Of a DNA stretch of 64,000 nucleotides, positions 1 through 64,000 are shown piece by piece. The stretch comes from Candidatus Binataceae bacterium (lineage in GTDB: Bacteria > Desulfobacterota > Binatia > Binatales > Binataceae): the NCBI GenBank assembly GCA_963798375.1, contig CAWCTG010000007.1:7851-71850 (forward strand). The letters are read 5' to 3'. The notes beneath the pieces were generated by a model. It made no database searches. It was not told where the DNA came from and was given only the letters and a program-made list of their open reading frames with translations. The translations under genes were made by a program, and so were the position numbers. Every line of letters begins with the position of its first letter. Positions within the stretch are counted from its first letter, which is position 1.

Positions 1-431
1 GTCATCTGTCGAAGATTAGTGCGGACGTCAAGCCGGGCAGCTACGTTCATATCGGACAGGTGATTGGAAATGTCGGTTCGACCGGGCTTTCGACCGGGCC
101 GCATCTCCACTTCGCGATGGAAAAAGACGGCGCCTGGGTCAATCCTCTCACCGAGAAACTTGGCGAGAATCACGAGGTCTCGCCGCGGATGAAAGCGATC
201 TTCGACGACATCAAGGATCGCTACCAGTCCGCACTGGCCGAGCTGCCCGACCTCGGCAGCCATTTCATCGCGACCGATGCGCGCAAACCCGCGATCTCGA
301 AGTTCGCCGACATGTACCACGTGACGCTCGGCCGCAGCCGGGCAAAGAGCGCGCATATCCGAGGACAGAGAATTTCGAGCCGCCGGGACGGCCCGGCGCC
401 CGGAGCGTCGGAGTCCGAAAGCGCGCTTTGA
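1..431 (+). CDS. M23 family peptidase, C-terminal fragment (gene starts upstream of window)
   Basis: The frame is open from base 3. The translation ...GQVIGNVGSTGLSTGPHLHFAMEKDG... matches the LytM/M23 metallopeptidase signature (G.sTG.sTGPHLHFE). Confidence 0.8.
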   Translation, partial: HLSKISADVKPGSYVHIGQVIGNVGSTGLSTGPHLHFAMEKDGAWVNPLTEKLGENHEVSPRMKAIFDDIKDRYQSALAELPDLGSHFIATDARKPAISKFADMYHVTLGRSRAKSAHIRGQRISSRRDGPAPGASESESAL

Positions 432-526
432 TCTGAGCGTCTGACCGTATCGCTCCACTGTTCCGTCGTCATTGCCAGGTCGCAGCTTCCCGGTCACCGC
501 TGAAATCGCGACGAGTCGCACCTGAA

Positions 527-1339
527 ATGCGCGAGCATCCCAATACCGATTTCTTCAAGCCCGGATTGCCGCGCGCGTTTGGGCATCGCGGATCCGCCGG
601 GACGCATCCTGAAAACACGCTCGAAGCATTTGCCGCCGCCGTCGCGATCGGCATTCAGTATCTCGAACTCGACATCCATATGACGCGCGACGGCGAAATC
701 GTTGTCAGTCACGACGACCATCTGGAACGCACTTGCGGACGCGCCGGCGTCATCCGCGAAATGACCTACGCCGAGCTTGCGGCCGCCGACGCGGGCCGGA
801 TGTTTTCGCTCGACGGCGCTAATTTTCCATTCAGAGACAAGGGTATCCGGGTGCCGCGCCTGGCCGAGGTGCTTGCGGCATTTCCAAAACTGCCGATCGA
901 GATCGAAGTCAAGCAAATCGCGCCGAGCGTGGTCGTGCCGATGCTCGACGTGATCGATCGCGCCGGGATGCGCAGGAGTGTGTTTGTCGCCAGCGAGCAC
1001 CAGCCGCCGCTCGACGAGGTCCGGATGCTGGCGCCGGGAATTCCGACCAACTTTTCGTACCTCGAATCGGGCGGATTCTTTCAGGCGATCGTGAGCCGCG
1101 ACAACTATCGTCCGCCCGGCGACGCACTCCAAATCCCGCGCAGCTACGAATCGTGGCAGCTCGTCACGCCGGACAGTGTCGAGTTCGCCCATCGCATCGG
1201 GCTCGAGGTGCACGTCTGGACGGTGAACGAGGAAGCCGAAATGGAAGAATTGCTCGACATGGGCGTGGACGGACTGATCAGCGATTATCCGCGCCGCCTG
1301 CTCGACGTGATTCGCAGACGCGCAGCCGCGCGCCGCTGA
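527..1339 (+). CDS. glycerophosphodiester phosphodiesterase (GDPD family)
   Basis: The N-terminus FGHRGSAGTHPENTLEAF...LELDIHMTRDGEIVVSHD is typical of GDPD (UgpQ/GlpQ-like) enzymes. Confidence 0.85.
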   Translation: MREHPNTDFFKPGLPRAFGHRGSAGTHPENTLEAFAAAVAIGIQYLELDIHMTRDGEIVVSHDDHLERTCGRAGVIREMTYAELAAADAGRMFSLDGANFPFRDKGIRVPRLAEVLAAFPKLPIEIEVKQIAPSVVVPMLDVIDRAGMRRSVFVASEHQPPLDEVRMLAPGIPTNFSYLESGGFFQAIVSRDNYRPPGDALQIPRSYESWQLVTPDSVEFAHRIGLEVHVWTVNEEAEMEELLDMGVDGLISDYPRRLLDVIRRRAAARR

Positions 1340-1421
1340 GCGCTCTCTCTTTCCAGTTCGCCGCATGCTCTGTTACGATTTCGCCTGCTCGTCGAAAAAA
1401 TTCACGCGGGAGCGAAAAATC

Positions 1422-2441
1422 ATGAAGCTTGATACCGGTCTCTCGACGCGCAACTTGCGCGATGTTCCTGCCGCCGCCCGCGCCGCCGAGACTGCGGGAT
1501 TCGATGCGGTCTGGATTCCGGAAGCCGGCAACGACGGCTTTCTTCCGGCCGCGCTGATCGCCGAGCATACCCGGCGAATCAAAATGGGCACCTCGGTCGC
1601 GATTGCGTTTCCGCGCAGCCCCATGGTTACGGCCGCGACCGCGTGGGATCTGGCAGGGCTTTCCGAGGGCCGCTTCGTCCTCGGCCTCGGCACGCAGGTC
1701 AAGGGCCATATCGAGCGCCGCTACAGCACGAAGTGGGAAGCGCCGGTGCCGCGCCTGCGCGAGTACATCCTGGCGCTCCGCGCGATCTTCAAATGCTGGT
1801 CGGAGGGCGGCGCCAAACTTTCGTTTCAGGGCAAGTACTACAATTTCTCGTTGATGACGCCGTTCTTCACGCCGGCCAGACACAACTACGCGAACGTGCC
1901 GATTCACATCGCCGGTGTGAACGAACATATCATCCGGCTCGCCGGCGAACTGTGCGAGGGCCTGCATGCGCATCCCTTCAACTCGCCCAAGTATCTTCGC
2001 GAATTCGTGCTGCCGAACGTCGAGAAAGGTCTCAAGAAGGCCGGCCGCTCGCGCAAAGACTTCGAAATCCTGTCAGCGGCGTTCGTAATCGTCGGCCACA
2101 ACCAGGACGAAATAAAAAAAACCCGCGAAGCCGTCCGGCAGCAGATCTCGTTCTACGCCTCGACGCGAACCTACAAGATCGTGCTCGACATGCACGGATG
2201 GGGCGACGTCGCCCAGCGATTAAACGAAAAGGCTGCCAGGGGCGAGTGGGTCTCGATGGCCAGCGAGATCACGGACGAGATGCTCGACGTGTACACGGTC
2301 GCGGGCACCTACGACGAGATCGCGGACAAGGTGATGCAGCGTTACGACGGGCTGCTCGACCGGGTCGCGTTCTACATTCCGTATCGCGCGGGCACCGACG
2401 ACGCGCAATGGGCAAAACTCGCAAAGCGATTCAACGGCTGA
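1422..2441 (+). CDS. LLM-class (luciferase-like) flavin/F420-dependent oxidoreductase
   Basis: MKLDTGLS...AGFDAVWIPE...LGLGTQ motifs match the luciferase-like monooxygenase fold. The start was chosen at the internal ATG (1422) rather than the ORF-track start. Confidence 0.8.
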   Translation: MKLDTGLSTRNLRDVPAAARAAETAGFDAVWIPEAGNDGFLPAALIAEHTRRIKMGTSVAIAFPRSPMVTAATAWDLAGLSEGRFVLGLGTQVKGHIERRYSTKWEAPVPRLREYILALRAIFKCWSEGGAKLSFQGKYYNFSLMTPFFTPARHNYANVPIHIAGVNEHIIRLAGELCEGLHAHPFNSPKYLREFVLPNVEKGLKKAGRSRKDFEILSAAFVIVGHNQDEIKKTREAVRQQISFYASTRTYKIVLDMHGWGDVAQRLNEKAARGEWVSMASEITDEMLDVYTVAGTYDEIADKVMQRYDGLLDRVAFYIPYRAGTDDAQWAKLAKRFNG

Positions 2442-2465
2442 GAACTGAACAAGGAGAAAACTTCG

Positions 2466-2909
2466 ATGAGCAAGGCAATGTTGAAAACGATGGCCGCGAT
2501 GGTGGCCGTGGCCGCGTTCATGCTTCCGAGCGCGAGCCGGATCGCGGCGGCAGCCGACGCCGCCCCCTCGGCCGCGGCTGTGCCCGCGGCCGCCATGGAC
2601 GAGCCCGGCACCAAGAGTTTCACGCTCGTCTCGGTCGAGGTGGATGACACGAAGTTCTGGCTGCCCAGCGTGATCGCGGTGGAACAGGGCGACAAAGTAA
2701 AGCTCACGCTCAAGAATATGGTGCCGGGCGCGGGCCCGTCGAATCAGCACGGCTTTACGATTCCGGCATACAACATCGGGGAGATTGTGACTCGCGGCAC
2801 GCCCAAGACGATCACTTTCGTCGCCGACAAACCGGGCGTGTTTCCGTATTTTTGCCAGTTGCATCTTGCGCACATCGGCGGCTCGTTAATCGTCCTGCCC
2901 AAGAAGTAG
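2466..2909 (+). CDS. secreted cupredoxin-like (plastocyanin/azurin-fold) protein
   Basis: It has an N-terminal signal peptide and an AAGGAG Shine-Dalgarno upstream. The C-terminal HGFTIP...YFCQLHLAHIGG looks like a His/Cys/His copper-site arrangement. Confidence 0.6.
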   Translation: MSKAMLKTMAAMVAVAAFMLPSASRIAAAADAAPSAAAVPAAAMDEPGTKSFTLVSVEVDDTKFWLPSVIAVEQGDKVKLTLKNMVPGAGPSNQHGFTIPAYNIGEIVTRGTPKTITFVADKPGVFPYFCQLHLAHIGGSLIVLPKK

Positions 2910-3020
2910 CTTTTCGTTGCCAGAGCGGCGCGGGAGCGGCAGGAGTGTTGCGAGACTCGCGAGTGTCGCCGGCGCGCCCCCGATGCCATCGGCGCGCGAA
3001 AGGGCTAGGCTTGATCGCGC

Positions 3021-3845
3021 ATGCGCACGGTAGTCCTCTATGCGCGTTCGCCGGCCTGGCGCGCGGTCGTCGAGCGCGCTGACGAATTGATGGCGTCGCC
3101 GGATTTTCGGGTGCTCAAATCTGAAGCGCGCACGCTGGCTGGATTCCTCGACGTCCCGGGCGCCGGACCCGCGTTCTTAAAGCGCGTCGAGGTTTCCTCA
3201 TGGAGCCGCGGCGTTTACGCGCGATTGCGCGGGTCTCGCGCCGCGCGATCGCTCGCCGGCGCCGCGATGCTCCGGGCGCAGGGCTTCGCGCATCCGGAGC
3301 CGCTGGCGGCCATGGATTTGTACCAAGCTGGCGCGATTCGAGCCTCTTATCTCGTCAGCCGCGCGCTCATCAACGCCGACTCTCTGAGCCGCTTCATGCT
3401 CGGCCCCGGAGAAATCAAGGGACGCAACGTGCATCGCCGCAAACAGATCTCCGATGCGGTGGCCGCGCAAATCCGGCGCCTGCACGAGTCCGGTCTTTAC
3501 ACTCGCGATCTGCAAGAGACCAACATCATGGTGGAGGAAAACGAGTCCGGCGGCTTCAAGGTGTACTTTATCGATCTCGAGGATTTCCGCCGCGCCGCCA
3601 ACGTCTCGCGGGATCGCCGAATTCTGAACCTGGTGCATCTCGATCGCAGCATCGGGCGATTTCTCTGCCGCGCGGCGCGGCTCGATTTCCTTTACTCTTA
3701 CCTGGGCCATCGGCCGGACCGCGCGGCCGCGCGCCGGATGGTCGCCGAAGTCAGAGCGGCGCGCGAGTCGATCGATCGCCGCAAGCGCGGCGGCGTCCCG
3801 GCCACGGAGCGGGTCGTGGAGCCGCTCGCTGGGGGAACTGAGTAG
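3021..3845 (+). CDS. lipopolysaccharide kinase (Kdo/WaaP/InaA) family protein
   Basis: The central region ...HESGLYTRDLQETNIMVEE...GFKVYFIDLEDF resembles the Kdo/WaaP kinase catalytic core. Confidence 0.6.
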   Translation: MRTVVLYARSPAWRAVVERADELMASPDFRVLKSEARTLAGFLDVPGAGPAFLKRVEVSSWSRGVYARLRGSRAARSLAGAAMLRAQGFAHPEPLAAMDLYQAGAIRASYLVSRALINADSLSRFMLGPGEIKGRNVHRRKQISDAVAAQIRRLHESGLYTRDLQETNIMVEENESGGFKVYFIDLEDFRRAANVSRDRRILNLVHLDRSIGRFLCRAARLDFLYSYLGHRPDRAAARRMVAEVRAARESIDRRKRGGVPATERVVEPLAGGTE

Positions 3846-4567
3846 TGGCTTTTTCGACCCGCATTCGCGAGTACGACCATCACACCGAGCAGGTTCACGC
3901 CGCCGGCGGAAGCTGGGTGCGCGACGTGATGCTCGGGCTGAACGACGGACTGGTCGCCTCGTTCGCGGTTACCTCCGGCGTCGCGGGCGCGTTCGTCACT
4001 GGCAACGCGGCGATGATGGCGGGACTGTCGGAAATGCTCGGCGGCGCGGTAGCGATGGGGCTCGCGGCGTTCATCTCCGCGCGCTCGCAAATCGAGTTTT
4101 ATCAAAGCGAGATAGAACGCGAGCGCGACGAAATCCGCCGATGGCCCGAACGCGAGCGCGAAGAGATCAGCACCATCTATCGAAAAAAAGGGTTCGCCGG
4201 TCCGCTGCTCGATCAGATCGTCGCGCACATCACGTCGGACACCGAGCGATGGAGCAACGTGATGATGCGCGAGGAGCTGGGCTTCAACGAAGAATCCTTC
4301 GACAGCCCCATTCGCTCCGCCTTCGCCGTCGGCTTGTCATATCTGTCAGGCGCGGCAGTGCCCGTCTGGGCGTATATTTTCTTCGAGCCGAGCCGCGCGC
4401 TGATCGTGTCGGCCATCTCGACAGTCGCGGCGCTGTTCGCAGCCGGCGCGCTGAAGACGATCATCACCAGCCGTTCGTGGTGGCGCAGCGGACTCGAAAG
4501 CATGTTGATTGGAATAGCAGCCGCGGGCGTGACTTACGCCGCGGGCCGCATGTTTGCCGAGCGCTGA
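3845..4567 (+). CDS. VIT1/CCC1 family Fe/Mn transporter
   Basis: GTG start overlaps the upstream stop by 1 nt. The LGLNDGLVASFAVTSGVAGA motif and C-terminal TM helices are typical of the VIT family. Confidence 0.8.
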   Translation: MAFSTRIREYDHHTEQVHAAGGSWVRDVMLGLNDGLVASFAVTSGVAGAFVTGNAAMMAGLSEMLGGAVAMGLAAFISARSQIEFYQSEIERERDEIRRWPEREREEISTIYRKKGFAGPLLDQIVAHITSDTERWSNVMMREELGFNEESFDSPIRSAFAVGLSYLSGAAVPVWAYIFFEPSRALIVSAISTVAALFAAGALKTIITSRSWWRSGLESMLIGIAAAGVTYAAGRMFAER

Positions 4568-4587
4568 AGCTCCGCGCCGCGCGCGCG

Positions 4588-4893
4588 TCATGCTTCAACG
4601 AGTATGTCGTCGCCGTCGGCCTTTACCGCGTAGCATCCGAGCTTGACGCTCGCGTCGTCGAGGTTCGTTCCCGTCGTGATGTCGTATTCCCATCCGTGCC
4701 ACGGGCAGGTGATGGTGGTGCCGTCGAGCTCGCCCTCGGCGAGCGGGCCGCCGCGATGCTTGCAGGTGTTGTCGATCGCGTAGAATTTTCCGCCCGCGTT
4801 GAACAGTGCGATCTTTTTGCCGCCGGCCTCGACGAGTTTGCCGCTGCCCTCGGGCAGCTCTGTCACCTTCGCAACTTTGATGAAGCTTGCCAT
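4588..4893 (-). CDS. Rieske [2Fe-2S] domain protein (NirD-like small subunit)
   Basis: CKHRGGPL...CPWHGWEY are the Rieske cluster-binding boxes. Confidence 0.8.
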   Translation of the reverse strand: MASFIKVAKVTELPEGSGKLVEAGGKKIALFNAGGKFYAIDNTCKHRGGPLAEGELDGTTITCPWHGWEYDITTGTNLDDASVKLGCYAVKADGDDILVEA

Positions 4894-4909
4894 CGGGAAT
4901 TGCCTCCGC

Positions 4910-6106
4910 TCAGGTCGTGTACTCCGCGTTGATTCGCACGTAGTCGTAGCTCAGGTCGCAAGTTAGAATCCGCGCGCTCGATTTCCCCAACCGCAGATCG
5001 AGTCGCACGGCGAATTCGCGCTCTTTCATCGCCGCCCCCGCATCCGCCAGCGCCTCGGTCAGCAGCCGCCCGCTCGCGGCAACTTTCACTCCGCCGATCC
5101 ACAGCACCAGCTTGTTGGACTCGACGTACGCGCCGGACGATCCAGCCGCCATCAGGATTCGGCCCACGTTCGGATCGCATCCGAAGAAGGCCGTCTTGAC
5201 CAGCGGCGAATTGGCGATTTGCCGGGCCGCTCGCTCGGCGTCCGCAGGATTGCGCGCGCCGCGTACCTCGACGCTGACGAGCTTGGTCGCGCCCTCGCCG
5301 TCGCGCACCAGTTCGCGCGCGAGCGCCGCCGAAATTTCCCGGACCGCGCGATCGAATGCCGCCTGCTCGCGCGCGCCCAACGCGCGATTTTCCGCGGCGC
5401 CGCTCGCCATAATAATCACCGTGTCGTTGGTTGACATGTCGCCGTCAACGGTGATCGCGTTGAAGCTCGCCGGCAGCGCGGACTTGAGCGATCGCTTGAG
5501 CGCCGCGGGACCGATTGCGGCGTCGGTCACAAAATACCCCAGCATCGTCGCCATCCTGGGCGAGATCATCCCGACGCCTTTCACCGCGCCGGCGAGCGTG
5601 ATGGTCGAGCCGCCCGCCTTGAAGCTTGTCGAGGCGGTCTTGGCGCGCGTGTCGGTCGTCATGATCGCATGCGCGAAGTCGGCCAGCCCGTCTTCCCGCA
5701 GCGATCGTACGGCATCGGCGGCGCCGGTTTTGAATTTCGCGAAGTCGTAAAGATGCCCGATCACACCGGTCGAGGATGGCGCCACGAGTTCCGGCGCGCA
5801 TCCCAGAAGTCGCGCGACTTCCGCGCATGAGTAGCGCGCGAGCCGCATCCCTTCTGCGCCGGTGAAGCTGTTAGCGCATCCCGAGTTCGCGACCACCGCC
5901 TGCAAACGGCCCGCCTTGACGCGCTCCGCCGTCACATATACCGGCGCGGCTTTCACCCGATTGGCGCTGAACACCGCGGCTGCGGCGGCCGGGCGATCGG
6001 CGGCGATAAGCCCCAGGTCCAGCGCGCCCGCCCTGGTCTTCAGTCCTGCGCTGACGCCGGCGAATCGAAATCCGCGCACGGCGGCGGGCTCGAGTTCGAC
6101 TTTCAT
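4910..6106 (-). CDS. argJ: bifunctional glutamate N-acetyltransferase / amino-acid acetyltransferase
   Basis: ATMLGYFVTDA autoprocessing motif and overall ArgJ architecture (about 398 aa). Confidence 0.9.
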   Translation of the reverse strand: MKVELEPAAVRGFRFAGVSAGLKTRAGALDLGLIAADRPAAAAAVFSANRVKAAPVYVTAERVKAGRLQAVVANSGCANSFTGAEGMRLARYSCAEVARLLGCAPELVAPSSTGVIGHLYDFAKFKTGAADAVRSLREDGLADFAHAIMTTDTRAKTASTSFKAGGSTITLAGAVKGVGMISPRMATMLGYFVTDAAIGPAALKRSLKSALPASFNAITVDGDMSTNDTVIIMASGAAENRALGAREQAAFDRAVREISAALARELVRDGEGATKLVSVEVRGARNPADAERAARQIANSPLVKTAFFGCDPNVGRILMAAGSSGAYVESNKLVLWIGGVKVAASGRLLTEALADAGAAMKEREFAVRLDLRLGKSSARILTCDLSYDYVRINAEYTT

Positions 6107-6187
6107 CCAGCGAAATCCTCCGTGCGCCGAACTATACGCGGACCAAAGGTGGGTGCAAATGGGAGACTGCCGGGACGCTTCTCTGCG

Positions 6188-8866
<2,679 letters not shown>

Positions 8867-9097
8867 CTTATATGAGCGATTTTCGCGGCAAGTTTGAGAT
8901 TAGGTTCTCGACGAGCCACCGCGATGCGATCTGACCGGTGACACAGTGAAACAACTCCGCAAGTTTAGCTGGAAATCATCTTATCCCGAAATCGGCCGGG
9001 TAGGCAGGGGGCGCTGCGCCAGTTTGCTGGAATCCAAAAACGCTGGAGATTCAGGCGGGATTCGACGGGGACTCTGTGGGATGTAGTGGGGGTCGCG

Positions 9098-9113
9098 TTG
9101 CGTTGCAACGCAA
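9098..9113. promoter_or_regulatory. perfect 16-bp palindrome TTGCGTTGCAACGCAA (operator-like), overlapping a putative -35
   Basis: Read directly from the sequence. It lies about 30 nt upstream of the small ORF at 9144. A TTGCAA...N17...TAAATG promoter-like spacing overlaps it. Confidence 0.4.
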
Positions 9114-9143
9114 GCTGTCGCACAATAAATGGTATTGACCACT

Positions 9144-9389
9144 ATGGCGAAAACGACAAAATACAGGGCCGTGGCCCGTCAAAACGGTAACGCCGGCGTT
9201 ATCGTCAAATTGAGCCGGAGCGAGATTCTCAGTTCGCTTGAAAAGGGAGCGCGCGATCGCGTTGGCATGTCCGCACGGCTCATGCTGCGCAGATATCGGC
9301 AGGGGAGATTGCCCGACCCCACCAGCGTAGGCGACCTGATTGCGCTCTCCAATTTGCTTCGCAAGAATGATCCGATTCTTGCCGAGTAA
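9144..9389 (+). CDS. hypothetical small protein (81 aa), first gene of a lower-GC two-gene cassette
   Basis: ORF in a roughly 53% GC patch. No recognisable family. Start taken at MAKTTKYR, because the first ATG (9129) falls inside the putative -10. Confidence 0.45.
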   Translation: MAKTTKYRAVARQNGNAGVIVKLSRSEILSSLEKGARDRVGMSARLMLRRYRQGRLPDPTSVGDLIALSNLLRKNDPILAE

Positions 9390-9434
9390 TTTCCGATCGC
9401 CAGCCTCGACAATCTGCTAGCCGATATCAGGGAT

Positions 9435-10016
9435 TTGACGCGCTCATGCAGGCGCGGCGACAAGGACTCGCCCCAGGCGTTCTGCGACTTGTTGAATCTT
9501 CTTTTGGCGAACACCGTGATGGCGGTCGGGGCCAGTCTACGTCTTCAACAAGGAGAGCGTCGAAACAACTATATTGTCGCAGGGCGGCTTCTGGCCCCTG
9601 TCCAGCTGAGAGATGGGAAATTTCTCCGCGTCTATTATGGTCTCGCTATCCATGGCACTCCTGAAGGACCGACACTCAGGGTAATTAATTCCGGGTTCAA
9701 ATATCAGATTGATTTGGACGGCAAGCGCTGGGTTTTTCGTTACGACTACGACCGATTTCCCCGGCGCCCGTATCCGCCAACGCATTTTCACATACGCGGT
9801 GATTTGAAAGAAAACTGCCTGCCCGTTGGGGAAGCGCTGCAAACTATCCATTTCCCAGCTACCCGCGTTTCGTTAGAGGCAGTAATCAGGCTCTTGATCG
9901 ATCAATTTGGAGTATCCCCGGCAACACTGCGCGGTACATGGCGAAAGCTTTTGGCCAAGAGCGAGGCGGACTTCCTGGACATCGCGCATCGCGGACTTTC
10001 GGGGCCTAAACGCTGA
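9435..10016 (+). CDS. hypothetical protein (about 165-193 aa; start ambiguous, TTG at 9435 or ATG at 9519)
   Basis: Clean ORF at about 50% GC, 45 nt after the previous gene. No recognisable domain. Contains ...RYDYDRFPRRPYPPTHFHIRGD... Confidence 0.5.
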   Translation: MTRSCRRGDKDSPQAFCDLLNLLLANTVMAVGASLRLQQGERRNNYIVAGRLLAPVQLRDGKFLRVYYGLAIHGTPEGPTLRVINSGFKYQIDLDGKRWVFRYDYDRFPRRPYPPTHFHIRGDLKENCLPVGEALQTIHFPATRVSLEAVIRLLIDQFGVSPATLRGTWRKLLAKSEADFLDIAHRGLSGPKR

Positions 10017-10070
10017 GCGATTTCAATTCAGGGCACTTGCCCACCCACACCGGTCTTAAGAGCGGGTTTG

Positions 10071-10943
10071 CTAGCGCTCGATGCGGACCGCGGATTCGAC
10101 CTGCGGGCCGAGAAATCTGCGGCCGACGCGGACAAAACGATCAGGGGTCTCGGTCACGAAGAAACTCTGAACCCCTTTGCCGGTGCGCCGGGCGAGCTTG
10201 AGAATCCGCAGCCGATCGCGCACGTCGGCCGCGGTCGCGGTCGCGGAGTCCACGATCTTCACGCGTGGCCCAAGAATTCGCGCGAACATATCGCGCAGCA
10301 GCGGGTAATGCGTGCATCCCAGCAGCAGAGTGTCGATGCCGCTCTGCTTGAGACTCTCGAGGTAGTGGGCGACGGTCAATTCCGCGACCGCATTGTCGGT
10401 CCATCCTTCTTCGGCCAGCGGCACCAGCAGCGGGCATGCGCGCGTGTAGATTTCGGAGCGCGGGCTGAGCCGCTGGATCGCGCGCGTGTAAGCGCCGGAC
10501 GCGATCGTTGCCTCGGTGCCGATCACGCCTATTTTGCCGTTGCGCGAGGCCTTGGCGGCGGCGCGCGCGCCCGGCTCGATCACGCCGATCACGGGGATCA
10601 TCGTGTCCGACGCGATTGCGTCGAGCGCGACCGCGCTGGACGTGTTGCAGGCGACCACCAGCATTTTGATTCCCTTGGCGAGCAGGAAGCCGGTGTTCTC
10701 CTTCGAGTAGCGGACGATGACTTCGTTGGATTTCGTGCCGTAGGGGAGCCGCGCCGTGTCGCCGAGGTAGATGAAATCTTCATTGGGCAGCGCCGCGGTC
10801 AGCGCTTTGAGGACGGTGAGTCCGCCGATGCCCGAATCGAACACGCCGATGGGCCGGTCGATCGCCGCGCGCGAGCCGCGAAGAAGCCCGTTGGAAGCCG
10901 CGATCGAATTCGGCCGTGTTGCAGATTTTTTGCGGGTCGGCAT
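10071..10943 (-). CDS. murI: glutamate racemase
   Basis: IGVFDSGIGGLTVL and ...VACNTSS...GCTHYPLL motifs. Confidence 0.9.
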   Translation of the reverse strand: MPTRKKSATRPNSIAASNGLLRGSRAAIDRPIGVFDSGIGGLTVLKALTAALPNEDFIYLGDTARLPYGTKSNEVIVRYSKENTGFLLAKGIKMLVVACNTSSAVALDAIASDTMIPVIGVIEPGARAAAKASRNGKIGVIGTEATIASGAYTRAIQRLSPRSEIYTRACPLLVPLAEEGWTDNAVAELTVAHYLESLKQSGIDTLLLGCTHYPLLRDMFARILGPRVKIVDSATATAADVRDRLRILKLARRTGKGVQSFFVTETPDRFVRVGRRFLGPQVESAVRIER

Positions 10944-10970
10944 TTGAATCCGCCGGCGGCTCGTCCGTGC

Positions 10971-12599
10971 TCAGCCGCGCGCGAGGCGTTCGCCGATTGT
11001 AGCCGGTCGGGAGGGCGCCGCGCCAAAGACGCTTTCATGGACGCTGGCCGCTTCCATGCACAGATAGGCGGGGATCTCCGCGCCCGCTTTTCGGAAACGA
11101 TCGGCAAGCGTGCGGTAAAGACTGAGGCGCAGCGGCGTGAAGGTCCGAAAGCGCCCGTCGGAGGCGAGCACGTCCTCGCCGCACAGCATCGGATCGCCGG
11201 GAAAACGGCTGCGCGCGGCGCCGCGCAACCGCGGCGTCATCCGGAGGCCGCCCATGCTGATGAACGAGATTTGTTGGGGCGCAACTGTGTCCAGCAGCTC
11301 GTCGATCAGCAGCAGGTAATCGCGCTCGGCGCCCGGATATGCGATCAACGGATCGAGATGAAACGCCACGCGGTAGCCGGCGTCGAGGACCGCGCGCGCC
11401 GCCGCGATTCGCGCCGCCGGCGCGGCGGTGAGATGCTCCGAGCTCCGATAGACGGCGTCCGGCGACAAGGTCCACGAGACGAGCACGCGGCCGCGCGGGT
11501 CCATGCCAAGAAGATTTTCAATTTCGTCGGTCTTGGTCTTGAGCTCGAGGGTCAGATTCTCGCGCGAGGCAAAAAAATCGACCAGCTCGCGGCTAATCGA
11601 GGTAAGCGAGTCGAACGCGAGCGAGTCCGCCAGTTCACCGGTGCCGACGCGGAAGCTGCGCCCGCGAGCGTTGGCGATCAGCCGGTCGAGCTCGTCGAAT
11701 GAATCGGTGAAATTCGCATATACCTGGAAGGCGGGATTGTCAGCCAGATATTCCTGCAGAAAGCAGTACGAGCAATCCATCGGGCAGTTCGATGCGAGCG
11801 TGAGCACCAGGTATCCGCAGCAGGCGAAGCTGGGGGAACCCGCATGACACGGCATCAGGAACGGAGTCTTGCGCCGCGCGATCACCATCCGGCGTTTGCC
11901 GGCCCCGAACGGATCGCGCGCGCCCGATGCGGGCCGGGCCGCCTCGCGCGCGTCGGCGACATGCGTGACGGGCACATGGCGCGGAAGCGCGCGCAGGATG
12001 CGAGTCGCCAGCGGATAGCCGGCGCATCCGTGCTCGACAAACACCGCGTCGAGATCAAATTTCACTTTCTTGCCGCCGAGCATTTCAATAATCCTTGTCA
12101 GTCCCGGGCGCGATCGATCGACCGCCTCGAGCAGATGCGCCAGTTCGGCGGCGCTTCGCACCCGAAGCGAAACCGTGAGCTCATCAGAGCCAAGCTCGTT
12201 GGGCAAGACCACCGAAATTCCGCGGGGAAGCTTCAGCGCCGCGACTTCAGAGCGCAGTTGCTCCTGCATTTTCTTAAGGAGAGGGTAGCGAAGCGTTCGA
12301 AGCGCTTCCAGGAGCGCGCTCGCGCGCGACGGCGCGGAGCCGGGACCGCCTGCAATGCGCCTGATCTCGGGGCGGCCGAGAACGCCGGCGACGGTGACGT
12401 GCTCGCGCACGGCGATTTCCTCGAGCGTCTCGAGCGCGGTCATCAGTTGACCGGTCCGGATGCGGATGACGCGCGCGATATCGAGCATCGCGGCGCGCGA
12501 CGCCGGGTCCATCGCGAGCCATCGCGCAAGATGGCTCGGCGGCAGCCGTCGCTCGGCCGCGAGCATCCGAATCTGCGCGTCGATCTCGTCAGCATTCAT
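10971..12599 (-). CDS. radical SAM protein, spore photoproduct lyase (SplB)-like DNA repair photolyase homologue with about 170-aa N-terminal extension
   Basis: CPMDCSYCFLQ is the CxxxCxxC radical-SAM cluster motif. KVKFDLDAVFVEHGCAGYPLA aligns with the SplB N-terminus. The ATG at 12599 overlaps the GT2 stop (ATGA). An alternative internal start at 12083 has a good AAGGA Shine-Dalgarno. Confidence 0.7.
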   Translation of the reverse strand: MNADEIDAQIRMLAAERRLPPSHLARWLAMDPASRAAMLDIARVIRIRTGQLMTALETLEEIAVREHVTVAGVLGRPEIRRIAGGPGSAPSRASALLEALRTLRYPLLKKMQEQLRSEVAALKLPRGISVVLPNELGSDELTVSLRVRSAAELAHLLEAVDRSRPGLTRIIEMLGGKKVKFDLDAVFVEHGCAGYPLATRILRALPRHVPVTHVADAREAARPASGARDPFGAGKRRMVIARRKTPFLMPCHAGSPSFACCGYLVLTLASNCPMDCSYCFLQEYLADNPAFQVYANFTDSFDELDRLIANARGRSFRVGTGELADSLAFDSLTSISRELVDFFASRENLTLELKTKTDEIENLLGMDPRGRVLVSWTLSPDAVYRSSEHLTAAPAARIAAARAVLDAGYRVAFHLDPLIAYPGAERDYLLLIDELLDTVAPQQISFISMGGLRMTPRLRGAARSRFPGDPMLCGEDVLASDGRFRTFTPLRLSLYRTLADRFRKAGAEIPAYLCMEAASVHESVFGAAPSRPATIGERLARG

Positions 12600-13525
12600 G
12601 TGCAATTTCGCGAAGCATGGATCGCATCGACGCGAAGCATGGATCGCATCGATTCAACCGCGCATCCGATTTCAGGAGCCGCACGCGTATCCCAGCCTCG
12701 CGCCTGGTCAGCGATCCATTCGTACAGTCGCGCCTCATCGATTCTGGCTCGTCGCCGAAGGCCGCGCGCGTAGATGCGGCATTTTTCGGCGAGTACTTCG
12801 ACGACCGAGGTTCGCCGCGCCGGAGAAAGCCTGTTGTCCGCGAGCAATTTTGCAAGCGCGAGAATGCGGAAGCGATCGAGGGCAGGAGTGGTGGCCGAGG
12901 TTTGATCGGGATGCCCGCCGCGGCGTGTCACCAGCGGCTCGTCGAGCAGGCCGGCTTCATGGTCGATAAGAATTCGCAGCCACAGATCGTAGTCTTCGGC
13001 GGCGGTCATGTGCTCGTCGAAGCCGCCGGATGAGCGGAAAAGTTCGGCGCGTATCATCACCGACGACATACCGATCAGGCAGGTGCGGAGCGAGTCGATG
13101 AAAATATCGCCGGCGCGCTTGCGATGGCGGTGACCGGGATTCACGCGCCGCCCGTTGCGGATCCAGATTTCGCCGGTTTGCGAGATCGCGCAGCCGGGGT
13201 TGTCGCGCATGAACGCGAGCTGGCGTTCGAGCTTGGTTGGCGACCAGAGATCGTCGGAATCCAGGAATGCGATCAGCGGCGCGCGCGCCAGGGCGACGCC
13301 GCGGTTTCGCGCCGCGGCGGGACCGCGATGATCGATGCGCTCGATTCGGATCGTTTCGGACATCCGCCTCAAACGTTCGTTTTCGCTGGTTCCGTCGGTC
13401 GAGCCGTCGTCGATGACGATCAACTCGAACGCCGGGGCCGATTGGGCGAGCACGGAAGCGATCGCCTCGAGCAGCATCGCGCATCGATTGTAAGCCGGGA
13501 TAATTACCGAAACTTCGGGAGTCAT
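12596..13525 (-). CDS. glycosyltransferase family 2
   Basis: VSVIIPAYN...LIVIDDGSTDGT N-terminal GT-A signature and a DxD-like motif. Confidence 0.85.
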   Translation of the reverse strand: MTPEVSVIIPAYNRCAMLLEAIASVLAQSAPAFELIVIDDGSTDGTSENERLRRMSETIRIERIDHRGPAAARNRGVALARAPLIAFLDSDDLWSPTKLERQLAFMRDNPGCAISQTGEIWIRNGRRVNPGHRHRKRAGDIFIDSLRTCLIGMSSVMIRAELFRSSGGFDEHMTAAEDYDLWLRILIDHEAGLLDEPLVTRRGGHPDQTSATTPALDRFRILALAKLLADNRLSPARRTSVVEVLAEKCRIYARGLRRRARIDEARLYEWIADQARGWDTRAAPEIGCAVESMRSMLRVDAIHASRNCT

Positions 13526-14121
13526 CGCGCCTCCGCGCGCTTGACGGTGTCGGAGCGATCGAATCCGAGGATTCGGCGGCGCAGCTCATCGATTCCCTCG
13601 CCGGAAGTTGCCGAGCATAAAATCGGGCGCATGCGCATCGAGTCGAAACGTTTGAGCGCGTCGGCGCGCTCGGAGCGGCGCAATTTATCGCACTTGGTCG
13701 CGACCGGAATCACTTCGATGCCGCGATCCGCGGCCATCGCCGCCAGATCGAGTTCGTCGTGCTGAGGACCGCGGCGGCAATCGATCAGAATCGCGATGGC
13801 GGCGAGATTGACGCGCCCGTGGATGTATTCGTGCAGCATGGAAGCGATTTTGGCCGCTTCCTGGTGGCTCATTTTCGCGTAGCCGAAGCCGGGCAGGTCG
13901 CACAGCGCGAGCGTGTCGCCGACCGCGAAGAAGTTGAGGCATCGCGTGCGTCCGGGGGTTTTGCTGGTGCGCGCGAGACCCTTAACTCCGGCGAGCGCGT
14001 TGAGCAACGAACTCTTGCCCACGTTGGAGCGGCCGGCGAGCGCGACCTCGGCGCGCTTCCATCGCGGGCATCCGTCGAGAGCGAATGCAGATGCTACGAA
14101 CTCTGCGGTGAAGCGAATCAT
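13522..14121 (-). CDS. engB: ribosome biogenesis GTPase YsxC/EngB
   Basis: GRSNVGKSSLLNAL (G1) and DLPGFGYA (G3) motifs. 4-nt overlap with the GT2 start. Confidence 0.85.
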   Translation of the reverse strand: MIRFTAEFVASAFALDGCPRWKRAEVALAGRSNVGKSSLLNALAGVKGLARTSKTPGRTRCLNFFAVGDTLALCDLPGFGYAKMSHQEAAKIASMLHEYIHGRVNLAAIAILIDCRRGPQHDELDLAAMAADRGIEVIPVATKCDKLRRSERADALKRFDSMRMRPILCSATSGEGIDELRRRILGFDRSDTVKRAEAR

Positions 14122-14180
14122 GTTGAGCCGCGGTTCAGCCGGCGAGCTCGATGATACTCGCGCGGAAACGGCTGTCGCCG

Positions 14181-14780
14181 TTAGGGTTCGTCGTCACTTG
14201 AGTTGCCCTCGTCGGCAGTCTTGATGTTGAGGGTGCGCTTCAAGGTTTCGAGCTGCGCGACGAAGATGCCGCGAATGACTTGCTTGATGACGCCGTCAGG
14301 GACGGGAAGCGACTGCAGCAGATGCGTGGTTTCGTGGTAGTCGATGAACGTGCTCGCGCCTTCATCGCCGAGCTGGTACACGGCCTGAGTATCGAGCAGC
14401 GGATTGTTGACGGTGTGATAGACGATCTTTTTCTGGTCGGGCAGGTACTCGAACTCGAGCTCGGTGGTAATCGTTTGTCCGCCCGGTCCCGCGATATCCA
14501 TGTCGACGGTCTTTTTATTGCCGCTCTGGGATACGACGCGCACCGCCTTGACCTGATCGTTGTGCGTATTTTCGATGTCGCGAATCGCGGCGAAGACGGT
14601 CTGCTCGGGGGCCGGTATGCGCGCGGTGAAATCGGCCTGCCAGACGTCGCCGTCATGCCCGATGTTCTCGGTGAGCAGGCCGGCCTGCCGCGCGCGATGA
14701 ATTTGATAGTAATGCCATCCCACGATCGCGACGACTGCGAGAACGATCACTCCAGCCAGGATTTTGAGTACCGTCTTCAT
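14181..14780 (-). CDS. hypothetical membrane-anchored protein (possible SRPBCC-like fold)
   Basis: N-terminal TM helix followed by a soluble domain. No confident family assignment. Confidence 0.5.
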   Translation of the reverse strand: MKTVLKILAGVIVLAVVAIVGWHYYQIHRARQAGLLTENIGHDGDVWQADFTARIPAPEQTVFAAIRDIENTHNDQVKAVRVVSQSGNKKTVDMDIAGPGGQTITTELEFEYLPDQKKIVYHTVNNPLLDTQAVYQLGDEGASTFIDYHETTHLLQSLPVPDGVIKQVIRGIFVAQLETLKRTLNIKTADEGNSSDDEP

Positions 14781-14798
14781 CGACGAATCGCCTTCAGC

Positions 14799-15332
14799 TC
14801 ATCGTTCGAATGTGCCGACCAATTCCGCGGTCGCGACGACGTGACCGCTCATCGCGGACTGGATCGCGGCCGCGTCCGCCGGGTCGCCGGGAGTCAACGT
14901 CGAGTCCAGCGCGAAGAGATGAAAATGATAGTGATGCATTTTTCCCGGCGGCGGACACGGTCCATTGTAGCCGATATGCTCGAAGCCGTTGATTCCATTT
15001 GTTCCGCCGTCCGCGATTTTCGCGGTTTGCGGCACGCCTGCCGGCAGCGAAGTTGCGCGAGCCGGAATATTGTACGCCACCCAATGAACAAATGTTCCAC
15101 CGGGGGCGTCAGGATCATCGACGATCAATGCGAATGATTTCGTCGATTGCGGCGCATCGCTCCATGCGAGCGCGGGGGACCGATCGGCGCCAGTACATGC
15201 GTAGTCATCGGCAATTGCGGCTCCGGAAGCGATCGCGGTGCTGGTCAGCCTCAGTTGGGCTTGGGCGGGTTGCGCTTTAGCAAGGCCAAGCAAGGCAAAG
15301 ATTAGAAAAATTGAAATTTGGACATTTGGCAT
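14799..15332 (-). CDS. YbhB/YbcL family Raf-kinase-inhibitor-like (PEBP) protein
   Basis: Signal peptide plus DDPDAP...HWVAYNIP...YHFHLFALD PEBP motifs. Confidence 0.85.
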   Translation of the reverse strand: MPNVQISIFLIFALLGLAKAQPAQAQLRLTSTAIASGAAIADDYACTGADRSPALAWSDAPQSTKSFALIVDDPDAPGGTFVHWVAYNIPARATSLPAGVPQTAKIADGGTNGINGFEHIGYNGPCPPPGKMHHYHFHLFALDSTLTPGDPADAAAIQSAMSGHVVATAELVGTFER

Positions 15333-15627
15333 GCTTATGACATCATTTCAAGGCGCTTGCAGGCATGGTTTAGAGTATTGACAGGCATTTTGTTATCGAA
15401 ATCTCTGCAAGAATAGCTGGCTTCACATGCAATAAGGGAGTGGAACGCGAAAAGTACCAGAAATCCCCTTAGGCTGCTCTTGACAGCCAGTGATGATTAT
15501 GACACGCTCAAACAAGCTCATAGTGGACGTAACGGGCGGATGAATCATTTGATCGATGTGATCGATGCGAAAAAAGGCATCAAATCCAGGCAGTAGGCGA
15601 CAGACGGGGATGTTGCCGGGGAATATC

Positions 15628-15852
15628 ATGGCTAGTGAAACCAAGTATAGCTTGCCGCGCGTGATGACGGTCAAGGAATTGTCCGAATATCTGCGCGTGC
15701 ATCCATCGACTATCTACAAGCTGCTTCGTCGCGGAGAGCTGCCGGGCTTTCGGATCGGCACCGATTGGCGTTTCAACGCCGAGGTGATCGACCGTTGGTG
15801 TCTGGAGCGAAACATGAAAGCTCCGGACGGCGGCACCTCCAGCCAGAACTGA
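15628..15852 (+). CDS. excisionase-family helix-turn-helix DNA-binding protein (paralogue of the gene at 40199)
   Basis: MTVKELSEYLRVHPSTIYKLLRRGELPGFRIGTDWRF is the excisionase/MerR-like HTH. About 70% identical to the ORF at 40199. Preceded by a roughly 300-nt AT-rich leader. Confidence 0.7.
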   Translation: MASETKYSLPRVMTVKELSEYLRVHPSTIYKLLRRGELPGFRIGTDWRFNAEVIDRWCLERNMKAPDGGTSSQN

Positions 15853-16090
15853 CGCGCGCGATCGTCGAGTCGCGCGCGCCCGGCGCCAGCCGGGACGCGA
15901 ATGCGGAGCAGTCTCCGTCGCCGCACAGACGCGCTTCATATCTCGCACTGGGCGCCTCGCGCTTGACCCAGGCACCGCAGTGCCTCACCTACCGATCGTT
16001 CAGATGATATCGCCAGTTCGCAAGGCGCTGGCTCCGCAGCGGCGCCCGGACGCGCGGCGCTCAGCTGAATCAGCGGAACAATGTTCGTGA

Positions 16091-16126
16091 AGCAGGGGCG
16101 GTCATCAACCGCCCCTGCTTTTTTAT
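16091..16126 (+). terminator. rho-independent terminator hairpin (AGCAGGGGCGGT-loop-ACCGCCCCTGCT + TTTTTTA)
   Basis: A 12-bp GC-rich stem followed by a T6 run on the + strand, downstream of the HTH gene. Confidence 0.55.
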
Positions 16127-16902
16127 CTTCGGGAGCCGGGGGCGCGACGCGGATCGACGATCTGGCGGCCAGTCGGGCGAATCTCCAGCGCGCATCCGAA
16201 CAGCGAATCGTCGCGCACGAGGCTGACGACTGCGTCGGCGATTTCCTCGGGCTGAATCATCTTCGCCGGCGTCCAAGCTCTCGCCAAAAAACCAAGTTTC
16301 GTGGCCGCCTCGAGTCCCTTGCGCACCATCGGAGTATCGACGATTCCCGGGCAGACGCAGTTGACGCGGATCTTCCGTTCCGCTTCCCAGAACGCCAGGG
16401 AATGCGTGAAGTTCACAACGCCGCCCTTGGCCGCACCATAAACTGCGTCCTGGCGATGCGGATACAAGCCGGCCATCGAGGCCGTGTTGATGATGACGCC
16501 GCCGCCGTTGTTTTGCATCAGCGGAGCCGCGAGGCCGGTGCCGAGAATGACCGCCTGCAGATCGATCTCGATCACCAGGTGCCATCGCTCAGGCGGTGCT
16601 TCGGGAAAGCCGGGCGCGCCGACGCCGATGCCGGCGTTGTTGTGCAGGATGTCGAGGCGGCCGAACTTGGAGACCGCGGTGTCGAGCATCCGGCGAGCAT
16701 CCTCGAGCCTGGTGACGTCCGCCTTCACAAAAACGGCACGCCCGCCGGCGCTCTCGATTCGCTTGACGGTTTCGGCGCCACCGGCTTCGTCGAGATCGGC
16801 GACCACGATCGCGGCGCCTTCTTTCGCCAGTCGCTCCGCGGTTGCACGCCCGATCCCCGATGAGCCGCCGGTGATGACGCCGACCGTTCCCTTTATTTCC
16901 AT
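16123..16902 (-). CDS. SDR family short-chain dehydrogenase/reductase
   Basis: TGGSSGIGRA Rossmann motif and NNAG, YxxxK region. Confidence 0.85.
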   Translation of the reverse strand: MEIKGTVGVITGGSSGIGRATAERLAKEGAAIVVADLDEAGGAETVKRIESAGGRAVFVKADVTRLEDARRMLDTAVSKFGRLDILHNNAGIGVGAPGFPEAPPERWHLVIEIDLQAVILGTGLAAPLMQNNGGGVIINTASMAGLYPHRQDAVYGAAKGGVVNFTHSLAFWEAERKIRVNCVCPGIVDTPMVRKGLEAATKLGFLARAWTPAKMIQPEEIADAVVSLVRDDSLFGCALEIRPTGRQIVDPRRAPGSRR

Positions 16903-16935
16903 TGCGCGATCCTCCGTCCGAATACTAATCGAACA

Positions 16936-17325
16936 CTAACCGACACTCCCTACCAGCACGCCGACGATCAACCCCGCGAGCACGTAGGCCGTAAGCGCAA
17001 CATACGTGTAGTCGCGTTCCCGGATGAAGAGGATGAAGCAGAACGCGACGCGCGCGAGCGGGACCAACGTCAGCACGAACAGCCCGATCGTCAGAACCGC
17101 ATGCGGATTGCCTTGCCGAACCCGGTCAAACAACAGGTCGAATTTTTCCTTGCCGATCAGGTGACCCTGCTGCACCGCCTGGTAGCGCTCGACATAGTAG
17201 TCCGGGGCGAAGGTGTAGGTCATGACGAGTCCGGCGCCGAGTACGACCATCGCGGCGATCAGAATCGACCGTAGCAGAATCGGCGTCCATACTCTGAGTA
17301 TCCGGTCTTCTTCCTGCTTCGGCAT
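16936..17325 (-). CDS. DUF1634 membrane protein
   Basis: Small 3-4 TM protein immediately upstream of a TauE/SafE gene. This pairing is characteristic of DUF1634. Confidence 0.65.
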   Translation of the reverse strand: MPKQEEDRILRVWTPILLRSILIAAMVVLGAGLVMTYTFAPDYYVERYQAVQQGHLIGKEKFDLLFDRVRQGNPHAVLTIGLFVLTLVPLARVAFCFILFIRERDYTYVALTAYVLAGLIVGVLVGSVG

Positions 17326-17328
17326 CGC

Positions 17329-18156
17329 TTAGATCCCCGACAATGCGCGCCATCCCATCTCGGCCGCGATCAACAGAAGAATTATCACGAATACGGTCCG
17401 GAGCGACTCGACCTTGAGATGCGGCAGGACGCGGCTGCCGGCGAGCGCGCCGGCCGTGACTCCAATCGCCACCGGCGCAGCGATGGTGGTGGCAACGTCG
17501 CCGCGCGCGAGGAACACGAGCGCGCCGGCGCCGGCGGTGACGCCAATCATGAAGTTGCTGGTCGCGCTCGAAACCTTGAGCGGCAGGTGCATGATGTAGT
17601 CCATCGCCATCACCTTGAGCGCGCCCGACCCAATTCCGAGCAGCCCCGACATGAGGCCCGCGACGACCATGAGCGCGCCGCCCTGCGGTACTTTCACGAC
17701 TTCATAATGGACCAGGTTGCCGCTGAGGTCGGGCACTTCGCCTGCGAGTTCGAGGTGCTCGGCGAGCGGGTCGCCCTTGGTGAGGATGTCGTCGCCGCGC
17801 TTGGTCACCGTGAAGTATGCCGACTGGAGCATCATGGCGGCGAAGAGCAATTCGAGCACCACGGTCGGCACGACGCCGGCGAGATAGGCGCCGATCACGG
17901 CGCCGGTGACCGTCGCGCACTCCAGCACCATCGCGACTTTCAGGTTGGTCCATCCGTCGCGCACGAATGCGACGCTGGCTCCGGCGCTGGTCGCGACGAC
18001 GGAGATCAGGCTCGCGCCAACCGCAACCTTCATCGGCATGTGCGCCACGATGACCAGCGCAGGCACGATGAAGACCCCGCCGCCAAGGCCCGAGATCGCG
18101 CCGATGAATCCGGCTCCGACTGCAAGCGCTAACAGGTCGATGAGGATTTCGAGCAA
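17329..18156 (-). CDS. sulfite exporter TauE/SafE family protein
   Basis: Polytopic membrane protein with the repeated GxGGG-type TauE motifs (GLGGGVFIVPAL). Confidence 0.8.
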   Translation of the reverse strand: MLEILIDLLALAVGAGFIGAISGLGGGVFIVPALVIVAHMPMKVAVGASLISVVATSAGASVAFVRDGWTNLKVAMVLECATVTGAVIGAYLAGVVPTVVLELLFAAMMLQSAYFTVTKRGDDILTKGDPLAEHLELAGEVPDLSGNLVHYEVVKVPQGGALMVVAGLMSGLLGIGSGALKVMAMDYIMHLPLKVSSATSNFMIGVTAGAGALVFLARGDVATTIAAPVAIGVTAGALAGSRVLPHLKVESLRTVFVIILLLIAAEMGWRALSGI

Positions 18157-18267
18157 GAACAGGCTCCGGGTGCAGGTTCAGAGTTGAGGTTCAAATGATT
18201 GGCTCGGGCATTTCGCGCAATCGTAGTTTGGTTCGAATGAGAAAGACAGACGCGGAACGAAGATGGA

Positions 18268-19077
18268 CTATACGGGACGGGGATTGAGAATTTCAAACGT
18301 GCGCCGGGGACTGTTGCGCAGTCCACGCTCGATGTCGTCGGTAATCTCGCGCACGGCGCGGATCGGCTCGTCAGCGCGCCAGATGGGACTGCCGACGACG
18401 ACGTAGTCGGCGCCCGCGCGGATCGCATCGGCGGCGCTGATCGCATGCGAGGCCGGGAAGGCTGCCTCGCGCAGCCGCACGCCCGACGTCACGATAATGA
18501 ATCGGCGTCCGCAAGTGTTGCGCACGCGCGGAACTTCATGCGGCCAGGTGACGACGCCATCGAGCGAGGCTCCCGCGGCGAAGCGCGCGATCTCTGCGAC
18601 CCGGTCGGGCGATCCAGGCGAGCGCGGGCTTGAATTCGCGGACTTCAGTTCCGCGAGCATCGCGACCGCCAGAATACTCGGCCGCCGAAGCCCCTCGGTC
18701 CGGCAAATGCGCGCGACCTCGGCTCGCGTCCGGGTCATCATCTCGGTCGAGCCGCAGGTTGAACCGTACGGGTGGATGTCGAACATCTTGACGCCCAGCC
18801 GCGTCGCCTCGACGGCGGCGCGCAGCACCTTTTGCGGGCTGTCGTGGAATTTGAGGTCGAGAAAAACTTCGGCGCCGCGCCGGCGAATCTCGCGAATGAA
18901 ATCAGGGCCGCCACCGATGAACAGCGCGCGCCCGACTTTGAACATCCCGACCACTCGTGCCAGCCGGTCCACCAGCTTGAGCGCGCCATCCCGGTCGCGC
19001 AGGTCGAGCGACACGATCAACCGCTCGCGCAGCGCTCCTTGTCGTATCAGACCTGAAAATGGCCAGTACTGGGTCAT
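18268..19077 (-). CDS. pyrF: orotidine 5'-phosphate decarboxylase
   Basis: LIVSLDL...FLDLKFHD...MFDIHPYG motifs typical of OMP decarboxylase. Confidence 0.85.
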   Translation of the reverse strand: MTQYWPFSGLIRQGALRERLIVSLDLRDRDGALKLVDRLARVVGMFKVGRALFIGGGPDFIREIRRRGAEVFLDLKFHDSPQKVLRAAVEATRLGVKMFDIHPYGSTCGSTEMMTRTRAEVARICRTEGLRRPSILAVAMLAELKSANSSPRSPGSPDRVAEIARFAAGASLDGVVTWPHEVPRVRNTCGRRFIIVTSGVRLREAAFPASHAISAADAIRAGADYVVVGSPIWRADEPIRAVREITDDIERGLRNSPRRTFEILNPRPV

Positions 19078-19495
19078 CGAACCCCTTCATCGCGGGCCAT
19101 CCAGCCGGCTTGCTTCAAGAAAATATGCCGATCACCGTCTATGTCAAGGAACCAAGGATGTTGCGTGGCAGGTCGGACTGGATGCAGTGCGGAGACTGCA
19201 TCGTTGCGACTGCATTCAGCCGCCGCGCACGTGCGGGTGATGGTTGGAATCCGCACGAATAGCCGGCTTTTCGCGCAATCGTGCGTCGGCATCGGCCTTG
19301 CACTTAATGTCAGGACGAGGTCAGGACGAGCAAATGGCAGCGATTGTCTTAGTTCCGGCGACTACGATAGGTCAATTATACGGACCGGCATTTCCGGCCC
19401 CAGGTGAGCCAAAATGTGGGGCATCTTTTTAATAGCGTTAATCATTTACGCCGTCGTGCAACATCGAAAGCGCAACCGCCTGCGCTGGATGAAAT

Positions 19496-20922
19496 ATGGC
19501 GACTGGTCGAAGCGGACTGGGGAAGCACGACTGGTCGAAGCGGGCGCATCGTGACTGGTCGAAGTGGACGGCAGACGCCAAGGCCTCGACGACGGCGTCC
19601 GCGGAGCGTTTCGCAAACGATCTTCATTCCAAGATAAAGCGCGAGTTCGATACCAAGATGGCGCGCAAGTTCGAGGCCAAGGCCGAGCGATTCGAGCGCA
19701 AGCTGCGGGCGCGATTCGATCGCCAGACGCAGAAATACAGCGGCGTCAGCCTGGATCCGGCCAATGATTTGCCGCCGCCACCGCAGTTCAAGAACGACGC
19801 CGAGCGCCAGACCTACGAGCGCGCGCGCAAACGCGCGCAGGCCGAGGCGGGCTTCTTCGTGCACCTGATGTGGTACGGCATCATCATCGGCTTCCTGTTC
19901 ATCATCAATCTGATGACGGGCGGGTTCGGCGGATATCCGTGGTTCCTGTGGCCGGCGCTCGGCTGGGGATTTGGAATCGCGAGCCACTTTGCGGCGGTGT
20001 ACGGCTGGCGATGGGTTCATCAGCGGGTTTTCGATCCCGCGATCGCACGCGAAGTTCAGCGCGAAGTTTTGCAGGAGAAGGAGCAACTGCGCACCGAGAA
20101 GCAGGCGTCGCTGGACGAGTTGACCGCGACCTTCGCCCACGAAATCCGAAATCCGATCGCGGCGGCGAAGAGCCTGGTGCAGCAGATGGGCGAGGATCCG
20201 ACCTCGCACGAGAACGTCGAATACGCCAAGGTTGCGCTCGACGAGCTTGCACGTGTCGAGCGCAGCGTGTCGCATCTGCTCAAATACGCGAAAGAAGAAG
20301 ACTACAAGTTCGAAAACGTAAATCTCGCGTCGGTGCTCGACGGCGCGCTGACCCAGATGCGCAGCAAGCTGGAGGCAAACTCGGTGGCGGTGTCGCGCGC
20401 ATACCTGAGCGGTCCGACCGTGCGCGCCGACGCCGACAAGCTGCGGCATGTTTTTTCCAACATCATCGACAACGCCATCGACGCGATGGAATCAACGAGC
20501 GGCGAGCGCCGGCTCGAGTTCGCGATACAGAACAATGGCGAGGGAATGGCGGCGGTCAGAATTCGCGACAACGGCTGCGGAATTGCGGACGACAAGATCG
20601 CGAAGATTTTCAATCCGTTCTACACCTCGAAGACCAACGGCACCGGGCTTGGGCTGGGCGTCGCGAAAAAAGTGATCGACGCGCATCGCGGAACGATCGA
20701 GGTGCAAAGCAAAGTGGGCAATGGAACCGAATTCGTGCTGGCGATTCCGCTCAGCGACGCGGTGCGCGATAGCGCCGATTCATCGATCGAATCGTCCACC
20801 GACGCGGGCGGAGAAGCTGCCAAAGAACCGGCGCCGGGAAACAACGGTGGCAGCGCGGTCACCGCGCCGATCGTCCCGCTGGCAGCCGGCGCGCCGCCGA
20901 CCGAGAGCTCGAGGGCACGCAA

Positions 20923-20926
<4 letters not shown>
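19496..20926 (+). CDS. sensor histidine kinase with 2TM domain (start uncertain)
   Basis: The N-terminus has DWSK repeats and a charged region. A 2TM segment ([14 protein letters not shown]...[14 protein letters not shown]) follows, then the H-box FAHEIRNP and HATPase motifs (DNGCGI, GTGLGL). Confidence 0.75.
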
Positions 20927-22377
<1,451 letters not shown>

Positions 22378-22405
22378 TTTCGCGCAGATACGGAGACGGT
22401 AAGCG

Positions 22406-22888
22406 ATGAACTCCACCGAACCTCAGTCCCCGAGCACTGCGCTCTCGACGACGAAGATTCATCCTCCGCTGCTGGCGGGTGCGCTGGTGCTGGGCACGCT
22501 GGTGCTGCACTTCATCCTGCCCGAAGAGCGCACGGTGGGATGGTATCAGGTGATCGGCCTGCTGGTCGTTGCGGCCGGCGAGGGAGTGTCGTGTTTCGCG
22601 GCCGCGATTTTTCAGGCCCGCGACACGACCAGGAAGCCGTGGGGCGAGCCGACCGCGTTCGTCGCGCAGGCGCCATATACCTGGACGCGAAACCCCATGT
22701 ACCTGGGCCTCGCGACCGCGTTGTTCGGATTGGCGATCTTCTTCGGTTCGATCGCGATGCTACTGGCGCCGGCAGTGTTCTTTGCGGTAATCGATCGGAT
22801 GGTAATTCCCCGCGAGGAGGAGACGATGGAGCGGCTCTTCGGCAACGATTACGTCGATTACAAGAATCGGGTCAGACGTTGGATCTGA
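22406..22888 (+). CDS. isoprenylcysteine carboxyl methyltransferase (ICMT) family / phospholipid methyltransferase
   Basis: Membrane protein with RNPMYLG...EE...L motif characteristic of the ICMT/PEMT family. Confidence 0.75.
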   Translation: MNSTEPQSPSTALSTTKIHPPLLAGALVLGTLVLHFILPEERTVGWYQVIGLLVVAAGEGVSCFAAAIFQARDTTRKPWGEPTAFVAQAPYTWTRNPMYLGLATALFGLAIFFGSIAMLLAPAVFFAVIDRMVIPREEETMERLFGNDYVDYKNRVRRWI

Positions 22889-22947
22889 AACTTTAACAAC
22901 AGCGGCTACGCGAGCGAATCGCGCTCGGGGCCGAAAGGAGAACGAAA

Positions 22948-23688
22948 GTGCTGTCAAGATTATTCAAATTGATCGGAGGCAAGTTCAGCCGCTGGATTAA
23001 AGCGCGCGAGGCGCGTGACCCCGAAGCGGTATACGAGTCCGCAATCTCGGATCGGGTGCGGCGCTATCATCAGCTGAAGACCGCCGCGGCCGGCGTCATC
23101 TACATGCGCAACAAGCTCGAGCGCGAGCTGCGTGAAAAGCTTGCCGAGATGAAGGAAGTCGATGAAGAAGCGGGGCAGGCCGCCGATATGAACGAGGATC
23201 AATGCGCGCTGATTCTGATTCAGCGCAAGCACGTCCTCGACGGCGATTGCACGCGGCTGCGCGAAGAGCTCGGCGAACTGACTTCGGAAGCCGAGGACGC
23301 GAAGAAGAATTTGATCGCGTTCAAGGGCGAGATCGAGAAGCTCAAGGTCGAAAAGGTGCGAATGATCGCGCGGCTGAAGAACGCGCAGGCGCGGGTGCGA
23401 ATCCAGCGTGCGCTCGAGGAGATTTCGTACGACGACGATGTCCGCGCGCTCGAAGAAGTGCGCGAGTCGATTCAGCGGATGCTCGCGCAGGCGGGCGTCA
23501 ATCACGAAATCGCCGGCTCCGAACTCGGCGACAAGCTCGAGGCGATCCGTCAGCGCAACGCCGAGGCCAAGGCCGAGGCCGAGCTTGCGGACTTGAAGCG
23601 CAAGCGCCGCCCGCCACTGGCGCCGATGGACATTTTCACGGCCGCAGCCAACGCAGCCGCCAACGGCGACGTGAAGCACGCGAGCTGA
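22948..23688 (+). CDS. pspA: PspA/IM30 family protein (phage shock protein A-like)
   Basis: The N-terminus MLSRLFKLIGGKFSRWIKAREARDPEAVYESAI and long coiled-coil composition match PspA/Vipp1. Confidence 0.8.
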   Translation: MLSRLFKLIGGKFSRWIKAREARDPEAVYESAISDRVRRYHQLKTAAAGVIYMRNKLERELREKLAEMKEVDEEAGQAADMNEDQCALILIQRKHVLDGDCTRLREELGELTSEAEDAKKNLIAFKGEIEKLKVEKVRMIARLKNAQARVRIQRALEEISYDDDVRALEEVRESIQRMLAQAGVNHEIAGSELGDKLEAIRQRNAEAKAEAELADLKRKRRPPLAPMDIFTAAANAAANGDVKHAS

Positions 23689-23689
23689 A

Positions 23690-24070
23690 ATGAAAACGCG
23701 AGCAATGCGGGCCGTGATCGTTGCACTCGGATTGAGCGCGCTGATTGCTGGCGCGGGATGCGCTCCGCGGCCTCATCCTGCGCCGCCGCCGGGCGGACCG
23801 GGCCCGGCGTCTCATGAATCGCGCGATATATGGGCAAACAGCATTTTTGGTCCAGCCACTGTGACGGCGATGACCAATCTCTGCGCCGGACGCGTGCGAC
23901 TCGCCCAAGGTGCCGCGACCGTCAACGACATGTGCTTCACCGGCGACACCAATGTCGTGCTGTGCACCGACGCTTCGTCGGCTAGCGCGATTCAATGCAC
24001 CGCAGGGAATGGGAAGCTCGCGGTGGCCGGGACTGGGAGCGATCTGATCAACTATGCGCGCGTCAGATGA
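23690..24070 (+). CDS. hypothetical lipoprotein
   Basis: Signal peptide with lipobox LIAGAGC. Cys-rich mature part. No family assigned. Confidence 0.5.
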   Translation: MKTRAMRAVIVALGLSALIAGAGCAPRPHPAPPPGGPGPASHESRDIWANSIFGPATVTAMTNLCAGRVRLAQGAATVNDMCFTGDTNVVLCTDASSASAIQCTAGNGKLAVAGTGSDLINYARVR

Positions 24071-24106
24071 CGCCGCGAGCGCGGGAAACTCGCGCCGCCT
24101 TTTGCG

Positions 24107-25390
24107 TTAGCGGCGGAACAGCGTCGAATCAGCGATCGGCAGACCCAGCGCGTAGCGCCGCAACCAGTCGAGCGCGACCTGCGAGGTGATAAGTTTCACC
24201 CAGTCGCGAGTGCCGCGGAACTGGTATCGGCGCGTGAAGCTCTGATCGTCGGCCGATAGCGCGATGCAGACCGTGCCGACCGGCTTGTCCGGTGTGCCGC
24301 CGTCGGGGCCTGCGATGCCCGAGGTTGCGACCGACACGCTCGCTCCCGTGCGTTTGCGAACGCCGGCCGCCATCTCGCGTACGCATTCTTCGCTCACGGC
24401 GCCATGCGCTTCCAGCGTCTCCTCCGAAACGCCGAGCACGCCGCACTTTACGTCGTTGGAATAGGTGACGAGGTCGCTCTTGAAATATTGCGAGCAGCCG
24501 GGAACGTTGGTGATGCGATGTCCGATTAGCCCGCCGGTGCACGATTCTGCGACCGCCAGGGTAAATTTCTTTTCTATGAAGAGGTGGCCGACGACTTCCT
24601 CCATCGAGGTATCGCCTTCGGCGTAAACGAACTGCGAGATTTTTTCGCGCACCCGCTGGGACAGCTCTTCGACCCTGCGATCGACTTCGCCGGGTCGTCC
24701 CTCGACTCTGATCTTCAGCGAAATCTGCGGGAAGCTCGCGCGGAACGAGACTTTGGCCTCTTCCGGCTTGATCAGTCCCGCCACCGCTTCGTCGAGCGCC
24801 GACTCGCTCATCCCGAAGGTCTGGAAGACGCGAACCGCGTAAACTTGGTCGGTGCCGCGATTCGCGGAGATCCACGGTATCACCGTATTTTCCATCATCG
24901 GTTTCATTTCGCGGGGCACGCCGGGCAGGACGATTAGATGCGCGGTATGGCCGCCGATCGTCACCGGCATCCTGAAGCCGGGCGCCGTGCCGAGCGGATT
25001 CTGGATGACCGTGGCACCCTCAGGAAAAAGCGCTTGCTTGAGGTTGTTGTCGGGCATTGGCCGGCCAATCGCCGCAAACAAGCGCTTCATGTGTTCGACG
25101 GCGGCCTCGTCGCGCCGCAACTTCACGCCCGCGACGCGCGCTACGGTTTCGGTGGTCAGGTCGTCGGCGGTCGGTCCGATGCCGCCGGTCGAGATCACGA
25201 CGTCGCCCATCGCGATGGCTGTGCGCCATGCCCATTCCAGACGGTCGGGAACGTCGCCGACCGTAATCACCGCGACGAGATCGATTCCAATTTCCGAGAG
25301 CTTGTCGGAAAGGTAGTTGGCGTTGGTATCGACGACCTTGCCGCTGGTGATTTCGTCGCCGGTTGAAAGAATCACCGCGTTTTGAATCAT
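24107..25390 (-). CDS. cinA: CinA family competence/damage-inducible protein (MoCF-binding + NMN deamidase PncC domains)
   Basis: N-terminal ...STGDEITSGKVVDTNA...GGIGPTADD and the C-terminal CinA domain. Confidence 0.9.
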   Translation of the reverse strand: MIQNAVILSTGDEITSGKVVDTNANYLSDKLSEIGIDLVAVITVGDVPDRLEWAWRTAIAMGDVVISTGGIGPTADDLTTETVARVAGVKLRRDEAAVEHMKRLFAAIGRPMPDNNLKQALFPEGATVIQNPLGTAPGFRMPVTIGGHTAHLIVLPGVPREMKPMMENTVIPWISANRGTDQVYAVRVFQTFGMSESALDEAVAGLIKPEEAKVSFRASFPQISLKIRVEGRPGEVDRRVEELSQRVREKISQFVYAEGDTSMEEVVGHLFIEKKFTLAVAESCTGGLIGHRITNVPGCSQYFKSDLVTYSNDVKCGVLGVSEETLEAHGAVSEECVREMAAGVRKRTGASVSVATSGIAGPDGGTPDKPVGTVCIALSADDQSFTRRYQFRGTRDWVKLITSQVALDWLRRYALGLPIADSTLFRR

Positions 25391-25417
25391 CGGGCGTCTC
25401 CTCGCGGGCGCGTACGT

Positions 25418-25966
25418 TCAGAGCACGCGCACGATCACCTGCAGCACAATATTCGCATAAATCGCCGCCGCCAAATCATCCAGCATGACACCCGCGCCAT
25501 TGCGCATGCGGCGGTCGATCACGTTCGCTGGCCACGGTTTAATCACGTCGGCCACTCGAAACAGAATGAATCCCAGCAGAAGATAGCCGGCCGTGAGCGG
25601 ATTGCCGAACATCGTGGCGGCCATACCGAGCACTTCATCGATCACGATGCGCGAATCGTCGTGCTGATCGAATATTTTCTCGGCGCGATCGGAAATCCAG
25701 CACGAGATCGCAAACACGATCGCGAAGACGATTAAACATAGCGGATGCGAATGCTCCCACAGCGGGCCGAACCCCAGCCATATTACCGCCAGCCCGACCA
25801 CCGAGCCTGCGGTTCCCGGCGCGATCGGAGAGTAACCGGAATAAAATCCAGTGGCGAAGAAGATGATGAGCGAGCGCATCGGCTGAAACGGATTGCGCGA
25901 AGATAGCATGGCGGGCCGCAGCGGGGTAAGTGCGATCGAGTGCGTGGGCCGCAGATGCGGGAGCAT
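25418..25966 (-). CDS. pgpA: phosphatidylglycerophosphatase A
   Basis: GFYSGYSPIAPGTAGSVVGL and a C-terminal acidic motif. The start may be the internal Met at 25879. Confidence 0.8.
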   Translation of the reverse strand: MLPHLRPTHSIALTPLRPAMLSSRNPFQPMRSLIIFFATGFYSGYSPIAPGTAGSVVGLAVIWLGFGPLWEHSHPLCLIVFAIVFAISCWISDRAEKIFDQHDDSRIVIDEVLGMAATMFGNPLTAGYLLLGFILFRVADVIKPWPANVIDRRMRNGAGVMLDDLAAAIYANIVLQVIVRVL

Positions 25967-25979
25967 CCGCGACCAGCAG

Positions 25980-26798
25980 CTAGCTGGTCGTCAAGGTTAC
26001 AGGGTCTTCTTCGGCGCCGACCTCGACCGATGCGACCCCTTCGATCGTTTGCGCGACTCCGATCACAAGATCGTCCCACGGCGGCACCAGTCCGGGACCG
26101 CTCACGCGCACGCATCCCGCCGAGCAATTGACCGACATCTGCGCATCGCGAATTTTCGGATGCGCCACCAATGCCGCATTGACCAGAGCAGCGATCGCGG
26201 CGTCGCGCATCACTTTCGTTCGCTCCGGGGTGCCCTCACTGTCGATATGAGTCGCGAGCGCCGCAAGAGTTTTCGTGTGCGATCCCATCGAAAGGCGCGC
26301 GGTGTTGATAACCAGGTCGTAAATCGCGGGGTCGTCTATATCCTTCCCGAACAGACTCTGAGTGCGTGCCTTCACTTCCGTGTCGAAGTCGCGAACGCGC
26401 TTGTCGGCCGCCGCCGCTGCGAGATTCTCGTCTTTCGCCACCTGTTTGATGCGCTCGGCCACCGGAGCCATCGTGCGCACCCTGACGCCGCATCCACCTT
26501 CCGGGAGAAAATGCGCCGAACCGCGGCCTGCGACGACGATTCGGTCTTGCGCGGCCGCTTGCAGGAAGACGGCGCGGTAGTACGCGGCGAAACGGCTGCT
26601 CTCGGTCTTCCGCTCCCAGAAGTGGGGGTTGCGTACGTCAAACCATTTCACCTGCTCGGCGCTCACGTTGAAGCGCTTCGCCGTCTCGGCGATTAGTTGC
26701 TCGCCGGTCTGGAACCGATAACCGAGTTCCCGCGCCGCGAGTTCGCCGAGCTCGATGCCCCTGCTGCCTATCTGCTGACTGATCGCGATAACCGCCAT
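25980..26798 (-). CDS. cytidylate kinase-like family protein with C-terminal BON-like domain
   Basis: ISQQIGSRGIELGELAAREL is a CMP-kinase-like P-loop-less N-terminus. GGGGAG Shine-Dalgarno before the ATG at 26798. The upstream two-thirds of the 642-aa track ORF is judged not coding. Confidence 0.6.
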   Translation of the reverse strand: MAVIAISQQIGSRGIELGELAARELGYRFQTGEQLIAETAKRFNVSAEQVKWFDVRNPHFWERKTESSRFAAYYRAVFLQAAAQDRIVVAGRGSAHFLPEGGCGVRVRTMAPVAERIKQVAKDENLAAAAADKRVRDFDTEVKARTQSLFGKDIDDPAIYDLVINTARLSMGSHTKTLAALATHIDSEGTPERTKVMRDAAIAALVNAALVAHPKIRDAQMSVNCSAGCVRVSGPGLVPPWDDLVIGVAQTIEGVASVEVGAEEDPVTLTTS

Positions 26799-26984
26799 CG
26801 ATGCTCCCCAAGCCGGCGAGTTTGGTTTTTCGTTGGTCCCCGCCGCCATCTTAGGTTCGTGACCGCAGAAAGGGCAAACCAGGCTGCGATGGAATCGCCG
26901 CCGAGGTGACGATAGGATTTCCGCGGCTGGTCGAGTGGCCGCTATCGGGCAACTCGCGCCGCATCTCGGGGCCTGGAAGGAACG

Positions 26985-27857
26985 ATGGAAGAATCGATGA
27001 CGTCCGATCACGGCGCGAAACGCGGCGTTGCGCCGCGAATTGGCGCGAATGCGCCCGCCGATAATTTGACGCGGGAGCTGGCGCTCGCAAAGAAGGCCGC
27101 ACGCGCCGCCGGCGAGATTTTGCGCGGCTATTGGCGCCGCGGTGGTTACGAAATCGGATCGAAGGGACACGACAATCCGGTTACGGCGGCCGACCTCGAA
27201 GCCGATCGCGCAATCAAGAAGTTGCTCCGCGATCCGTTCCCCGGCTACGGATGGCTCTCGGAGGAGACGGCGGACAACGACGACCGCCTGAAATGCCAGC
27301 GTGTGTGGATCGTCGATCCGCTTGACGGCACCAAGGAGTTCATCAAGGGCATTCCCGAGTTCGCGGTCGCGATCGCGCTCGTCGAAGATGGAGTGCCGGT
27401 GCTCGGCGTCACGTACAATCCTATCAAGCGCGAGATGTACTGGGCGGCGCGCGGGGTTGGATGTCACTTGAATACGCGGCGGGTGCGGGTCACGCGTAAG
27501 CGAACGCTCAAGCGCGCGACCGTGCTTGCCAGCCGCAGCGAAACCGCGCGCGGCGAGTGGCAGGGGTTCCGCGGGATGATGCTGAAAGTGAGCCCGACCG
27601 GCAGCGTCGCGTATAAGCTCGCGATGGTCGCGGCGGGCAAGGCCGATGCGACGTTCACGCGCTCGCCAAAAAGCGAGTGGGACATCGCGTCCGGTGCGGC
27701 GCTGGTAATCGAGGCCGGCGGCACGATCACCGATATCAAGGGCCGCGAGATTCGTTTCAATCAGCGCAACGTGAAGCTCGAGGGGCTGATCGCGGACAAC
27801 ACGGCGCTGCACGCGGCGTTGATGAAGGTGGCGCCTCATCCGGCGCGCATGCCGTAG
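26985..27857 (+). CDS. inositol monophosphatase / 3'(2'),5'-bisphosphate nucleotidase (CysQ-like) family
   Basis: WIVDPLDGT and ...GSVAYKLAMVAAG motifs of the IMPase superfamily. Confidence 0.85.
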   Translation: MEESMTSDHGAKRGVAPRIGANAPADNLTRELALAKKAARAAGEILRGYWRRGGYEIGSKGHDNPVTAADLEADRAIKKLLRDPFPGYGWLSEETADNDDRLKCQRVWIVDPLDGTKEFIKGIPEFAVAIALVEDGVPVLGVTYNPIKREMYWAARGVGCHLNTRRVRVTRKRTLKRATVLASRSETARGEWQGFRGMMLKVSPTGSVAYKLAMVAAGKADATFTRSPKSEWDIASGAALVIEAGGTITDIKGREIRFNQRNVKLEGLIADNTALHAALMKVAPHPARMP

Positions 27858-27880
27858 CCGGGAACGCCGAGCATCGGACT

Positions 27881-29257
27881 TCAGATCATCTGCTTGCCGC
27901 TGGCCCATCGCAGGTAAAAGAACATTCCGAGGCCATAGACCGCCGCGATCAGAAAAAAGACCGCGCTGAACGACCTGGTCGCCTGCACAATCAGGCCCGT
28001 TGCAGCGACGCCGATAATGCCGGGGATGGTCGCGATGGTGTTCGAGATTCCCATCAGGATTCCGGCGTAGGTCGGGGCGACGTCAAGGTGATTCACCCCG
28101 AAGGCCGCGGAACTGATGCCGTTAGCCGAGGCTGCGACCGTCAGCAGCGCAACCGCCATCGCCGGCGAACCCGCTGCGGGCACTACCATCAGCGATATCG
28201 CACCGATCGCAAATGCCGTGCTCTGCATCGACTTGCGTACCGTCCCGACGCCGAGGCCGCGCGCGATCAGGGCGTCGGCCAGCCAGCCCGAGAAACTTAT
28301 CGTGAAGAACGTGGCGATCCATGGAATTATCGAATACCGGCCGACACGTTCCAGCGGCACGCCAAACGTGTGATGCAGATAGGTCGGCAGCCAGAGCAGC
28401 AGAATGTTAAACCCGAAGTTGCTGCAAAAATGCGCGACGACGATCGCCCATACTGCTCTCTCGCGCGCGATTGCCGCCCACGGTACCCGGACCGCGCGCG
28501 GCGCTGCCGAGCGCAACGACATGATCAGTTCGAGTTCGGCGGCGCCGATGCGCGATGACGTCTCAGGCCGGTCGGCGGCCATGTACATCCAGACTACGAC
28601 CCATGCTGCGCCGAGCGCGCCCGAAATATAGAACAGCGCAGGCCATCCGAGAGACGTGATAATCAGCGGGCTTGCACTGAGCGCCGCGACTGTGCCCACG
28701 TACATCCCACTATAGTTGACAGATAACACGCGCGCGCGCTCGGACGGCAACGTCCAGCGAGCCGTCAGACTGTGAATCGATGGGAAGTTCACCCCCTCGC
28801 CCAGCCCGAGCAGCACGCGAGCCGCGAGCAGCGCGGAAAATCCCGCGGCAGCGGCCAAAGGCGTAACGAAGGTTGCCAGCGACCAGATCGCGACCCCGGC
28901 CGCCAGCACGCGATGGCCGCCGAATCGATCCGCCATCCATCCACCGACGAGCTGCGTCCACAGGTATCCCCAGAACACCGCCGACAGCACCAGCCCCTGC
29001 GCGGCGGAGTTGTAGCCGAATTGGCGGGCGAGCGGGATTATCGCGACCGAGATGCTGATGCGATCGATGTAGCAAAGCGCGGTGCCGAGAAAGAATAGCG
29101 CGACGACCGTATAGCGTTGCGGCCATCGCGGAATTCCAGCCGGGGTATCGCGCGCACGTGCAGGCTCGCCCATGATGCAGTGGAGCTTAGGCTGTGCGAG
29201 GCAATCTTGACCAGACCGGCGATTTTGGCGCGCGCAAGAAAAAGACGCGGGAGGCAT
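27881..29257 (-). CDS. MFS transporter
   Basis: 12 TM helices and the MFS signature G..ADRFG. Confidence 0.8.
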   Translation of the reverse strand: MPPASFSCARQNRRSGQDCLAQPKLHCIMGEPARARDTPAGIPRWPQRYTVVALFFLGTALCYIDRISISVAIIPLARQFGYNSAAQGLVLSAVFWGYLWTQLVGGWMADRFGGHRVLAAGVAIWSLATFVTPLAAAAGFSALLAARVLLGLGEGVNFPSIHSLTARWTLPSERARVLSVNYSGMYVGTVAALSASPLIITSLGWPALFYISGALGAAWVVVWMYMAADRPETSSRIGAAELELIMSLRSAAPRAVRVPWAAIARERAVWAIVVAHFCSNFGFNILLLWLPTYLHHTFGVPLERVGRYSIIPWIATFFTISFSGWLADALIARGLGVGTVRKSMQSTAFAIGAISLMVVPAAGSPAMAVALLTVAASANGISSAAFGVNHLDVAPTYAGILMGISNTIATIPGIIGVAATGLIVQATRSFSAVFFLIAAVYGLGMFFYLRWASGKQMI

Positions 29258-29320
29258 TCCTCTCGCGTCTTTAAGGAATCGGTTGCGCTTAAAGGTCGAA
29301 TCAGCGCTGCGGATACTTCA

Positions 29321-29749
29321 CTATCTTCCGACTGCGTGGCGCACGGTGTTCAGGATATAGATGAAGTCGCGCGCCGAACGCACATCGCCGAGCAACGCCA
29401 CTCGCGAAAGAATCTCCATCTCGTCGCCCGTAATGTTGTGAACGCGACGCAGTTGCTCGTTCTTCTTGAAATCATCCCAGGCCGAATCAGCCGCGGATTC
29501 GATTTCGGGACTCAGCAGCGCGTGCGCGCGAGGATTGGCGAGAAAGAACACTTCGCGGCGATTGAGTCCGAGTACTTCCGCCAGACGCGTTACAATCTTA
29601 TCGGAAGGATGGCGTTTGCCTGATTCCAAGTGGCCGACGTATGGCGTCGAGGTCTTGATGCGACGGGCTACTTCCTCTTGAGTGAGGTCCAGTTGCCGTC
29701 TGCGCTCACGGATGACCTGTCCAAAACTGCGTTCCTTGATGCGTGCCAT
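29321..29749 (-). CDS. XRE-family helix-turn-helix transcriptional regulator
   Basis: IRERRRQLDLTQEEVARRIKTSTPYVGHLESGKRHPS is a Cro/C1-type HTH. Start chosen at MARIKE. Confidence 0.7.
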   Translation of the reverse strand: MARIKERSFGQVIRERRRQLDLTQEEVARRIKTSTPYVGHLESGKRHPSDKIVTRLAEVLGLNRREVFFLANPRAHALLSPEIESAADSAWDDFKKNEQLRRVHNITGDEMEILSRVALLGDVRSARDFIYILNTVRHAVGR

Positions 29750-30036
29750 TGATGCTCTATTCCCCTTCCCCTTGTTGCGCCGATTTGGCGCGGTCCGTGA
29801 TACGGCCGTACCCTCATCAAAAAGGTGATATTCGACCCTTACAGTTAGTACCATCAAAATGACTTAAAGGCAAACGTACTGCGGGTGGGATTAGAGGGAC
29901 GCCTTCAACAGCGCCATAAGTTTGTGAATTGGGTCGTTCCGCAAATTGTTTGGGGTTCGCGACCTTAGGAATATTCAGTGCGAAGCGGACTTATTTTGCG
30001 AATAAGTGCTATTCATGCATTCACGGGCGATCTCTG

Positions 30037-30390
30037 TCAATTCCCGTAGGGATTTCGCCCATGATTGAGATAAATGGAAAAATCGGCGACGCCATCGTCG
30101 GCACGCGGTGGACTCTTGAAGTGCACGGCCGCTCCGCGACGGAGGCCGTCCACCGAAACGATGTCCTTGCCGATCGAGTGGCCGTCGCGATCGAAATAAT
30201 GGACTTCGACCTGGAGAGGACCTGTGTCGTCGCCTGTGTTGCGAACCTCGCCTTCGACCAACACCCGGCCGCCGCTTCGCACCAAGCGAGTTTCGGCCAC
30301 CTTGACCGGTTCCGAGCCGACCAAGGCGAAGAACACGTAGCCCGCGAAGCATAGCGCGCCGAGCAGAACGATGATCGCGCCTTTACGCAT
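30037..30390 (-). CDS. hypothetical membrane-anchored protein
   Basis: N-terminal TM helix and a beta-rich soluble domain. No family assignment. Confidence 0.4.
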   Translation of the reverse strand: MRKGAIIVLLGALCFAGYVFFALVGSEPVKVAETRLVRSGGRVLVEGEVRNTGDDTGPLQVEVHYFDRDGHSIGKDIVSVDGLRRGAAVHFKSPPRADDGVADFSIYLNHGRNPYGN

Positions 30391-30808
30391 GCGCGGCACA
30401 GGCTCGTACATGCTCGAGCCGGTATTCGTCCGGGAAGTTCGCGCACGGCAGGCGCAGCTGCCCGACGAACTCGTCCTGGGCCTCGGTCAATTCAAAATTC
30501 ATGTTGCAACCCCGTTGAGATTGGAATGTTTCCGCGCGCTTTGCGAGCTGTGGATAGCTAATCAATTTCAATGTTCATGATCGAGCGTTAAATGTGATTA
30601 ACTGCGCGGCAAATGCATCATATTCGTGCATCACCAGCATCTACCGCCGGCCGAAATTCAGCGCCGATACTAAGGATTTTCAGCGTCGTTCAATTATTAC
30701 CCCGGTATGAATCTTGAAACCAACTGGCCGGTTCATCACCGTAGCCCGCTACGTGTGGGCGCAGGAAGCCGCGGCTTAAGGCCGCGCATCTCAGGAGGGA
30801 GGAGAAGA

Positions 30809-32281
30809 GTGAACAGAAGGAAAACGACCCGAGTCGCTGCCAGGCTTCGCCCAATCATCGGCGTCGCAGTGATTGGATTGCTGTGCAACGCGAATGCCTG
30901 GGCACAAACGACGACAACGACGACGACGAAACATCACCACAAGACGGTCACGACAACCACCGTAGTCGCAAGCACCAGCGAGCAGCAGCGGCTCGACGCG
31001 CTGTCCGGCCAGGTGAACAATCTGCAGAAGCAGACCGACGACACAACCAGCGAGGTGAAAAAGATAGAGGCAGCGATGACGGTCGCACAGCCGGCGGCTT
31101 CCGCGTCGCCGGTCACCATCGGCCAGCATGTCGGCCTGGCCGAGACGAACATCGCCGCCATCCAGAAGAATCTGTCGGACAACCTTGGTATCAGCGTCCA
31201 CGCGCTGGTTGATGCGGGCTACGAGCACAACTTCAATCAGCCGAACGGCAACGTCAATACGTTTCGCGAGTGGGACGTGGACGGATTTCGCTTACCCAGG
31301 GCAACCTGCACATCGAGCGCGATGGAACGGTTGGATTCGTGACCGACCTCAACTTCGGTCAGGTCGCGAACTCGATTTCATCCGTTACAAACTACTCGAA
31401 CGTGCCGGGGTCGCATGTCAGCGGGCAGTGGATCGATCCGACGCAGTACTACCTGACCTATACGGCTCCGCTCGGTTCGGGCATAAGTTTCGAAGGCGGC
31501 CGTTTCGTGACGTCTGTTGGGCGCCGAGATTGTTCCGGTTTACAACAACCAGAATTACAACGAGAGCCGTGGCCTGCTCTATACCCTGGGCGAACCAATC
31601 GCTCATACGGGCATCCGCGCCAGCTACACGTTCAACGACTACGTATCGGCTACAGCCGGGCTGAACAACGGTTGGGATGATCCCGCGAGCACCAACAACG
31701 GTGGTCCGAACTATGAGGGTGAGCTCACACTCAACAACAAAGACAAGTCTCTGAGCCTTGTAGTCAACGGCATCTGGGGACCGAATGTTCAGCCCTCGAA
31801 CACGGTGAGTATCCCGCCCGGCAAAACGCACTCCAATATGAATCTGGGCGCGATCGATCCGATCGCGACGTGGAAGCCGTCGTCGTTCGTACCCAACCTG
31901 ACGCTGCAGGCCGAATACCTGTATGCATCCCAGAGCGGTCCTGTAACGGCCGACGGTCACAGCGCGACGTGGCAGGGCGCGGCGGGGTACCTAGTGTATG
32001 ATTTCACCCCTTCGTTTGAAACGGCAACCCGCGCCGAATTCTTCGACGACATGGACGGGGCGCGCACCAATGGCGAGACGCAGACCCTGTGGGAGATCAC
32101 CCAGACAATCAGCTACAAGGTACCGGAAGTGACGGGGCTGATCGCACGTCTGGAATACCGGCATGACAATTCGAGTCAGAACTCGTTCACGAACAACAAT
32201 TTCGTGGACCCGGCGACCGGAGCGCAGCATCTATGGCACGGCCAGGATACCTTGGCCGCCAACCTCATTTACGCCTTCTAA
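30809..32281 (+). pseudogene. porin-like outer-membrane beta-barrel protein with N-terminal coiled coil; reading frame broken twice (about 31290 and about 31520)
   Basis: GGAGGGAGGAG Shine-Dalgarno, signal peptide, Thr-rich linker and coiled coil. Alternating beta-strand pattern, ends ...NLIYAF (C-terminal Phe). Three consecutive ORFs in frames 2, 1, 2 read as one protein. Confidence 0.6.
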
Positions 32282-32317
32282 GGGAGGAGCTTAGAATCAA
32301 TTGCGCTGCGATGCGCC

Positions 32318-32357
32318 GGCGGCGGGTCCGAAGAAGCGGACCCGCCGCTCTTTTCTT
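32318..32357 (+). terminator. rho-independent terminator after porin-like gene
   Basis: GCGGGTCCG-aagaa-GCGGACCCGC stem followed by CTCTTTTCTTT. Confidence 0.55.
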
Positions 32358-32825
32358 TGGAGATTGCGGAAACTTGCGTGAGGTTTTGGGAACCCGCCCC
32401 AGACATCGTGAGCGCGGGGGCGCTCAGAATCGGGAGCGCGCCGTGTGGGCGAAGATTGGGGTGCCGATGGACCTGGTCATGCTGGGCATTTATTTTGCAG
32501 TGATCAAATTGTTGGGCTGATAGGCGGAAAAAAATAGAGGCTCCGATGCTGGATCCTCGACCGAAACGCAAATCGTTGGGCGTGCGATGCTGCTCGAATG
32601 TGCGGCGGACGCCCGTTCAAGGGGCGTTGCATTACGGGAGTTTTCGTGACAAAAAGCGTTGTCGGTCGTAACGTGCGAATGAGTCTGGTGTGACGGCCGG
32701 TGTGATTCCTGATGCGTCTCATGCCATCGTCCGCAGGTGCGGACGGCGCGCGATTTCTATAGATCGATCAATCAACAAGTATGGGTATGCCGCCCCGTTA
32801 TGCGGCCAGGAGGGTTACGGGTTCG

Positions 32826-34253
32826 ATGACGCCTAAACAAGTTCTGCAAATGATCAAGGATAAGGGCGTGGTGATGGTCGATGTGAAATTCATCGATCTG
32901 CTCGGCACGTGGCAGCATTTCACTGCCCCGATCTCCGAGTTCAAGGATGAAGCGCCCTTCGGCGAGGGCCTCGGCTTCGACGGGTCGTCGATTCGCGGCT
33001 GGCAGGCGATCGACAACAGCGACATGCTGGTGATTCCCGATCCGGACACGGCAGTGATGGATCCTTTCACCAAGGATCCCACGCTGAGCGTCATCGCCAA
33101 CATCTCCGATCCGATCACCCGCGCCGACTACACGCGCGACCCGCGTAATATCTCGCGCAAGGCCGAGGCCTATTTGAAGACCACCGGCATCGGCGACGCG
33201 GCGTACTTCGGACCCGAACCGGAGTTTTTCATCTTCGACTCGCTGCGCTACGACACGACACAGAATTCGAGCTACTACTACATCGACTCGAACGAAGGTA
33301 ACTGGAACAGCGGGCGCGAGGGCGCGGTCAAGGAAGGGGCGAACCTGGGCTTCAAGGTCAAGAACAAAGCCGGCTACTTCCCGGTCCCGCCGGTGGACAC
33401 CCTGCAGGACATCCGCACCGAGATGGTGCTGGAGATGGAGCGGGTAGGCATCCGCGTCGAGAAGCAGCATCACGAAGTCGCCACCGCGGGCCAGGCTGAA
33501 ATCGACATGCGCTTTCAGTCGCTGACCAAGATGGCGGACTGGCTGACCTGGTTTAAATACATCGTCAAGAACGTGGCGGTGCGCCATGGGATGACGGCGA
33601 CCTTCATGCCCAAACCGATCTTCGGCGACAACGGCACCGGCATGCACACTCATCAGAGCATCTGGAAGGGTGAGACGCCGCTGTTCGCGGGCAACGGCTA
33701 CGCCGGGATGTCGGAGCTTGGGATGCATTACATCGCGGGCATCCTGCATCACGCGCCGACTATAGCGGCCTTCACCAATCCGGGCACGAACTCGTATCGC
33801 CGGCTGGTGCCGGGTTTCGAGGCGCCGATCAACCTGGCTTATTCGTCGCGCAACCGCTCGGCCTCGGTGCGAATCCCGATGTACTCGCCGTCGCCGAAGG
33901 CCAAGCGAATCGAAGTACGGTTCCCCGACCCGACCTGCAATCCGTATCTCGCGTTCTCCGCGATGCTGATGGCGGGGCTCGACGGAATTCAGCGCCGGCT
34001 CGATCCGGGCCAGCCGCTCGACAAGGACATCTACGCACTTACGCCGGCCGAGCTGGCCGAGGTGCCGAGCATGCCCGCGTCGCTCGAGGAATCACTGGGC
34101 AACCTGAAGAAGGATCACGAGTTCCTGCTCAAGGGCGACGTCTTTACGGAGGACCTGATCGAGACCTGGATCGAATACAAGATGACAAACGAAGTCAGCG
34201 CGATTCGTCTGCGGCCGCATCCGTACGAATTCGCGCTCTACTACGACGCTTAA
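32826..34253 (+). CDS. glnA: glutamine synthetase type I
   Basis: GS beta-grasp and catalytic domain motifs (…[10 protein letters not shown]…, …NPY…). GGAGGG Shine-Dalgarno before the ATG at 32826. Confidence 0.9.
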
Positions 34254-34280
34254 AGCAGGGATAGTCAATCGTCAGATGGA

Positions 34281-34313
34281 GGCGGCGGGCCGATGGCCCG
34301 CCGCTTTCTTTTT
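34281..34313 (+). terminator. rho-independent terminator after glnA
   Basis: GGCGGCGGGCC-gatg-GGCCCGCCGC stem followed by TTTCTTTTT. Confidence 0.6.
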
Positions 34314-34361
34314 CGCGCGCGCTGGCTAGGTGTGGAAGCGGCGGCGCGCAAGCGGGAAAGT

Positions 34362-35945
34362 TCATCCGGTTTCCACGATGACGGCTTCGTTTGCGGCGAG
34401 CGCCAAGGCAGATTCCGTGGACTTAACCGGGCGAGCGGCGATCGTGCTCAGCAGAATTTTGCCCGCGGGCAGATCGATCTCGCGCGGCTCGGCGGTGAAA
34501 TTCAGCGCGACGACCAGGTGCTGCGCGGGCGTATCGCGATGGAACACGAGACAATCTTCGGGCGCTCTATCGACGGCGCGATAGCTGCCCTCGACCAGCG
34601 CCGGCGTTGATTTGCGGAGTTGGATCAGCCGGCGATAGAGCGAGAGCATCGAGTGTGGATCGTTCAGCTGGCGTGCGACGTTGACGGCCTTGAAGTCTCC
34701 GCACGGCAGCCATGTGCTCGCGCTCGCGGAGAATCCGCCGTTGCGCGCGTCGGACCATTGCATTGGCGAGCGGCAACCGTCGCGTCCGACCGGATCGCGT
34801 TGGCGATCGGCGGTAATTTCCGCGTCGCGCATCCCGATTTCTTCGCCGTAGTAAATGAAGGGCGTGCCGCGCAAAGCCAGAATCATTACCGCGGCGACGC
34901 GGGCGCGTGCGTCACCGTCGCCATCGTGCGAGTAGCGCGAGATATGGCGCGGGAAATCGTGATTCGAGAGCGTCCAGGTGGGCCATGCGCCGGGTCCGAA
35001 GGACTTTTCAGTCAGCTCGATCGCGGCGCGGAACCGGCGCGCGTCGTAGCGCGCGAGCAGAAAGCGAAAGTTGAACGCGAGCTGAAGTTCGTCGGGCCGC
35101 AGATAGTCCGCCAGCCGTTCCTGCTCGCGCGGCCACGTCTCGCCGACCATCATCCGCCGTTCATAACTGTCGGTGACGCGGCGCAACCCGCGAATGATTT
35201 CGTGAACCTCGGGCCGGTCCGAACTGTACAGCGGATCCTGCGAGCCCTCCGCGTACCACGGGATGTCGGCGTCGCGCTTGACGCGGACCGGATTGTCGCG
35301 CAGCTGGTCGTCCTTGATGAGCCCCTGGATTACGTCGATGCGAAAACCGTCAGCGCCGCGATCGAGCCAGAAGCGGATGACGCCATGAATTGCCTCGACC
35401 ACTTCGGGAGTTCGAAAATTCAGGTCGGGCTGCTGCTCGAGGAACGTGTGCAAGTACCATGACGCGGTGGCGGGGTCGTATTTCCACGCCGTACCGCCGA
35501 AGTAGCTCTGCCAGTTGCTGGGCGGGCGATCCGGCAGGCCGGGAATCCAGATGTACCAGTCGCGTTTGGGATTGGTGCGCGACGCGCGCGACTCGACGAA
35601 CCATGGATGCCGATTCGAGGTATGATTGGGCACCAGATCGACGATCACGCGGATGCCGCGTCGATGCGCCTGTGCGACCAGGCGATCGAAGGCGGCGAGA
35701 TCGCCCAGATCCGGGTGGATGCCGCAGTAGTCGCTGATGTCGTAGCCCCAGTCGTCGAGCGGCGACGGATTGATGGGGTTCAGCCAGATGGCGTCGATGC
35801 CGAGCGAGTTCGGCGTGCCGTCATTGAGATAGTCGAGATGCGCGGTAACGCCGTCGAGATCGCCGACGCCGTCTCCGTTCGAATCGGCAAACGAGCGCGG
35901 ATAGATCTGATAGAAAACGGCGCGCTGCCACCACTGGAGAGCCAT
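34362..35945 (-). CDS. GH13 alpha-glucosidase / oligo-1,6-glucosidase / trehalose-synthase-like alpha-amylase family enzyme
   Basis: FYQIYPRSFADSNGDGVGDL...GIDAIWLNP...GFRIDV... are GH13 conserved regions. Confidence 0.85.
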   Translation of the reverse strand: MALQWWQRAVFYQIYPRSFADSNGDGVGDLDGVTAHLDYLNDGTPNSLGIDAIWLNPINPSPLDDWGYDISDYCGIHPDLGDLAAFDRLVAQAHRRGIRVIVDLVPNHTSNRHPWFVESRASRTNPKRDWYIWIPGLPDRPPSNWQSYFGGTAWKYDPATASWYLHTFLEQQPDLNFRTPEVVEAIHGVIRFWLDRGADGFRIDVIQGLIKDDQLRDNPVRVKRDADIPWYAEGSQDPLYSSDRPEVHEIIRGLRRVTDSYERRMMVGETWPREQERLADYLRPDELQLAFNFRFLLARYDARRFRAAIELTEKSFGPGAWPTWTLSNHDFPRHISRYSHDGDGDARARVAAVMILALRGTPFIYYGEEIGMRDAEITADRQRDPVGRDGCRSPMQWSDARNGGFSASASTWLPCGDFKAVNVARQLNDPHSMLSLYRRLIQLRKSTPALVEGSYRAVDRAPEDCLVFHRDTPAQHLVVALNFTAEPREIDLPAGKILLSTIAARPVKSTESALALAANEAVIVETG

Positions 35946-35967
35946 CGCACGGTTCGCGGCGGCGCGA

Positions 35968-36993
35968 TCAGCCGCAGCGTGAACCCATCATGTCGGCGAA
36001 GTTGGTGGCGTAGAATCTTTCCTTCGCCGCCTCCGAAAGATTCGGCGTTGACAGTTCGAACCGCTTGAGCGGATTTCGGCCGCCCTCGATGTGCGGGTAG
36101 TCCGACGAGAACATGCATACTTCCGGGCCGGCCTGCTCGACAATCCATCCCACGGGTTCATGCGGATAGGGCGTGAAGCGTAGATTGCGGCGGACGTAAT
36201 CGGACGCCTTCATTGGCAAGCGCAGATATTCTTCCGATTTCACGAACGTTTCCTGCGAGATGTCCAGACGGCGCAGCCACGGCACGATCCACATCGCGCC
36301 CTGCTCGATGCATCCCCCGCGCAGCCGCGGGAACTGTTCGAAGATGCCGTCGAGTACCATCGTCGAGAGAAAAATCTCCGGCATCATGTGGATCGCCATG
36401 AAATCTTTGGAGCGGATGTTCTCGCCGCCGCCGAGGAAGTCGGTCACCGGGCGATCGTTGTTGTGAAATGCGCGCGGGATCGGGCGGCCGCCGCCGCCGA
36501 CGTGCAACATGAAGGGTACGCCGGCGTCCTGCAGGCGCGCCCATACGCCGTTGAAGTCGGGATGCGTCGGAGACTTTTTGCCCGGCGGTAGCGAGGGGAC
36601 GTGAATCGCGGCGCATCCCAGGCGGATCGCTTCGTCGATTTCCTTTTCGGCGAGTTCGGGGATGTCGAGCGGCACGAAGCCGACCGCAAGCAGGCGCTTG
36701 TCACCGTGGCAGAAGTCGGCGATCGCGCGGTTGTGCGCGCGCGTGCCTCCGTAGAGGACCTCGGGCGTCGAGCGAACCTGGTCGAACTCGCCCCAAAAAT
36801 GCGTGATTGCGAAGGTGGTGAAGACCAACTGGGAGTTGAAGCCGAGCAGATCGAGGGCGCGGCGGCGTTCGTCGGGATCGAAAGCGCCGAGCGCTTCCCA
36901 TCCCTTGCGCAGCATCAGGTTCTGCTCGGCGTCGGCGACGGCGGCGGGATCGTTGTGGCGATCGGCGGCATGCGCGATCGCTTTTTCCACCAT
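35968..36993 (-). CDS. amidohydrolase family 2 (metal-dependent hydrolase); N-terminus probably continues in another frame to about 37127
   Basis: C-terminal HxD and D motifs of the amidohydrolase_2 TIM barrel. The upstream ORF (36915..37166, MPYAEGRIFNDADSHVMETQDW) looks like its true N-terminus. A G5 run at 36998-37002 separates it from this frame. Confidence 0.7.
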   Translation of the reverse strand: MVEKAIAHAADRHNDPAAVADAEQNLMLRKGWEALGAFDPDERRRALDLLGFNSQLVFTTFAITHFWGEFDQVRSTPEVLYGGTRAHNRAIADFCHGDKRLLAVGFVPLDIPELAEKEIDEAIRLGCAAIHVPSLPPGKKSPTHPDFNGVWARLQDAGVPFMLHVGGGGRPIPRAFHNNDRPVTDFLGGGENIRSKDFMAIHMMPEIFLSTMVLDGIFEQFPRLRGGCIEQGAMWIVPWLRRLDISQETFVKSEEYLRLPMKASDYVRRNLRFTPYPHEPVGWIVEQAGPEVCMFSSDYPHIEGGRNPLKRFELSTPNLSEAAKERFYATNFADMMGSRCG

Positions 36994-37297
36994 CCTGCCC
37001 CCGAGCCGAGCGCGAGCGGATGCAGCTTCGCGCGGATATCGGGGTCGGCGTGGGAAATCAGCCAGTCCTGAGTTTCCATGACGTGGCTGTCGGCGTCGTT
37101 GAAGATTCTGCCTTCGGCGTATGGCATCGCGATAACCTCGGCGCTCGTCGAATACGCGCGGCGCACAGGTCAGGGAGCGCGCCTGCGCGTTTCGATTTCA
37201 AGATAGTGGAGGACGGGTGTGGCGTACAGAGGGGCAGCCAGCGAGCGATCGATCCCGATTACTTGTCGATTCCCAAGTCCCGCAGGCATTCGTACGA

Positions 37298-37543
37298 TCA
37301 CTTGTCCGTGAAGCCGAGATCGTTCAGGCGGTCGCGCGCGTTTTTGGCGGCGTCGCGATGAACCATCAGGCGGGTCGGTACCGCGGCGGTCATACCGAGC
37401 AGCCGCGACGATCCGGCGTCAAAGACGAATGATTCGATGCCGGCCTCGTTAAGGTAGTCGTGAGCCATCCGGACCGGTGTCGGATCGATGCTGGCGAATA
37501 TCTCCTCGAGTTCGGATGGATCGGGCGGTTCTATTCCGGGCAT
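37298..37543 (-). CDS. DUF2007-like small putative signal-transduction protein
   Basis: About 80 aa with ...AHDYLNEAGIESFVFD...LMVHRDAAKNARDRL pattern. Confidence 0.45.
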   Translation of the reverse strand: MPGIEPPDPSELEEIFASIDPTPVRMAHDYLNEAGIESFVFDAGSSRLLGMTAAVPTRLMVHRDAAKNARDRLNDLGFTDK

Positions 37544-37570
37544 TTGGTTCCTTTCCTGGTCGCGATGCAC

Positions 37571-38206
37571 TCAATTGGCGGAAGTCGATGCGGACGCGAC
37601 TCCCTTCAGCCGATTATAGATGAGAGCGCCGCCGCCCACTATCAAGAGTATCGCGATCAATGCGTCGAAGCGATGAAAATACGGCGCGAGATCCTTCCAG
37701 TGCTGCCCGAGTTTCATCCCGCCGTAGGACAGCGCGAGACACCATATGTACGACCCGAGCAGCGTGTAGATGGTGAACGGGACGAGTTTCATCCGCGATA
37801 CGCCCGCGGGAAATGCGATGAAGGTGCGCACTACCGGCAGCATGCGGCTCCAGAAGACGGTGTGCGAACCCCATCGCGCGAAAAAGTGGTCGGCGGTTTC
37901 AAGTTCGTGCTGAGCGATGAGGACGTAGCGGCCGTAGCGCTCGATGAAAGGGCGGCCGCCCCAGGAGCCGACGAAATACGCGACGTACGAGCCGAGCAGG
38001 CATCCGACGGCCCCCGCTATCGCGACCATATTCAGACCGAAGCGGCCGGTGGCGACCAGGTAGCCCGAGAACGGCATGATGATTTCGGAGGGCAGCGGAA
38101 TGCATGCGCTTTCGATCGCCATCATCAGTACCACCCCGCCGTAACCGAGCGCAGAGATCGTCGCGATGATGAGGGCGGAGAGCCCGGAGACTATTTTGTC
38201 GAGCAT
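37571..38206 (-). CDS. DedA family (SNARE-associated / TVP38) membrane protein
   Basis: GYGGVVLMMAIESACIPLPSEIIMPFSGYL is the DedA signature. Confidence 0.85.
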   Translation of the reverse strand: MLDKIVSGLSALIIATISALGYGGVVLMMAIESACIPLPSEIIMPFSGYLVATGRFGLNMVAIAGAVGCLLGSYVAYFVGSWGGRPFIERYGRYVLIAQHELETADHFFARWGSHTVFWSRMLPVVRTFIAFPAGVSRMKLVPFTIYTLLGSYIWCLALSYGGMKLGQHWKDLAPYFHRFDALIAILLIVGGGALIYNRLKGVASASTSAN

Positions 38207-38399
38207 TTTTTCGATGCGCTCTTACAGCGAAAGCGCAAGCGCACAGAGTGGCACGGCGCGGCGGCGGTTGCGAGACGACGGGCAGCTTAAAAAGGGCATG
38301 CGGCGGCCTTGGACAGCAAATGCCGCATACTTGTATATATGTGAAACGGGAATGTCACCAACCAGACGTCACATCACAAACCCAGTTGAGGCAACACCA

Positions 38400-39731
38400 A
38401 TGGCAAACAACACGTTGACAATTACCGACAATCGGACCGGCAAGAAATACGAGATACCGATCGAGGAGGGCGAAGTGATTCGCGCGATGGATTTGCGTCA
38501 AATCAAGACCGGCGCCGACGACTTCGGCCTGATGACCTACGATCCGTCGTTCGGCAACACGGCGTCCTGCCGCAGCCGGATCACGTTCATCGACGGCGAC
38601 AAGGGGATACTGCGCTATCGCGGTTATCCGATCGAAGAACTCGCCGAGAAAAGCACTTACCTCGAGACCGCGTACCTGATCGTCAAGGGTGAGCTGCCGG
38701 ACCAGGCGCATTACGAGCGCTGGAAGCACAACATCACGATTCACACGATGGTGCATGAGAATATCAAGATGTTCATGGAGGGGTTCCGCTACGACTCCCA
38801 TCCGATGGGGATGTTGCTCAGTACCGTCGGCGCGCTCTCGACCTTCTATTCCGACGCCAGCGATATTCACGACCTCGAATCGCGCCGGCTGCAGACCCGT
38901 CGCATCATCGGCAAGATTCCGACCCTGGCGGCGTTCGCGTATCGGCATACCAAGGGACTTCCTTACGTCTATCCCGACAACGAACTCAGCTACACCGGCA
39001 ATCTGCTTTCGATGCTGTTCAAAATGACCGAGCTCACATACAAGCCGAACCCGGTGCTCGAGCGCGCGCTCGACGTGCTCTTCATCCTGCACGCCGATCA
39101 CGAGCAGAACTGCTCCACCAATGCGATGCGCGCGGTGGGCAGCTCGCAGCCCGATCCCTACGCGTGCGCGGCCGCTGCTATCGCAGCGCTTTACGGCCCC
39201 TTGCACGGCGGCGCGAACGAAGCTGCAATCCGGATGCTTATGGAAATCGGTTCGGTGTCGGCGATTCCCGCGCTGATCAGGAAGGTCAAGGAGGGTGAGC
39301 GCCGGCTGATGGGCTTTGGGCATCGTGTGTACAAAAACTACGATCCGCGCGCGAAAATCCTCAAGCATTTTGCGGCGCAGGTGTTCGAGGTGACGGGGCG
39401 CAATCCGCTGATCGATATAGCGGTAGAGCTGGAACGAATCGCGCTCCAGGACGACTATTTCATCTCGCACAAGTTGTATCCCAACGTCGATTTCTATTCG
39501 GGAATAATTTACCAGGCGATGGGCTTCCCGATGACGATGTTCCCGGTGTTGTTCGCGATCCCGCGGATTTCCGGATGGATGGCGCAATGGGCGGAGATGG
39601 TGCGCGATCCCGAACAGAAGATCGCACGGCCGCGCCAAGTCTATATCGGCGAATCGACGCGCCACTACGCCCCGATACAGTCGCGGCCCAAGCCGACGCA
39701 GCACGAAGATGCGGTTAGCGAGGCAATCTAA
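38400..39731 (+). CDS. gltA: citrate synthase (type II)
   Basis: MANNTLTITDNRTGKKYE N-terminus. GFGHRVYK and catalytic His/Asp regions present. Confidence 0.9.
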   Translation: MANNTLTITDNRTGKKYEIPIEEGEVIRAMDLRQIKTGADDFGLMTYDPSFGNTASCRSRITFIDGDKGILRYRGYPIEELAEKSTYLETAYLIVKGELPDQAHYERWKHNITIHTMVHENIKMFMEGFRYDSHPMGMLLSTVGALSTFYSDASDIHDLESRRLQTRRIIGKIPTLAAFAYRHTKGLPYVYPDNELSYTGNLLSMLFKMTELTYKPNPVLERALDVLFILHADHEQNCSTNAMRAVGSSQPDPYACAAAAIAALYGPLHGGANEAAIRMLMEIGSVSAIPALIRKVKEGERRLMGFGHRVYKNYDPRAKILKHFAAQVFEVTGRNPLIDIAVELERIALQDDYFISHKLYPNVDFYSGIIYQAMGFPMTMFPVLFAIPRISGWMAQWAEMVRDPEQKIARPRQVYIGESTRHYAPIQSRPKPTQHEDAVSEAI

Positions 39732-39816
39732 CGCCGGTTAGATGATTTCAAAAGCGTCGCGCGACGGCGACGGTGGCGAGCCGGTAGCGCGCGGCGCTGT
39801 TATAGCGAGTGCTTCA

Positions 39817-39846
39817 GGGGCGGTTATCGAACCGCCCCTCTTTCTT
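39817..39846 (+). terminator. rho-independent terminator after gltA
   Basis: GGGGCGGTT-atcga-AACCGCCCC followed by TCTTTCTT. Confidence 0.6.
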
Positions 39847-40198
39847 GGACGTAGGGCATCCGTTCAGATTGTGCGGCCGGTTAAGTGTCAGCCACCGCGC
39901 CGTCGTTTTTGATTTCAATAGCTTCGTACGCCATCGCAGATCGCCTCCCGGAATCGACGGGCAGCTCGCAGGATTTTGAAGTGCGGCGCTGAGTTATTTT
40001 GCCCGTCTCTCGCTAACCATAACGCAATCTGATGCATCTTCGGCAAGATTCTCAACCTGTGATGGGCGGGAATCGTCAGTATTGACTTCTGAGTGACACG
40101 GTTAGAGGCTGCATTGTGGGCTTTTGTGCGACATCGAGCGATATGGCTCGCTTAAAAGGGAATTGATATATCTCCCCGAGGGGAGGCTTGGCGTTACG

Positions 40199-40432
40199 AT
40201 GGCATCCTCGGAAGAAATTCTGACCATCACTGAGTTGTCGGAGCATCTTCGCGTCCATCCGACTACGATTTACCGCTTGCTGCGCGAAGGACGAATACCG
40301 GGCTTCCGCGTCGGCAGCGCGTGGCGATTCAGCCGCGCGGCGATCGAAATATGGGAGCACGGGCCAGCAGGGCAAATCGACGAAAAACCCTTGCCCGCGC
40401 GCAAATCCAAAGGCCGCAAGGCGCGAAAGTAG
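40199..40432 (+). CDS. excisionase-family helix-turn-helix DNA-binding protein (paralogue of 15628)
   Basis: LTITELSEHLRVHPTTIYRLLREGRIPGFRVGSAWRF. GGGGAGG Shine-Dalgarno. Basic C-terminal tail. Confidence 0.7.
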   Translation: MASSEEILTITELSEHLRVHPTTIYRLLREGRIPGFRVGSAWRFSRAAIEIWEHGPAGQIDEKPLPARKSKGRKARK

Positions 40433-40533
40433 CCGGCAAACCATTCTCCGCGCGCCTGCTTTTCTGTCATCCTCAGCGAAGTCGAGCGGTCATGCTCCAC
40501 TCGGACTGACAGAAGGAAAAAGGACGGCGCGAC

Positions 40534-41343
40534 GTGGACTCCAGCGAAAACGCAAGCTTGGGAAATCGCAGACCTTCTCCGGTAGCCGAGTACTTCGGCC
40601 GCTTAGCCGCCACTTATGGCGATGGCGAGTACTACGGGAATCGGCGCCGCGCCGTGCTCGAGACGATCGCGGAGGAAATCGCGGATGCGCGCGACGTGCT
40701 CGACGTCGGATGCGGCAATGGCACCTATCTCGCGAAGTTTGCGGCGGCGCCCGGAAATCGCCGGGTGACCGGCGCCGACTTGTCAATCGACATGCTGCTG
40801 TCCGCGCGCAATCGAGTCGGCGTGAAATGCCGGCTGCTCTGCGCGGACGTGTCACGACTGCCGTTCAAGCCGGCGTCGTTCGATTTAATTTTCGCCAGCC
40901 ACGTGCTTCAGTTCGTCGCGGATCTCGATGGCGTCGTGGCGGAGATCGCGCGATGCGTGCGGCCCGGCGGCGTGTTGGTGGCAACAGGCAGGCGGGAGGA
41001 CAGTGTTCGCCAGATGCTGAGCGCGATCGTCGGTCCGGACCGATGGCGCGAATATCGCGAGGTGATTTTCCAGCGCGCGCCCCGGCGCGAGGCAGCTGCC
41101 GGTCCCGATGATCGCTACCAGCGGGCGTTCGCCAAGTCCGGTCTGCGTGTCGAGGAACGCGCGGCGCCATTTACGATCCAGTGGGTGGATATCGAAGAGT
41201 GGATCAGGATCAGATGGATGCCTGTGATACCGGAGGGCGAGCGCCAACAGGCCGACGCGATGCTGGCGGAAGTCGCCAAAGCGGGCGCGTCGCGGAGCTT
41301 GACGCTGCACGAACCGCTGATCCTTGGGATGCGGGATGTATGA
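40534..41343 (+). CDS. class I SAM-dependent methyltransferase
   Basis: VLDVGCGNGTY (motif I) and ...FDLIFASHVLQFV (motif II/III). Confidence 0.75.
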   Translation: MDSSENASLGNRRPSPVAEYFGRLAATYGDGEYYGNRRRAVLETIAEEIADARDVLDVGCGNGTYLAKFAAAPGNRRVTGADLSIDMLLSARNRVGVKCRLLCADVSRLPFKPASFDLIFASHVLQFVADLDGVVAEIARCVRPGGVLVATGRREDSVRQMLSAIVGPDRWREYREVIFQRAPRREAAAGPDDRYQRAFAKSGLRVEERAAPFTIQWVDIEEWIRIRWMPVIPEGERQQADAMLAEVAKAGASRSLTLHEPLILGMRDV

Positions 41344-41400
41344 GTCTGGCGCCGTTTGACAAGTGCGCGGTCAACCTAATAGCTAACGCACTTAAAGCAA

Positions 41401-42237
41401 ATGGCGGAGAGTTTCGCGCCGATGCCAACGAAATACACCGACGTAAAAAGATACGCGACCTACTACTTCTATCGCGGCGCTACGACGCTGCCCGACGTGG
41501 TGCCGGACTTTTCACGCGGCCGCAAGATCGTGTTCGTTCACGGCGCCGGCTCCAACGGTCACACTTGGCATCGCCAGATCGACGCGTTCGGCGGTCGGCA
41601 CAGTCCGATCGCGCTCGATCTGCCCGGCCATGGACGCTCGGCGGGCGTCGAGGGACTGCGCACGGTTCAGGACTATGCCGACTTCGTTGCGGCTTTTCTT
41701 GACATGTTGAAGATCAAGGCGGCGGTGATACTGGGGCATTCGATGGGCGGCGCGATTGCGATGGACCTGGCACTTCGGCACCCCGCGCGTGTCGAGGCGT
41801 TGATCCTCAGTTGTACGGCGCCGAAGTTCAACATCGCGGCCGATCGAATCGAGGCACTACGGGCAATCACGATGGGCCGGGCGCCGCAGGCCTTCAACAC
41901 TGACGGCTACTCGCCCCGGACGCTGAAGGAAAACTTCGACGTCGTCCGCGAAGGCTGGATGGAACAAATCAAGACCGATCCGCGCGTGCGCTACACCGAC
42001 ATCGTCGCGTGCTCGCAGCTCGATTTGCGCGACGCGATCGGAAAGATCGACAAACCGGCGCTGGTGATTGCCGGCGCCGACGACCAGGGCACCACGCCGG
42101 CCGACGCGGCGTTTATCGCGGGGATGATTCGCGGCGCAACCTGCAAGATTGTCGCCGACGCCGGTCACTATATCCCGCGCGAGCGTCCCGCCGAGTACAA
42201 CGCCGCGATCGAACAGTTCGTCGGCGAACTGAAGTAG
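41401..42237 (+). CDS. alpha/beta-fold hydrolase
   Basis: IVFVHGAGSNGHTW, nucleophile elbow GHSMGG, and C-terminal Asp/His. Confidence 0.8.
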   Translation: MAESFAPMPTKYTDVKRYATYYFYRGATTLPDVVPDFSRGRKIVFVHGAGSNGHTWHRQIDAFGGRHSPIALDLPGHGRSAGVEGLRTVQDYADFVAAFLDMLKIKAAVILGHSMGGAIAMDLALRHPARVEALILSCTAPKFNIAADRIEALRAITMGRAPQAFNTDGYSPRTLKENFDVVREGWMEQIKTDPRVRYTDIVACSQLDLRDAIGKIDKPALVIAGADDQGTTPADAAFIAGMIRGATCKIVADAGHYIPRERPAEYNAAIEQFVGELK

Positions 42238-42246
42238 GAATTCGCG

Positions 42247-43410
42247 ATGAGTTTAAGCCGCAAAACCGCAGTGGCCGGCGTGTATGAGCATCCTACCCGC
42301 TTCGCGCCGGACAAAAGTCTGTTTCAGATAATGGCGGAGAGCGTGCGTGGCGCGCTGGACGACGCCGGGTTGACGATCAAGGACGTGAACGGGCTGTGCA
42401 CGACCGGAATCGGGATGAGCGGGATGGGAATCGTCGGCTTCTGCGATTACCTGAACCTGACGCCGAACTTTGTCGACTCGACTTCGATCGGCGGGTCGTC
42501 GTTTGTGGCGCACACCGCGCACGCGGCGGCCGCTATCCACGCCGGGCTGTGCGACGTATGCGTGGTGGCGTATGGCTCTACCGCGGCCTCGTCGCGGTTT
42601 GCGATTGGCACCGGCGGAGACCGCGGCGGCGCAGGCGATCCGTGCGACCAGTACGAGATTCCGTTCGGGCCGACTACCGTCGGGGCGTACGCGATGATCG
42701 CGCAGCGCCATATGCATGACTACGGGACGACCTCCGAGCAGCTGGCCGAAATAGCGGTCACGATGCGCCTGCATGCGTCCATGAATCCGGCCGCCAAGTA
42801 CCGCGACCCGATCACGGTGGAAGACGTGCTCGCGTCGCGAATCATCTCGTCGCCGCTGCATCTGCTGGATTGCTGCATCATCAGCGACGGCGGCGGCGCG
42901 TTGGTGATAACGTCGGCGGAGCGCGCGCGCGATTTGAAGAAAAAGCCGGTTTACATTCTCGGCGCGGGCGAGACGGTGCGGCACGCGGCGCGCGGGCAGC
43001 GCGATTTTCTGGAAATCGCGGCGGCGCAATCGGGACGGCTGGCGTTCGAGCGCGCCGGCGTCGCGCACAAGGACATCGACATGGCGATGATCTACGACTC
43101 GTTCACGATCACCGTGCTGGCCACGCTGGAGAATCTCGGCTTTTGCAAGCGCGGCGAAGGCGGGGCGTTCGTGTCGGGCGGACGGCTGCGCTTCGACGGC
43201 GAATTTCCGATCAACACCGACGGCGGAGGGTTGTCGTCGAATCATCCGGGGATGCGCGGAATCTTCCTGGTGATCGAGGCGGCCAGACAACTGCGCGGCG
43301 AATGCGGTCCGCGGCAGGTAAAGGATTGCAAAATCGCACTCGCGCACGGCACCGGCGGCACGCTCGGCACGCGCCATTCGGGCGCGACGCTTATCCTCAG
43401 CAATCAGTAA
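42247..43410 (+). CDS. thiolase-like protein (SCP-x/Ltp2-type, probable aldolase/thiolase partner of DUF35)
   Basis: Thiolase fold motifs (…NTDGGGLS…, …GHP.G.TG…). It is immediately followed by a DUF35 gene, as in Ltp2-DUF35 retro-aldolase pairs. Confidence 0.8.
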   Translation: MSLSRKTAVAGVYEHPTRFAPDKSLFQIMAESVRGALDDAGLTIKDVNGLCTTGIGMSGMGIVGFCDYLNLTPNFVDSTSIGGSSFVAHTAHAAAAIHAGLCDVCVVAYGSTAASSRFAIGTGGDRGGAGDPCDQYEIPFGPTTVGAYAMIAQRHMHDYGTTSEQLAEIAVTMRLHASMNPAAKYRDPITVEDVLASRIISSPLHLLDCCIISDGGGALVITSAERARDLKKKPVYILGAGETVRHAARGQRDFLEIAAAQSGRLAFERAGVAHKDIDMAMIYDSFTITVLATLENLGFCKRGEGGAFVSGGRLRFDGEFPINTDGGGLSSNHPGMRGIFLVIEAARQLRGECGPRQVKDCKIALAHGTGGTLGTRHSGATLILSNQ

Positions 43411-43432
43411 CCTCGGGGACGGACCAGGAATC

Positions 43433-43861
43433 ATGGCGGAACAGACGCAAGCGAAGAAATACTCCAAGCCACTCCCGCATCTCGACGAAGAGAACCGTCC
43501 GTGGTGGGAGGCGCTGCAACGGCACGAACTTTACATCCAGAAATGCGGAAGTTGCGGCGACCTCCGCTACTATCCGCGCACGCTGTGCACGAATTGCATG
43601 TCGTCGCAGGTGCAATGGATAAAATGCAGCGGGCGCGGCAAGCTCTATACCTTCACCACGACGTATCAGAACCAGGCGCCGGGCTTTCGCGAATCGCTAC
43701 CGTACATCATGGCGTACGTCGAGCTGGAGGAGGGCGTGAAAATGCTCACCAACCTTGTCGACTGCCAGCCGGAACAGGCTAAAATAGGGATGCCCGTCGA
43801 GGTCGTATTCGACGACGTCACGCCCGCGGTGACGCTCGCGAAATTTCGCCCGGCGAGGTGA
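43433..43861 (+). CDS. Zn-ribbon/OB-fold DUF35 family protein
   Basis: CGSCGDLRYYPRTLCTNC rubredoxin-like Zn ribbon followed by an OB fold. Confidence 0.8.
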   Translation: MAEQTQAKKYSKPLPHLDEENRPWWEALQRHELYIQKCGSCGDLRYYPRTLCTNCMSSQVQWIKCSGRGKLYTFTTTYQNQAPGFRESLPYIMAYVELEEGVKMLTNLVDCQPEQAKIGMPVEVVFDDVTPAVTLAKFRPAR

Positions 43862-43874
43862 GGGCTCAATCCTG

Positions 43875-44558
43875 GTGAGTACAATCCTTGATCTCCACTC
43901 GCATAGCGAAGCATCGGAAGACAGCCGCGCACCGGTAGAGGCGTACCTCAACTGGATCAAGCTGCGCCAGGCCGAGCGGCCGGTCGATGGAATCGTGCTG
44001 ACCGAGCATCGCCAGTTCAATCGCGACGCCGACTACCGACACCTCGAGGACAAATTCGGAACGCTGGTGTTGCGCGCGTCGGAAGTCGAGACCACCTACG
44101 GACACATGCTGGTGTTCGGGGTGAACGATGACATGGTGGCGCGCTTCGATTTTGCCGACGTGCGGCTCGACGCGCAGACTTTGATCGATGAAGTGGCGCG
44201 GATGGGCGGAATTGTCGTGCCGTGCCATCCCGGCCGCCCCAATATCGGGCTCTACGAGCACTATCAGTCGCGGCCGCCGCTGGAGAACGTGGTCGCGGTC
44301 GAAGCGCTCAACGGCGGCTCGCGCAAGGGCGAGGACGAGCGTAGCGCGGAATTGATCGCGAAATACGGTTTTGCCGCGACCGGCGGTTCCGACAGCCATC
44401 TGGTGAGCCTGATCGGGCTGTGCGCGACAAAATTCAGCGCGTACATCAGGACGATCGACGACCTGGTGCGGGAATTGAAGACCGGCAACTACCAGCCGGT
44501 GGACTACCGGCCGCGGCGCAAAACCGTGCCGCATGCGGTCGCGATGGAAACCAGGTAA
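43875..44558 (+). CDS. PHP (polymerase/histidinol phosphatase) domain metal-dependent phosphoesterase
   Basis: LDLHSHS...TEH...CHPGRP...GGSDSH motifs. Confidence 0.7.
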   Translation: MSTILDLHSHSEASEDSRAPVEAYLNWIKLRQAERPVDGIVLTEHRQFNRDADYRHLEDKFGTLVLRASEVETTYGHMLVFGVNDDMVARFDFADVRLDAQTLIDEVARMGGIVVPCHPGRPNIGLYEHYQSRPPLENVVAVEALNGGSRKGEDERSAELIAKYGFAATGGSDSHLVSLIGLCATKFSAYIRTIDDLVRELKTGNYQPVDYRPRRKTVPHAVAMETR

Positions 44559-44605
44559 TGCGCCGCAACGGCGATAGCGAGACAACGAAAAACGAGAAAA
44601 CTACG

Positions 44606-45052
44606 ATGGCAGTGAATTACGATCCGGCGCTGATCAACAAGGTCTTCGAAATCACCGAGCCGGTTGAGGTCAAGGCCGAGAAGATAAAGCGCTACTGCGC
44701 GGCGCTCGGCGAGACCAATCCGATATACACGGACGAGGAGGCGGCGAAAAAAGGCCCGTACGGAGAGATCGTGGCGCCGCCGTCGTTCGCGGTGACGTTC
44801 CGCAACGGGCGGCATTTCTTCGAGAACGTTCCGCGCTTCGGAATGCGCGGCTTTGACGCCGGCAAGGATGTCGAGTTCGTCGCGCCGATCAGGCCGGGCG
44901 ACCAGATAACGCTCAGCTCGCACGTGAAGGAAATCTACGAGAAAACGGGACGGACGGGCACGATGGTGTTCGTCGTAATCCGCTCGACGCTGAAGAACCA
45001 GAACGAAGAAGTGCTGGCCCATATCGACCATCGCTTCATGAACCGCCCCTGA
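44606..45052 (+). CDS. MaoC-like (hotdog-fold) dehydratase, N-terminal-type subunit (start ambiguous: 44558 or 44606)
   Basis: Hotdog fold. Paired with the next MaoC gene, like ChsH1/ChsH2-type hydratase heterodimers. Confidence 0.65.
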   Translation: MAVNYDPALINKVFEITEPVEVKAEKIKRYCAALGETNPIYTDEEAAKKGPYGEIVAPPSFAVTFRNGRHFFENVPRFGMRGFDAGKDVEFVAPIRPGDQITLSSHVKEIYEKTGRTGTMVFVVIRSTLKNQNEEVLAHIDHRFMNRP

Positions 45053-45081
45053 GCGCATCGGGATCGGGAAATCGAAATCAG

Positions 45082-45501
45082 GTGAACAGTTTCGAAGAGA
45101 TCAATATCGGCGACACGCTCGGCCCGCTCGAGCTGTTCGTGAGCAAGGATCAATGCCGCGCCTACGCCAGGACGATGGGCATGGGCGAGGGCGCGGGACG
45201 CTTCACCGACGATGAAGCCGCCAGGAAGGAAGGGCTGCCCGGGATGATCATCCCGGGCAACATGAGCCTCGGACTGCTCTCGAAGCTGGTGACGGATTGG
45301 ATCGGCTCGAGCAGCGCGTGGCTGACGCGGATGAGCACGACCTATCGGGTGCCGGTGCAACCCGATCACACGGTAACGATTCACGGCTTTATCACGAACA
45401 AGAATCCCGAAAATCGCACGGCCGAGATCGACGTCTGGATGGAGAACGAGGAGTCGGAGCGCCTTGTCACCGGGACGGCGACCGTCGAGTTCAGAAAGTA
45501 G
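45082..45501 (+). CDS. MaoC family (R)-specific enoyl-CoA hydratase-like protein
   Basis: GTG start. ...GLPGMIIPGNMSLGLLSKLVTDW... is typical of MaoC dehydratase. Confidence 0.75.
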   Translation: MNSFEEINIGDTLGPLELFVSKDQCRAYARTMGMGEGAGRFTDDEAARKEGLPGMIIPGNMSLGLLSKLVTDWIGSSSAWLTRMSTTYRVPVQPDHTVTIHGFITNKNPENRTAEIDVWMENEESERLVTGTATVEFRK

Positions 45502-45564
45502 CGCCTCGATTCTCGTAAATTGCAGCTTGATTAAGACCGTGAGGCTCAGCGGCTCCGATGGGTT

Positions 45565-46710
45565 TTACACGGCGCGGAGTTCGGTTGAAATATCGCCGCG
45601 GGTGGCCAGGGTCGCGGGTATGAACCCGCTGGCTGCTCCGATCAGGGCGGCAATCATGAAGCTGTAGGCAACCACTCGCGGCGACAGCGTCAGGGCGAGC
45701 GCCAGCGGACCGAGTGCTCCGGAAACATGCGGCAACAGTTCGAATCCCAGGTATGCCAAGCCGCACCCGAGCAGACCGCCGGTCACTCCGACGATCAGGC
45801 CTTCGACGAGGATTCGCGCAACGATGGAGTTGCGCGTGAATCCAATCGCGCGCATCACCGCCATCTCGTGGCGGCGTTCGCGCACCGCCATCGCGGCCGT
45901 ATTGGCGGCAACCAGTGCGATTGTGAAGATCACGATCGCCGCAAGAAATTTTGCGCCGTTAACCAGAAGCGCAAGATTGCCGGCCATCTCGGTCTTGATC
46001 AGCGCGACTTCGGTTTCGGTAGCTGTCTCGTGCGCCGAATTAGCGAACATTTCATCGATTGCCGCGATCACTTCGGACGCCGATTGCGAGCGATCTATTT
46101 TCACCCAGAACAGGTTTGTGGTGCCGGGCCTGCCCAGCAGTTCTTCCATGTAGTCGCGCCTGAAAATAATTCGAGGTCCCGCGGCTTCCTCGTTCAGCAC
46201 GCCCACAATCGTGAGTTGCAGATCGACCGGATACAACGTACCGCGCAGGATGATCGTGTCGCCGACTTTCCAGCCGTAAAGCTTCATCAAGGTGGTTGCG
46301 ACGAGGCCGGCGGTGCGCAGATTTTCGAATTCCTGCTCGGTTTCCGCGCTGATTTCCCAATCGGGAAAGATTTCGCGGATATGATCGTCGTCGGTGGCGA
46401 GGATACCGATCTGCTCGTTCGGATCGCGGTAAGTCCCCATGAAGACGCTGTAGCCGGCCACTGCCTCCACGTGTGGAACTCTTTCGATCTGCCGGCGATA
46501 CGCTTCGGGCAGCATGTAGGAGAAGCCCGCCTTGCTGTGACAGATGAGGCGCAGCGAGTTGGCGCGGTCGCGCAGGACCTGGCTGAGCAGTCCCGGCAGG
46601 CTGATCAGGGACGCGAAGATGAATACCGAGACGGTGATCGACAGCATGGTAAGAATCGTGCGCCGCTTGTTGCGGGTGAGGTTTATGAGCACGAGCGACA
46701 GGTATTTCAT
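45565..46710 (-). CDS. ABC transporter permease, FtsX/LolE/MacB-like
   Basis: TM1, a large periplasmic domain, and a C-terminal 3-TM FtsX domain (...AIGFTRNSIVARILVEGLIVG...). No ATPase gene is adjacent. Confidence 0.8.
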   Translation of the reverse strand: MKYLSLVLINLTRNKRRTILTMLSITVSVFIFASLISLPGLLSQVLRDRANSLRLICHSKAGFSYMLPEAYRRQIERVPHVEAVAGYSVFMGTYRDPNEQIGILATDDDHIREIFPDWEISAETEQEFENLRTAGLVATTLMKLYGWKVGDTIILRGTLYPVDLQLTIVGVLNEEAAGPRIIFRRDYMEELLGRPGTTNLFWVKIDRSQSASEVIAAIDEMFANSAHETATETEVALIKTEMAGNLALLVNGAKFLAAIVIFTIALVAANTAAMAVRERRHEMAVMRAIGFTRNSIVARILVEGLIVGVTGGLLGCGLAYLGFELLPHVSGALGPLALALTLSPRVVAYSFMIAALIGAASGFIPATLATRGDISTELRAV

Positions 46711-46772
46711 GGCGCAGCTGAGCGGTGGAGGGTTACGTCCGCAATCGAGTTTACCCCCAACGCGAAGCTCGG

Positions 46773-47324
46773 CTAGACCAGGATGGAGCCGCGGAACGGC
46801 TCGTCGCGCGGGGGAGGGAACTGGAGCAGGTTGATGGCCCATTTGCGCGCCTGGCGCAGCGCGTCCTCAGCGCGGCGGAAGATTCGCTCGCGATACATCA
46901 CGGACCATACGTACGCATCCACCGACGGCTCCTCGCCGAGCGTGATGTCGAGCATCCAGTCCTCGAGCTGCGGGCCGCAAATCAGCAGGCGCACCACGCG
47001 CCCGTGATCGATTACGATGCCGCGCGCCTCGCGTGGGATGCGAAACTCGTCCTTGACGCGCTTGACGACATTGGGCGGCGCATGCTGCTCGGTCATCGCC
47101 ACGTAGGCCCAATCGCCCTGCGGAGGATTGGCCTCGCGCGCGATGCGCAGGTTGTTGTCGGTCAGGTCTTCCTTGGCGCGATCCTGATCGTAGTCGTGCG
47201 CGACTTGGTAAAAGGCCATCGCGACCGGCAACTGCGGCATCTCAGTTTCGGACTTGGCCCTTTTGGGTTTCTTGAAGCTGGTCTCGACCCACCAGCGGTT
47301 TTCGACGTTGGGCTTTTGCGGCAT
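46773..47324 (-). CDS. hypothetical protein (183 aa), translationally coupled to the upstream SprT-like gene
   Basis: ATG overlaps the stop of the upstream gene by 1 nt. Basic N-terminus. No recognisable family. Confidence 0.5.
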   Translation of the reverse strand: MPQKPNVENRWWVETSFKKPKRAKSETEMPQLPVAMAFYQVAHDYDQDRAKEDLTDNNLRIAREANPPQGDWAYVAMTEQHAPPNVVKRVKDEFRIPREARGIVIDHGRVVRLLICGPQLEDWMLDITLGEEPSVDAYVWSVMYRERIFRRAEDALRQARKWAINLLQFPPPRDEPFRGSILV

Positions 47325-47860
47325 CAGGCGACCCGGCGGGATTTGCGGGCGTCGCTTCGCGCAGAGCGCCTTGATTTTCGTGCGATCGAAATACGCAGGC
47401 GACGCTTGCGGACGCGATTTGCAGCGCGACGCGTGCTCGAGATTCCAACCCGGGTGCGCGAGCGCGATGCACCACGGCGGCCGGGGACTTTAAGCCCGGT
47501 CACCATCCGGCGCGAGAACAGGTCGGCCTTGCGCTCGGCGTCGGACCAGAACAGGAAGTGACCCATCTCGTGGTAGATCATTTGAATCCACCGGCGCTCG
47601 CTGAAATAGACGCGTCCGCGTTTCCAGTTTTCGGGATGCACGAGATGGATGCGGCCGTCTTCGTAGGTGCGGCCGGCGGTCTTGCCCCAATCGATGTACT
47701 CGAACCATTCGATACGCGGGCGGCGCAGTTTGAAGTATCGGCACATCGAGGAAATGGCGCGGTTGAAATGCGCGGCCCGATGGCCGCGGAAAAATTCGGC
47801 GAGGTTGCGATCGATTTCGCGGCGATGAGCGACAGGAGGAACAATCATTCGCACTAGCAA
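47324..47860 (-). CDS. SprT-like (Wss1/Spartan-related) HExxH zinc metalloprotease-domain protein with highly basic C-terminal tail
   Basis: ...IDWGKTAGRTYEDGRIHLV...MIYHEMGHFLFW resembles the SprT-like family. The C-terminal ~60 aa is Arg/Lys-rich. Confidence 0.55.
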   Translation of the reverse strand: MLVRMIVPPVAHRREIDRNLAEFFRGHRAAHFNRAISSMCRYFKLRRPRIEWFEYIDWGKTAGRTYEDGRIHLVHPENWKRGRVYFSERRWIQMIYHEMGHFLFWSDAERKADLFSRRMVTGLKVPGRRGASRSRTRVGISSTRRAANRVRKRRLRISIARKSRRSARSDARKSRRVA

Positions 47861-48017
47861 CCAACCTCCGCTGACAGGTGATAAAAATCATATGGAGGCG
47901 CGTTCGTCAGAGTCAAACCTTTTCCGGAAAGGGCAGTTTTATAATACTGTTTTAATTGCACCAGAAGTCCAGAATCGTCTCTCCGCAGCGGGTTTCGTGC
48001 AGCGTACAGATGGAAAT

Positions 48018-49229
48018 CTAACCCAAGGTGCCGGAGGCTTTCAGACGCGCGATCTCGTCCCACGTCAGCCCCATCTCAAGCGCGACTTCCTCGGTATGCT
48101 GGCCGAGTTCGGGCGCCGCACGATGGGGGATTGTGTCGGCCTCGCCAAACTCGACGGGGCTGTTGACGACGCGGCATCCGGGAATATTCGGATGGTCCAC
48201 GGCCGCGAAAGCGCCGATCGCTTCGGCCTGCGGATCGTCGAGCACTTCGGCGTCGGTGCGCACGGGCGCCCAGACCAGATTGTGGCGATCGAAAATCGGC
48301 GCCCAATCGTCGCAGCTCCTGGCAGCAATCGCGCGATCTATTTCGTCTATCAGCGCGCCGCAGTTTTGCGCGCGCGCGGCTGAATCCTTGAAGCGCGGGT
48401 CGTTCTGCCAATCCGGCTTGCCGAGCGCGAGGCAGAAATCCGGCCAATAGCGATCGCTCTGAATCATCACGAAGTAAATCCATCGCGCGTCGGCGCATCG
48501 ATAGGAACTCCACATCGGATTTATGCGCTCGGTCCGCGACTCGGAGTGTGGCGAGCGGCCGGTCATCAGGCCGATGGTAAGATCCGACGCGTTCATCCAC
48601 AGCCCCATCGAGAACAGTGAGATGTTGACCTCGCGGCCGCGGCCGCTACGCTCGCGTGCGAGCAGGGCGGCTGAGATTGCGCCCGCCAGGCCCAGCCCGA
48701 CGGCGTGATCGATCATCGCGGGCCGCTGCCCGGGCGGCGACTGTCCCGGCTCGGCGATCGTCGCCATCAGGCCCGAGCGCGCCCACGCGGCGGCGTAGTC
48801 GTAGGCAGGGCGGTTGCGATCGGGTCCGCGATGCCCGTAGCCGTTGATCGACGCGTAGATGAGCCGCGGATTTTTCGCGGCCAGGGTTGCGTAGTCGAGT
48901 TTCATGCGCTCGATGGCGTCCAGGCGCAGGCTGGTGACGAAGACGTCGGCGTGTTCGATCAGCTTGAGCGCGAAGGCGTGGCCGTCGGGGCGGCGCAAGT
49001 CAACGGCGACCGAGCGTTTGTTGCGATTGTCGAGTTCAAACGGCGGACGGATGCGCGCGTTGGGATTGCCCATGGTGCGCGTAACGAAGCCGCGAATCGG
49101 GTCTCCGGTAGCCGGGTCTTCGAGCTTGATAACGTCGGCGCCCCAGTCGCCCAGCACCGCGGTGGTGGACGGGCCGGCGACCCACATTGCAACTTCGACG
49201 ACTCTGACGCCCTCGAGCGGACGGTCCAT
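48018..49229 (-). CDS. CoA-transferase family III (CaiB/BaiF)
   Basis: VRVVEVAMWVAGP...DVIKLE N-terminal signature and catalytic Asp region. Confidence 0.85.
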   Translation of the reverse strand: MDRPLEGVRVVEVAMWVAGPSTTAVLGDWGADVIKLEDPATGDPIRGFVTRTMGNPNARIRPPFELDNRNKRSVAVDLRRPDGHAFALKLIEHADVFVTSLRLDAIERMKLDYATLAAKNPRLIYASINGYGHRGPDRNRPAYDYAAAWARSGLMATIAEPGQSPPGQRPAMIDHAVGLGLAGAISAALLARERSGRGREVNISLFSMGLWMNASDLTIGLMTGRSPHSESRTERINPMWSSYRCADARWIYFVMIQSDRYWPDFCLALGKPDWQNDPRFKDSAARAQNCGALIDEIDRAIAARSCDDWAPIFDRHNLVWAPVRTDAEVLDDPQAEAIGAFAAVDHPNIPGCRVVNSPVEFGEADTIPHRAAPELGQHTEEVALEMGLTWDEIARLKASGTLG

Positions 49230-49360
49230 CGCATCGGTCTCCTTGGTTCGGGTGAAGTCGAATTGGTATCAGGAGTCGGCGCAAGAATAAAACCGCGCGC
49301 GGCGTTTTTTTCTTCCCGGCGCGCGGCCTGAATCCGGCGATTGAATCGGAGTGTCAGGCG

Positions 49361-49807
49361 CTAGCGGGCGGGATTAGCGCTGTGCATCCTATGCGGATTG
49401 CGCCGGCGCGCCCGATTAACCGTCAAGCGTTGGATCCGGCTCGCTTCCTTGAGCCGCAGGCGCAGCGGACCGCCGCCGCGGCCGGCGACCAGTTCGGACA
49501 GCCGCCATCGCAAGCCCCGGGCATCCATGCCGAGCGCGTCGCACACGTTGTCAAATGACAACGGTGAAGTGACGCCCTTGGTGAAGATCCAGTTCCAAGC
49601 CTCGTTAAACGAGTTGCGTTTGCGCAGGCTGGTTGACCCGCTGAATTCCTGCACGATGTTGATCGCATCGGCCAGCACCGCCAGCATCAGTCGCTGCTCG
49701 CTGGAGAATGATCGCGCGCCGACCATCTCGAAGAACTGGCTGCGAAGGATAACGTCGGGAAACGGACGCGGATCGACGGCAGCGATTGTGGAGACAACGG
49801 TACTCAT
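49361..49807 (-). CDS. hypothetical protein, possible C-terminal DNA-binding region
   Basis: 148-aa ORF. The C-terminal ...SFDNVCDALGMDARGLRWRLSEL is HTH-like. No confident family. Confidence 0.45.
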   Translation of the reverse strand: MSTVVSTIAAVDPRPFPDVILRSQFFEMVGARSFSSEQRLMLAVLADAINIVQEFSGSTSLRKRNSFNEAWNWIFTKGVTSPLSFDNVCDALGMDARGLRWRLSELVAGRGGGPLRLRLKEASRIQRLTVNRARRRNPHRMHSANPAR

Positions 49808-50279
49808 TGTTCAGCCTCTTCTCCTCCCCCGAGCGAAGAGCTTGAGCATCAAAAATTGGCCGCTAGAAATCGGCGAACCCCAGCAGCATCCCTTATCCGA
49901 CGCCTCATTCCGTCTAATGATAATCGACGAAGAAAGAAACTTAGTGAGAACGCTGACTCATTGCAAGGGAAAAGTCATCGAATAAATTCGTGGCCGCGAG
50001 CCTCGGATTGAACCAAGTTTGCCAGACGATAACGCCGAAATCGGCGAGACGGTATCGCAAACGCGCCCGGGGCGTCGGCGAACGATGCGCTCAAAGGCGC
50101 GCAGCGCCCTTGTTATCGATACGAGCGGACGGTCTGCTATAGTTGAATTGTCAGAGAACGCAAGCGCGGCGCTCGCCGGAAAGCCGGTCGATATCTGGGA
50201 TAATTATTTCGGGGCGCGAGCGCGCCCTGGCAAGGGCGGCGCGCATTCGGCAACATTGGGGACTATTGAATCGGTGGAA

Positions 50280-51440
50280 ATGGATCAGGCACGAAAAGAT
50301 CGGAAGACACGGCAGATAACGATCGGTGGCGCCAAGGTCGGCGGCGATGCGCCCGTGGTGGTGCAATCGATGTGCGCGACGCGAACGATCGACGTCGATC
50401 AAACAGTCGCCCAGGCCCATCAGCTGGCGAACGCAGGCGCGGGAATCGTCCGGATCGCGATGGACAGCGAGAAAGAAATCCCGGCGCTCAAGGAAATCCG
50501 CGCGCAGACCAAGGGAATCGTGCTGTCGGTCGATTTGCAGGAGAACTACAGGATCGCCGGCCGGGTTGCGCCGCACGTTGACAAGATTCGCTACAACCCG
50601 GGCCATCTGCACCATATGGAAAAGTCGAAGACGATCGAGCAGAAGGTGAAATCGCTGGTCGATGTGGCCCGCGACAACAACCTCGCGATTCGCATCGGCG
50701 TGAACTGCGGCTCGGTCGCGCCCGCGTTTCTGGACAAGTATCCGGGCGATCAACTGGCCGCGATCGTCGAGTCGGCGGCGTACCATTGCGACCTGATGGA
50801 CGAGCTCGGCTTCACGCGCTTCGTCGTGTCGCTCAAGGATTCCGATCCCAACAAGGTGATGGACGCGAATCGGCGCTTCTCGAAGCGCCGCCCGGACGTG
50901 CCGATCCATCTTGGCGTCACGGAGGCGGGGTTGCCGCCCGACGGAATCATCAAGACCCGGATAGCATTCGAAAAGCTGCTCGCGCAGGGCATCGGCGATA
51001 CGATCCGCGTCTCGCTCACGCTGCCCAACGAGCGCAAGCACGAGGAAGTGATCGTCGGGCACAAAATTATCCAGGACGTCGCGGCGGGCAGGTTCATCTC
51101 GGTGCCCGATTTCGGCGCCGGGCTCAACATCATCTCGTGCCCGTCGTGCTCGCGGGTCGAGAACGAGAAGTTCGTCGAGCTGGCGCAGCAGGTCAAGGAA
51201 CTCACGACTTACGCCCGGATGCACAAGATCACGATTGCGGTGATGGGATGTCGAGTTAACGGGCCGGGCGAGACCGATGACGCCGATCTTGGGTTATGGT
51301 GCGGTCCGACCACGGTGAATCTCAAGAAGAAAGATAAGAAGATAGGTTATTTCGGCTACGAAGAAGTGCTGCCCAAGCTGCGCGCCGAGCTGGATCGGTT
51401 GATTGCCGAGCGCTCCGCCACTGCTGCCGCTACGAATTAG
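50280..51440 (+). CDS. ispG: 4-hydroxy-3-methylbut-2-en-1-yl diphosphate synthase (flavodoxin), extended form
   Basis: [24 protein letters not shown]-terminal TIM-barrel motif and the C-terminal [12 protein letters not shown]...GCRVNGPGE [4Fe-4S] motif. The ORF is open back to a TTG at 50019. Start chosen at ATG 50280. Confidence 0.85.
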
Positions 51441-51745
51441 GCGAGACGCGCTTGCGCGCGAGATCCTTCGGCTGTACTCAGCATGACACAAAAAACGCGC
51501 GCGCGGGCTCCTTCTTGATCAATCCCTTCTAACAGGGCGAAGCCCGCATCTTCTCTAACCGTCGGGTGCAGGGGTCGCCCCTGGCCGTTGGCACGGCTGG
51601 CCAGTAATAGGAGACCGCGCGCCCGTGGTTCTTCCATTGCGTAGTCACGAAAAGATGCGCTGCGCAGATTTTCGTGTCTTCTTAATACTGGGTGCAGAGC
51701 CTGTCCTGAGCGAAGCCGAAGGAGGTCACCCCTGCCCAAGGAGGT

Positions 51746-51768
51746 GCGGAACCCAGGGTGGGTTCCGC
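51746..51768 (+). other. stable hairpin GCGGAACCCA-ggg-TGGGTTCCGC at the high-GC/low-GC boundary
   Basis: 10-bp perfect stem. Followed by ATTTAATT and an abrupt fall in GC content. Confidence 0.4.
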
Positions 51769-51812
51769 ATTTAATTAAGTTCTCCCGTCGAACACTCCGG
51801 CGTCCGGCGTTG

Positions 51813-51843
51813 TGCAAAGGGAAGTATGCTGGTGTTGACTACC
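51813..51843. repeat. terminal inverted repeat (left)
   Basis: Reverse-complement match to 54166-54196 (about 29 of 31 positions). Confidence 0.65.
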
Positions 51844-51858
51844 AGCCCGTGAAGTGCG

Positions 51859-52140
51859 ATGATTCCGGCGATGAGGAACCAGACGAACCGCCTACACGTG
51901 CTGTTCGGATTGCTGGTCGATTTGGCGCGTTTGAGCTGCTTCTTTTTTCCGCCGTCTGGCGAACCGCTGCTTCTGGTTGCGGTAGTGGGGACTGGCCTTT
52001 TCCTCGTATCGCTTACACTTGTGGCAGTAGAAGAAGAGAATCTTTTGGGCGTATCCACTGCTCATGTCGCCAGTGTAGCGCGTTGTCAGCGTGCCGAAAA
52101 GCGCAGTACGATGCTCCAAGAGAACAACCCTCATGGCTGA
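51859..52140 (+). CDS. hypothetical small membrane protein (passenger ORF A)
   Basis: Hydrophobic stretch. The stop overlaps the start of the next gene (ATGGCTGA). The antisense 58-aa basic ORF at 51892-52065 is an alternative. Confidence 0.3.
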   Translation: MIPAMRNQTNRLHVLFGLLVDLARLSCFFFPPSGEPLLLVAVVGTGLFLVSLTLVAVEEENLLGVSTAHVASVARCQRAEKRSTMLQENNPHG

Positions 52141-52789
52141 CTCGAAATTTCGTGAATCTCTGCGTGATTTCCTTACGCAATACCCGTTGTGGACTGTGGT
52201 TGATCAGTTCCTCGATTCTAAATGGGGGAAAAGATTTCTCGCTCTTCTTGGGGGTGCTGTGTTGACCGGCATTGGGTGGATAGCTTCTCTCTTTACCGCC
52301 CTGAGCAGCGGTCTGAAATATGGACTTTTCGGTGCATTCGGCGCCTCTCTCTTTGCAGCCTTAGTCATCTATTTGACGAAAGAGAAAGAAATGACCATCA
52401 CAGCTAATACCAATATACATCGGACTATTACGCCTGAACAACGACAACTTTTTGCAGCTATGGTAAAGCGTTTAAGCCTACAAGATAAATCAGTTCATAT
52501 TAAAGGCTCAAAGCATGACGGGGAAATGCAAGATTATTGGCATACACTGGTCGAGCTATTCCGGGCGAACGGTATGGTCACGGGTGGTCAAATCGAAGAT
52601 TCTCCGTCCTATGATCCGCGTGGCTTAGTCCTTGTCGTGCAAGAACCGCAAGTTGATCGTCTCATAGGACATGCGAAAACCATTTTTGAATTGCTCCGCT
52701 CGGCGCAGATTCCTTTTGAGCTTGGCTACGATGGAAGGCCGAGACAGCAAGAAGGTTGGTGTTATTTATATGTAGGTCGTCGAAGCTAG
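52133..52789 (+). CDS. hypothetical protein with two N-terminal TM helices and a C-terminal soluble domain (passenger ORF B)
   Basis: 218-aa ORF in low-GC DNA with atypical codon usage. No recognisable family. Confidence 0.5.
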   Translation: MADSKFRESLRDFLTQYPLWTVVDQFLDSKWGKRFLALLGGAVLTGIGWIASLFTALSSGLKYGLFGAFGASLFAALVIYLTKEKEMTITANTNIHRTITPEQRQLFAAMVKRLSLQDKSVHIKGSKHDGEMQDYWHTLVELFRANGMVTGGQIEDSPSYDPRGLVLVVQEPQVDRLIGHAKTIFELLRSAQIPFELGYDGRPRQQEGWCYLYVGRRS

Positions 52790-53124
52790 TCGCCACGAAA
52801 CACATCACACAAATTTATTTTCTTATGAGCATAGCAATTATGAATCGTCTTTATACACGGCCCAAAGTACGCATCAAGCGCCCCGATACTGAGAAGCATC
52901 TCCGCGCGTTGGTCTTTCGCTCTCGCATAATCACTGATTGCTTGCAGTCGAAGCGGATTGCTACTAAAGTGACCTTCAAGCGCGGATTTCTCAGCGTACA
53001 GGCACAGAGCTTCGATACATATTATATTATCCTTCGTTGTGTCGCAGTCGAGCGCTCGCAAGTCCGGCGGAGCTATCGCTATCGTGCTGACCACTATAAG
53101 AGCCGTAAGCATGAGTCGCTTCAT
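52786..53124 (-). CDS. small secreted cysteine-rich protein (passenger ORF C)
   Basis: Signal peptide. Six Cys in about 90 mature residues. Convergent 4-nt overlap with ORF B. Confidence 0.5.
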   Translation of the reverse strand: MKRLMLTALIVVSTIAIAPPDLRALDCDTTKDNIICIEALCLYAEKSALEGHFSSNPLRLQAISDYARAKDQRAEMLLSIGALDAYFGPCIKTIHNCYAHKKINLCDVFRGD

Positions 53125-53211
53125 AGGTATCCTAAATCCTTGTACGTTTTCTTGTGCGCTGTTCGCTGGCGTCGTTCTCAGATAGCTGAGACATTCGCCA
53201 GTGTTCGTGTC

Positions 53212-54138
53212 TCAGCACCCTGCTATCGCTTTGCCGAATATATCGGCTTCTTTTCGATTGTTAAAACGGAATTGAAACTCATTCAGGTACAGCGGCAGAT
53301 GTTTCCTGCTAACATTGTGGTACGTCCCGATGATTCCGCGCTTGAGCAGCGCCCAAAACGAATCAATCGACTGAGTATGAACCTTGCCACGTACATATTC
53401 GCCAGCACTATGGCGGCCGCTCTCATGCCGGAATTTGTCACTCAGCTTTTGATTGCCGTATGCTTCATCGGTAGCAACCAATTCCACCCTGTCCGAAACA
53501 ACCCTGCGAACGAATCCATCGAGCGTCGGCGTATCGGTAGTCTCGATCATTTTGCAGACCACGTTGCCCTTACGGGAAATCGCGCCGATGACTGGCTGCT
53601 TGCCGGTCGTGCCTTTGGTGTTTGGGCCGATGCGCTTGCTGCGATGTTTGTTCTTTTCCTTTCCACCAATATACGTCTCATCAACTTCTACGATGCCCAT
53701 CAGTTGACGGAAATCGGGGTCGAACATACCGGCTCGCAGACGCATACACATATACCAAGCCGAGCGATACGAGCCGGTTCCAAGCAAACGATGAATCTGC
53801 AATGCGCTGATGCCCTTCTTGGAAGTCAGCATGAGCAGCAGAGTCTTAAACCACGAACGCAACGGCAGTTTGGTTTCCTCGAAGATCGTTCCGGTCTTGA
53901 GCGAGAAGCGATAAGGCGAGCGATTATCCTTGCCGCATTTCTTGCACTGCCAATGCCACGGACGCGCCGTGCTCTCATAAACGTGATCGTTATTGCAACG
54001 CGGGCATTTCGGGCCAGCGGGCCAGCGGCGCGAGAGCAGATACGTCCAGCACGATTGCTCGTCCGGGAACATCTGCTCGAAGTCGGAGAGCGTCATTTGT
54101 CGCGTAAATTTCGGTTCGTTTTCTTTCCAATCCTTCAT
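53212..54138 (-). CDS. IS1595 family transposase (ISXO2-like DDE domain with N-terminal transposase zinc-ribbon)
   Basis: ...WPAGPKCPRCNNDHVY...WQCKKCGK Zn ribbon, and an ISXO2-like region (...GIVEVDETYIGGKEKNKH...VATDEAYGNQKL...). Confidence 0.85.
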   Translation of the reverse strand: MKDWKENEPKFTRQMTLSDFEQMFPDEQSCWTYLLSRRWPAGPKCPRCNNDHVYESTARPWHWQCKKCGKDNRSPYRFSLKTGTIFEETKLPLRSWFKTLLLMLTSKKGISALQIHRLLGTGSYRSAWYMCMRLRAGMFDPDFRQLMGIVEVDETYIGGKEKNKHRSKRIGPNTKGTTGKQPVIGAISRKGNVVCKMIETTDTPTLDGFVRRVVSDRVELVATDEAYGNQKLSDKFRHESGRHSAGEYVRGKVHTQSIDSFWALLKRGIIGTYHNVSRKHLPLYLNEFQFRFNNRKEADIFGKAIAGC

Positions 54139-54165
54139 GATCCATATATTAGCAAAAAGCAGCGT

Positions 54166-54196
54166 GGTAGTCAACACCAGCATACTTCCCTATGCA
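54166..54196. repeat. terminal inverted repeat (right)
   Basis: GGTAGTCAACACCAGCATACTTCCCTATGCA is the reverse complement of the left inverted repeat. It is immediately followed by the hairpin GCTCTCC-ctgtga-GGAGAGC (54199-54218). Confidence 0.65.
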
Positions 54197-54228
54197 AAGC
54201 TCTCCCTGTGAGGAGAGCCTGGCAAGAA

Positions 54229-54345
54229 TCAGATCTTCTGATTCGTTTTGCGCCAGTCGGCGAGGAAGCGCTCAAGCCCGAGATCCGTCAGCGGATCATG
54301 CAGCGTCTGTTTGAGCACCGCGAACGGCACCGTCGCGATATCGGC
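54229..54345. repeat. degenerate direct copy A of the 3' end of the tal gene (about 92% identity to 55445-55561)
   Basis: Alignable base-by-base to the last ~115 nt of tal, including the stop codon. Confidence 0.75.
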
Positions 54346-54390
54346 AGCGATCCCGTCAAGCCGCTATTCGTGTTTCGTTCTCCTGAACTA

Positions 54391-54414
54391 AAAACGTTTC
54401 ACGTGAAACGTTTT
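54391..54414. repeat. 24-bp perfect palindrome AAAACGTTTCACGTGAAACGTTTT
   Basis: Read directly from the sequence. CACGTG core. Lies between tal-3' copies A and B. Confidence 0.7.
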
Positions 54415-54544
54415 CCTGAAAACCTTAGCAGCACAGCACCATTTTCGACCGCTTTTGAAAAAAGTGACTGCCATTGCACGTGCCTGCTTAACATTGGGCG
54501 CAGGGGCCAGCCCACCCACCTGAGTCAGAAGCAAGGACCGGAAG

Positions 54545-54649
54545 TTAGATCTTCTGATTCGTCTTGCGCCAGTCGGCCAGGAAGCGCTCGAGCCCGAGAT
54601 CCGTCAGCGGATGATGCAGCGTCTGTTTGAGCGCTGCGAACGGCACTGT
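54545..54649. repeat. degenerate direct copy B of the 3' end of the tal gene
   Basis: About 105 nt alignable to 55445-55550, with divergence after ...GAACGGCACTGT. Confidence 0.75.
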
Positions 54650-54692
54650 AGCGACCTGCGCATCTCTCTAACCGGGCACAACGCCGGCACCG

Positions 54693-55226
54693 CTATCTTT
54701 TCGGATTCGGCTTCAGCTTCGACGCGTCGTCCAGTCCCATCCCCTCCAGCGACATCTCGAACCTGGCCTTCATCTGCGCGTCCTCAGCAGTTAAGTTCCG
54801 GGTGTAGGTGCAGAACTCGAGCTGAATGCCGTTGGGATCCTTAAAGTAGATCGACTTCGCCCATTCATGATCGACCACCTCGGTGACCTTCACACCCTTG
54901 GCGATCAGTTCGCGGCGCTTGTCCTCGAGCGCGGCCTCGGTGCCGGCCTCGAAAGCGAAGTGATAGAAGCCGCTCGGCACGCCGAGACCGCGGTTGATGC
55001 CCGCGTCGTATTCGGCGGGGATGCCCGGGACTCCGCGCGCCTCCATGAACGCGATCAACTGGTCGCGCCCGGTATCGAAGAAGATGTGACGGATCTGGCC
55101 GCCTTCGTGGATCGGAATGATGTCGGATCGGACCGGCTTGAAGCCAAGGACGTTCATATAGAAGTCCCGGGTCTTGTCCAAATCCAAGGTCGACAGGCCG
55201 ATGTGCGAGAAACCTTTGCTAGCCAT
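54693..55226 (-). CDS. VOC family protein (glyoxalase/bleomycin-resistance/dioxygenase fold)
   Basis: FSHIGLSTLDLDKTRDFYMNVLGF and a second beta-alpha-beta-beta-beta module. Lies between tal-3' copy B and intact tal. Confidence 0.8.
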   Translation of the reverse strand: MASKGFSHIGLSTLDLDKTRDFYMNVLGFKPVRSDIIPIHEGGQIRHIFFDTGRDQLIAFMEARGVPGIPAEYDAGINRGLGVPSGFYHFAFEAGTEAALEDKRRELIAKGVKVTEVVDHEWAKSIYFKDPNGIQLEFCTYTRNLTAEDAQMKARFEMSLEGMGLDDASKLKPNPKR

Positions 55227-55444
55227 ACCAGTCACCTCTTATCCGGAATTTCCATTGTCAATCCTGAACTGGATTAGCACCGGCATCGGGCGTTTCGCAA
55301 ATGCGAAGTTCGAGCCCGGTTTTTAGGTCCCAAGGGCTTTCGAGCGCGTCGCAGAACGGACCAGTTCTCCCTCGTTCTTAAAGCACCCTGAACTGACGCT
55401 CTTCCAACCGAGCGCCGGCCGCCGCCACAGATTCCCGAGATTGA

Positions 55445-56095
55445 TCAGATCTTCTGGTTGGTCTTGCGCCAGTCGGCCAGGAAGCGCTCGAGCCCGAGAT
55501 CCGTCAGCGGATGATGCAGCGTCTGCTTGAGCACCGCGAACGGCACTGTCGCGATATCGGCGCCGACCGCGGCCGCACGCAGCAGATGCGTCGTGTTGCG
55601 CACCGACGCGACCAGTACCTCCGCCGGATAGTCGTAGTTCGACAGTATCTGCACCATATCCTCGACGATCTGCATTCCGTCCTGTCCGATGTCATCGAGC
55701 CGTCCGATAAACGGCGACAGAAACGAGGCGCCGACTTTGGCAGCCGCGAGCGCCTGGAGCGGGGTGAAGATCAGCGTGACGTTGACGCGGATGCCGCGTT
55801 TGGCGAGCGCGCGGGTCGCCTTGAGGCCTTCGACGATCATTGGGCATTTCACGACGATGTTCTTGTGGAGCTTGGCGAGCTTCTCGCCCTCCTCGATCAT
55901 CGCAGAAGCTTCAGTTGCGACGACTTCAGCGCTGATCGGCCCGTCGACGATTTCGCAAATCTCTCGCAGCACGTCGTGATACGGGCGGCCGGTTTTCGCC
56001 ATCAAGGATGGATTGGTGGTGACTCCGTCGATGAGCCCCCAACTGGCGGCCTCGCGAATCTCGGCGACTTCTGCGGTATCGATAAAATATTTCAT
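55445..56095 (-). CDS. tal: transaldolase / fructose-6-phosphate aldolase family (short form)
   Basis: [13 protein letters not shown]...GVTTNPSL...VKCPM match the Fsa/TalC-like class-I aldolase family (about 216 aa). Confidence 0.85.
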
Positions 56096-56646
56096 CGGGT
56101 CGATGCCTCGCGTTTGGACGATTGCGGCCTCAGCAGGTCCGCTCGTGCAAGAGTAACACGAAATGGCGACTTGAGTCCCGCCAGCATCTCGGAAATCGAC
56201 GCGTTGAGTTTGGGATGGATCAGCGCGGGCGCCAGCTCGCTCATGGGGGCGAGCACAAAGCGGCGCTCATGAAGGCGCGGATGCGGAACCTTGAGGATTC
56301 GCGTATCGATGGTTTCCTTGTTAAAGAACAGCAAATCAAGGTCGATGATTCGCGGCCGGTACTTGCCGCGGGATTGCTTGCGTCCCTTGACGCGCTTGCG
56401 GCCCATGATTCGCTCGAGCGCGAGCAGGCGGCGCATCAGAACTTCGGCGGAGAGCTCAGTCTCGACTTCGACGACGCCGTTTAGAAACGCGCCCTTGAGA
56501 TCGCCCATCGGTTCGGTCTCGTAGATCGAGGATTGGCGCACGATCCTCGTGTCCGGGATCGCAGCGATCCGCTGAATCGCCTCGCGAAAATTGGCGGCTC
56601 GATCGCCTAGGTTACTGCCTATTCCGATGAAAGCCCGATTGGGCAT
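56092..56646 (-). CDS. folK: 2-amino-4-hydroxy-6-hydroxymethyldihydropteridine diphosphokinase
   Basis: [11 protein letters not shown]...ETEPMG...IDLDLL HPPK motifs. ATGA overlap with tal. Confidence 0.85.
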
Positions 56647-56654
56647 CCTCGCCG

Positions 56655-57824
56655 TTACAACCGCAGCGCTTTTAGTCGGTCCACCGCCTCGACCAACCGT
56701 TCGCTCGACACCGTAAGTGAAAAGCGAACGTATCCTTCACCACCCTTGCCGAACCCGGAGCCGGGCGTAATCGCGACGCCGGCTTCCTTCAATACGCGCT
56801 CGGTAAATGAAACCGAGGTGTAACCACGCGGAACTTTGGTCCAGACGTAAAACGTCGCCCGCGGCCGCTCGCATTCCAGGCCGAGCGCGCGGATCGAGCC
56901 GACCAGCAGGTCGCGGCGTTCCTTGTAGATTGCGCAATATTCGGCGAGCCTATCGCCGTCTCCCCCTTCCAGGCCCGTGATCGCGGCTTCCTGCACCGCC
57001 TGGAAAACGCCGGAATCCATGTTGGTCTTGACCTTGCCGAGCGCGCCGATCAACTGGGCATTGCCGATCGCGAATCCGACGCGCCATCCGGTCATCGAGA
57101 AGGTCTTGGACAACGAGTGGAACTCGATCGCACATTCGCGCGAGCCTTCGGCCTGGAAAATGCTCGGAGCTCGATAGCCGTCGTAGGCAATTTCGGAGTA
57201 GGCGCTGTCGTGGGCGAGGATGATGCCGTGCTTGAGGCAGAATTTGACCGCATCTTCGAAAAACGAGAGCTCCACGGTCGCCGCGGTTGGATTGTTCGGA
57301 TAGTTTAGCCACAGCATCCGGGCGCGGCGCGCCACTTCGGCGGGGATCGAGGCGAGATCGGGAACGAATCCGTTTTCTTTTCTGAGCCGCAGAAAATACG
57401 GCTCGCCTCCGTTGAAGACGCATCCCGAGTAGTACACCGGGTATCCGGGGTCGGGAATCAGCACGATGTCGCCAGGATCGACGACGGCGGTCGAGAAGTT
57501 TGCGATGCCTTCCTTGGTGCCAATCAGAGCGCAGACCTCCCGCTGATGGTCGAAGCTGACGCCGAAACGCCGCCGGTACCAATCCGCGGACGCCCGGCGA
57601 AATTGCGGCAAACCTTCGTAGTCGGGATAGCGGTGATTTTTGGGATCGTCGGCGGCGCGCTTGAGGGCCTCGACGATGTGGCGCGGAGTCGGCAGGTCGG
57701 GGTCCCCGATCGAGAGGCTGATAACGTCAACGCCCTTGCTTGCGACCTCCTTCTTCAGGCGGTCAAGTTCGGCAAAAAGGTAGGGCGGCAAAAGACCCAG
57801 TCGAGAAGCAGTCTTGATTTGCAC
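56655..57824 (-). CDS. dapL: LL-diaminopimelate aminotransferase-like class I/II aminotransferase (start uncertain; GTG at 57824 chosen)
   Basis: LPPYLFAELDRLK N-terminus and PLP-lysine region ...SLSKTFSMTGWR. Confidence 0.75.
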   Translation of the reverse strand: MQIKTASRLGLLPPYLFAELDRLKKEVASKGVDVISLSIGDPDLPTPRHIVEALKRAADDPKNHRYPDYEGLPQFRRASADWYRRRFGVSFDHQREVCALIGTKEGIANFSTAVVDPGDIVLIPDPGYPVYYSGCVFNGGEPYFLRLRKENGFVPDLASIPAEVARRARMLWLNYPNNPTAATVELSFFEDAVKFCLKHGIILAHDSAYSEIAYDGYRAPSIFQAEGSRECAIEFHSLSKTFSMTGWRVGFAIGNAQLIGALGKVKTNMDSGVFQAVQEAAITGLEGGDGDRLAEYCAIYKERRDLLVGSIRALGLECERPRATFYVWTKVPRGYTSVSFTERVLKEAGVAITPGSGFGKGGEGYVRFSLTVSSERLVEAVDRLKALRL

Positions 57825-58056
57825 CTGTCGAAACAGCCTCAGACCACGAGAACCTAGTCGTAAGTAACATACTTTCCGGACTGTCGAAACTACTTGTCGC
57901 AATAAATCGGCGTTCTCGCACAACGGGAATCCACAGTGCGTCCTTTGATTTGACGATCCAGCTGAACGTGTAGAATTAGCTTTACTTAAAAACGATTGTT
58001 TTGGTATAAATTCGCTGGCGCGGCGGCGGTCTTTCGGACTATTCACAAGCCTTATC

Positions 58057-58578
58057 GTGAGCACGAATCGGATAGTGCTGCCGCTTGCCCTGGCGATGCT
58101 GGTTTTGGGCGGGGCAGTGATCGCGCTGTCGCAGCGGCCATGGGCGCCCCGGGCAGACGTAGTTCAGCCGATACCATTTAGCCATCGAGTACACGCCGGG
58201 GTGAACAAGATTCCCTGTGCGTATTGTCATGCCTATGCAAGTCGATCGTCTGAACCGGGCATTCCGGCGGTAGCCAGATGCGTGGGATGCCACGGCAACA
58301 GGATTGCGGGAGGCGGAATCCAGCCGGTGACGCGGCCGTGGACGGACGACACGCCGGCGGCGTTCGAGATTCAGTGGAATCGCGTGTACACGCTGCCCGA
58401 CTTCGTGCGCTTCACGCATCGGCCGCATATTCATGCCGGCCTGCCATGCCAGAGTTGTCACGGCCCGGTGCAAACGATGGATCGCGTGGTGCCGGCGTTT
58501 GAAATCAACATGGGCTTCTGCGTGGACTGTCACACGGAGAAAAAAGCGACGCTCGACTGTGTAGGCTGTCATCACTGA
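58057..58578 (+). CDS. actA: Alternative Complex III subunit ActA-like pentahaem cytochrome c
   Basis: N-terminal TM anchor and five CxxCH motifs (CAYCH, CVGCH, CQSCH, CVDCH, CVGCH). Confidence 0.8.
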   Translation: MSTNRIVLPLALAMLVLGGAVIALSQRPWAPRADVVQPIPFSHRVHAGVNKIPCAYCHAYASRSSEPGIPAVARCVGCHGNRIAGGGIQPVTRPWTDDTPAAFEIQWNRVYTLPDFVRFTHRPHIHAGLPCQSCHGPVQTMDRVVPAFEINMGFCVDCHTEKKATLDCVGCHH

Positions 58579-58590
58579 GTGAGGGAGTAG

Positions 58591-61509
58591 ATGCGCGAGG
58601 GACCGTCGATATCCAGGCGATCATTCATCAAGCTGGCCGCGACTGCGGGTGCGGCGGCGGCGATCCCTGGCTGCGAGCCGGCGGCGAGGCAGCTTATCCC
58701 GTACGTGGTGCCCGATGAGAACGTAGTTCCCGGCGTGCCGAGTTTTTTTGCCACGACGTGTTCGGAGTGCCCGGCGGGATGCGGCGTGGTGGCGCGAATC
58801 CGGGAAGGGCGCGTCGTCAAGCTGGAGGGAAATCCAGCCGATCCCATTGGCCAGGGTTCTTTGTGCGCCCGGGGACAGGCGGCGCTGCAAGGCCTGTACA
58901 ATCCCGATCGCCTTGCGCGTCCGCAGGTTCGCGGCGAGGACGGCGCGATCCGGACCGTTTCGTGGGACGAAGCGGACAAAATGCTCGGCGACGGGCTGGC
59001 GGCGGCGTCGAAGGCGGGCAAGGATCGCGTCGCGTTCTTCGGTTCGCCGCAGGGCCCGGCGTTCAGGAAAATCGCGCTCGCGTTTCTCGGCGCTTATGGC
59101 TCGTCGCGTGCGATATTTTACGAGGCCATCAACCAGGAACCGGCGCGGGTTGCGGCGAAAACGATCTTTGGCCGGCGCGATCTGCCGTCGTATCGAATCG
59201 ATCAGGCCGAAGTGCTGATTTCCTTCGGTGCGGACTTTCTCGAGACCTGGCAATCCCCGGTGGAATTCGCGCGTCAATACTCGCTGTTCCGCACGCCTCA
59301 AAAGCGGCGCGGCACGCTGACCATTGGCCGCGCCACCTACGTCGGCCCGCGGCTCAGCATGACGGCGTCGAAGTGCGACGACTGGATCGCGACTGCTCCG
59401 GGTGCGGAGGCCGATGTTGCGTGGAGTGTGCTCAACGTTCTCGTCAAGCAGCGCTGGGTTTCTCAGAACTCGGGCTTCGATCTCGCGGCGCTGACCAAGG
59501 CGGTCGCGAATTTCGATCCGGCTGCCACCAGCGCGCGGACCGGCGTGCCGGTGGAAACCATTGCCAGGCTCGGTGAGAGGTTCGGCAGGGCCGACGGCGC
59601 GCTGGCAATCGCGGGCACGGACGATTCGTCGGCGCATCTTGCGGCGATGATCCTCACCGCGGTCACCGGCAATTTCGGCAAGACCGTAATGTTCTTCGAA
59701 GGCTCGCCGGCCGAAGAGACCAGCACGCCGGATGAAGTGGACGCGGCGGTTGACGCGATGCGCGGCGGCAAGATCGATGCGGTTTTCATCGCGGGCGGAA
59801 ATCCGGTTTTCGCGATGCCCGCGTCGGCGCGAGTAGCCGAGGCCATCCAGAAGGTTCCGTTCGTCGTGTGGGCGGGAGGCGTGCCGGACGAGACCGCCGC
59901 GATGGCGAGTCTTCTTCTGCCAGCGCATCATCCGCTCGAATCATGGCGTGACACGGCGCCGCGCGCGGGAATCCGCGGACTGGGGCAGCCGGTGATGCAG
60001 CCGGTGTTCGACAGCAAGCCGGTCGGCGACATCCTGCTGGCGGCGGCCGCGGGATCGTCGAGCGCGAAACTTCCGTGGTCGAGCGCTGCAGAGGCAGTCA
60101 AAGCTGAATGGCTGGCGCTGGCTCCCAAAGCAGACGGCGCCGATCCCGAAGATTTCTGGGTAAGCGTCCGGCGCGAAGGCGGATTGTTCGAGGAACAGCA
60201 TCTCTCGGCGCTCAGCCTCGACACGTCTCCGTTCAAGGCGCCCGTACCGGCCGCGGCTCATTCGGAACTTTCCGTTTACGCCTATCCACACATTTTCCTT
60301 TACGACGGCCGCGGCGCGGACAAGCCGTGGCTCCAGGAATTGCCCGAGCCGGTCACGCAGATCGTGTGGGACAGTTGGGCCGAGATCCATCCCGAGACGG
60401 CGCGCAAGCTCGGCGTCGCCAAGGACGACGTCATCGAGATCAAAACGGAGCAAGGAGCGATCGAGGCGCCGGTCCTGGTGGAGAGCACTGTTCGTCCGGG
60501 CGTGATCGCGGTTCCTTTGGGACAGGGGCACCGCGCGTACGGCCGTTATGCAAAAGACGTCGGCGCAAATGCGTGGGCGATATTGGCGGCGGGCGCGACC
60601 AGTGCGGCCGCGACCGCGCGCGCGACCGGCAAGACTCGCACGCTCGTTTCACCGCTGGGCAAGAGCGACATGATGGGCCGATCGATCGTCGAGGCGATGA
60701 GTATCGAGCAGTTGGCGCGCGGCGCGGTTCCCAGGAGCGAGGCCGAAGAAGTCACCGGGCCGTTCGAAATGTACCCGCCCTGGAAATATCTGCAGCACAA
60801 ATGGGGCATGACGATCGACGTCAATGCGTGCACCGGATGCAGCGCGTGCGTGACCGCGTGCTACGCGGAGAACAACGTCCCGACGGTCGGCAAGGACGGG
60901 GTCGATCGGGGCCGAATCATGTCGTGGATTCGCATCGAGCGTTACTTCCCGCCGGCCAGCGAAGCGGCGCAAGCGCCGCAGCTCTACCTCGCGCCGATGC
61001 TGTGTCAGCAGTGCGATCACGCGCCGTGCGAGCCGGTCTGCCCGGTGTTTGCGTCGTATCACACCGAAGAAGGCCTCAACGGCCAGGTTTACAATCGATG
61101 CGTCGGCACGCGCTATTGCGAAAACAACTGTCCGTACAAGGTGCGTCGATTCAACTGGTTCGTGCCGGAGTGGCCCGCGCCGCTGAACCTGCAACTCAAT
61201 CCCGACGTGACGGTGCGCGGCGCCGGCGTGATGGAGAAATGCACGTTCTGCGTGCAGCGAATCCAGTTCGCCGAGCTCAACGCGAGGACTGAAGATCGCG
61301 AGCTGCGCGACGGCGAGATCGTCACGGCCTGCCAGCAGGCGTGCCCGACGCGCGCAATCACGTTTGGCGACGGCAACGATCCCGCGAGCGCGATGATGCG
61401 CCGGCGCGAAGACAACAAGCTGCGCAACTATCGCGCGCTGGAAGAACTCAACACGCAACCGGCTATCACGTATCTGCGCGATCTCTATCGCGAGAAAGGA
61501 AGGGCCTGA
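58591..61509 (+). CDS. actB: Alternative Complex III subunit ActB (fused molybdopterin-oxidoreductase-like and 4Fe-4S ferredoxin domains)
   Basis: Tat signal RRSFIKLAATAGAAAA. CISM-like large domain. C-terminal CxxCxxCxxxCP clusters (CTGCSACVTAC, CQQCDHAPCEPVCP, and others). Confidence 0.85.
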   Translation: MREGPSISRRSFIKLAATAGAAAAIPGCEPAARQLIPYVVPDENVVPGVPSFFATTCSECPAGCGVVARIREGRVVKLEGNPADPIGQGSLCARGQAALQGLYNPDRLARPQVRGEDGAIRTVSWDEADKMLGDGLAAASKAGKDRVAFFGSPQGPAFRKIALAFLGAYGSSRAIFYEAINQEPARVAAKTIFGRRDLPSYRIDQAEVLISFGADFLETWQSPVEFARQYSLFRTPQKRRGTLTIGRATYVGPRLSMTASKCDDWIATAPGAEADVAWSVLNVLVKQRWVSQNSGFDLAALTKAVANFDPAATSARTGVPVETIARLGERFGRADGALAIAGTDDSSAHLAAMILTAVTGNFGKTVMFFEGSPAEETSTPDEVDAAVDAMRGGKIDAVFIAGGNPVFAMPASARVAEAIQKVPFVVWAGGVPDETAAMASLLLPAHHPLESWRDTAPRAGIRGLGQPVMQPVFDSKPVGDILLAAAAGSSSAKLPWSSAAEAVKAEWLALAPKADGADPEDFWVSVRREGGLFEEQHLSALSLDTSPFKAPVPAAAHSELSVYAYPHIFLYDGRGADKPWLQELPEPVTQIVWDSWAEIHPETARKLGVAKDDVIEIKTEQGAIEAPVLVESTVRPGVIAVPLGQGHRAYGRYAKDVGANAWAILAAGATSAAATARATGKTRTLVSPLGKSDMMGRSIVEAMSIEQLARGAVPRSEAEEVTGPFEMYPPWKYLQHKWGMTIDVNACTGCSACVTACYAENNVPTVGKDGVDRGRIMSWIRIERYFPPASEAAQAPQLYLAPMLCQQCDHAPCEPVCPVFASYHTEEGLNGQVYNRCVGTRYCENNCPYKVRRFNWFVPEWPAPLNLQLNPDVTVRGAGVMEKCTFCVQRIQFAELNARTEDRELRDGEIVTACQQACPTRAITFGDGNDPASAMMRRREDNKLRNYRALEELNTQPAITYLRDLYREKGRA

Positions 61510-62868
61510 GTGGCTGCGGCGCCGAAGATAACAGCAGAGCCGAGTTACCGCGATATTGACCGCAGCGTGCTGCGGGTGATGGAACCGGCCGGCCTGGCGT
61601 ATTGGGCGTGGATCGGATTCTGCTTCACGCTGGTTGCGATCGCGGCCGCATTGTGGGTTCGTCAGATCTACAGCGGGTTGGGCGTGACGGGTCTTCGCCA
61701 GCCCGTGATGTGGGCAATCTACATCACTAACTTCGTCTTCTGGGTCGGTATCGCGCACTCGGGAACGTTGATCTCCGCGATTCTGTTCCTGTTCCGCACC
61801 AAGTGGCGCACCGCGGTTTATCGCGCCGCGGAGACGATGACGATATTTGCGGTCGCGACGGCGGGACTCTTCCCGCTGGTCCATCTCGGCCGCGTATGGT
61901 TTTTCTATTGGCTATTGCCATACCCTAATGAGCGATACCTACAGCCCGACTTCCGCTCGCCACTGGTGTGGGACGCTTTCGCAGTAAGTACCTATCTGAC
62001 TATTAGCGCGCTGTTCTGGACGATGGGACTGATTCCCGACATCGCAAACGCGCGCGAGGCCGCCACCGGATGGCGCAAGAAGTTCTACACGGTGCTGGCG
62101 ATCGGATGGCAGGGTACCGATCGCCAATGGCGGCATTACTCAATGGCGTACCTGCTGATGGCGGGTCTGGCGACCCCGCTGGTCGTGTCGGTCCATTCGG
62201 TGGTGTCGTGGGATTTCGCGATGGCGATAAATCCGGGCTGGCACAGCACGATCTTCGCGCCATACTTCGTTGCCGGGGCGATTTTCTCCGGCGTCGCGAT
62301 GGTTATCACGCTGCTAATTCCGATGCGCAGGATGCTGGGTATCGAAGATCTGCTGACGGAGTGGCATTTCGACAATCTGGCCAAGGTCGTGCTGCTGACC
62401 TCGCTGGTCGTTTCGTACGCGTACATTACGGAAAGTTTCATGGCCTGGTACTCGGGCGATCCGATCGAGCAAGCGATGTTCCACATGCGATACTTCGGGC
62501 CGTGGGGCTGGATGTTCTGGGTAATGGTCTTGTGCAACTGCGTAATACCATTGTTGCTATTCTCGCCGCGCATCCGGGTTAACATGATCGCGCTCTGGAT
62601 AATCACAATTTTTGTGAACATCGGGATGTGGCTCGAGCGTTTCGTGATTATTGCGGGTTCGCTGACGGCGAACTTCGAGCCTTCGCAGTGGGCCTTCTAC
62701 CGTCCGTCGATCACTGAAGTCATGATCACGGTTGGCAGCTTCGCGTGGTTCGTCGGTCTGTTCTCGCTCTTCGCAAAGTTCCTGCCGATCATATCGATGA
62801 CGGAACTTAAGGAAGGAATCGTCTGGCTTCGGAAGGCGCTCAAGATGGATCGAGTCAAAGCCGCATGA
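61510..62868 (+). CDS. actC: Alternative Complex III subunit ActC (NrfD/PsrC-like polytopic membrane quinol-binding subunit)
   Basis: GTG start overlapping the ActB stop. About 10 TM helices. NrfD-family composition. Confidence 0.85.
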   Translation: MAAAPKITAEPSYRDIDRSVLRVMEPAGLAYWAWIGFCFTLVAIAAALWVRQIYSGLGVTGLRQPVMWAIYITNFVFWVGIAHSGTLISAILFLFRTKWRTAVYRAAETMTIFAVATAGLFPLVHLGRVWFFYWLLPYPNERYLQPDFRSPLVWDAFAVSTYLTISALFWTMGLIPDIANAREAATGWRKKFYTVLAIGWQGTDRQWRHYSMAYLLMAGLATPLVVSVHSVVSWDFAMAINPGWHSTIFAPYFVAGAIFSGVAMVITLLIPMRRMLGIEDLLTEWHFDNLAKVVLLTSLVVSYAYITESFMAWYSGDPIEQAMFHMRYFGPWGWMFWVMVLCNCVIPLLLFSPRIRVNMIALWIITIFVNIGMWLERFVIIAGSLTANFEPSQWAFYRPSITEVMITVGSFAWFVGLFSLFAKFLPIISMTELKEGIVWLRKALKMDRVKAA

Positions 62869-63386
62869 GCACGATAGCAATCATAAGTTCGTTTGCGGAT
62901 GAGACTCGATGCGCGCAAGCGGTCGAGGAGCTCCGCGCGGCGCAGGTCGGCGACTTCAATACCTTCTCGCCGATCCCGAGCCACAAAATCGAACATGCAA
63001 TAGGCAGGTCGAAGAGTCCGGTGCGATGGCTGGTGCTGGCGGGTGGAATTTCGGGCGTTCTTACCGGCCTCGCGATAACGATTGGAACCACTTACGAGTG
63101 GCGTCTCAACGCGGGCGGGAAACCACTCCTGTCGTGGCCGCCATTCATCGTGATTTGCTTCGAGTTGATGGTCCTGCTGGGCGGAATTTTCGGCTTCTTC
63201 GGCGTGCTGATGCTGTCGGGCGTGCCCACAACCGTGATGGCGCCGGGATACAGCGGGCGCTTCGGCGAGGATCGATTTGGAATCGTGGTTCGATGTAACG
63301 AGGTGGAAGCGGCGCGTGTCGAGTCGATGCTCAAGGAATCGGGCGCGGAAGAAGTCGTTCGCGAAGACGGGGCGCAGCCGCGATGA
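62865..63386 (+). CDS. actD: Alternative Complex III subunit ActD (DUF3341)
   Basis: Small protein with two central TM helices. Its position after ActC matches the act operon order. Confidence 0.7.
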   Translation: MSTIAIISSFADETRCAQAVEELRAAQVGDFNTFSPIPSHKIEHAIGRSKSPVRWLVLAGGISGVLTGLAITIGTTYEWRLNAGGKPLLSWPPFIVICFELMVLLGGIFGFFGVLMLSGVPTTVMAPGYSGRFGEDRFGIVVRCNEVEAARVESMLKESGAEEVVREDGAQPR

Positions 63387-64000
63387 GCACCAACCTTCAA
63401 CCGGCACATCGCGAACGCGCGGCGATGAAGCCGCGAGCCGTCGAGTCGGTGGCAGGCACCACGATGAAGGCGGTGGCGGGCGCTATGATCGTGCTCGGCG
63501 CGATCGCGTTCGTGTTGGCGCTGATTCGAGGCGGAGCCGCGATCGCGTGGGAAGCCTATCTCGTCAACCTGCTGTTCTTCCTTGGCGTCGCGCAAGGTGC
63601 GGTGGTCGGGTCCGCGTCGTTCTATCTGACGCAGGCAAAGTGGGGCGGTTCGACGCCGTATCGGCTCGGCGAGGCGTTCGCGCCATTTCTGTGGGTGGGA
63701 TTTTTTCTGTTCTTTGGATTGTACTTCGGCCGCAGCCTGATTTTCCCGTGGGTAACGCATCCGATAGCGCAGAAGGCTGCGTGGCTGAACACTCCGTTTC
63801 TTTTTGCACGTGATGGAATCGGGCTCGGCCTGATGGCTGCGGCGAGCTTCGCGTTTATTCGTGTCTCGCGTGGTGACGACGCGCGGGCGTGGACGATCGC
63901 GACCGACGAGATCGAATTGCCGCCACATTCGATACGAGTGTTCGCTCCTGTGGTTGCGGTCCTCTTCGCGGCGGTCTATTCGCTGATCGCATTCGATCTG
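63383..64000 (+). CDS. polytopic membrane protein, ActF-like (NrfD-like) subunit, 5' partial (runs off window)
   Basis: ATGA overlap with the actD stop. 206 codons open to the window end. Multiple TM helices and no CxxCH, so it is not an ActE-type cytochrome. Confidence 0.55.
   Translation, partial: MSTNLQPAHRERAAMKPRAVESVAGTTMKAVAGAMIVLGAIAFVLALIRGGAAIAWEAYLVNLLFFLGVAQGAVVGSASFYLTQAKWGGSTPYRLGEAFAPFLWVGFFLFFGLYFGRSLIFPWVTHPIAQKAAWLNTPFLFARDGIGLGLMAAASFAFIRVSRGDDARAWTIATDEIELPPHSIRVFAPVVAVLFAAVYSLIAFDL

Follow-up and report, generated by a model that had tools for sequence, protein, structure and literature searches.

Type II toxin–antitoxin (TA) systems carry a signature of strict pairing, gene overlap, truncated toxin-only remnants, and charge complementarity, and mobile cassettes of this type are common in core gene neighborhoods. 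Among the described systems, the one closest to the locus reported here is the recently defined TumE-TumA superfamily (DUF6516/PF20126). TumE has a dark alpha+beta fold in which two helices sit on a seven-stranded antiparallel sheet, a fold without a confident match in the PDB (Durairaj et al., Nature 2023, PMC10584680). The TumE toxin gene lies downstream of a small partner, its product inhibits translation, and the tested toxins measure ~110–130 aa, as estimated from gene sizes in the supplement (PMC10584680).

Here we describe a two-gene cassette found in a 64,000-nucleotide stretch of DNA, the whole of which we refer to as the window. The cassette is most likely an ordinary mobile toxin–antitoxin pair. 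More specifically, it is probably a module of type II TA character on the margin of the TumE superfamily, recently inserted between murI and secA in the short spacer of a Binatus-like soil bacterium (Binatota).

Locus Organization and Base Composition

Both open reading frames of the cassette lie on the plus strand at the coordinates given for them by an earlier sequence-only reading of this DNA (Table 1). The identities of the flanking secA and murI genes are taken from the Pfam matches of their syntenic copies in locus L002. The earlier reading had placed the two genes in DNA of 50–53% GC, lower than the flanks; the difference in direction stands, and the insert's value has to be raised to 55.0% (56.5% in gene 1 and 54.6% in gene 2), compared with 62.1% in secA, 64.9% in murI, and 61.1% for the window as a whole. 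A GC content as low as that of the insert is found in just 5% of 1-kb windows. Third codon positions show a sharper contrast to the flanks than overall GC does, with GC3 values of 0.66 and 0.58 for the cassette genes vs 0.85 and 0.82 for the flanks, 20–25 points lower. An Rfam scan of the window returned no RNA family.

Table 1. Coordinates of the cassette, its parts, and its flanks (positions in the window)
Feature	Position	Strand	Remarks
secA, housekeeping flank	6188-8866	-	ORF; syntenic L002 copy has SecA Pfam domains
Native secA upstream region, outside the insert	8867-9011	-	Kept in occupied and empty sites
Accessory cassette, ~1,028 bp	9012-10039	+	From alignment of occupied with empty sites
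Variable promoter/leader segment of the cassette	9012-9143	+	Unalignable stretch among relatives
Perfect 16-bp palindrome TTGCGTTGCAACGCAA	9098-9113		30 nt before the gene 1 ATG; candidate protein-binding site, not conserved
Gene 1 (ORF1)	9144-9389	+	ATG to TAA, 81 aa
Spacer, in frame with both genes	9390-9434	+	Aligns with the N-termini of 210-aa homologues
Gene 2 (ORF2)	9435-10016	+	TTG to TGA, 193 aa
Native murI-secA spacer remnant beside the murI stop codon	10040-10070		Aligns with empty-site CCCTGCACC...GCTAGCG
murI (glutamate racemase), housekeeping flank	10071-10943	-	ORF; syntenic L002 copy matches Asp_Glu_race

Insertion into the murI-secA Spacer

The junctions of the insert were defined by aligning occupied sites (the window, L022, and L026) with empty sites (L023, L028, and L030); loci L022–L030 come from metagenomes of peat and palsa. 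The common flank stops at ...GGCAGGGGG (9011) and restarts at CCC(TG/AC)CACC (10040), which demonstrates an insertion. Among 63 informative related murI-secA loci, the cassette is absent from 58, where the two genes are 63–288 bp apart, and it is carried by only two (L022 and L026); genomes with the empty site include ones in which MurI is 97–98% identical. A comparison of related secA-murI spacers had been proposed as a check on the sequence-only reading, and its outcome agrees with the view taken there of a horizontally acquired, selfish-type two-gene module. From these alignments, such an origin is strongly supported because 58 of the 63 related spacers are without the cassette; the same pair also turns up, in a variety of contexts, in phyla that are unrelated.

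Terminal inverted repeats and a long target-site duplication were not found at the junctions, where only a possible 5-bp duplication, CAGGG, which is not significant, could be seen, and the window cassette is accompanied by neither an integrase nor a transposase. The insertion point shows no special hairpin, as its RNA folds no better than shuffled sequence (z of -0.6 to +0.8); the region following gene 2 gives the same z range for a terminator, and a terminator scan yielded nothing relevant there. In the L022 spacer an orphan CopG_antitoxin gene is present, and in that of L026 a 63-nt repeat brackets an insert of 213 bp.

Distribution and Pairing of the Two Genes

The pair is found in Binatia, Nitrospira, NC10/Methylomirabilales, Streptomyces, and an uncultured deltaproteobacterium, and thus in at least 4 phyla. 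In prophage-like L102 it neighbors phage capsid and terminase genes, in L001 it lies beside a relaxase gene, and in L106 its neighbors are housekeeping genes; one homologue adjoins a Hypoth_Ymh (Abi-like) gene. No homologue was detected in a plasmid collection (tblastn) or among IMG/VR contigs, PADLOC defense models matched neither protein, and a comparison with PHROGs gave nothing significant for the cassette proteins.

Pairing of the two genes is conserved. Each intact gene 2 homologue examined, in a small set of about 17 distinct loci, is directly preceded by a gene 1 homologue that overlaps or abuts it, and gene 2 homologues at 24–26% identity still have a partner of the same pattern. Gene 2 occurs without gene 1 only in L016 and L021, as remnants missing the N-terminal 70–100 residues. 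The relation between the two reading frames varies by locus: in the window lineage one stop codon separates two open frames, and at other loci the genes overlap by 31–79 nt or more. With genes 1 and 2 of the window in the same frame and one TAA between them, stop-codon readthrough or an antitoxin–toxin fusion was considered and rejected because most other loci have the genes overlapping in different frames. The dN/dS ratios are 0.13–0.15 for gene 1 and 0.23–0.27 for gene 2, and both genes are therefore real and under purifying selection. As judged from these comparisons, the gene pair is tightly coupled and co-evolves.

Gene 2 Encodes a Basic Protein with Remote Similarity to TumE

The 193-aa product of gene 2 is basic (pI 10.1). 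We collected 74 homologues of it, and the family comprises 1278 representative clusters at 50% identity, all of them annotated as "hypothetical". The AF2 model of protein 2 (pLDDT 84.8) begins with an N-terminal helix, which is followed by 7 strands and 2 C-terminal helices, and it has no fold match in the PDB or BFVD. Conserved motifs of the family are FRYDY..R.P...HP..H and HFP..R.SLEAVIRLL..QF, and H117 is invariant among 100 diverse members.

Neither product of the cassette had been matched to a family in the sequence-only reading, which holds for gene 1 and not for gene 2, as the latter has a weak match to TumE. The window protein scores 14.2 bits against PF20126 (E = 0.046), and five homologues (P0003, P0009, P0012, P0015, and P0031) score 15.9–21.9 bits, all under the Pfam gathering cut-off of 23.4 bits. 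The best of the 100 diverse members (E = 2e-5) would score ~25 bits by extrapolation and probably just reaches this cut-off. No Pfam family other than PF20126 recurs in gene 2 (15/34 and 14/100 members; 134 total), and its matches are collinear, spanning model positions 3–72 on the beta-sheet core. The NCBIfam TumE model (NF045777) matches 2 of the 100 members with a best E of 0.023, and the most divergent members have no TumE match at all. Canonical TumE proteins were not retrieved in a word-indexed profile search with gene 2, which yielded same-family members only, and the best 150 matches of an exhaustive profile search likewise all belong to the same family. Taken at the level of sequence, the matches demonstrate a remote similarity between gene 2 and TumE.

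The spacer between the two genes still encodes the N-terminal helix of the family (FPIASLDNLLADIRDL) and contains no ATG, GTG, or TTG, which leaves gene 2 with several candidate starts: the TTG at 9435, non-canonical ATC or CTG codons upstream of it, and the ATG at 9519, which corresponds to the start picked by many gene callers for 165-aa homologues.

Gene 1 Encodes a Putative Antitoxin

The 81-aa product of gene 1 is basic, with a pI of 11.8 for residues 1–55 and of 4.5 for the C-terminal part, and its acidic C-terminal helix, DLIALSNLLRKNDPILAE, is nearly invariant. We found 29 homologues of it, and the pattern of the family is LSR.EIV..LE..AR.R.G.SA...LRRYR.G.L.DP..V.DLIAL..LL...DP. In the AF2 model, a strand (residues 16–21) precedes three helices (25–39, 44–53, and 59–73). 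Protein 1 has no match in Pfam or the PDB and none to an antitoxin or DNA-binding family, and the ribbon-helix-helix (RHH) Pfam models did not match any of 30 gene 1 members at E <= 1. Alignment by hhalign of gene 1 profile A2 with CopG, for which the sequence was verified as PDB 2cpg/1b01, gave a probability of 39% (E = 3e-4), which fell to 8% (E = 4e-3) with the more diverse alignment A5; the RHH assignment, suggestive with A2, was weakened by A5 and, having no Pfam or PDB support, was not adopted. The earlier suggestion of a small DNA-binding protein is accordingly not established as a fold. The charge pattern of protein 1 is antitoxin-like, and we regard it as a putative antitoxin without an assigned family.

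The Upstream Palindrome Is Not Conserved

A perfect palindrome is indeed present at the site where the sequence-only reading had described it. Five perfect 16-bp palindromes are seen in the window vs a mean of 2.4 expected from first-order Markov simulations. The equivalent in L022, TTGCGTTGCCGCGCAA, has two central substitutions though gene 1 is 99% identical, and it keeps the outer arms TTGCG...CGCAA; the whole leader segment shows many substitutions vs L022. Positions 9020–9135 cannot be aligned with the cassettes of L026, L002, L009, and L010, which share both insert ends with the window, so that the promoter segment is wholly replaced in a cassette that is 84–90% identical and the palindrome is absent where protein 1 is 84–86% identical. 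A search for TTGCG-N(0-14)-CGCAA upstream of gene 1 across the family loci returned the window and L022 only, plus a site in L014 that lies 260 nt upstream, and this motif was discarded as a conserved operator.

The -35/-10 arrangement said to overlap the palindrome did not hold up either: a sigma-70 scan with a threshold of 9 of 12 found no consensus upstream of the gene 1 ATG and none over the palindrome, where the best arrangement found by eye, TTGCGT-N17-CACAAT, scores 7/12. The sole promoter-like site, TTGACC-16-CAAAAT (9135–9162), covers the gene 1 start codon. Transcribed into RNA, the palindrome region might fold into a hairpin (-18.2 kcal/mol, z = -2.85). The sequence of the L026 type shows, within a promoter-like region of its own (TTGAGC-N18-TATTAT), another small palindrome, GTAGC-C-GCTAC.

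The "classic" layout of an autoregulated operator claimed for this segment fails because the palindrome is unconserved in relatives, an outcome that the sequence-only reading had itself named as counting against its proposal. Binding of a protein 1 dimer to the palindrome for autoregulation thus appears doubtful. The idea draws on the perfection of the palindrome and its location within the one plausible promoter region, 30 nt ahead of the ATG, on the strongly basic N-terminus and strand-helix-helix pattern of protein 1, on the survival of the outer arms in L022, and on the different palindrome of the L026 type. Against it stand a frequency near chance, the central substitutions in L022, the loss from cassettes with a closely similar protein 1 and, bar the L014 copy, from the other family loci, the lack of an overlapping promoter consensus, and a protein 1 without an assigned DNA-binding family.

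Nature of the Module

Several generic features of type II TA systems are seen in this pair: the genes are small, co-directional, near-overlapping, and inherited together, their spread is patchy and accessory, no intact gene 2 lacks gene 1 at the about 17 loci, and the toxin-downstream-of-small-partner layout recurs in the window and at every intact gene 2 locus. A recognizable antitoxin DNA-binding domain and a conserved operator palindrome, also typical of such systems, are not among them. A TA-like nature, as the earlier reading had favored, is still the best interpretation, given the recurrence of TumE in gene 2, the tight pairing, and the antitoxin-like charge pattern. The product of gene 2 would then be distantly related to TumE, a toxin that inhibits translation, and extended relative to it; gene 1 would encode its cognate TumA-type antitoxin. 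The two genes would be co-transcribed and translationally coupled. The acidic, near-invariant C-terminal helix of protein 1 would bind and neutralize the basic protein 2, and the basic N-terminal part may bind DNA and repress the operon. Loss or degradation of protein 1 would free protein 2 to inhibit translation, resulting in growth arrest. Protein 2 may, by analogy with TumE, act as an RNase, and the candidates for its active site are H117, which is invariant, and the conserved residues R102, R144, E148, and R152.

The strongest competitor is a mobile accessory module other than a classical TA system, either a phage-defense or abortive-infection effector with a regulator or chaperone, or a small regulator with an enzyme of unknown function, the similarity to TumE being spurious or limited to the fold. 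We consider this possible, at clearly lower probability than the TA reading. Every inspected TumE score lies below the curated cut-off, the additional C-terminal helical part of gene 2 holds the highly conserved H139, P141, R144, E148, and R152, solved structures offer no match, and one homologue neighbors the Abi-like Hypoth_Ymh gene. The PADLOC result speaks against this alternative, as do the recurrence of TumE alone, with collinear mapping, among the 134 gene 2 members and the strict pairing, overlap, truncated toxin-only remnants, and charge complementarity that are usual for type II TA systems. In a bolder and rather unlikely version, the gene 2 family (~1,300 clusters) would be a separate, non-TumE basic family with a His/Arg/Glu motif, a fold unseen in solved structures, and its own 70–80-aa partner family; it would constitute a new TA or defense superfamily and mechanism that spreads without a recombinase, as a promoter-plus-two-gene cassette, into a recurrent hot spot at the murI 3' end.

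Two further readings fare worse. That the cassette is a decaying, non-functional remnant whose ancestral gene 2 start codon was lost would fit the window lineage, in which the position where the family usually starts gene 2 has no ATG, GTG, or TTG, and truncated gene 2 remnants are known from L016 and L021. We judge it highly improbable, with both reading frames intact, dN/dS values of 0.13–0.27 between the lineages that share the missing start, and an in-frame TTG 15 codons after it. Vertical inheritance of genes 1 and 2 as conserved housekeeping genes of the secA-murI neighborhood can be given next to no credence: the gene order secA-gene 1-gene 2-murI does recur in close relatives (L002–L007, L009, L010, L022, and L026), and gene 2 and the flanking genes have similar dS, yet the short, uninterrupted spacer of 58 related genomes already contradicts this reading in the alignments, and the occurrence of the pair in unrelated phyla and contexts and the GC3 deficit of 20–25 points relative to the flanks also argue against it.

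The TA reading, if true, would add a large unannotated branch to the TumE-TumA superfamily, one of hundreds of clusters in soil and peat Binatia, Nitrospira, NC10, and actinomycetes, and would supply that branch with a well-conserved cognate antitoxin family. The candidate active-site residues of protein 2 could then help to probe the catalytic mechanism of TumE-type toxins, which is still unproven. In an uncultivated phylum, the locus also offers a clean occupied-vs-empty polymorphism and marks a hot spot for insertions between two core genes. No concept is changed by the finding.

Comparison with Described Systems

In its setting, the cassette resembles the islets at intergenic hot spots between core genes, as the murI 3' end and spacer hold differing small inserts among relatives; it differs from them in having no integrase, transposase, or terminal inverted repeats. 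With the type II systems that use RHH antitoxins (RelBE, ParDE, CopG-type, and BrnA), the pair shares the antitoxin-first order of overlapping or abutting genes and a predicted strand-helix-helix at the basic N-terminus of protein 1, followed by a C-terminal, putatively toxin-binding helix, and protein 1 is locally similar to CopG (LEKMAREMGLSKSAM against LEKGARDRVGMSARLM). However, gene 1 has no RHH Pfam match, its hhalign probability declines as described above, and the gene 2 product is unrelated to RelE, ParE, and BrnT.

TumE-TumA remains the nearest described system. The window protein and the five scored homologues fall under the curated cut-off, the gene 2 protein (~190–210 aa) is ~70 residues longer than canonical TumE and has an additional helix at its N-terminus and a helical, highly conserved extension at its C-terminus, and the gene 1 partner family could not be linked to any described TumA. 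In both systems, however, the genes are bicistronic, and the larger one follows a small partner that belongs to no known family; the predicted gene 2 fold, with helices and seven strands and without a PDB match, would fit that of TumE, TumE is its sole recurrent Pfam/NCBIfam match and falls on the beta-sheet core, and the pair is mobile and patchily distributed.

An Inserted Cassette in the murI-secA Spacer

Both plus-strand ORFs lie between secA and murI where the sequence-only reading had placed them. The insert has a GC content of 55.0%, higher than the 50-53% given in that reading, compared with 62-65% for the flanks and 61.1% for the window, across which just 5% of 1-kb windows fall as low as the insert. 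Third codon positions show the contrast much more clearly, with GC of 0.66 and 0.58 in the cassette genes versus 0.85 and 0.82 in the flanks. Window stretches at about 14500-16000 and 29000-31000 are as low in GC as the cassette (53.5-54.3% per 1 kb), and the lowest-GC patch (1-kb GC down to 46.6%) holds an IS1595-family transposase, whose adjoining plus-strand ORFs (51744-54630) have no Pfam match.

Features of the cassette, its flanks, and the wider window
Feature	Position	Strand	Remarks
secA	6188-8866	-	Identified from SecA Pfam domains of the syntenic copy in a close relative
Insert	about 9012-10039		From alignment of occupied with empty sites
Palindrome TTGCGTTGCAACGCAA	9098-9113		Perfect, 16 bp, 30 nt before gene 1 ATG
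Gene 1 (ORF1)	9144-9389	+	ATG start, 81 aa
Gene 2 (ORF2)	9435-10016	+	TTG start, 193 aa
murI	10071-10943	-	Identified from Asp_Glu_race Pfam match of the syntenic copy in a close relative
Spore-photoproduct-lyase-like radical SAM gene	10971-12605	-	PF20903, 89 bits; next after murI
tRNA-Gln(CTG)	42978-43066	+	Sole tRNA in window
IS1595-family transposase	53212-54183	-	PF12762, 132 bits, plus zinc-ribbon domain PF12760

Eighty metagenomic loci with MurI relatives at 54-99% identity were fetched, and MurI, SecA, and both cassette proteins were located in each; 63 had sufficient sequence for classification. In 58 of these, murI and secA are 63-288 bp apart and neither cassette gene is detectable. 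These empty sites, which bear out the earlier proposal of a horizontally acquired module of a selfish type, include five loci (L023, L024, L027, L028, and L030) with MurI 97-98% and SecA 94-97% identical to those of the window. The cassette is present in two loci, L022 (MurI 99%) and L026 (MurI 97%), and the remaining three have longer spacers of other kinds. Native DNA upstream of secA (8867-9011), together with the final 30 nt leading up to the murI stop codon, is shared by occupied and empty sites. The insertion point is enclosed by the two arms of a short inverted repeat (CAGGGG...CCCTG), which folds no better than shuffled sequence. Neither terminal inverted repeats nor a recombinase gene were found at the insert, and the sole candidate target duplication, of 5 bp, is not significant.

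Insertions recur at the 3′ end of murI, a hot spot that in relatives holds other inserts besides the cassette. In L022, the relative closest to the window, an insert of ~370 bp (L022:2515-2945) with an orphan CopG_antitoxin gene (PF12441, 93.9 bits) is bracketed by a slightly diverged duplicate of murI's final ~40 nt, and a 63-nt direct repeat, 86% identical and corresponding to the murI 3′ end, flanks a 213-bp insert (L026:6821-7096) in the L026/L002 lineage. Brackets of this sort suggest site-specific integration. Unrelated longer murI-secA spacers replace the cassette in L031 (589 bp), L041 (288 bp), L036 (226 bp), L096 (406 bp), and L087 (2056 bp); a 96-aa ORF in the L031 insert (L031:3199-3788) has no Pfam match. 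The spore-photoproduct-lyase-like ORF beyond murI spans 544 aa, far more than the 364 aa called in relatives, and its true start is therefore probably further downstream. No Rfam family reaches its gathering score across the window.

A Conserved Gene Pair under Purifying Selection

Both cassette genes are under purifying selection, with dN/dS values between the window and the L002/L009 lineage of 0.13-0.15 for gene 1 and 0.23-0.27 for gene 2. A pseudogene reading is contradicted by these values and a housekeeping one by the empty sites; because orthologous intergenic regions are without the cassette, a conserved housekeeping role is ruled out.

A word-indexed search returned 74 homologues of gene 2, a profile search of its family returned 1278 representative clusters at E <= 1e-3 (129 of them at E <= 1e-30), and 29 homologues of gene 1 were found, all of them unnamed or annotated as "hypothetical". 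Members of the gene 2 family were identified in the species-representative genomes of "Deltaproteobacteria bacterium palsa_1114", Candidatus Binatus, Nitrospira, NC10/Methylomirabilales, and Streptomyces; the first two homologues are 90-91% identical, which places the window in a Binatus-like member of the Binatota. Every intact gene 2 homologue at the loci examined is immediately preceded by a gene 1 homologue that abuts or overlaps it, and even where gene 2 homologues are just 24-26% identical, an upstream partner of 66-70 aa still fits the gene 1 profile pattern. Gene 2 stands alone only in L016 and L021, both N-terminally truncated remnants. The pair lies among phage capsid and terminase genes in L102, with a relaxase gene in L001, with an Abi-like Hypoth_Ymh gene in L103, and among plain housekeeping genes in L106; searches of the plasmid collection and of IMG/VR contigs yielded no cassette homologue.

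The start of gene 2 may be the TTG at 9435, a non-canonical ATC or CTG upstream, or the ATG at 9519; for gene 1, a second possible ATG lies at 9129. Following the gene 1 stop, the window lineage has 45 nt (9390-9434) that are in frame and encode the N-terminal helix of the gene 2 family (FPIASLDNLLADIRDL), at which other members begin with ATG or TTG; the segment contains no ATG, GTG, or TTG, and 2 of 3 substitutions relative to L026 are synonymous in that frame. Given this pattern, initiation may be non-canonical, or reinitiation may occur. The two genes share a frame in the window with a single TAA between them, but readthrough or a gene 1-gene 2 fusion is unlikely, as their frame relation varies among loci.

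The Upstream Palindrome

The perfect palindrome is present where it had been reported, but such 16-bp palindromes are not rare in the window (five observed versus a mean of 2.4 expected from first-order Markov simulations). The sigma-70-like -35/-10 arrangement said to overlap it was not recovered: the promoter scan gave no overlapping site, its sole match (TTGACC-16-CAAAAT, 9135-9162) covers the gene 1 start codon, and the best arrangement by eye, TTGCGT-N17-CACAAT, agrees at 7 of 12 positions. In L022, with gene 1 99% identical, the site reads TTGCGTTGCCGCGCAA, with two central changes and the outer 5-bp arms kept. In the L026, L002, L009, and L010 cassettes (gene 1 84-86%, gene 2 90-91% identical to the window's), the segment matching 9020-9135 is unalignable; these cassettes do share ~10 nt at the beginning of the insert and ~10 nt immediately ahead of the ATG, and have in place of that segment a stretch that contains TATAAT and a small palindrome, GTAGC-C-GCTAC. 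Upstream of other family members, TTGCG...CGCAA was found only once, 260 nt upstream in L014. By the measure that the sequence-only reading had itself set, such lack of conservation in relatives leaves an autoregulated operator unsupported. TA operators evolve fast, which leaves room for the palindrome to be the operator of the cassette, a role that we consider improbable. The swapped promoter segment, together with dS of about 0.5 for gene 1 and about 0.2 for gene 2 (flanks, 0.14-0.17), hints at recombination inside the cassette.

A Probable Relation to TumE-TumA

Protein 1, as had been claimed for both products, matches no recognized family (Pfam, NCBIfam, PADLOC, or PDB). The claim holds less well for protein 2, which has a weak match to TumE (PF20126) at 14.2 bits, below the 23.4 cut-off. 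TumE is the sole recurrent Pfam family among gene 2 family members (15 of 34 close and 14 of 100 diverse members; best E-value 2e-5), and in the five members with individually listed scores (15.9-21.9 bits) the matches are collinear, placing model positions 3-72 onto the β-sheet core. The NCBIfam TumE model matches 2 of 100 gene 2 family members. Gene 2 is remotely similar to TumE; both its family and the partner family are unannotated and below curated thresholds. The main alternative, which appears unlikely, is that the mobile two-gene module is of some other kind and the TumE similarity misleading.

In the best-supported reading, which we consider somewhat probable, the cassette is a mobile, type II TA-like element bordering the TumE-TumA superfamily. 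Residues 1-55 of protein 1 are very basic (pI 11.8); the acidic stretch at residues 56-81 (DLIALSNLLRKNDPILAE) hardly varies within the close family. Its predicted model (strand 16-21; helices 25-39, 44-53, and 59-73) looks like a ribbon-helix-helix (RHH) domain followed by a toxin-binding helix. Local similarity to CopG is seen, but the hhalign probability of 39% with a close alignment falls to just 8% with a more diverse one, so the RHH assignment is kept as a hypothesis. The acidic C-terminal helix would neutralize protein 2, which is basic (pI 10.1), and the basic N-terminus may repress the operon; protein 2, once freed, would block translation and arrest growth. The cassette is a sound and tidy, if unsurprising, case of a selfish element being gained at strain level in an uncultivated phylum.

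TumE folds into two helices packed on a seven-stranded antiparallel sheet with no PDB match, and its gene sits downstream of a small partner; it is toxic in E. coli, is neutralized by the partner, and inhibits translation, with RNase activity proposed but not proven (Durairaj et al. 2023, PMC10584680). The confident AlphaFold2 model of protein 2 (pLDDT 84.8, pTM 0.81), with an N-terminal helix, seven strands, and two C-terminal helices, looks consistent with this description (PMC10584680). Invariant or near-invariant in the gene 2 family are H117, R102, Y90/Q91, P114, F140/P141, R144, E148, R152, and E177, several of them in a C-terminal part that the shorter canonical TumE proteins (about 110-130 aa, as estimated from gene sizes) may be without. 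As an element, the cassette is of a known kind, type II TA-like and probably within the TumE superfamily described in 2023.

Follow-up and report, generated by a model that had tools for sequence, protein, structure and literature searches.

The operon studied here comes from a soil bacterium of the Binatia, an uncultured class in which it is strongly conserved, and lies within a 64 kb stretch of DNA that was analysed as a whole (the window). All eight co-directional open reading frames on the + strand were found, and profile matches bore out for each of them the domain family named in the first-pass annotation. The locus comprises:

39816-39839, + strand: terminator-like hairpin (10 bp stem with 7 G-C pairs, T-rich tail)
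40199-40432, + strand: HTH_17/excisionase-type DNA-binding protein, 77 aa (Pfam HTH_17 9e-16, TIGR01764 8e-14)
40534-41343, + strand: class I SAM-dependent methyltransferase, 269 aa (Methyltransf_11/25 6e-24)
41401-42237, + strand: α/β-fold serine hydrolase (Abhydrolase_1/6 3e-29)
42247-43410, + strand: thiolase-fold protein without catalytic cysteines, 387 aa (Thiolase_C_1 2e-56, NF006010 462.5 bits)
43433-43861, + strand: DUF35 protein, 142 aa (zf-ChsH2 2e-11, OB_ChsH2_C 8e-25)
43875-44558, + strand: compact PHP-family metalloenzyme (PHP_C), 227 aa
44609-45052, + strand: hot-dog protein 1, HadA / MaoC N-terminal type, 147 aa (FAS1_DH_region, PF13452, 1.6e-27)
45082-45501, + strand: hot-dog protein 2, HadB type, 139 aa (MaoC_dehydratas, PF01575, 6e-7)

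The intergenic gaps measure, from 5′ to 3′, 101, 57, 9, 22, 13, 50 and 29 nt, where the second is 78 nt if the α/β-hydrolase starts at 41422 (M8), the conserved and probably the true start. An earlier description of gaps of 10-60 nt or overlaps was therefore slightly off, as the gaps are mostly short but span 9-101 nt and no genes overlap. The strong hairpin at 39816-39839 divides the operon from a citrate synthase gene upstream; it ends that upstream unit and therefore marks the 5′ boundary of the locus, and the gene immediately downstream of the operon is convergent. A tblastn search across the whole 64 kb window revealed no acyl-CoA dehydrogenase (ACAD), AMP-ligase or crotonase, in line with the initial remark that dehydrogenase and ligase genes are missing nearby. 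Neither a 3-hydroxyacyl-CoA dehydrogenase gene nor a ChsE-type ACAD or other steroid gene is present in the window.

The gene arrangement is far from chance: in 65 of 69 Binatia loci, counted at the species level, the six 3′ genes (α/β-hydrolase, thiolase-like, DUF35, PHP, hot-dog 1 and hot-dog 2) stand in this order, invariably with the α/β-hydrolase at the head of the block. The two 5′ genes are variable. A homologue of the HTH gene, a possible regulator that is annotated in relatives as an 81-aa gene, is found upstream in 40 of 68 loci, while the methyltransferase occurs in 23 of 68 (41-81% identity) and is missing from the other 45, with a sulfatase taking its position in loci L002-L005. 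Thus, the conservation of gene order that had been proposed as a check was found for a unit of six genes and not for the full eight, and the methyltransferase is lineage-specific variable cargo outside the conserved core. As the methyltransferase is swapped for a sulfatase in some relatives, and neither it nor the HTH gene is a conserved part, the suggestion of a methyl-esterified substrate is without comparative support.

The first-pass annotation had proposed examining the catalytic cysteine of the thiolase-like protein, and this cysteine is indeed missing. Gly83 occupies the nucleophile position, aligning with Gly89 of CtSal and falling in the GGG stretch of Ltp2, and the surrounding IGGSS segment is well conserved in an alignment of 72 sequences (at least 97% of them have G82, G83 and S85, and at least 80% have I81 and S84). 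The catalytic tyrosine base of retro-aldolases sits in a Y-D-x-F/Y motif (PMC12329534), and the corresponding motif here is Y283-D-S285-F, where Ltp2 has YDHF, Sal has YDCY and the SCP2 thiolases have HDCF; Tyr283 is kept, and Ser285 replaces the acid/base cysteine of HDCF. With Gly83 at the nucleophile position and Y283-D-S-F in place of HDCF, the protein therefore cannot be a thiolase, and the SCP2-type assignment was rejected. It resembles in sequence the Ltp2/Sal retro-aldolases, though neither of their second catalytic residues is retained: His333, within NHPGM, aligns with Tyr344 of Ltp2, and Ser285 aligns with Cys304 of Sal, a residue whose change to serine (C304S) abolished CtSal activity (PMC12329534). 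We therefore regard it as a predicted CoA-ester aldol/retro-aldol lyase. Over 71 Binatia species its median identity is 88% and 42% of positions are invariant, among them YDSFTITV and also NTDGGGLSSNHP.

The neighbouring DUF35 protein combines a Cys4 zinc ribbon (C38, C41, C52, C55) with an OB fold, and its best PDB matches are aldolase-binding DUF35 domains, the one that partners Sal (Shy-DUF35, 9myr_B, 9e-31) and the one that partners Ltp2 (ChsH2-DUF35, 6ok1_B, 5e-25). We predict a structural role for it as partner of the thiolase-like protein, in agreement with the pairing originally suggested.

Among solved structures, the thiolase-like protein is closest to 4u4e (6e-115), an uncharacterised 'thiolase' of Sphaerobacter thermophilus that shares the YDSF and HPGM motifs, the glycine at the nucleophile site and a DUF35 gene directly downstream. 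The 4u4e cluster differs from the Binatia locus in having no PHP–hot-dog trio. It encodes SDRs, two ACADs and a canonical MaoC hydratase (GDHQYIH), together with a Metallophos phosphoesterase and an acyl-CoA synthetase of the ADP-forming type. The second-best solved homologue is CtSal (9myr, 4e-65), which with CtShy forms the proteobacterial bile-acid C5 side-chain aldolase–hydratase (PMC12329534, PMC11321319); the nucleophile-site glycine and the tyrosine base are shared, whereas the essential Cys304 is serine here, and Shy, a MaoC homomer, carries both an Asp/His dyad and a fused DUF35 domain. TcLtp2 (6ok1, 3e-54), which with ChsH2(DUF35) and ChsH1/ChsH2 makes up the actinobacterial steroid C3 side-chain hydratase–aldolase, likewise has no nucleophilic cysteine and keeps the YDxF tyrosine; its partner, too, combines a Cys4 zinc ribbon with an OB fold, and a hot-dog protein of two subunits is encoded next to it. 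In contrast to Ltp2, with His296 and the catalytic acid Tyr344, our protein has Ser285 and His333, and its DUF35 partner is a separate protein rather than the C-terminus of a hydratase subunit; the Binatia locus also differs in its integral PHP enzyme.

Both hot-dog proteins match MaoC hot-dog fold families by Pfam profiles, so this part of the earlier label 'two MaoC hydratases' holds, but their identity as hydratases does not, as the MaoC Asp/His dyad is missing from both in a comparison of about 140 sequences. In hot-dog 1, G-E33-T-N-P-I-Y38 stands for G-D-x-N-P-x-H (alignments to 5i7n and HadA), with D…F at the dyad positions in locus L088, and the family invariants include KTGRxGxMxF. In hot-dog 2, R40-F41 lies at the position of the catalytic His41 of HadB, invariant in 136 sequences (alignments to 4rlj_B and 5zy8_B). 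The best named family matches are to HadAB/HadBC, the mycobacterial FAS-II (3R)-hydroxyacyl-ACP dehydratases, which likewise consist of two single hot-dog proteins, one HadA-like and one HadB-like; unlike HadB, with its catalytic Asp36/His41, hot-dog 2 has a non-conserved position and the invariant Phe41. We therefore rejected a MaoC/hydratase-2 (R)-specific enoyl-CoA hydratase. Nor does the pair mirror ChsH1/ChsH2 as had been thought, as one subunit of ChsH1/ChsH2 has Asp/His, in contrast to E33/Y38 and Phe41 here.

In the PHP protein all nine canonical metal-ligand positions are filled (H8, H10, D16, H45, E70, H77, H118, D173 and H175); these are invariant or nearly so among family sequences, R121 is invariant, and the predicted structure model bears out the PHP fold. 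All specific NCBIfam models score below their cut-offs (NF038032, 69.6 vs 80; NF041577, 26.6 vs 400). The nearest relatives by sequence are nucleotide phosphoesterases and the nearest structure is an oxidase. The best profile matches are TrpH/YciV-type enzymes (RNase AM and the 3′,5′-bisphosphate nucleotidase Cv1693), which have the same metal ligands and HPGR motif, but are of about 290 aa, carry an insertion domain, act on nucleotide or RNA substrates and have no hot-dog association. To our knowledge, no PHP enzyme is a hydratase. The protein may be a hydrolase, a water-activating partner or a PsfC-like oxidase.

Of 56 unrelated metagenome loci, 55 had the same three genes in the order PHP, hot-dog 1, hot-dog 2, and in about 100 protein clusters of Dehalococcoidia/Chloroflexota PHP and hot-dog 1 are fused, with hot-dog 2 next each time. 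The PHP protein, which the first-pass annotation described as lying between the aldolase and hydratase genes, is not an insertion there: it belongs obligatorily with the hot-dog pair and is in some cases fused to it. An AF2 model of a natural fusion (pTM 0.61) joined the two parts by some 13 disordered linker residues and did not demonstrate a fixed PHP–hot-dog interface. Three unrelated kinds of C–C enzymes adjoin the trio: the thiolase-like/DUF35 pair, an HpaI-type aldolase (L091, L109), and a split TPP enzyme resembling sulfopyruvate/phosphonopyruvate decarboxylase (L089, L098, L102). CoA-ester-type neighbours recur, namely family III CoA-transferases and, in 17 loci, a tandem methylmalonyl-CoA-epimerase-like protein, but some neighbours (HpaI, ComDE-like enzymes) use free 2-oxo acids and not CoA esters. 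The PHP–hot-dog unit is older and wider-ranging than its association with the thiolase, and as it is also found without an adjacent aldolase (L025, L070 and Dehalococcoidia), the two modules may share a pathway without direct coupling. An uncharacterised trio thus recurs across phyla, and in Binatia it is joined to a cysteine-less aldolase-like enzyme.

The order of the genes and how well it is conserved, the fusion and the residue patterns are all observed; from them we infer the enzymatic activities and the substrate, and tentatively favour a two-module CoA-ester aldol/retro-aldol system that is neither β-oxidation nor demonstrably steroid-related. In module A, the thiolase-fold protein, which has lost both catalytic cysteines and kept the Ltp2/Sal tyrosine, would act with the free-standing DUF35 protein to make or break a C–C bond on a CoA thioester by aldol chemistry, interconverting a 3-hydroxyacyl-CoA with an aldehyde or ketone plus acetyl- or propionyl-CoA. 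In module B, the HadA/HadB-like hot-dog heterodimer would bind the acyl-CoA, and the PHP protein, with its complete metal site, would provide the chemistry, in our preferred reading by activating water at the metal for a hydration, dehydration or hydrolysis step, so that the substrate of the aldolase is prepared or removed. The two modules would parallel the hydratase–aldolase pairs ChsH1/H2–Ltp2 and Shy–Sal, and the α/β-hydrolase may start or finish the route by hydrolysing an ester or thioester. A (di)carboxylic acyl-CoA, small or branched, is the probable substrate, rather than a steroid.

The PHP protein could instead be a true phosphoesterase, acting on a phosphorylated acyl substrate or on the 3′-phospho-ADP part of (acyl-)CoA, with the hot-dog pair as an acyl-CoA-binding adaptor. 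The nine ligands of a trinuclear site, including D16, which is absent from PsfC, and the HPGR motif with its TrpH-type matches are in its favour, as is the phosphoesterase of a different fold (Metallophos) in the Sphaerobacter cluster, though this is one case only. The substrate may be phosphorylated, as the first reading of the locus had proposed. Characterised phosphoesterases, however, are less than 20% identical to the PHP protein, the conserved block includes no kinase or other phosphate-handling gene, and dephosphorylating CoA at every turnover would be wasteful, so that we consider this role unlikely. Another candidate function is that of a PsfC-like non-haem di-iron oxidase that would oxidatively decarboxylate a tertiary 2-hydroxy acid; the aldolase might supply one as a CoA ester of citramalyl or malyl type. 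PsfC (7rty), the di-iron PHP-fold oxidative decarboxylase of fosfomycin biosynthesis, shares only 18% identity with our protein, has lysine in place of the third-metal ligand D16, and is solitary in its phosphonate cluster, with no hot-dog partners; PepM or Pmm synthase is missing from the Binatia locus. The PsfC-type dinuclear site and the phosphonate context being absent, membership of that family was rejected, and a PsfC-like activity seems to us improbable.

The remaining alternatives concern the locus as a whole. A ChsH1/ChsH2–Ltp2-type hydratase and retro-aldolase for steroid or branched acyl-CoA side chains, with PHP, methyltransferase and hydrolase adapting it to a phosphorylated or methyl-esterified substrate, agrees with the cysteine-less thiolase-like protein that retains its tyrosine, with the closeness of the DUF35 protein to those of Shy and ChsH2, and with the heteromeric hot-dog pair. 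It predicts poorly the loss from both hot-dog subunits of the dyad of ChsH1, Shy and HadB, the sporadic methyltransferase and the occurrence of the trio in lineages and contexts without an aldolase, and the steroid link claimed earlier finds no steroid gene context in the window. Moreover, the class-wide identity of the thiolase-like protein is similar to that of citrate synthase (medians of 88% vs 81%, the latter from 21 loci only), an unusual level of conservation for an enzyme of niche catabolism. We judge this explanation to be quite unlikely, if slightly less so than the PsfC-like one. By domain families alone, ordinary fatty-acid β-oxidation or PHA metabolism would fit, the locus then supplying (R)-hydratases, a thiolase and a hydrolase of depolymerase type, and the α/β-hydrolase does weakly match scl-PHA depolymerase models. 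Yet every family match of the hydrolase is below cut-off, the nucleophilic cysteine is glycine and the acid/base cysteine serine, the hot-dog pair is without the hydratase dyad, and the accompanying ACAD, 3-hydroxyacyl-CoA dehydrogenase and ligase genes are missing from the window. This makes it highly improbable, and upholds the original view that the operon does not serve classical β-oxidation.

Two known systems were considered for the HTH, methyltransferase and hydrolase genes and rejected. One was the BioC/BioH methyl-ester masking of pimelate synthesis: matches of the methyltransferase to BioC and UbiE models are far below cut-offs (BioC, 68 bits vs 185 and 342), the hydrolase scores 85 vs 207 for BioH, and most Binatia loci do without the methyltransferase. 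The other was the MADS anti-phage system. The HTH protein matches mad1 at 9e-11, but the mad2 match (4e-18) covers only the methyltransferase domain (profile positions 258-410 of 492), NF047737 scores 55 vs a cut-off of 80, and there are no further mad genes near the locus. For the α/β-hydrolase, the PcaD model gives 149 bits (cut-off 256), and MenH, like BioH, is below cut-off. Its predicted triad consists of Ser114 (GHSMGG), an acid within G225-A-D-D228 and His256, and its nearest solved structures are esterases.

The region 40199-45501 holds eight open reading frames running in one direction, and window annotation together with a domain search confirmed the co-directional set of domain families named in the first-pass annotation. 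In order, the products are an HTH_17/excisionase-type protein, a class I SAM methyltransferase, an α/β-hydrolase, a Cys-less thiolase-fold protein (Thiolase_C_1; here "thiolase-like"), a DUF35 protein (zf-ChsH2 and OB_ChsH2_C), a PHP-family protein (PHP_C) and two hot-dog proteins (FAS1_DH_region/MaoC). The gaps between them are, 5′ to 3′, 101, 57 (or 78), 9, 22, 13, 50 and 29 nt, and the next gene 3′ of the operon, encoding an FtsX/MacB-type permease, is convergent.

39816-39839, terminator-like hairpin closing the citrate synthase gene upstream of the operon
40199-41343 (+), HTH and methyltransferase genes
42247-43410 (+), thiolase-like gene
43433-43861 (+), DUF35 gene
43875-44558 (+), PHP gene
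44609-45052 (+), hot-dog 1 gene
45082-45501 (+), hot-dog 2 gene

Conservation of the operon was examined by scanning one genome per GTDB species with the PHP alignment A2 (the wider alignment A1, too diverse for pattern design, was not used), which confirmed PHP relatives in at least 575 stretches. The best 80 of these all belong to Binatia, with PHP identities of 65-96%, and the close relatives of the PHP protein carry the names Candidatus Binataceae or Binatus. When the window proteins were mapped on these best 80 loci, 69 had sufficient flanking sequence, and 65 of those keep the order and strand of α/β-hydrolase, thiolase-like, DUF35, PHP, hot-dog 1 and hot-dog 2. Of the four exceptions, L041 and L072 contain an insertion separating DUF35 from PHP, and L025 and L070 are missing the upstream half of the block. 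As the HTH gene lies upstream in 40/68 loci and the methyltransferase gene is found in 23/68, the conserved unit comprises six genes and not the eight initially taken as an operon, the HTH and methyltransferase genes being peripheral. Four loci (L002-L005) have a sulfatase where the window has the methyltransferase. The most constrained member is the thiolase-like protein: across 71 species its median identity is 88%, and 42% of its positions are invariant. For comparison, the median for citrate synthase, based on only the 21 loci that still have it next to the operon, is 81%. An identical thiolase-like protein is encoded on an ENA soil contig. Binatia-type operons with PHP identities of 66-69% also occur in five MAGs in public databases (L071, L073, L074, L082, L083) whose titles name "uncultured Enterobacteriaceae" or "Klebsiella pneumoniae", taxonomic labels that are probably wrong.

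Key positions of the thiolase-like protein were assigned using the motif definitions in PMC12329534 and alignments to the nearest solved structures: 4u4e, an uncharacterised "thiolase" of Sphaerobacter thermophilus (6e-115), the bile-acid aldolase CtSal (9myr, 4e-65) and the steroid aldolase TcLtp2 (6ok1, 3e-54). The nucleophile position of thiolases is occupied by Gly83 (Gly89 in CtSal), and the acid/base motif is Y283-D-S-F, the equivalent being HDCF in SCP2 thiolases, YDCF in SLP, YDCY in Sal and YDHF in Ltp2 (PMC12329534). With Gly83, the YDSF motif and no catalytic Cys, thiolysis is impossible for this protein, and the locus is aldolase-like, as the first-pass annotation supposed. Like both characterised aldolases, Ltp2 and Sal, it keeps the Tyr serving as base; unlike them, it has neither enzyme's second catalytic residue, and His333 (in NHPGM) aligns with the Ltp2 catalytic acid Tyr344 and with Sal Gln352. 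The substitution C304S, equivalent to the Ser found here, inactivated CtSal (PMC12329534). The YDSF and HPGM motifs are common to 4u4e, and so the two proteins represent a distinct, uncharacterised clade, whose Tyr-Asp-Ser-Phe plus His active site differs from those of both characterised steroid aldolases. A crystal structure for proteins of the 4u4e type dates from 2014, but no reaction has been assigned to them, and our literature search on 4U4E found nothing. The DUF35 partner has a Cys4 ribbon (C38, C41, C52, C55) and is nearest to the domains that bind Sal (9e-31) and Ltp2 (5e-25). An ordinary thiolase of β-oxidation is ruled out by the active-site residues and by the lack of ACAD, ligase and ECH genes anywhere in the 64-kb window, which upholds the initial view that this is not classical β-oxidation.

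The 4u4e gene itself lies within a β-oxidation-like cluster of S. thermophilus (L172; CP001823.1, 602653-621804), in the order ACAD, ACAD, MaoC, ADP-forming acyl-CoA synthetase, Metallophos phosphoesterase, SDR, DinB, SDR, thiolase-like, DUF35. The MaoC protein there is canonical (GDHQYIH), and the Metallophos protein is a second, unrelated phosphoesterase fold near the thiolase-like clade.

The two hot-dog proteins, HadA-like (hot-dog 1) and HadB-like (hot-dog 2), had been taken as MaoC hydratases mirroring ChsH1/ChsH2. However, the HadB catalytic Asp36 and His41 align in hot-dog 2 with a non-conserved position and Phe41, respectively, and R40-F41 is shared without exception by 136 sequences representing three lineages. 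The corresponding motif of hot-dog 1 is G-E-T-N-P-I-Y, where Glu and Tyr replace Asp and His (Asp and Phe in one relative). While ChsH1/ChsH2, HadAB and Shy have the dyad in at least one subunit, here it is found in neither. The name "MaoC hydratases" is therefore unjustified by the residues, and the pair is not a ChsH-type hydratase system.

Contexts of the PHP gene beyond Binatia were drawn from representative proteins and from a metagenome scan, not from the best 80 genome-scan loci. One representative (P0125) is a fusion of PHP and hot-dog 1, and, used as a query, it brought up about 100 fusion clusters from Dehalococcoidia/Chloroflexota, some of them marine. In three fusion contexts hot-dog 2 follows, with no thiolase or DUF35 gene near, and in two of these a family III CoA-transferase is close by. 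In L089 a PHP 50% identical to ours has a split TPP enzyme before it and the two hot-dog genes after it, and in L091 a PHP 42% identical follows an HpcH/HpaI aldolase; P0123, P0124 and P0135 led either to contigs of short length or to a subfamily of PHP that lacks hot-dog genes. The trio of PHP and two hot-dog genes was matched in at least 538 metagenome stretches, of which 80 further loci were listed, many of them marine and with PHP 52-73% identical to that of L089. Among these listed loci, hot-dog 1 follows PHP in 64 of the 65 with at least 400 nt downstream, and both hot-dog genes follow it in 55 of the 56 with at least 1 kb downstream. Their recurring neighbours include a tandem methylmalonyl-CoA-epimerase-like VOC protein (17 loci), an SDR (about 16), family III CoA-transferases, D-2-hydroxyacid dehydrogenases, a sulfopyruvate/phosphonopyruvate-decarboxylase-like TPP pair and an HpaI-like aldolase. 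The fusion and the fixed order of PHP, hot-dog 1 and hot-dog 2 make the trio an invariant unit, and the Binatia operon is this trio joined to the α/β-hydrolase, thiolase-like and DUF35 genes. PHP, first described as lying between aldolase and hydratase genes, thus belongs to the core and is not an accessory. Our literature search found no paper linking a PHP domain with MaoC proteins. A rigid interface between PHP and hot-dog 1 was not adopted: the AF2 model of the natural fusion has a disordered linker between two domains that are each well folded, and its pTM of 0.61 is uninformative, giving no evidence for a fixed interface.

The PHP family is narrow, with only 28 representatives (50% identity level) below 1e-30, and its nine canonical metal-ligand positions and R121 are invariant or nearly so.

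Structural matches of the PHP protein, with match scores
Rank 1: PsfC (7rty), 18% identity; 18.4
Rank 2: TM0559; 17.5
Ranks 3-4: EndoQ and 3e38; 16.4
Ranks 5-6: TrpH-type enzymes (3o0f, RNase AM); 14.5 and 12.8

Two rival roles may be considered for the PHP centre. By sequence profile, TrpH-type nucleotide phosphoesterases are the solved proteins closest to it, with the HPGR motif in common, and this would fit a phosphoesterase whose target is a phosphorylated substrate or the 3′-phospho-ADP moiety of CoA. The top structural match would fit a PsfC-like oxidative decarboxylase: PsfC is described in PMC12871164 (citing Simon et al. 2021) as a dinuclear non-haem-iron enzyme converting 2-phosphonomethylmalate to 3-oxo-4-phosphonobutanoate, so that hydrolysis is not the only chemistry of the PHP fold. 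However, PsfC has a Lys at the third-metal ligand position, where the window family has the conserved D16. Because the best structural match is this phosphonate enzyme, the phosphonate/sulfonate-type genes adjoining the trio in three loci are noteworthy: a PEP-mutase/ICL-family protein (L088:9644-10447, minus strand) and split sulfopyruvate/phosphonopyruvate-decarboxylase-like subunits (L089:6873-8004, L098:4726-5829).

The locus is a variant of the hydratase–aldolase/DUF35 theme containing a widely distributed, uncharacterised PHP–hot-dog module; of the original Ltp2-type C–C lyase reading, the aldolase-like part stands, and the ChsH-type hydratases and the membership of the methyltransferase and HTH genes do not. 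With somewhat less than even confidence, we propose that thiolase-like/DUF35 would catalyse an aldol or retro-aldol reaction on a CoA thioester, that the hot-dog pair would bind the substrate of an adjacent step carried out by the PHP metals, and that the α/β-hydrolase would hydrolyse an ester or thioester. The chief argument for a hydratase–aldolase-like logic is that the trio is paired with three C–C enzymes unrelated to one another, all of which make or use an aldehyde or a 2-oxo/β-hydroxy compound; for CoA esters it is the CoA-transferase and epimerase-like neighbours. Reliance on the ethylmalonyl-CoA pathway has been reported for most Binatota orders (PMC8262859), which makes small branched dicarboxyl-CoA esters attractive, if speculative, candidates. 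A bolder and more doubtful proposal is that the trio is a previously unrecognised enzyme type, in which a dyad-less hot-dog heterodimer would present a substrate, probably an acyl-CoA, to the PHP metal centre for hydration/dehydration, hydrolysis or oxidative decarboxylation; it would have been recruited repeatedly beside an Ltp2-like aldolase, an HpaI-type aldolase and a ComDE-like TPP decarboxylase, and in Binatia would serve a core carbon pathway rather than niche catabolism. The locus thus bears on two enzyme families without assigned function, the 4u4e-type proteins and the PHP–hot-dog trio. The carbon metabolism of Binatia and SAR202-like Chloroflexota, uncultured lineages that abound in soil and ocean, is inferred almost wholly from annotation, and an operon as conserved as citrate synthase with unassigned chemistry is a real gap in their metabolic reconstructions.

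Other readings were set aside. Methyl-ester masking in the style of BioC/BioH was prompted by weak matches to both proteins, but their scores are far under the cut-offs and the methyltransferase is not conserved. A MADS defence system was considered for 40199-41343, where the HTH matches PADLOC mad1 (9e-11) and the methyltransferase matches the mad2 methyltransferase domain (4e-18; NF047737 under cut-off); no other mad genes lie nearby, so these domain-level matches probably reflect generic similarity. PHA metabolism had weak depolymerase matches and nothing more. As for menaquinone (DHNA-CoA), the window methyltransferase and hydrolase weakly match MenG and MenH, and in one Dehalococcoidia locus (L086, SHYQ01000001.1) menD-menH-menB-menA-menC-menE is followed by a PHP~hot-dog fusion, hot-dog 2 and a third hot-dog gene; the link was not adopted because this arrangement was seen in that single locus.

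ARAGORN called an 89-nt tRNA-Gln(CTG) at 42978-43066 (+), within the thiolase-like coding sequence, which is almost certainly a false positive as no tRNA reached the Rfam gathering threshold; Rfam reported no RNA family anywhere in the window. Upstream of the operon, 39862-39934 (minus strand) shows in tblastn a pair of short matches, one 14 aa long (79%) and the other 11 aa long (91%), to a crotonase gene that stands between citrate synthase and HTH in L002-L005, and by this similarity looks like a remnant of a lost PDZ–hydrolase–ECH segment. On the 3′ side, one Binataceae genome has three tandem FtsX/MacB-type permease genes (L028:13364-16679) versus one in the window. Three minus-strand ORFs of 148-183 aa without a Pfam match (46773-47324, 47324-47860 and 49361-49807) have genes called at matching positions in relatives, between the FtsX-type permease, a CoA-transferase of family III and ispG.

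Follow-up and report, generated by a model that had tools for sequence, protein, structure and literature searches.

An IS1595-family element with passenger genes in a Binataceae genome, and the differing cargo of its relatives

The window analyzed, a 64,000-nucleotide stretch of a Candidatus Binataceae contig, holds what is very probably an intact "transporter IS" (tIS) of the IS1595 family, with passenger genes lodged inside its ends (Table 1). Elements of this kind are already known, and the copy is a further IS1595 transporter IS. The transposase, a stop-codon hairpin, a small protein and a divergent regulatory block are common to about 20 related Binataceae elements; the cargo differs from one to the next, and mostly consists of membrane-anchored or exported proteins lacking a recognised family. 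The preliminary description had proposed an element of the IS1595 family, bounded by terminal inverted repeats and carrying passengers, a view sustained by the Pfam and NCBIfam cut-offs, which were passed, and by repeats matching at 26 of 26 positions. The element was found in identical form in at least 10 independent assemblies, and is thus not a single-assembly artefact.

Table 1. Features of the element and of its borders, in window coordinates
Feature	Position	Strand	Basis and remarks
Left target-site duplication, TGTGCAAA	51811-51818		7/8 match to TATGCAAA
IS1595-family element	51819-54190		2,372 bp; ends set by 26-bp repeats and 8-bp target duplication
Left terminal inverted repeat (IRL), GGGAAGTATGCTGGTGTTGACTACCA	51819-51844	+	26/26 vs. 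reverse complement of 54165-54190
ORFr, 57-aa basic protein (MSSGYAQKILFFYCHKCKRYEEKASPHYRNQKQRFARRRKKE...), conserved CxxC...PH	51892-52065	-	Codon-position differences
Conserved non-coding divergent block	52066-52132		Between ORFr and cargo gene; putative regulatory role
Promoter-like TTGTCA-18-TACGAT	52083-52112		Faces ORF B; consensus scan
Passenger ORF B, 218 aa	52133-52789	+	Two transmembrane helices and alpha/beta domain
ORF B N-module	52133-52399	+	N-terminal helices and two transmembrane helices
ORF B C-module	about 52418-52786	+	Alpha/beta domain
Passenger ORF C, 112 aa	52786-53124	-	Signal peptide and helical bundle; 4 conserved cysteines
Hairpin across transposase stop codon: GCTGAGACA, 14-nt loop with CTGGCG, TGTCTCAGC	53185-53216	-	Covariation
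IS1595-family transposase, 309 aa	53212-54141	-	Pfam and NCBIfam; reads inward from right repeat
Promoter-like TTGACT-17-TAATAT, TG-extended	54146-54174	-	Faces transposase; consensus scan; partly within IRR
Right terminal inverted repeat (IRR)	54165-54190	-	26/26 with IRL
Right target-site duplication, TATGCAAA	54191-54198		7/8 match to TGTGCAAA
Hairpin CTCTCCCTGTGAGGAGAG just outside the element	54200-54217		Target context, not part of the IS

Ends, target site and transposase

The insertion site is a repeat-rich spacer running from ispG to a glyoxalase gene in the genome of a Candidatus Binatus (Binataceae), an uncultured inhabitant of soil. In line with the sharp drop initially reported, GC content is 0.503 in the element vs. 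0.615 outside, the lowest values (0.42-0.46) being reached over the cargo. The 26-nt repeat core occurs exactly twice in the window, no occurrence being expected by chance (100 shuffles), and a consensus scan places an inward-facing TTGACT hexamer within IRL. Inverted repeats of about 31 bp had been described. They are real, 31 of 32 positions being complementary between 51813-51844 and 54165-54196, but the true repeat is 26 bp long. Repeats of 31 or 32 bp were rejected as true ends, 26-bp repeats bordered by an 8-bp duplication fitting the register of the relatives; a TGCA palindrome in the target duplication mimics additional repeat, so that the outer 6 bp on each side belong to the duplication. 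Perfect 8-bp duplications border the related elements at loci L016, L018, L021, L027 and L040, in the same register and adjoining GGGAAG or GGGGAT ends. Terminal repeats and an 8-bp duplication, two of the traits examined for membership in the IS1595 family, are both present, the duplication matching at 7 of 8 positions here and at all positions in relatives.

Members of the ISNwi1/"ISNwi1+" subgroup of IS1595 have ends of the GGnnATTAT type and generate 8-bp duplications. The ends GGGGATTAT and GGCAATTAT of relatives fit what we take to be the ISNwi1 consensus, the window's GGGAAGTAT being off by one position; ends of the form GGCGATTAT are also found among relatives.

The hairpin next to the right duplication is the sole motif of its kind in the window. 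A near-identical backbone resides at another locus (L086), where the copy is flanked by the same 8-mer TATGCAAA, adjoining a hairpin similar to that at 54200-54217; a similar hairpin is found at an equal distance at the other end of that copy.

The transposase was correctly assigned from the start as an IS1595 enzyme reading inward from the right repeat. It matches PF12762 (DDE_Tnp_IS1595; E 2.2e-38, 132 bits, cut-off 27), PF12760 (Zn_ribbon_IS1595; E 1.1e-10, 41.7 bits, cut-off 25.4) and NCBIfam NF033547 (transpos_IS1595; 191 bits, cut-off 75), and the zinc-ribbon motif CPRC...CKKC is visible in its sequence. As far as the sequence can tell, the catalytic positions are intact: D in VEVDETY, D in VATDEAY, and D in QSIDSFW, followed by K at +7. 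At the last of these positions 15 of 19 relatives have E, while D is typical of the sub-lineage of the window. Identity is 60-80% to about 40 Binataceae copies, and at most 40% to plasmid-borne IS1595 transposases. In some assemblies gene callers put a 596-aa antisense ORF in place of the transposase.

The probable start codon is the ATG at 54141 and not position 54183, though the ORF is open from the latter. The -10 hexamer of the upstream promoter-like site ends 4 nt before this ATG, which would leave a very short leader at most. The right repeat may carry the transposase promoter, this site, as the one on the ORF B side, being a consensus match. The whole unit would move by DDE cut-or-copy transposition acting on both repeats.

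The transporter-IS concept is applied to IS1595 in PMC3129680, which cites Siguier, Gagnevin & Chandler 2009. The element resembles IS1595 transporter IS in having a transposase with zinc-ribbon and DDE_Tnp_IS1595 domains, short terminal inverted repeats and an 8-bp duplication, in a size within the 2-3.5 kb range, and in the location of passengers: ORF B and ORF C, unrelated to transposition, sit between the repeats. It differs in the low identity of its transposase to annotated plasmid-borne ones and in the D that replaces the third catalytic E in its sub-lineage.

The conserved backbone

Three passengers had been listed. Two of them, ORF B and ORF C, are real; the third, a small membrane ORF (ORF A, 51859-52140, plus strand), is not a gene, as the coding signal resides in the antisense frame, ORFr, of which ORF A is a shadow. 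In the ORFr frame, differences at the three codon positions number 2822/2469/5026, and stops are missing from all 22 distinct sequences. Homologues of ORFr, about 50-57 aa in length, fall into 35 clusters, no Pfam domain being found in any of them, and in about 16 related elements the gene shares the strand of the transposase. Judged by this conservation, ORFr is a backbone gene of this IS lineage, and not cargo. A longer form of the protein (75-80 aa, one NCBI call) was rejected, the 51 bp before the ATG showing no codon periodicity, and stops in two relatives.

The region dividing ORFr from ORF B is kept in 14 elements whose cargo differs. Codon periodicity is lacking (564/544/505), and the frame is interrupted by stops in two of these elements. 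Given its promoter-like site, this divergent block would provide the adjoining cargo gene, whichever it may be, with a promoter.

The hairpin spanning the transposase stop codon is the third shared feature. Across 15 related elements, pairing holds in 94% of cells, vs. 26-39% in slid controls; compensatory changes occur at three pairs, and the same helix is obtained from RNAalifold. Rfam yielded sub-threshold chance matches only. We know of no description of an extra 57-aa gene, a stop-codon hairpin or a divergent regulatory block for IS1595 transporter IS.

The passenger genes and their combinations

ORF B, as first described, combines two transmembrane helices with a soluble domain, and is modelled by AlphaFold with a mean pLDDT of 87.6, exceeding 90 over the C-domain. 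An exhaustive phmmer search of 1.84 billion representatives returned only 29 matches, each to either the N or the C half of the protein; no match was found in plasmid and phage collections. At the DNA level, homology to L011 and L018 ends at 52399. Divergence from the L016 homologue is biased toward third codon positions (43/37/86). The alpha/beta domain is novel, belonging to no recognised family. Its profile gave no match to PDB sequences at E up to 10, and its fold matches are weak or marginal, among them 6q10 (soluble domain of a mycobacterial secreted protein) and 2m5y (C-terminal domain of M. tuberculosis Rv0431). The domain differs from both in that scores are marginal, sequence or profile relation is missing, and the predicted compartment is the opposite one. 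A LytR_C-like identity was also considered but found no support in sequence or profile comparisons, none of 12 family members having a Pfam match.

ORF C is convergent with ORF B, the two overlapping by 4 bp. The description of a convergent secreted protein with six cysteines holds for orientation and signal peptide, which is of the Sec type; of the six cysteines only four are conserved, and two disulfides are likely. A family search found a single homologue. A match to phrog_3586 (E 0.004) was discounted because it spans the signal peptide, and fold matches are at noise level, no toxin or immunity domain being recognisable. According to the positive-inside rule, the alpha/beta domain of ORF B would be cytoplasmic and ORF C periplasmic. 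Both passengers had been reported as lacking a known family, and neither they nor the small protein have a usable match in Pfam, NCBIfam, PADLOC or PHROGs; PADLOC assigned no family to these three proteins, nor to the cargo of L019, L083 and L086.

Related elements enclose their cargo between their own repeats and duplications. The N half of ORF B, its C half and ORF C are each found in other combinations in other elements, and cargo domains recur within the IS1595 elements of L016, L018, L020, L022, L033 and L088. The C-domain of ORF B occurs without ORF C in L016 and L088. The L086 copy has ORF C, 95% identical to that of the window, next to a different membrane protein replacing ORF B, and L019 a 66% identical ORF C with yet another; the partners of ORF C at the three loci are thus three different membrane proteins. 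Comparison of other ORF C partners with the C-domain of ORF B by hhalign gave E-values of 0.037, 0.099 and 0.74, none significant. The breakpoints (52113, 52399, 52786 and 53163) lie partly inside genes and partly between them, a distribution which suggests ordinary recombination; cargo would be exchanged through recombination at module borders. Of the Binataceae copies whose ends could be identified, none was free of cargo.

The passengers were not encountered as universal, syntenic genes separated from the transposase. At other loci with sufficient context they accompany an IS1595 transposase or the linked small gene (L016, L018, L020, L022, L033, L086 and L088, with a transposase remnant in L011). 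The exceptions in this survey are L090, with a distant homologue near which no transposase is annotated, and three loci on short contigs that allow no judgement (L019, L089 and L091).

Cargo function and present activity

The preliminary description had suggested a toxin/bacteriocin-immunity, abortive-infection or surface-modulation role for the cargo. From architecture and gene company, it may tentatively be viewed as a membrane-embedded conflict module, of the phage exclusion/abortive infection or the addiction type, in which the two-helix hairpin would act as effector and the soluble domain as sensor. Association with defence amounts to two anecdotes in a small sample: P0033, distantly homologous to the C-domain of ORF B, is encoded two genes away from an AbiTii gene (PADLOC, 5.9e-42), and a PIN-domain gene is part of the cargo of a sister tIS at L083. 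Some anti-phage systems are single-protein membrane effectors, with an N-terminal transmembrane hairpin and a C-terminal sensor domain. By analogy, ORF B may be likened to them in architecture, carriage by a mobile element and shuffling of anchor and soluble domains. It differs from them in lacking a PADLOC match and a nearby signalling enzyme or partner from a known system, and a periplasmic partner such as ORF C has no counterpart there.

It is rather doubtful that the cargo serves envelope or niche adaptation, ORF B and ORF C being accessory inner-membrane and periplasmic proteins (with roles for example in sensing or in the upkeep of the envelope) that are of use to the host and hitch-hike on the IS. 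The prevalence of membrane-anchored and exported proteins across the cargo of the about 20 related elements and the faint fold likeness to 6q10 and 2m5y are in line with such a role. Yet families this rare (the 29 matches for ORF B, the one homologue for ORF C), residing almost only inside IS1595 elements, show a turnover above that expected for housekeeping envelope functions; the domain compared to that of a secreted protein is predicted to be cytoplasmic, and bears no sequence-level relation to any Pfam family.

The state of the insertion in the population bears on whether the element is still active. All 18 contigs read with an identical ORF B (10 shown) carry it at the same site, and no second copy with identical cargo was found among contigs carrying the exact ORF B. 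Polymorphism is limited to a patch of the transposase (53803-54074), cargo being invariant among assemblies; as it is confined to this patch, it is uninformative on selection acting on the cargo. A clean empty site for the window copy was not retrieved via the ispG protein; the glyoxalase look-up yielded only L083, which is rearranged, and L084, where the contig ends at the repeat. L083 belongs to the same species as the window (100% identity on the glyoxalase side, 97% in ispG), and lacks the whole of 51422-54251 and not merely the element, so that it offers no precise empty site. The site reconstructed for the window copy reads ...GGCGTT[G/A]TGCAAAGCTCTCCC... In the same spacer, L083 hosts the sister element, a different IS1595 tIS carrying a gene for a 261-aa protein beside the PIN-domain gene and flanked by a perfect 8-bp duplication, TTTTAGTT; its uninterrupted, empty site corresponds to 54386-54393 in the window.

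An immobile relic, that is, a fixed insertion in decay, with ORFs that have lost their function and cargo without a present role, would account for the single copy in the window, for the site shared by 18 of 18 contigs, for the mismatch in the target duplication, and for the transposases frameshifted or truncated in several relatives (L011, L016, L052 and L059). It is nevertheless quite improbable, as the repeats are identical at all 26 positions, the transposase ORF is full length with its catalytic residues apparently in place, all four genes of the element are open with coding-type divergence, a near-identical backbone is found elsewhere (L086), and the sister element is flanked by a perfect duplication, its empty site being present in the window.

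Highly improbable is a bacteriocin or toxin with its immunity, in which ORF C would be a disulfide-rich toxin destined for export and ORF B a membrane protein conferring immunity on the producer. The members of such cognate pairs usually co-vary, and the idea is weakened by ORF C persisting at 95% and 66% identity while its partner is replaced by proteins whose similarity to ORF B is not demonstrable, by the C-domain of ORF B dispensing with ORF C at two loci, by the lack of toxin, bacteriocin or immunity matches in the four collections searched, and by an element devoid of genes for leader-peptide processing or export. ORF C and ORF B are thus unlikely to be a cognate bacteriocin-immunity pair.

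Two further systems invite comparison. As in polymorphic toxins of the CDI/Rhs type, ORF B has a constant N-module, alternative C-terminal domains and a variable small neighbour; unlike them, it has no secretion or delivery domain, the N-module being only a two-helix hairpin of about 90 aa, and ORF C is convergent, not downstream, and does not co-vary with the C-terminal domain. Integron-like cassette platforms may be regarded as analogous in that a constant backbone and a promoter-like block abut a site occupied by unrelated genes; the element differs from these in having neither an integrase nor an attC-like site.

More far-reaching, and in our opinion unlikely, is the proposal that the Binataceae IS1595 lineage, instead of being an IS with genes acquired now and then, is a dedicated exchange platform, its constant backbone (transposase, stop-codon hairpin, 57-aa protein and divergent promoter) mobilising and expressing rapidly shuffled, membrane-anchored conflict modules. 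The 57-aa CxxC protein would then bind DNA or RNA, ORF B would be a new two-helix effector fused with a new sensor domain in the cytoplasm, and ORF C a periplasmic partner.

For annotation, the analysis corrects the boundaries of the element, and replaces a plausible "membrane ORF", an antisense shadow, with a real small gene. Binataceae are a lineage without cultured representatives, and the IS1595 lineage residing there has cargo in every copy with identifiable ends. Its backbone also comprises an accessory protein of small size and a pair of conserved non-coding features, and recombination of protein modules from copy to copy is plainly visible. The cargo families, carried almost exclusively by IS elements, are "dark matter": their folds are predicted with confidence, and they evolve under purifying selection. 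Should the cargo prove to consist of conflict systems, elements as small as these would offer an inexpensive route to new ones; otherwise, the element is an ordinary transporter IS. Should the exchange-platform proposal hold true, the lineage would be a previously unrecognised vehicle of defence-gene turnover in an uncultured phylum.

Ends, size and transposase of the element

The element inserted in the spacer between ispG and a glyoxalase gene is a real IS1595-family transporter IS, and agrees with the family in every character that could be tested. Its outermost sequences form an inverted repeat, complementary at 31 of 32 positions, with a perfect 26-nt core (GGGAAGTATGCTGGTGTTGACTACCA) occurring exactly twice in the 64-kb window, against none expected from 100 dinucleotide-preserving shuffles. 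Boundaries were calibrated on 62 loci carrying close transposase relatives, nearly all from Binataceae MAGs. In these, the ends start with GGGAAG, GGGGAT or GGCAAT, appear to fit the ISNwi1 subgroup consensus, and are bordered by perfect 8-bp direct repeats, such as GTGTGGTG, GATGTTCG, CAAAAGAA, TTCCCATT and TATGGGAA at loci L021, L016, L027, L040 and L018, respectively. In the register of the relatives the window element measures 2,372 bp, and the two copies of its target duplication (TGTGCAAA/TATGCAAA) agree at 7 of 8 positions. The terminal repeats of about 31 bp reported in the preliminary description are thus genuine but 6 bp too long on each side, because a TGCA palindrome in the duplication mimics additional inverted repeat. 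The reported drop in GC content holds (0.503 inside the element vs. 0.615 elsewhere in the window), with a minimum of 0.42-0.46 across the passenger genes. An assembly artefact at the repeats had been a concern, answered by the recovery of the same element, at 99-99.8% identity, in at least 10 independent ENA, JGI and NCBI assemblies. Going by the source name given for P0001, it derives from a Candidatus Binatus population.

Coordinates of the element, its genes and neighbouring sequences in the window
Feature	Position	Strand	Remarks
Palindrome	51745-51769		perfect 11-bp stem, TGCGGAACCCA-GGG-TGGGTTCCGCA
Target duplication, left copy	51811-51818		TGTGCAAA
Inverted repeat as detected	51813-51844 and 54165-54196
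Element	51819-54190
ORF A	51859-52140	+	antisense of small gene
Small gene	51892-52065	-	57 aa
ORF B	52133-52789	+	218 aa; AlphaFold model, mean pLDDT 87.6
ORF C	52786-53124	-	112 aa
Stop-free antisense frame	52756-54630	+	624 aa
Hairpin at transposase stop codon	53185-53216		9-bp stem, 14-nt loop
IS1595-family transposase ORF	53212-54183	-	323 codons; Pfam and NCBIfam
Patch varying among assemblies	53803-54074		about 270 bp
Target duplication, right copy	54191-54198		TATGCAAA
8-mer and hairpin shared with L086	54191-54217
Intergenic repeat, three copies	54228-54345, 54547-54654, 55447-55554
Empty site of L083 element	54386-54393		TTTTAGTT

The transposase, already recognized in the preliminary description, is confirmed by matches to the Pfam domains DDE_Tnp_IS1595 (2.2e-38) and Zn_ribbon_IS1595 (1.1e-10) and to the NCBIfam model transpos_IS1595 (191 bits, cut-off 75). 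Annotated plasmid-borne IS1595 transposases share no more than 40% identity with it. All catalytic residues are in place (D, D, then D with K at +7; the third residue is E in most relatives). The element is probably functional. Since the relatives align from the methionine at 54141, this is the likely start of the protein. A promoter-like TTGACT-17-TAATAT lies partly within the right repeat, the -10 hexamer ending 4 nt ahead of the ATG, and would drive the transposase gene. Nearly all differences among assemblies, mostly synonymous ones, are concentrated in one patch of the transposase gene, and the cargo does not vary; the patch looks like a tract converted by a paralogous IS copy, a process that would leave such a pattern. 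Opposite the transposase runs a long stop-free frame, which gene callers turned into a 596-aa protein instead of the transposase in some assemblies (L007, 1168-2958; L008, 1586-3376), an annotation trap in this IS lineage.

Small backbone gene and conserved non-coding features

Two of the three passengers first proposed, ORF B and ORF C, stand. The third, the small membrane ORF A, is the antisense shadow of a gene on the minus strand, whose product is much better conserved. In tblastn searches this product matches locus L018 at 72% identity (E 6e-30) vs. 52% (E 2e-14) for ORF A, and also matches L016 (9e-15), where ORF A finds nothing. Compared pairwise over 22 distinct sequences, the minus-strand frame shows 2822/2469/5026 differences at the three codon positions and no stops; the frame of ORF A would put the variable position at codon position 1. 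The small protein is very basic (MSSGYAQKILFFYCHKCKRYEEKASPHYRNQKQRFARRRKKE...), and its CxxC and PH residues are conserved. Its homologues make up 35 clusters, mostly of 50-57 aa; every one bears the label hypothetical, and no Pfam domain was seen in any. In about 16 relatives the gene shares the strand of the transposase. It is found near the far repeat, as in the window, or directly past the transposase gene (L016, L037, L047), and therefore belongs to the backbone, not to the cargo.

The 51 bp upstream of the small-gene ATG are conserved in 14 elements. A coding role was rejected, as differences are evenly spread over codon positions (564/544/505) and in-frame stops occur in two members. 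TTGnCn-18-TACnAT hexamers in this divergent block point towards the neighbouring cargo gene. A conserved hairpin with a near-invariant CTGGCG in the loop extends across the stop codon of the transposase. Among 15 relatives, pairing holds in 94% of the cells, vs. 26-39% with the partner slid, and compensatory changes are found at three pairs; RNAalifold recovers the same helix. The hairpin could act as a terminator, affect translation or stability, or bind a protein.

Modularity and putative role of the cargo

The cargo is modular and IS-borne. In the confident ORF B model, N-terminal helices and two long hydrophobic helices (residues 30-56 and 59-90) are joined to an alpha/beta domain (101-214, pLDDT >90). 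Exhaustive phmmer searches of 1.84 billion representatives yielded only 29 matches, covering residues 1 to about 90 or about 95 to 218, never both, except for the query itself and P0002, matched in two stretches. DNA homology with L011 and L018 ends at exactly 52399, just past the second membrane helix, and restarts at 53163-53164, about 48 bp beyond the transposase stop. The N-module adjoins the small gene in L011, L018, L020, L022 and L033; the C-domain accompanies IS1595 backbone genes in L016, L020 and L088, and its differences from the L016 copy are third-position-biased (43/37/86). ORF C is paired with a 252-aa two-TM protein in L019 and, its 3' end being 95% identical, with a 244-aa multi-TM protein in L086; profile comparison did not demonstrate an ORF B domain in either partner (E 0.037 and 0.74).

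Differing proteins occupy the cargo positions of 20 related elements, which measure 1.8-3.5 kb, most with N-terminal membrane helices or signal peptides; a Pfam scan of ten of them gave no family match. None of the Binataceae copies with identifiable ends is cargo-free; distant copies from other phyla (L069, L071, L072) are plain elements of about 1.0 kb. One cargo type recurs in L016, L022, L037, L039, L040, L042, L047 and L059: a signal peptide or a stretch of low complexity is followed by a single membrane helix and a domain with '...F.N.G..PA...' and a conserved '...YGC/F.RY.D.F...F.W' segment. The eight have no Pfam match, and appear to be a further IS-borne protein family. L018 and L023 differ in length (about 3.02 and 2.57 kb) and cargo, but share identical flanks and the TATGGGAA duplication; either one cargo took the place of another within the inserted element, or two insertions went into a repeated target.

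ORF B, ORF C and the small protein matched no family in Pfam, NCBIfam, PADLOC or PHROGs, nor was ORF B found in plasmid and phage collections. With KWGKRF ahead of helix 1 and only a short loop between the helices, the N-terminus and C-domain of ORF B are predicted to be cytoplasmic by the positive-inside rule. ORF B, in which a membrane hairpin is joined to soluble domains that can be exchanged and which travels on a mobile element, is reminiscent of the effector-sensor proteins known from abortive infection. By this analogy a role in conflict or defence is tentatively favoured. Two anecdotal cases lean in this direction: the PIN cargo of a sister element in L083, and P0033, a distant homologue of the C-domain encoded two genes from an AbiTii gene (PADLOC 5.9e-42). 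The P0033 islet (L090, 2360-5693) holds four genes, the AbiTii gene included, and is flanked by ccmE and an acetyltransferase gene; gene calling gave no transposase in it. Envelope adaptation is a somewhat less probable role. A bacteriocin-immunity pair is improbable, since ORF C is not kept with one partner, as L019 and L086 illustrate.

Insertion sites and mobility

L083 comes from the same species as the window (glyoxalase side 100%, ispG 97% identical). Its spacer hosts a different IS1595 transporter IS (1200-3905, ends GGGGATTAG...), encoding a 261-aa protein and a PIN-domain protein (PF01850, 1.6e-12) and bordered by a perfect TTTTAGTT duplication, of which the window has a single uninterrupted site. 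The two loci are a clean filled-site/empty-site pair for the sister element, and the spacer is therefore an insertion hotspot. L083 also lacks window positions 51422-54251, so the element is not fixed in the species, but the loss is part of a larger rearrangement, not a precise empty site. A copy was found at an unrelated locus, L086, recovered by a metagenome scan for the 25-nt element end; it shares the left end and the small gene with the window element (91% identity). The 8-mer TATGCAAA and a similar CTCTCC...GGAGAG hairpin border both copies, at opposite element ends (L086, 1764-1815), which hints at sequence- or structure-specific target choice.

A palindrome lies 50 bp off the left end, and similar ones border IS1595 copies in L041, L051, L063 and L066. 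Such palindromes could be of REP type, or mark favoured insertion neighbourhoods. An intergenic repeat of about 108-118 bp, REP- or MITE-like in appearance, is present three times in the window and three in L083, the window copies being 92-94% identical to those of L083. Two of the three window copies bear a spurious 33-aa ORF and lie downstream of the glyoxalase and neighbouring genes.

Transporter ISs, insertion sequences that carry passenger genes, are already known, and the IS1595 family is the very one from which the concept was defined (Siguier et al. 2009, as cited in PMC3129680 and PMC4611040). Both the boundaries and the gene content of the present one needed correction. Its small gene, stop-codon hairpin and divergent block, all conserved, may add new details on this lineage, whose interest would grow only if it turned out to be specialized in shuttling conflict genes.

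Follow-up and report, generated by a model that had tools for sequence, protein, structure and literature searches.

Two orphan copies of the tal 3′ end beside the intact gene in a Binataceae bacterium: probable traces of successive insertions

The locus described here raises the question of why the last ~110–118 nt of tal, stop codon included, should be present twice more beside an intact gene. The window, i.e., the whole stretch of DNA that was analyzed, is 64 kb long, and its host is a member of the Binataceae, an uncultured soil bacterium. The intact tal gene (55445–56095, minus strand) encodes a 216-aa protein of the transaldolase/fructose-6-phosphate aldolase family (Pfam TAL_FSA, E = 1.9e-59), and the gene order actA-dapL-folK-tal was syntenic across the Binataceae. 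The far border of the region is the convergent core gene ispG (50019–51440, plus strand; Pfam GcpE, E = 1e-100). The interval between these two convergent core genes is a variable region in Binataceae: the gap ranged among relatives from about 40 bp (L117) to >10 kb, and the relatives had compact or different tal-ispG gaps without orphan tal ends. A single tal end followed by a gap of ~40–110 bp was found in L010, L014, L117, L120, and L136, which represented the empty target site.

A repeat search of the window located three direct copies at 54228–54355, 54544–54671, and 55444–55571, and these were then aligned. Copy T (55445–55561, minus strand) is the working 3′ end, which comprises the last ~117 nt of tal with the stop codon and was used as the reference for the repeat. 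Copies B (54545–54654, minus strand; about 110 nt, stop TAA) and A (54229–54345, minus strand; about 117 nt, stop TGA) are orphan 3′ ends with two and one amino-acid changes, respectively. T, B, and A all lay on the tal strand and kept the frame and the stop codon (TGA, TAA, and TGA). The BLASTN identity to the intact tal end was 93.2% over 118 nt for copy A (54228–54345) and 94.4% over 108 nt for copy B (54547–54654), slightly above the 92 and 90% given in a preliminary description of this DNA, and T and B had an exact run of 60 nt in common. The same description had placed the copies upstream of tal, which is correct for plus-strand coordinates, where they have the lower numbers, but in the sense of tal they lie downstream. 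It had also stated that the copies departed from tal at different points, and their 5′ edges were indeed about 7 nt apart, with B starting at −110 and A at −117. At the other side, the likeness to tal stopped exactly at the stop codon in each copy, and the downstream flanks were mutually unrelated. The DNA immediately 5′ of A was unrelated to that 5′ of B; a short motif common to both 5′ sides (ATAGCGG) was discarded, as 659 of 2000 shuffles scored equally. An Rfam scan of 51300–56200 gave nothing near threshold. The 60-nt core, with ≤3 mismatches allowed, occurred at three places only in the 64 kb and gave 0 matches in 100 shuffles, and no further tal-end copy was detected at unrelated loci in the window or in the 169 tal loci examined.

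The differences between the copies were mostly silent. T and B differed at seven positions, six of them synonymous, and T and A at eight, seven of them synonymous. Over 108 nt, 10 of the 12 variable sites among the copies were synonymous, although 70–76% of changes would be expected to be non-synonymous without selection (binomial calculation, P about 2e-4). Gene conversion alone could enrich synonymous differences, and it blurs the origin of the copies. The nearest relatives had tal ends that were most like copy T (96.6% for L115 and 94.9% for L114); the identity gaps between T, B, and A in this comparison were only 2–4 nt and were blurred by gene conversion, and identity to relatives did not reveal which copy was imported.

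Each of the three copies was followed by DNA of a different kind. The interval between the tal stop codon and the VOC gene (55236–55444, minus strand) consisted of two parts: the first 136 nt after the stop codon (55309–55444) had no match elsewhere, and the remaining 73 nt (55236–55308) accompanies the VOC gene in the sister species L102 and L127, with 82% identity over this length. The VOC/glyoxalase-family gene (54693–55235, minus strand; Pfam Glyoxalase, E = 1.8e-18) was the sole gene between T and B. Its translation is 180 aa long, and gene callers take a start that gives 177 aa. Copy B was followed by a native-type tal downstream flank (54500–54544, minus strand). Its counterpart in the sister species L120, 83.7% identical over 43 nt, takes up nearly the whole tal-ispG spacer. 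Next to the flank of B was an AT-richer segment (54346–54499, minus strand; GC about 0.5) with no detectable relatives, possibly the remnant of a first inserted element. This segment holds the 24-bp perfect palindrome that had already been pointed out between the copies (54391–54414); it was unique in the window, occurred elsewhere in contigs of the same population only, and was not found in IMG/VR. There was no gene between copies B and A. The flank of copy A (54199–54228, minus strand) was a hairpin, GGCTCTCCTCACAGGGAGAGC, of the native tal terminator type. Copy A together with 29 nt of this flank aligned with the tal end and flank of L010 and L125, and a hairpin of the same type was also located 3′ of tal in L001, L008, L013, and L125.

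The arrangement was recovered repeatedly from the same population. Copy B followed the VOC gene in at least five independent metagenome assemblies, and copy A was present in three. The order tal-VOC-B was found in L082, L083, L085, and L086, and VOC-B in L088, L089, and L091; copy A was also carried by L088, L089, and L090. The T-VOC-B stretch was 98.5–100% identical in separate NCBI and Logan assemblies of different samples, three population contigs spanned both copy A and ispG, and the copies were distinguished at fixed diagnostic sites in the population contigs. The recurrence in independent assemblies, with no other copies in the window, indicated that the repeats are neither an assembly artefact nor a dispersed repeat, the two objections that the preliminary description had foreseen. 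The orphans are decaying: copy B had a 16-nt deletion in haplotype L086, and copy A had a 1-nt insertion and a 3′ truncation in L088–L090. Gene conversion also occurs, both between the two orphans and between them and T.

Two IS1595-family transposons are both later insertions, unrelated to the tal repeats. The first is a composite transposon (51819–54190, minus strand) with 32-nt inverted repeats (Pfam DDE_Tnp_IS1595 and Zn_ribbon_IS1595), which contains the transposase gene (53212–54183) and two passenger ORFs and is bordered by the 8-bp target duplications TGTGCAAA/TATGCAAA at 51811–51818 and 54191–54198. It had been described as abutting copy A, and it does end 38 nt from the stop codon of that copy, of which 30 nt are flank and 8 nt the target duplication, but this proximity is incidental, and the element was absent from L088 and L089, which carry the tal repeats. 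The idea that the tal repeats were IS1595 target-site duplications was therefore dropped: the IS has its own 8-bp duplications, and the repeats exist without it. For the second transposon, the window shows the empty target site AACTAAAA (plus strand; 54386–54393), which was occupied in other haplotypes by a 2.7-kb element. In L088, its inverted repeats GGGGATTAGTAGGTTGTGGACACC were bordered by the 8-bp duplication TTTTAGTT, and its cargo comprised a 261-aa protein, a PIN protein, and the transposase. In L083 and L086 the sequence diverges beyond the palindrome; this stretch was considered as the intact form of the first inserted element and proved to be an IS1595-family transposon on account of its inverted repeats and 8-bp duplication.

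Copies A and B are probably displaced former tal 3′ ends, left behind when DNA was inserted twice into the last ~110–120 nt of the gene, each time with a replacement end. Each insert would have brought its own tal 3′ end and stop codon, so that tal stayed intact and the old end moved downstream as a non-functional orphan. The copies, their separate flanks, their selection-shaped divergence and decay, and the empty sites in relatives are observed, and the order of events and the recombination mechanism are inferred. Copy A, with its terminator hairpin near ispG, is probably the original tal end of the lineage. The first insert may have consisted of copy B, 45 nt derived from the tal-ispG spacer of a different lineage, and ~150 nt of AT-richer sequence; copy T, 136 nt of unique DNA, the VOC gene, and 37 nt may have made up the second. 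Orphan decay, gene conversion, and the two IS1595-family landings would have followed. At least two events had been proposed in the preliminary description, and the separate native-type flanks, the mostly synonymous differences, and the compact tal-ispG junction in relatives agreed with that count. The view that T was freshly imported is weakened by the observation that T, rather than B or A, was nearest to the tal ends of relatives, a difference of 2–4 nt only. The VOC gene had been taken as likely cargo. It does lie between T and B, but it was not clearly imported, because two sister species without tal repeats, L102 and L127, have orthologues of 92–94% nucleotide identity in their tal-ispG interval. 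With the same hotspot in the sister species and a divergence about equal to that of tal, the gene looks vertical rather than imported.

How such replacement ends were joined to tal can be explained in two main ways. We lean toward a site-specific event, whose core would lie near −110 to −120 and whose recombinase has been lost or is encoded elsewhere, and place it just below an even chance. By this route, the 0.9- and 0.3-kb units would be decayed CIME-type elements, like e14 at icd. The predicted junction of an excision circle would be ...GCGCAGGTCGC joined to a tal end followed by TCAATCTCGGGAATC, and the predicted empty site would be tal directly followed by CTTCCGGTCCTTGC. The preliminary description had ascribed the copies to integrative elements. 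The pattern did match that of icd/e14/icdC quantitatively, but the involvement of an integrase was not borne out, as none was found near tal. No integrase, excisionase, or other recombinase was detected near tal in about 45 Binataceae lineages (Pfam and phmmer). The Pfam analysis of 20 ORFs downstream of tal, from related and same-population loci, gave no recombinase; the types present were PLD nuclease, methyltransferase, AAA kinase, OEP, formyltransferase, MBL-rhodanese, HflX, MFS, DDE transposases, DUF488, T5orf172, and PIN. A phmmer search with IntE and PinE of E. coli and a Binatia-associated integrase (island L098), run on all ORFs of ≥100 aa from the window as well as from the Binataceae loci, gave nothing at E ≤ 10; with three query proteins only, it was a weak test. 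The spacing units of 900 nt (T/B) and 316 nt (B/A) are bounded by repeats and have no recombinase. Neither a tal 3′ fragment nor a tal relative was found in IMG/VR by a degenerate tal 3′ pattern and tal itself, and there was no VOC-less haplotype among about 17 population contigs. The intact elements that were expected at the tal 3′ end of related genomes did not appear: no autonomous ICE, IME, or prophage using a tal att site was found in 17 GTDB species representatives, 25 JGI loci, the 169 tal loci, and IMG/VR. The hotspot suggested at tal is not a general one: extra tal-end copies among the 169 tal loci were restricted to this population and L017. Our literature search found no paper on integration at a transaldolase gene. 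The integrase reading is further weakened because the inserts are very small (0.9 and 0.3 kb) and the presumed element-side arms, directly 5′ of A and of B, have unrelated sequences.

The other explanation, possible although on the unlikely side, is homology-driven insertion without a dedicated integrase. Here, related Binataceae DNA carrying the conserved last ~120 nt of tal and its downstream sequence would recombine at the resident end, by a single crossover of a circularized fragment (Campbell-type), by one-sided homologous recombination with an illegitimate join, or by break repair on a foreign template. All of these routes duplicate the anchor. The lack of an integrase nearby agrees with such insertion, and so does the homologous recombination that was demonstrated among the copies in this population. 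The inserts also bear chromosomal-type tal flanks of other lineages; this flank capture does not discriminate between the two routes, because it is also seen in the integrase-driven e14. In addition, orphan 3′ ends of ispG, the other flanking core gene, were found at the same tal-ispG hotspot in L102 and L169, which suggested that the process is not specific to tal. The matches of L102 to window positions 51446–51508 on both sides of the VOC gene were at first taken as duplications of the ispG flank and proved to be mostly a REP-like dispersed repeat; after this signal was removed, short ispG-end remnants only were left in L102. In L009, L122, and L123, the tal 3′ end had a history unlike that of the remainder of the gene, and the best mosaic breakpoints, which were weak, fell at −122/−123. 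Against the homology-driven route, two 5′ edges lying 7 nt apart would be a coincidence of ~3% by our own estimate if they fell at random along the 651-nt gene, and the initial circle or the upstream illegitimate join was not seen here.

It is quite improbable that the tal 3′ end was duplicated locally, without foreign DNA, and that the similarity was kept by gene conversion. Conversion among the copies is visible and may explain the mostly synonymous differences, and T is the copy most like the relatives. However, there was no larger repeated unit, the three flanks were unrelated and two of them matched native tal flanks elsewhere, and the spacers were wholly different (the VOC gene vs. a 199-nt AT-richer segment); such duplication would also have needed to stop exactly at the stop codon three times. 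Integron-type cassette sites (attC/CALIN) or a dispersed REP/MITE-like family are very unlikely. Units of about 110–125 nt that are ~92% alike, have the same orientation, and flank single genes would fit them, as would the spacing of ~900 nt both here and between two L017 repeats; yet the units are in-frame tal coding sequence, their single-strand folding was no better than that of shuffled sequence on both strands (z −0.3 to +0.4), R″/R′ end motifs were not apparent on inspection by eye, and an integron integrase was not found. A REP/MITE family is also contradicted by exactly three copies in 64 kb and none off this locus in the 169 tal loci. A diversity-generating retroelement was rejected: when B or A was taken as the template copy, adenines accounted for only 3/7 (T/B) and 2/8 (T/A) of the differing sites, and the region showed no gene resembling a reverse transcriptase. 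Mis-joined or duplicated reads at the repeat, a general risk of metagenome assembly, have a negligible chance of accounting for an arrangement that recurs in separate assemblies and samples with fixed diagnostic sites between the copies.

Displacement of former tal ends by two insertions thus remains our preferred explanation, and a few observations hint that small units may be inserted in this way elsewhere. L017 had three tal-end-like repeats of ~55 nt, two of which flank a methyltransferase gene in a 908-nt unit. This unit, the 900-nt VOC unit, and the orphan ispG ends of L102 and L169 led us to a speculative proposal, improbable as it stands, that Binataceae may insert very small single-gene units, by a route not yet described, into the last ~50–130 nt of convergent core genes (tal and ispG), with the gene-end mimic as the recombination site and the recombinase encoded elsewhere or unneeded. 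If insertion at the tal end is confirmed, the 3′ end of a housekeeping gene would be a place where accessory DNA lands in Binatia, an uncultured phylum of soil bacteria about which little is known, and gene conversion and the later IS insertions would mean that recombination at its scars continues in the population. Past insertions would be recorded in the orphans as a dated series, and searches of reads for the recombinase or excision products could start from the junctions at −110 and −117. Annotators should in that case accept mosaic tal 3′ ends and short pseudogenes resembling tal in these genomes as genuine. A new mechanistic question would arise only if the recombinase-free or trans-acting cassette reading is true.

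The closest known parallel is the cryptic prophage e14 (and phage 21) at the 3′ end of icd in E. coli K-12, where the insert likewise renews the end of a housekeeping gene, which thus stays functional, and the displaced end persists downstream as a direct partial copy, the pseudogene icdC. In the icd/e14/icdC control (NC_000913), 165 nt were alike at 92.7%, 11 of 12 mismatches fell at third codon positions with two amino-acid changes, and the homology stopped at the stop codon, as in the tal copies. The tal copies matched this signature, with 108–118 nt, 93–94% identity, and 10 of 12 variable sites synonymous. Direct in-frame end repeats, an intact gene, and an empty site in relatives, as known for e14, were all found at tal, and an internal recombinase gene was not. 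The two systems differ in that e14 is about 15 kb long with its own intE and xisE, whereas the tal units measure 0.9 and 0.3 kb and no recombinase was found in them; moreover, icd/e14 has one orphan and the Binataceae tal has two.

Repeats at fda are about 27 bp, and those at tal are longer. Elements related to ICESt1/ICESt3 that occupy the fda 3′ end of Streptococcus thermophilus have been reviewed, and so have CIMEs (cis-mobilizable elements) and tandem accretion arrays at att sites, in which the integration and transfer genes are lost and attL and attR are kept (PMC5704250). The tal units resemble CIMEs in being flanked by att-like repeats without integration or transfer genes. For CIMEs, related integrase-bearing ICEs or IMEs with the same att are known and mobilization has been shown, whereas no partner element was found for tal. 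At the rhs and cdiA loci, displaced orphan 3′ modules gather downstream after a new end has recombined into the conserved part. The tal locus is similar to them, with a variable region between conserved genes and old 3′ ends left downstream of the working gene. However, the ends at rhs and cdiA code for differing toxins, and selection favors their diversity, whereas the three tal ends encode nearly the same peptide, and the tal orphans are therefore by-products. With the recombinase not found, the tal scars are most likely a further case of a known scar type.

The window derives from a Binataceae genome (Binatia, an uncultured phylum). In it, tal (55445–56095, minus strand; 216 aa; Pfam TAL_FSA, E=1.9e-59) and ispG (50019–51440, plus strand) were convergent. 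Among GTDB genomes, those with the tal genes nearest to this one bear the labels Candidatus Binataceae, Candidatus Binatus or 'uncultured delta proteobacterium', and the order actA-dapL-folK-tal was common to their loci. Read in the tal sense, the working 3' end of tal (T, 55445–55561) was followed after 209 nt by a VOC/glyoxalase gene (54693–55235), after a further 38 nt by an orphan tal end (copy B, 54545–54654), and after a 199-nt spacer with a 24-bp perfect palindrome (54391–54414) by a second one (copy A, 54229–54345). Next came a 30-nt hairpin flank, an IS1595-family composite transposon (51819–54190) and a stretch of ~370 nt with REP-like repeats before ispG. This dispersed repeat, with GTCATCCTGAGCGAAGCCGAAGGATC-type motifs at 51446–51508 and 51700–51723, was also seen at several sites within Binataceae loci. 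A 624-aa ORF on the plus strand (52756–54630), which overlaps the IS transposase and the two orphan copies in antisense, is almost certainly no gene.

The direct copies of the tal 3' end were confirmed. A repeat search returned one three-copy family of 128 nt, the sole sizeable repeat within the 64-kb window, and BLASTN aligned the intact tal end with copy A at 93.2% over 118 nt and with copy B at 94.4% over 108 nt. A 60-nt core had only three matches in the window at ≤3 mismatches and none in 100 shuffles. All three ends were in tal orientation, in frame and closed by a stop codon. The preliminary description had named assembly duplication and repeats at unrelated loci as possible objections, and both were checked. 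An assembly artefact was ruled out by contigs from separate NCBI metagenome and Logan assemblies, which carried tal-VOC-B or VOC-B at 98.5–100% identity and encoded an identical Tal protein; three contigs of this population (L082–L091) ran on through copy A to ispG. A dispersed repeat was likewise ruled out, as extra tal-end-like sequences occurred, among 169 tal loci (GTDB genomes, JGI metagenomes), only in this population and in one relative, L017.

Judged from their sequences, copies A and B appear to be former working tal ends, each from its own context. Similarity to tal stopped exactly at the stop codon in each copy, and the downstream flanks of T, B and A were mutually unrelated. The 45 nt 3' of B were homologous to the tal-ispG spacer of L120 (83.7% over 43 nt), a sister species with a tal 92% identical at the DNA level, in which the matching spacer occupies nearly the entire tal-ispG gap. 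Copy A, extended by 29 nt into its hairpin flank, aligned with the tal end and terminator hairpin of two relatives (L010, L125), and this hairpin type also lay 3' of tal in three others (L001, L008, L013). No match was found for the first 136 nt after T. A local tandem duplication does not account for separate native-type flanks or for three ends precisely at the stop codon.

Over the last 108 nt, T, B and A differed at 12 sites, of which ten were synonymous (nine third codon positions and TGA/TAA); 70–76% non-synonymous changes are expected for unselected mutation of this sequence, and we estimated P ~2e-4 (binomial) for ≤2/12. At present the orphans are not maintained: a 16-nt deletion was found in copy B of L086, and in L088–L090 copy A has a 1-nt insertion and has lost its last ~23 nt. 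Gene conversion acts between the copies and also involves the working gene, since diagnostic variants shifted between them: copy A of L088 had B-type bases at −91 and −89 (counted back from the tal 3' end), copy B of L083 was without two B-type bases, and T of L084, L086 and L087 had the B-type base at −91. Gene conversion alone can enrich synonymous differences, so the substitution pattern calls for caution, and it leaves the origin of each copy in doubt. Of the three, T most resembled the tal ends of the closest relatives, at 96.6% (L115) and 94.9% (L114); B reached 93.5 and 91.7% and A 94.0 and 91.5%, respectively, a gap of only a few nt.

The tal-end triplication is older than two transposons at this locus. 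The window IS had inverted repeats of about 26–32 nt, a transposase (53212–54183) and two passenger ORFs without Pfam match (52091–52789, plus; 52786–53124, minus) in a low-GC stretch (0.44–0.50). It was absent from haplotypes L088 and L089, where the truncated copy A was joined almost directly to ispG. These carried instead a different IS1595-family transposon of 2.7 kb (L088 1200–3897), only ~64% similar to the window IS and inserted at window 54386–54393, adjoining the palindrome, with the duplication TTTTAGTT; the window is its empty site. Therefore, the triplication predates both, and both are bystanders. The tal repeats are not an IS target duplication, as the window IS has its own of 8 bp (TGTGCAAA/TATGCAAA). 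Besides a transposase, the second transposon encoded a 261-aa protein (P0001) of unknown function and then a PIN-domain protein, which together look like a toxin-antitoxin-type pair. A homologue of P0001 (P0002, 59% identity) was found in islands L098 and L099, which also held a phage-type integrase, PrimPol/DUF3987 and HTH_17. The palindrome (AAAACGTTTCACGTGAAACGTTTT) occurred once in the window, was found only in contigs of this population, and had no IMG/VR match; its first 3 nt overlap the target duplication of the second transposon. It is possibly an operator.

Among relatives, the region between tal and ispG is variable. The gap was ~40–230 bp in L010, L013, L014, L117, L120, L122 and L136, 0.7–0.9 kb in L001, L004 and L016, where it contained a small ORF, AAA-kinase-like or other, and about 2.8–6 kb in L009, L011, L012, L017 and L018, with assorted genes in all of the latter but L012; in L003 and L005–L008, ispG was >10 kb off or missing from the locus. 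Two sister species also carried VOC here. The order in L102 was tal, 410 nt of REP-like repeats, VOC, response regulator, Hpt, histidine kinase and ispG; two 68-nt REP-like copies (3793–3860 and 4489–4556, 92.6% alike) directly flanked VOC. In L127, a 5.4-kb islet (6678–11716) separated tal from VOC. Its products were a HATPase-like protein, a DDE_Tnp_1 transposase, DUF488, an unknown 264-aa protein and a T5orf172/MUG113 protein; it resembles a small mobile or defence islet that lacks an integrase. VOC had been taken as likely cargo, and it does lie between T and B; however, the L102 and L127 genes were 92–94% identical to it in nucleotide sequence, roughly as tal is, so VOC may be a long-standing gene of this hotspot and no recent import. 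No integrase was found near tal in relatives' loci (Pfam on downstream ORFs; phmmer with three queries, weak). The last codons of ispG differed among close relatives, which suggests that its 3' end is being reshaped at this hotspot too: ...AERSATVN in L088 (4080–4100), ...AERSPEVN in L102 (8896–8915), and a window end (51405–51440) different from both.

Related scars were found elsewhere. L017 had three ~55-nt repeats like the last 46–52 nt of tal (~85%), at 12420–12480 (inverted), 12830–12895 and 13738–13805; their mutual similarity exceeded that to tal. A 199-aa methyltransferase gene (12899–13498) lay between the second and third, which were spaced 908 nt. In the tal-ispG variable region of L169, an orphan ispG 3' end (7156–7270), starting ~132 nt before the stop, lay 8 nt after an unrelated 892-aa gene, and that of L102 held two short ispG-end remnants (3657–3694, 4559–4587). 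The tal genes of L009, L122 and L123 were ~85% identical to the window tal over the first 525 nt, and their last ~120 nt reached 90–95%. A single change-point was best placed at −122/−123, which is only suggestive because the log-likelihood ratios were 3.9, 1.9 and 6.3, respectively. A mosaic tal was also seen in L169, and in L009 and L123 a common AAA-kinase-like gene begins right at the tal stop codon.

We consider A and B to be probably ends displaced by two serial insertions. DNA would insert into the tal 3' end and supply a replacement end, and this would occur twice in series. Thus the preliminary reading of serial integration scars fared well as to the scars, and its integrase part is unproven, with no recombinase found; tal holds as an integration hotspot for this lineage, possibly also for L017, and not beyond them among the 169 loci. 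Within the displaced-ends reading, a site-specific recombinase is a tentative but serious candidate. It is favoured by 5' edges only 7 nt apart, at −110 in B and −117 in A (by our estimate, ~3% coincidence if random along the gene), by mosaic breakpoints near the same place in three other lineages, by the AT-richer remnant in the first insert, and by the L017 repeat family, which behaves like att sites. Against it stand the failure to find a recombinase, the tiny units, the unrelated element-side arms, an IMG/VR search without matches for the tal 3' fragment, and the orphan ispG ends, for which another specificity would be required. The demonstrated homologous exchange between copies also weakens it and speaks for homology-driven insertion of the replacement ends, a route we regard as possible but somewhat less likely. 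Insertion of small cassettes using gene-end mimics at both tal and ispG, which would embrace the orphan ispG ends, seems improbable. Integron-type attC sites (the units are coding and fold no better than shuffles), a diversity-generating retroelement (with B or A as template, adenines make up under half of the differing sites, and no reverse transcriptase was seen) and a structured RNA (no Rfam match in 51300–56200) were rejected.

Displaced ends of this type are already known. The e14 prophage of E. coli K-12 in icd left a displaced end, icdC, of 165 nt, 92.7% identical to the working end, with 11 of 12 mismatches at third codon positions, two amino-acid changes and similarity ending at the stop codon; these figures are alike in kind to those of the tal copies. 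Among streptococcal elements, decayed forms that keep att repeats and have lost the integrase (CIMEs) are described, as are arrays that arise when another integration targets a flanking att site (PMC5704250). The tal copies would add a further case to the insertion scars represented by e14 at icd and by CIME arrays.
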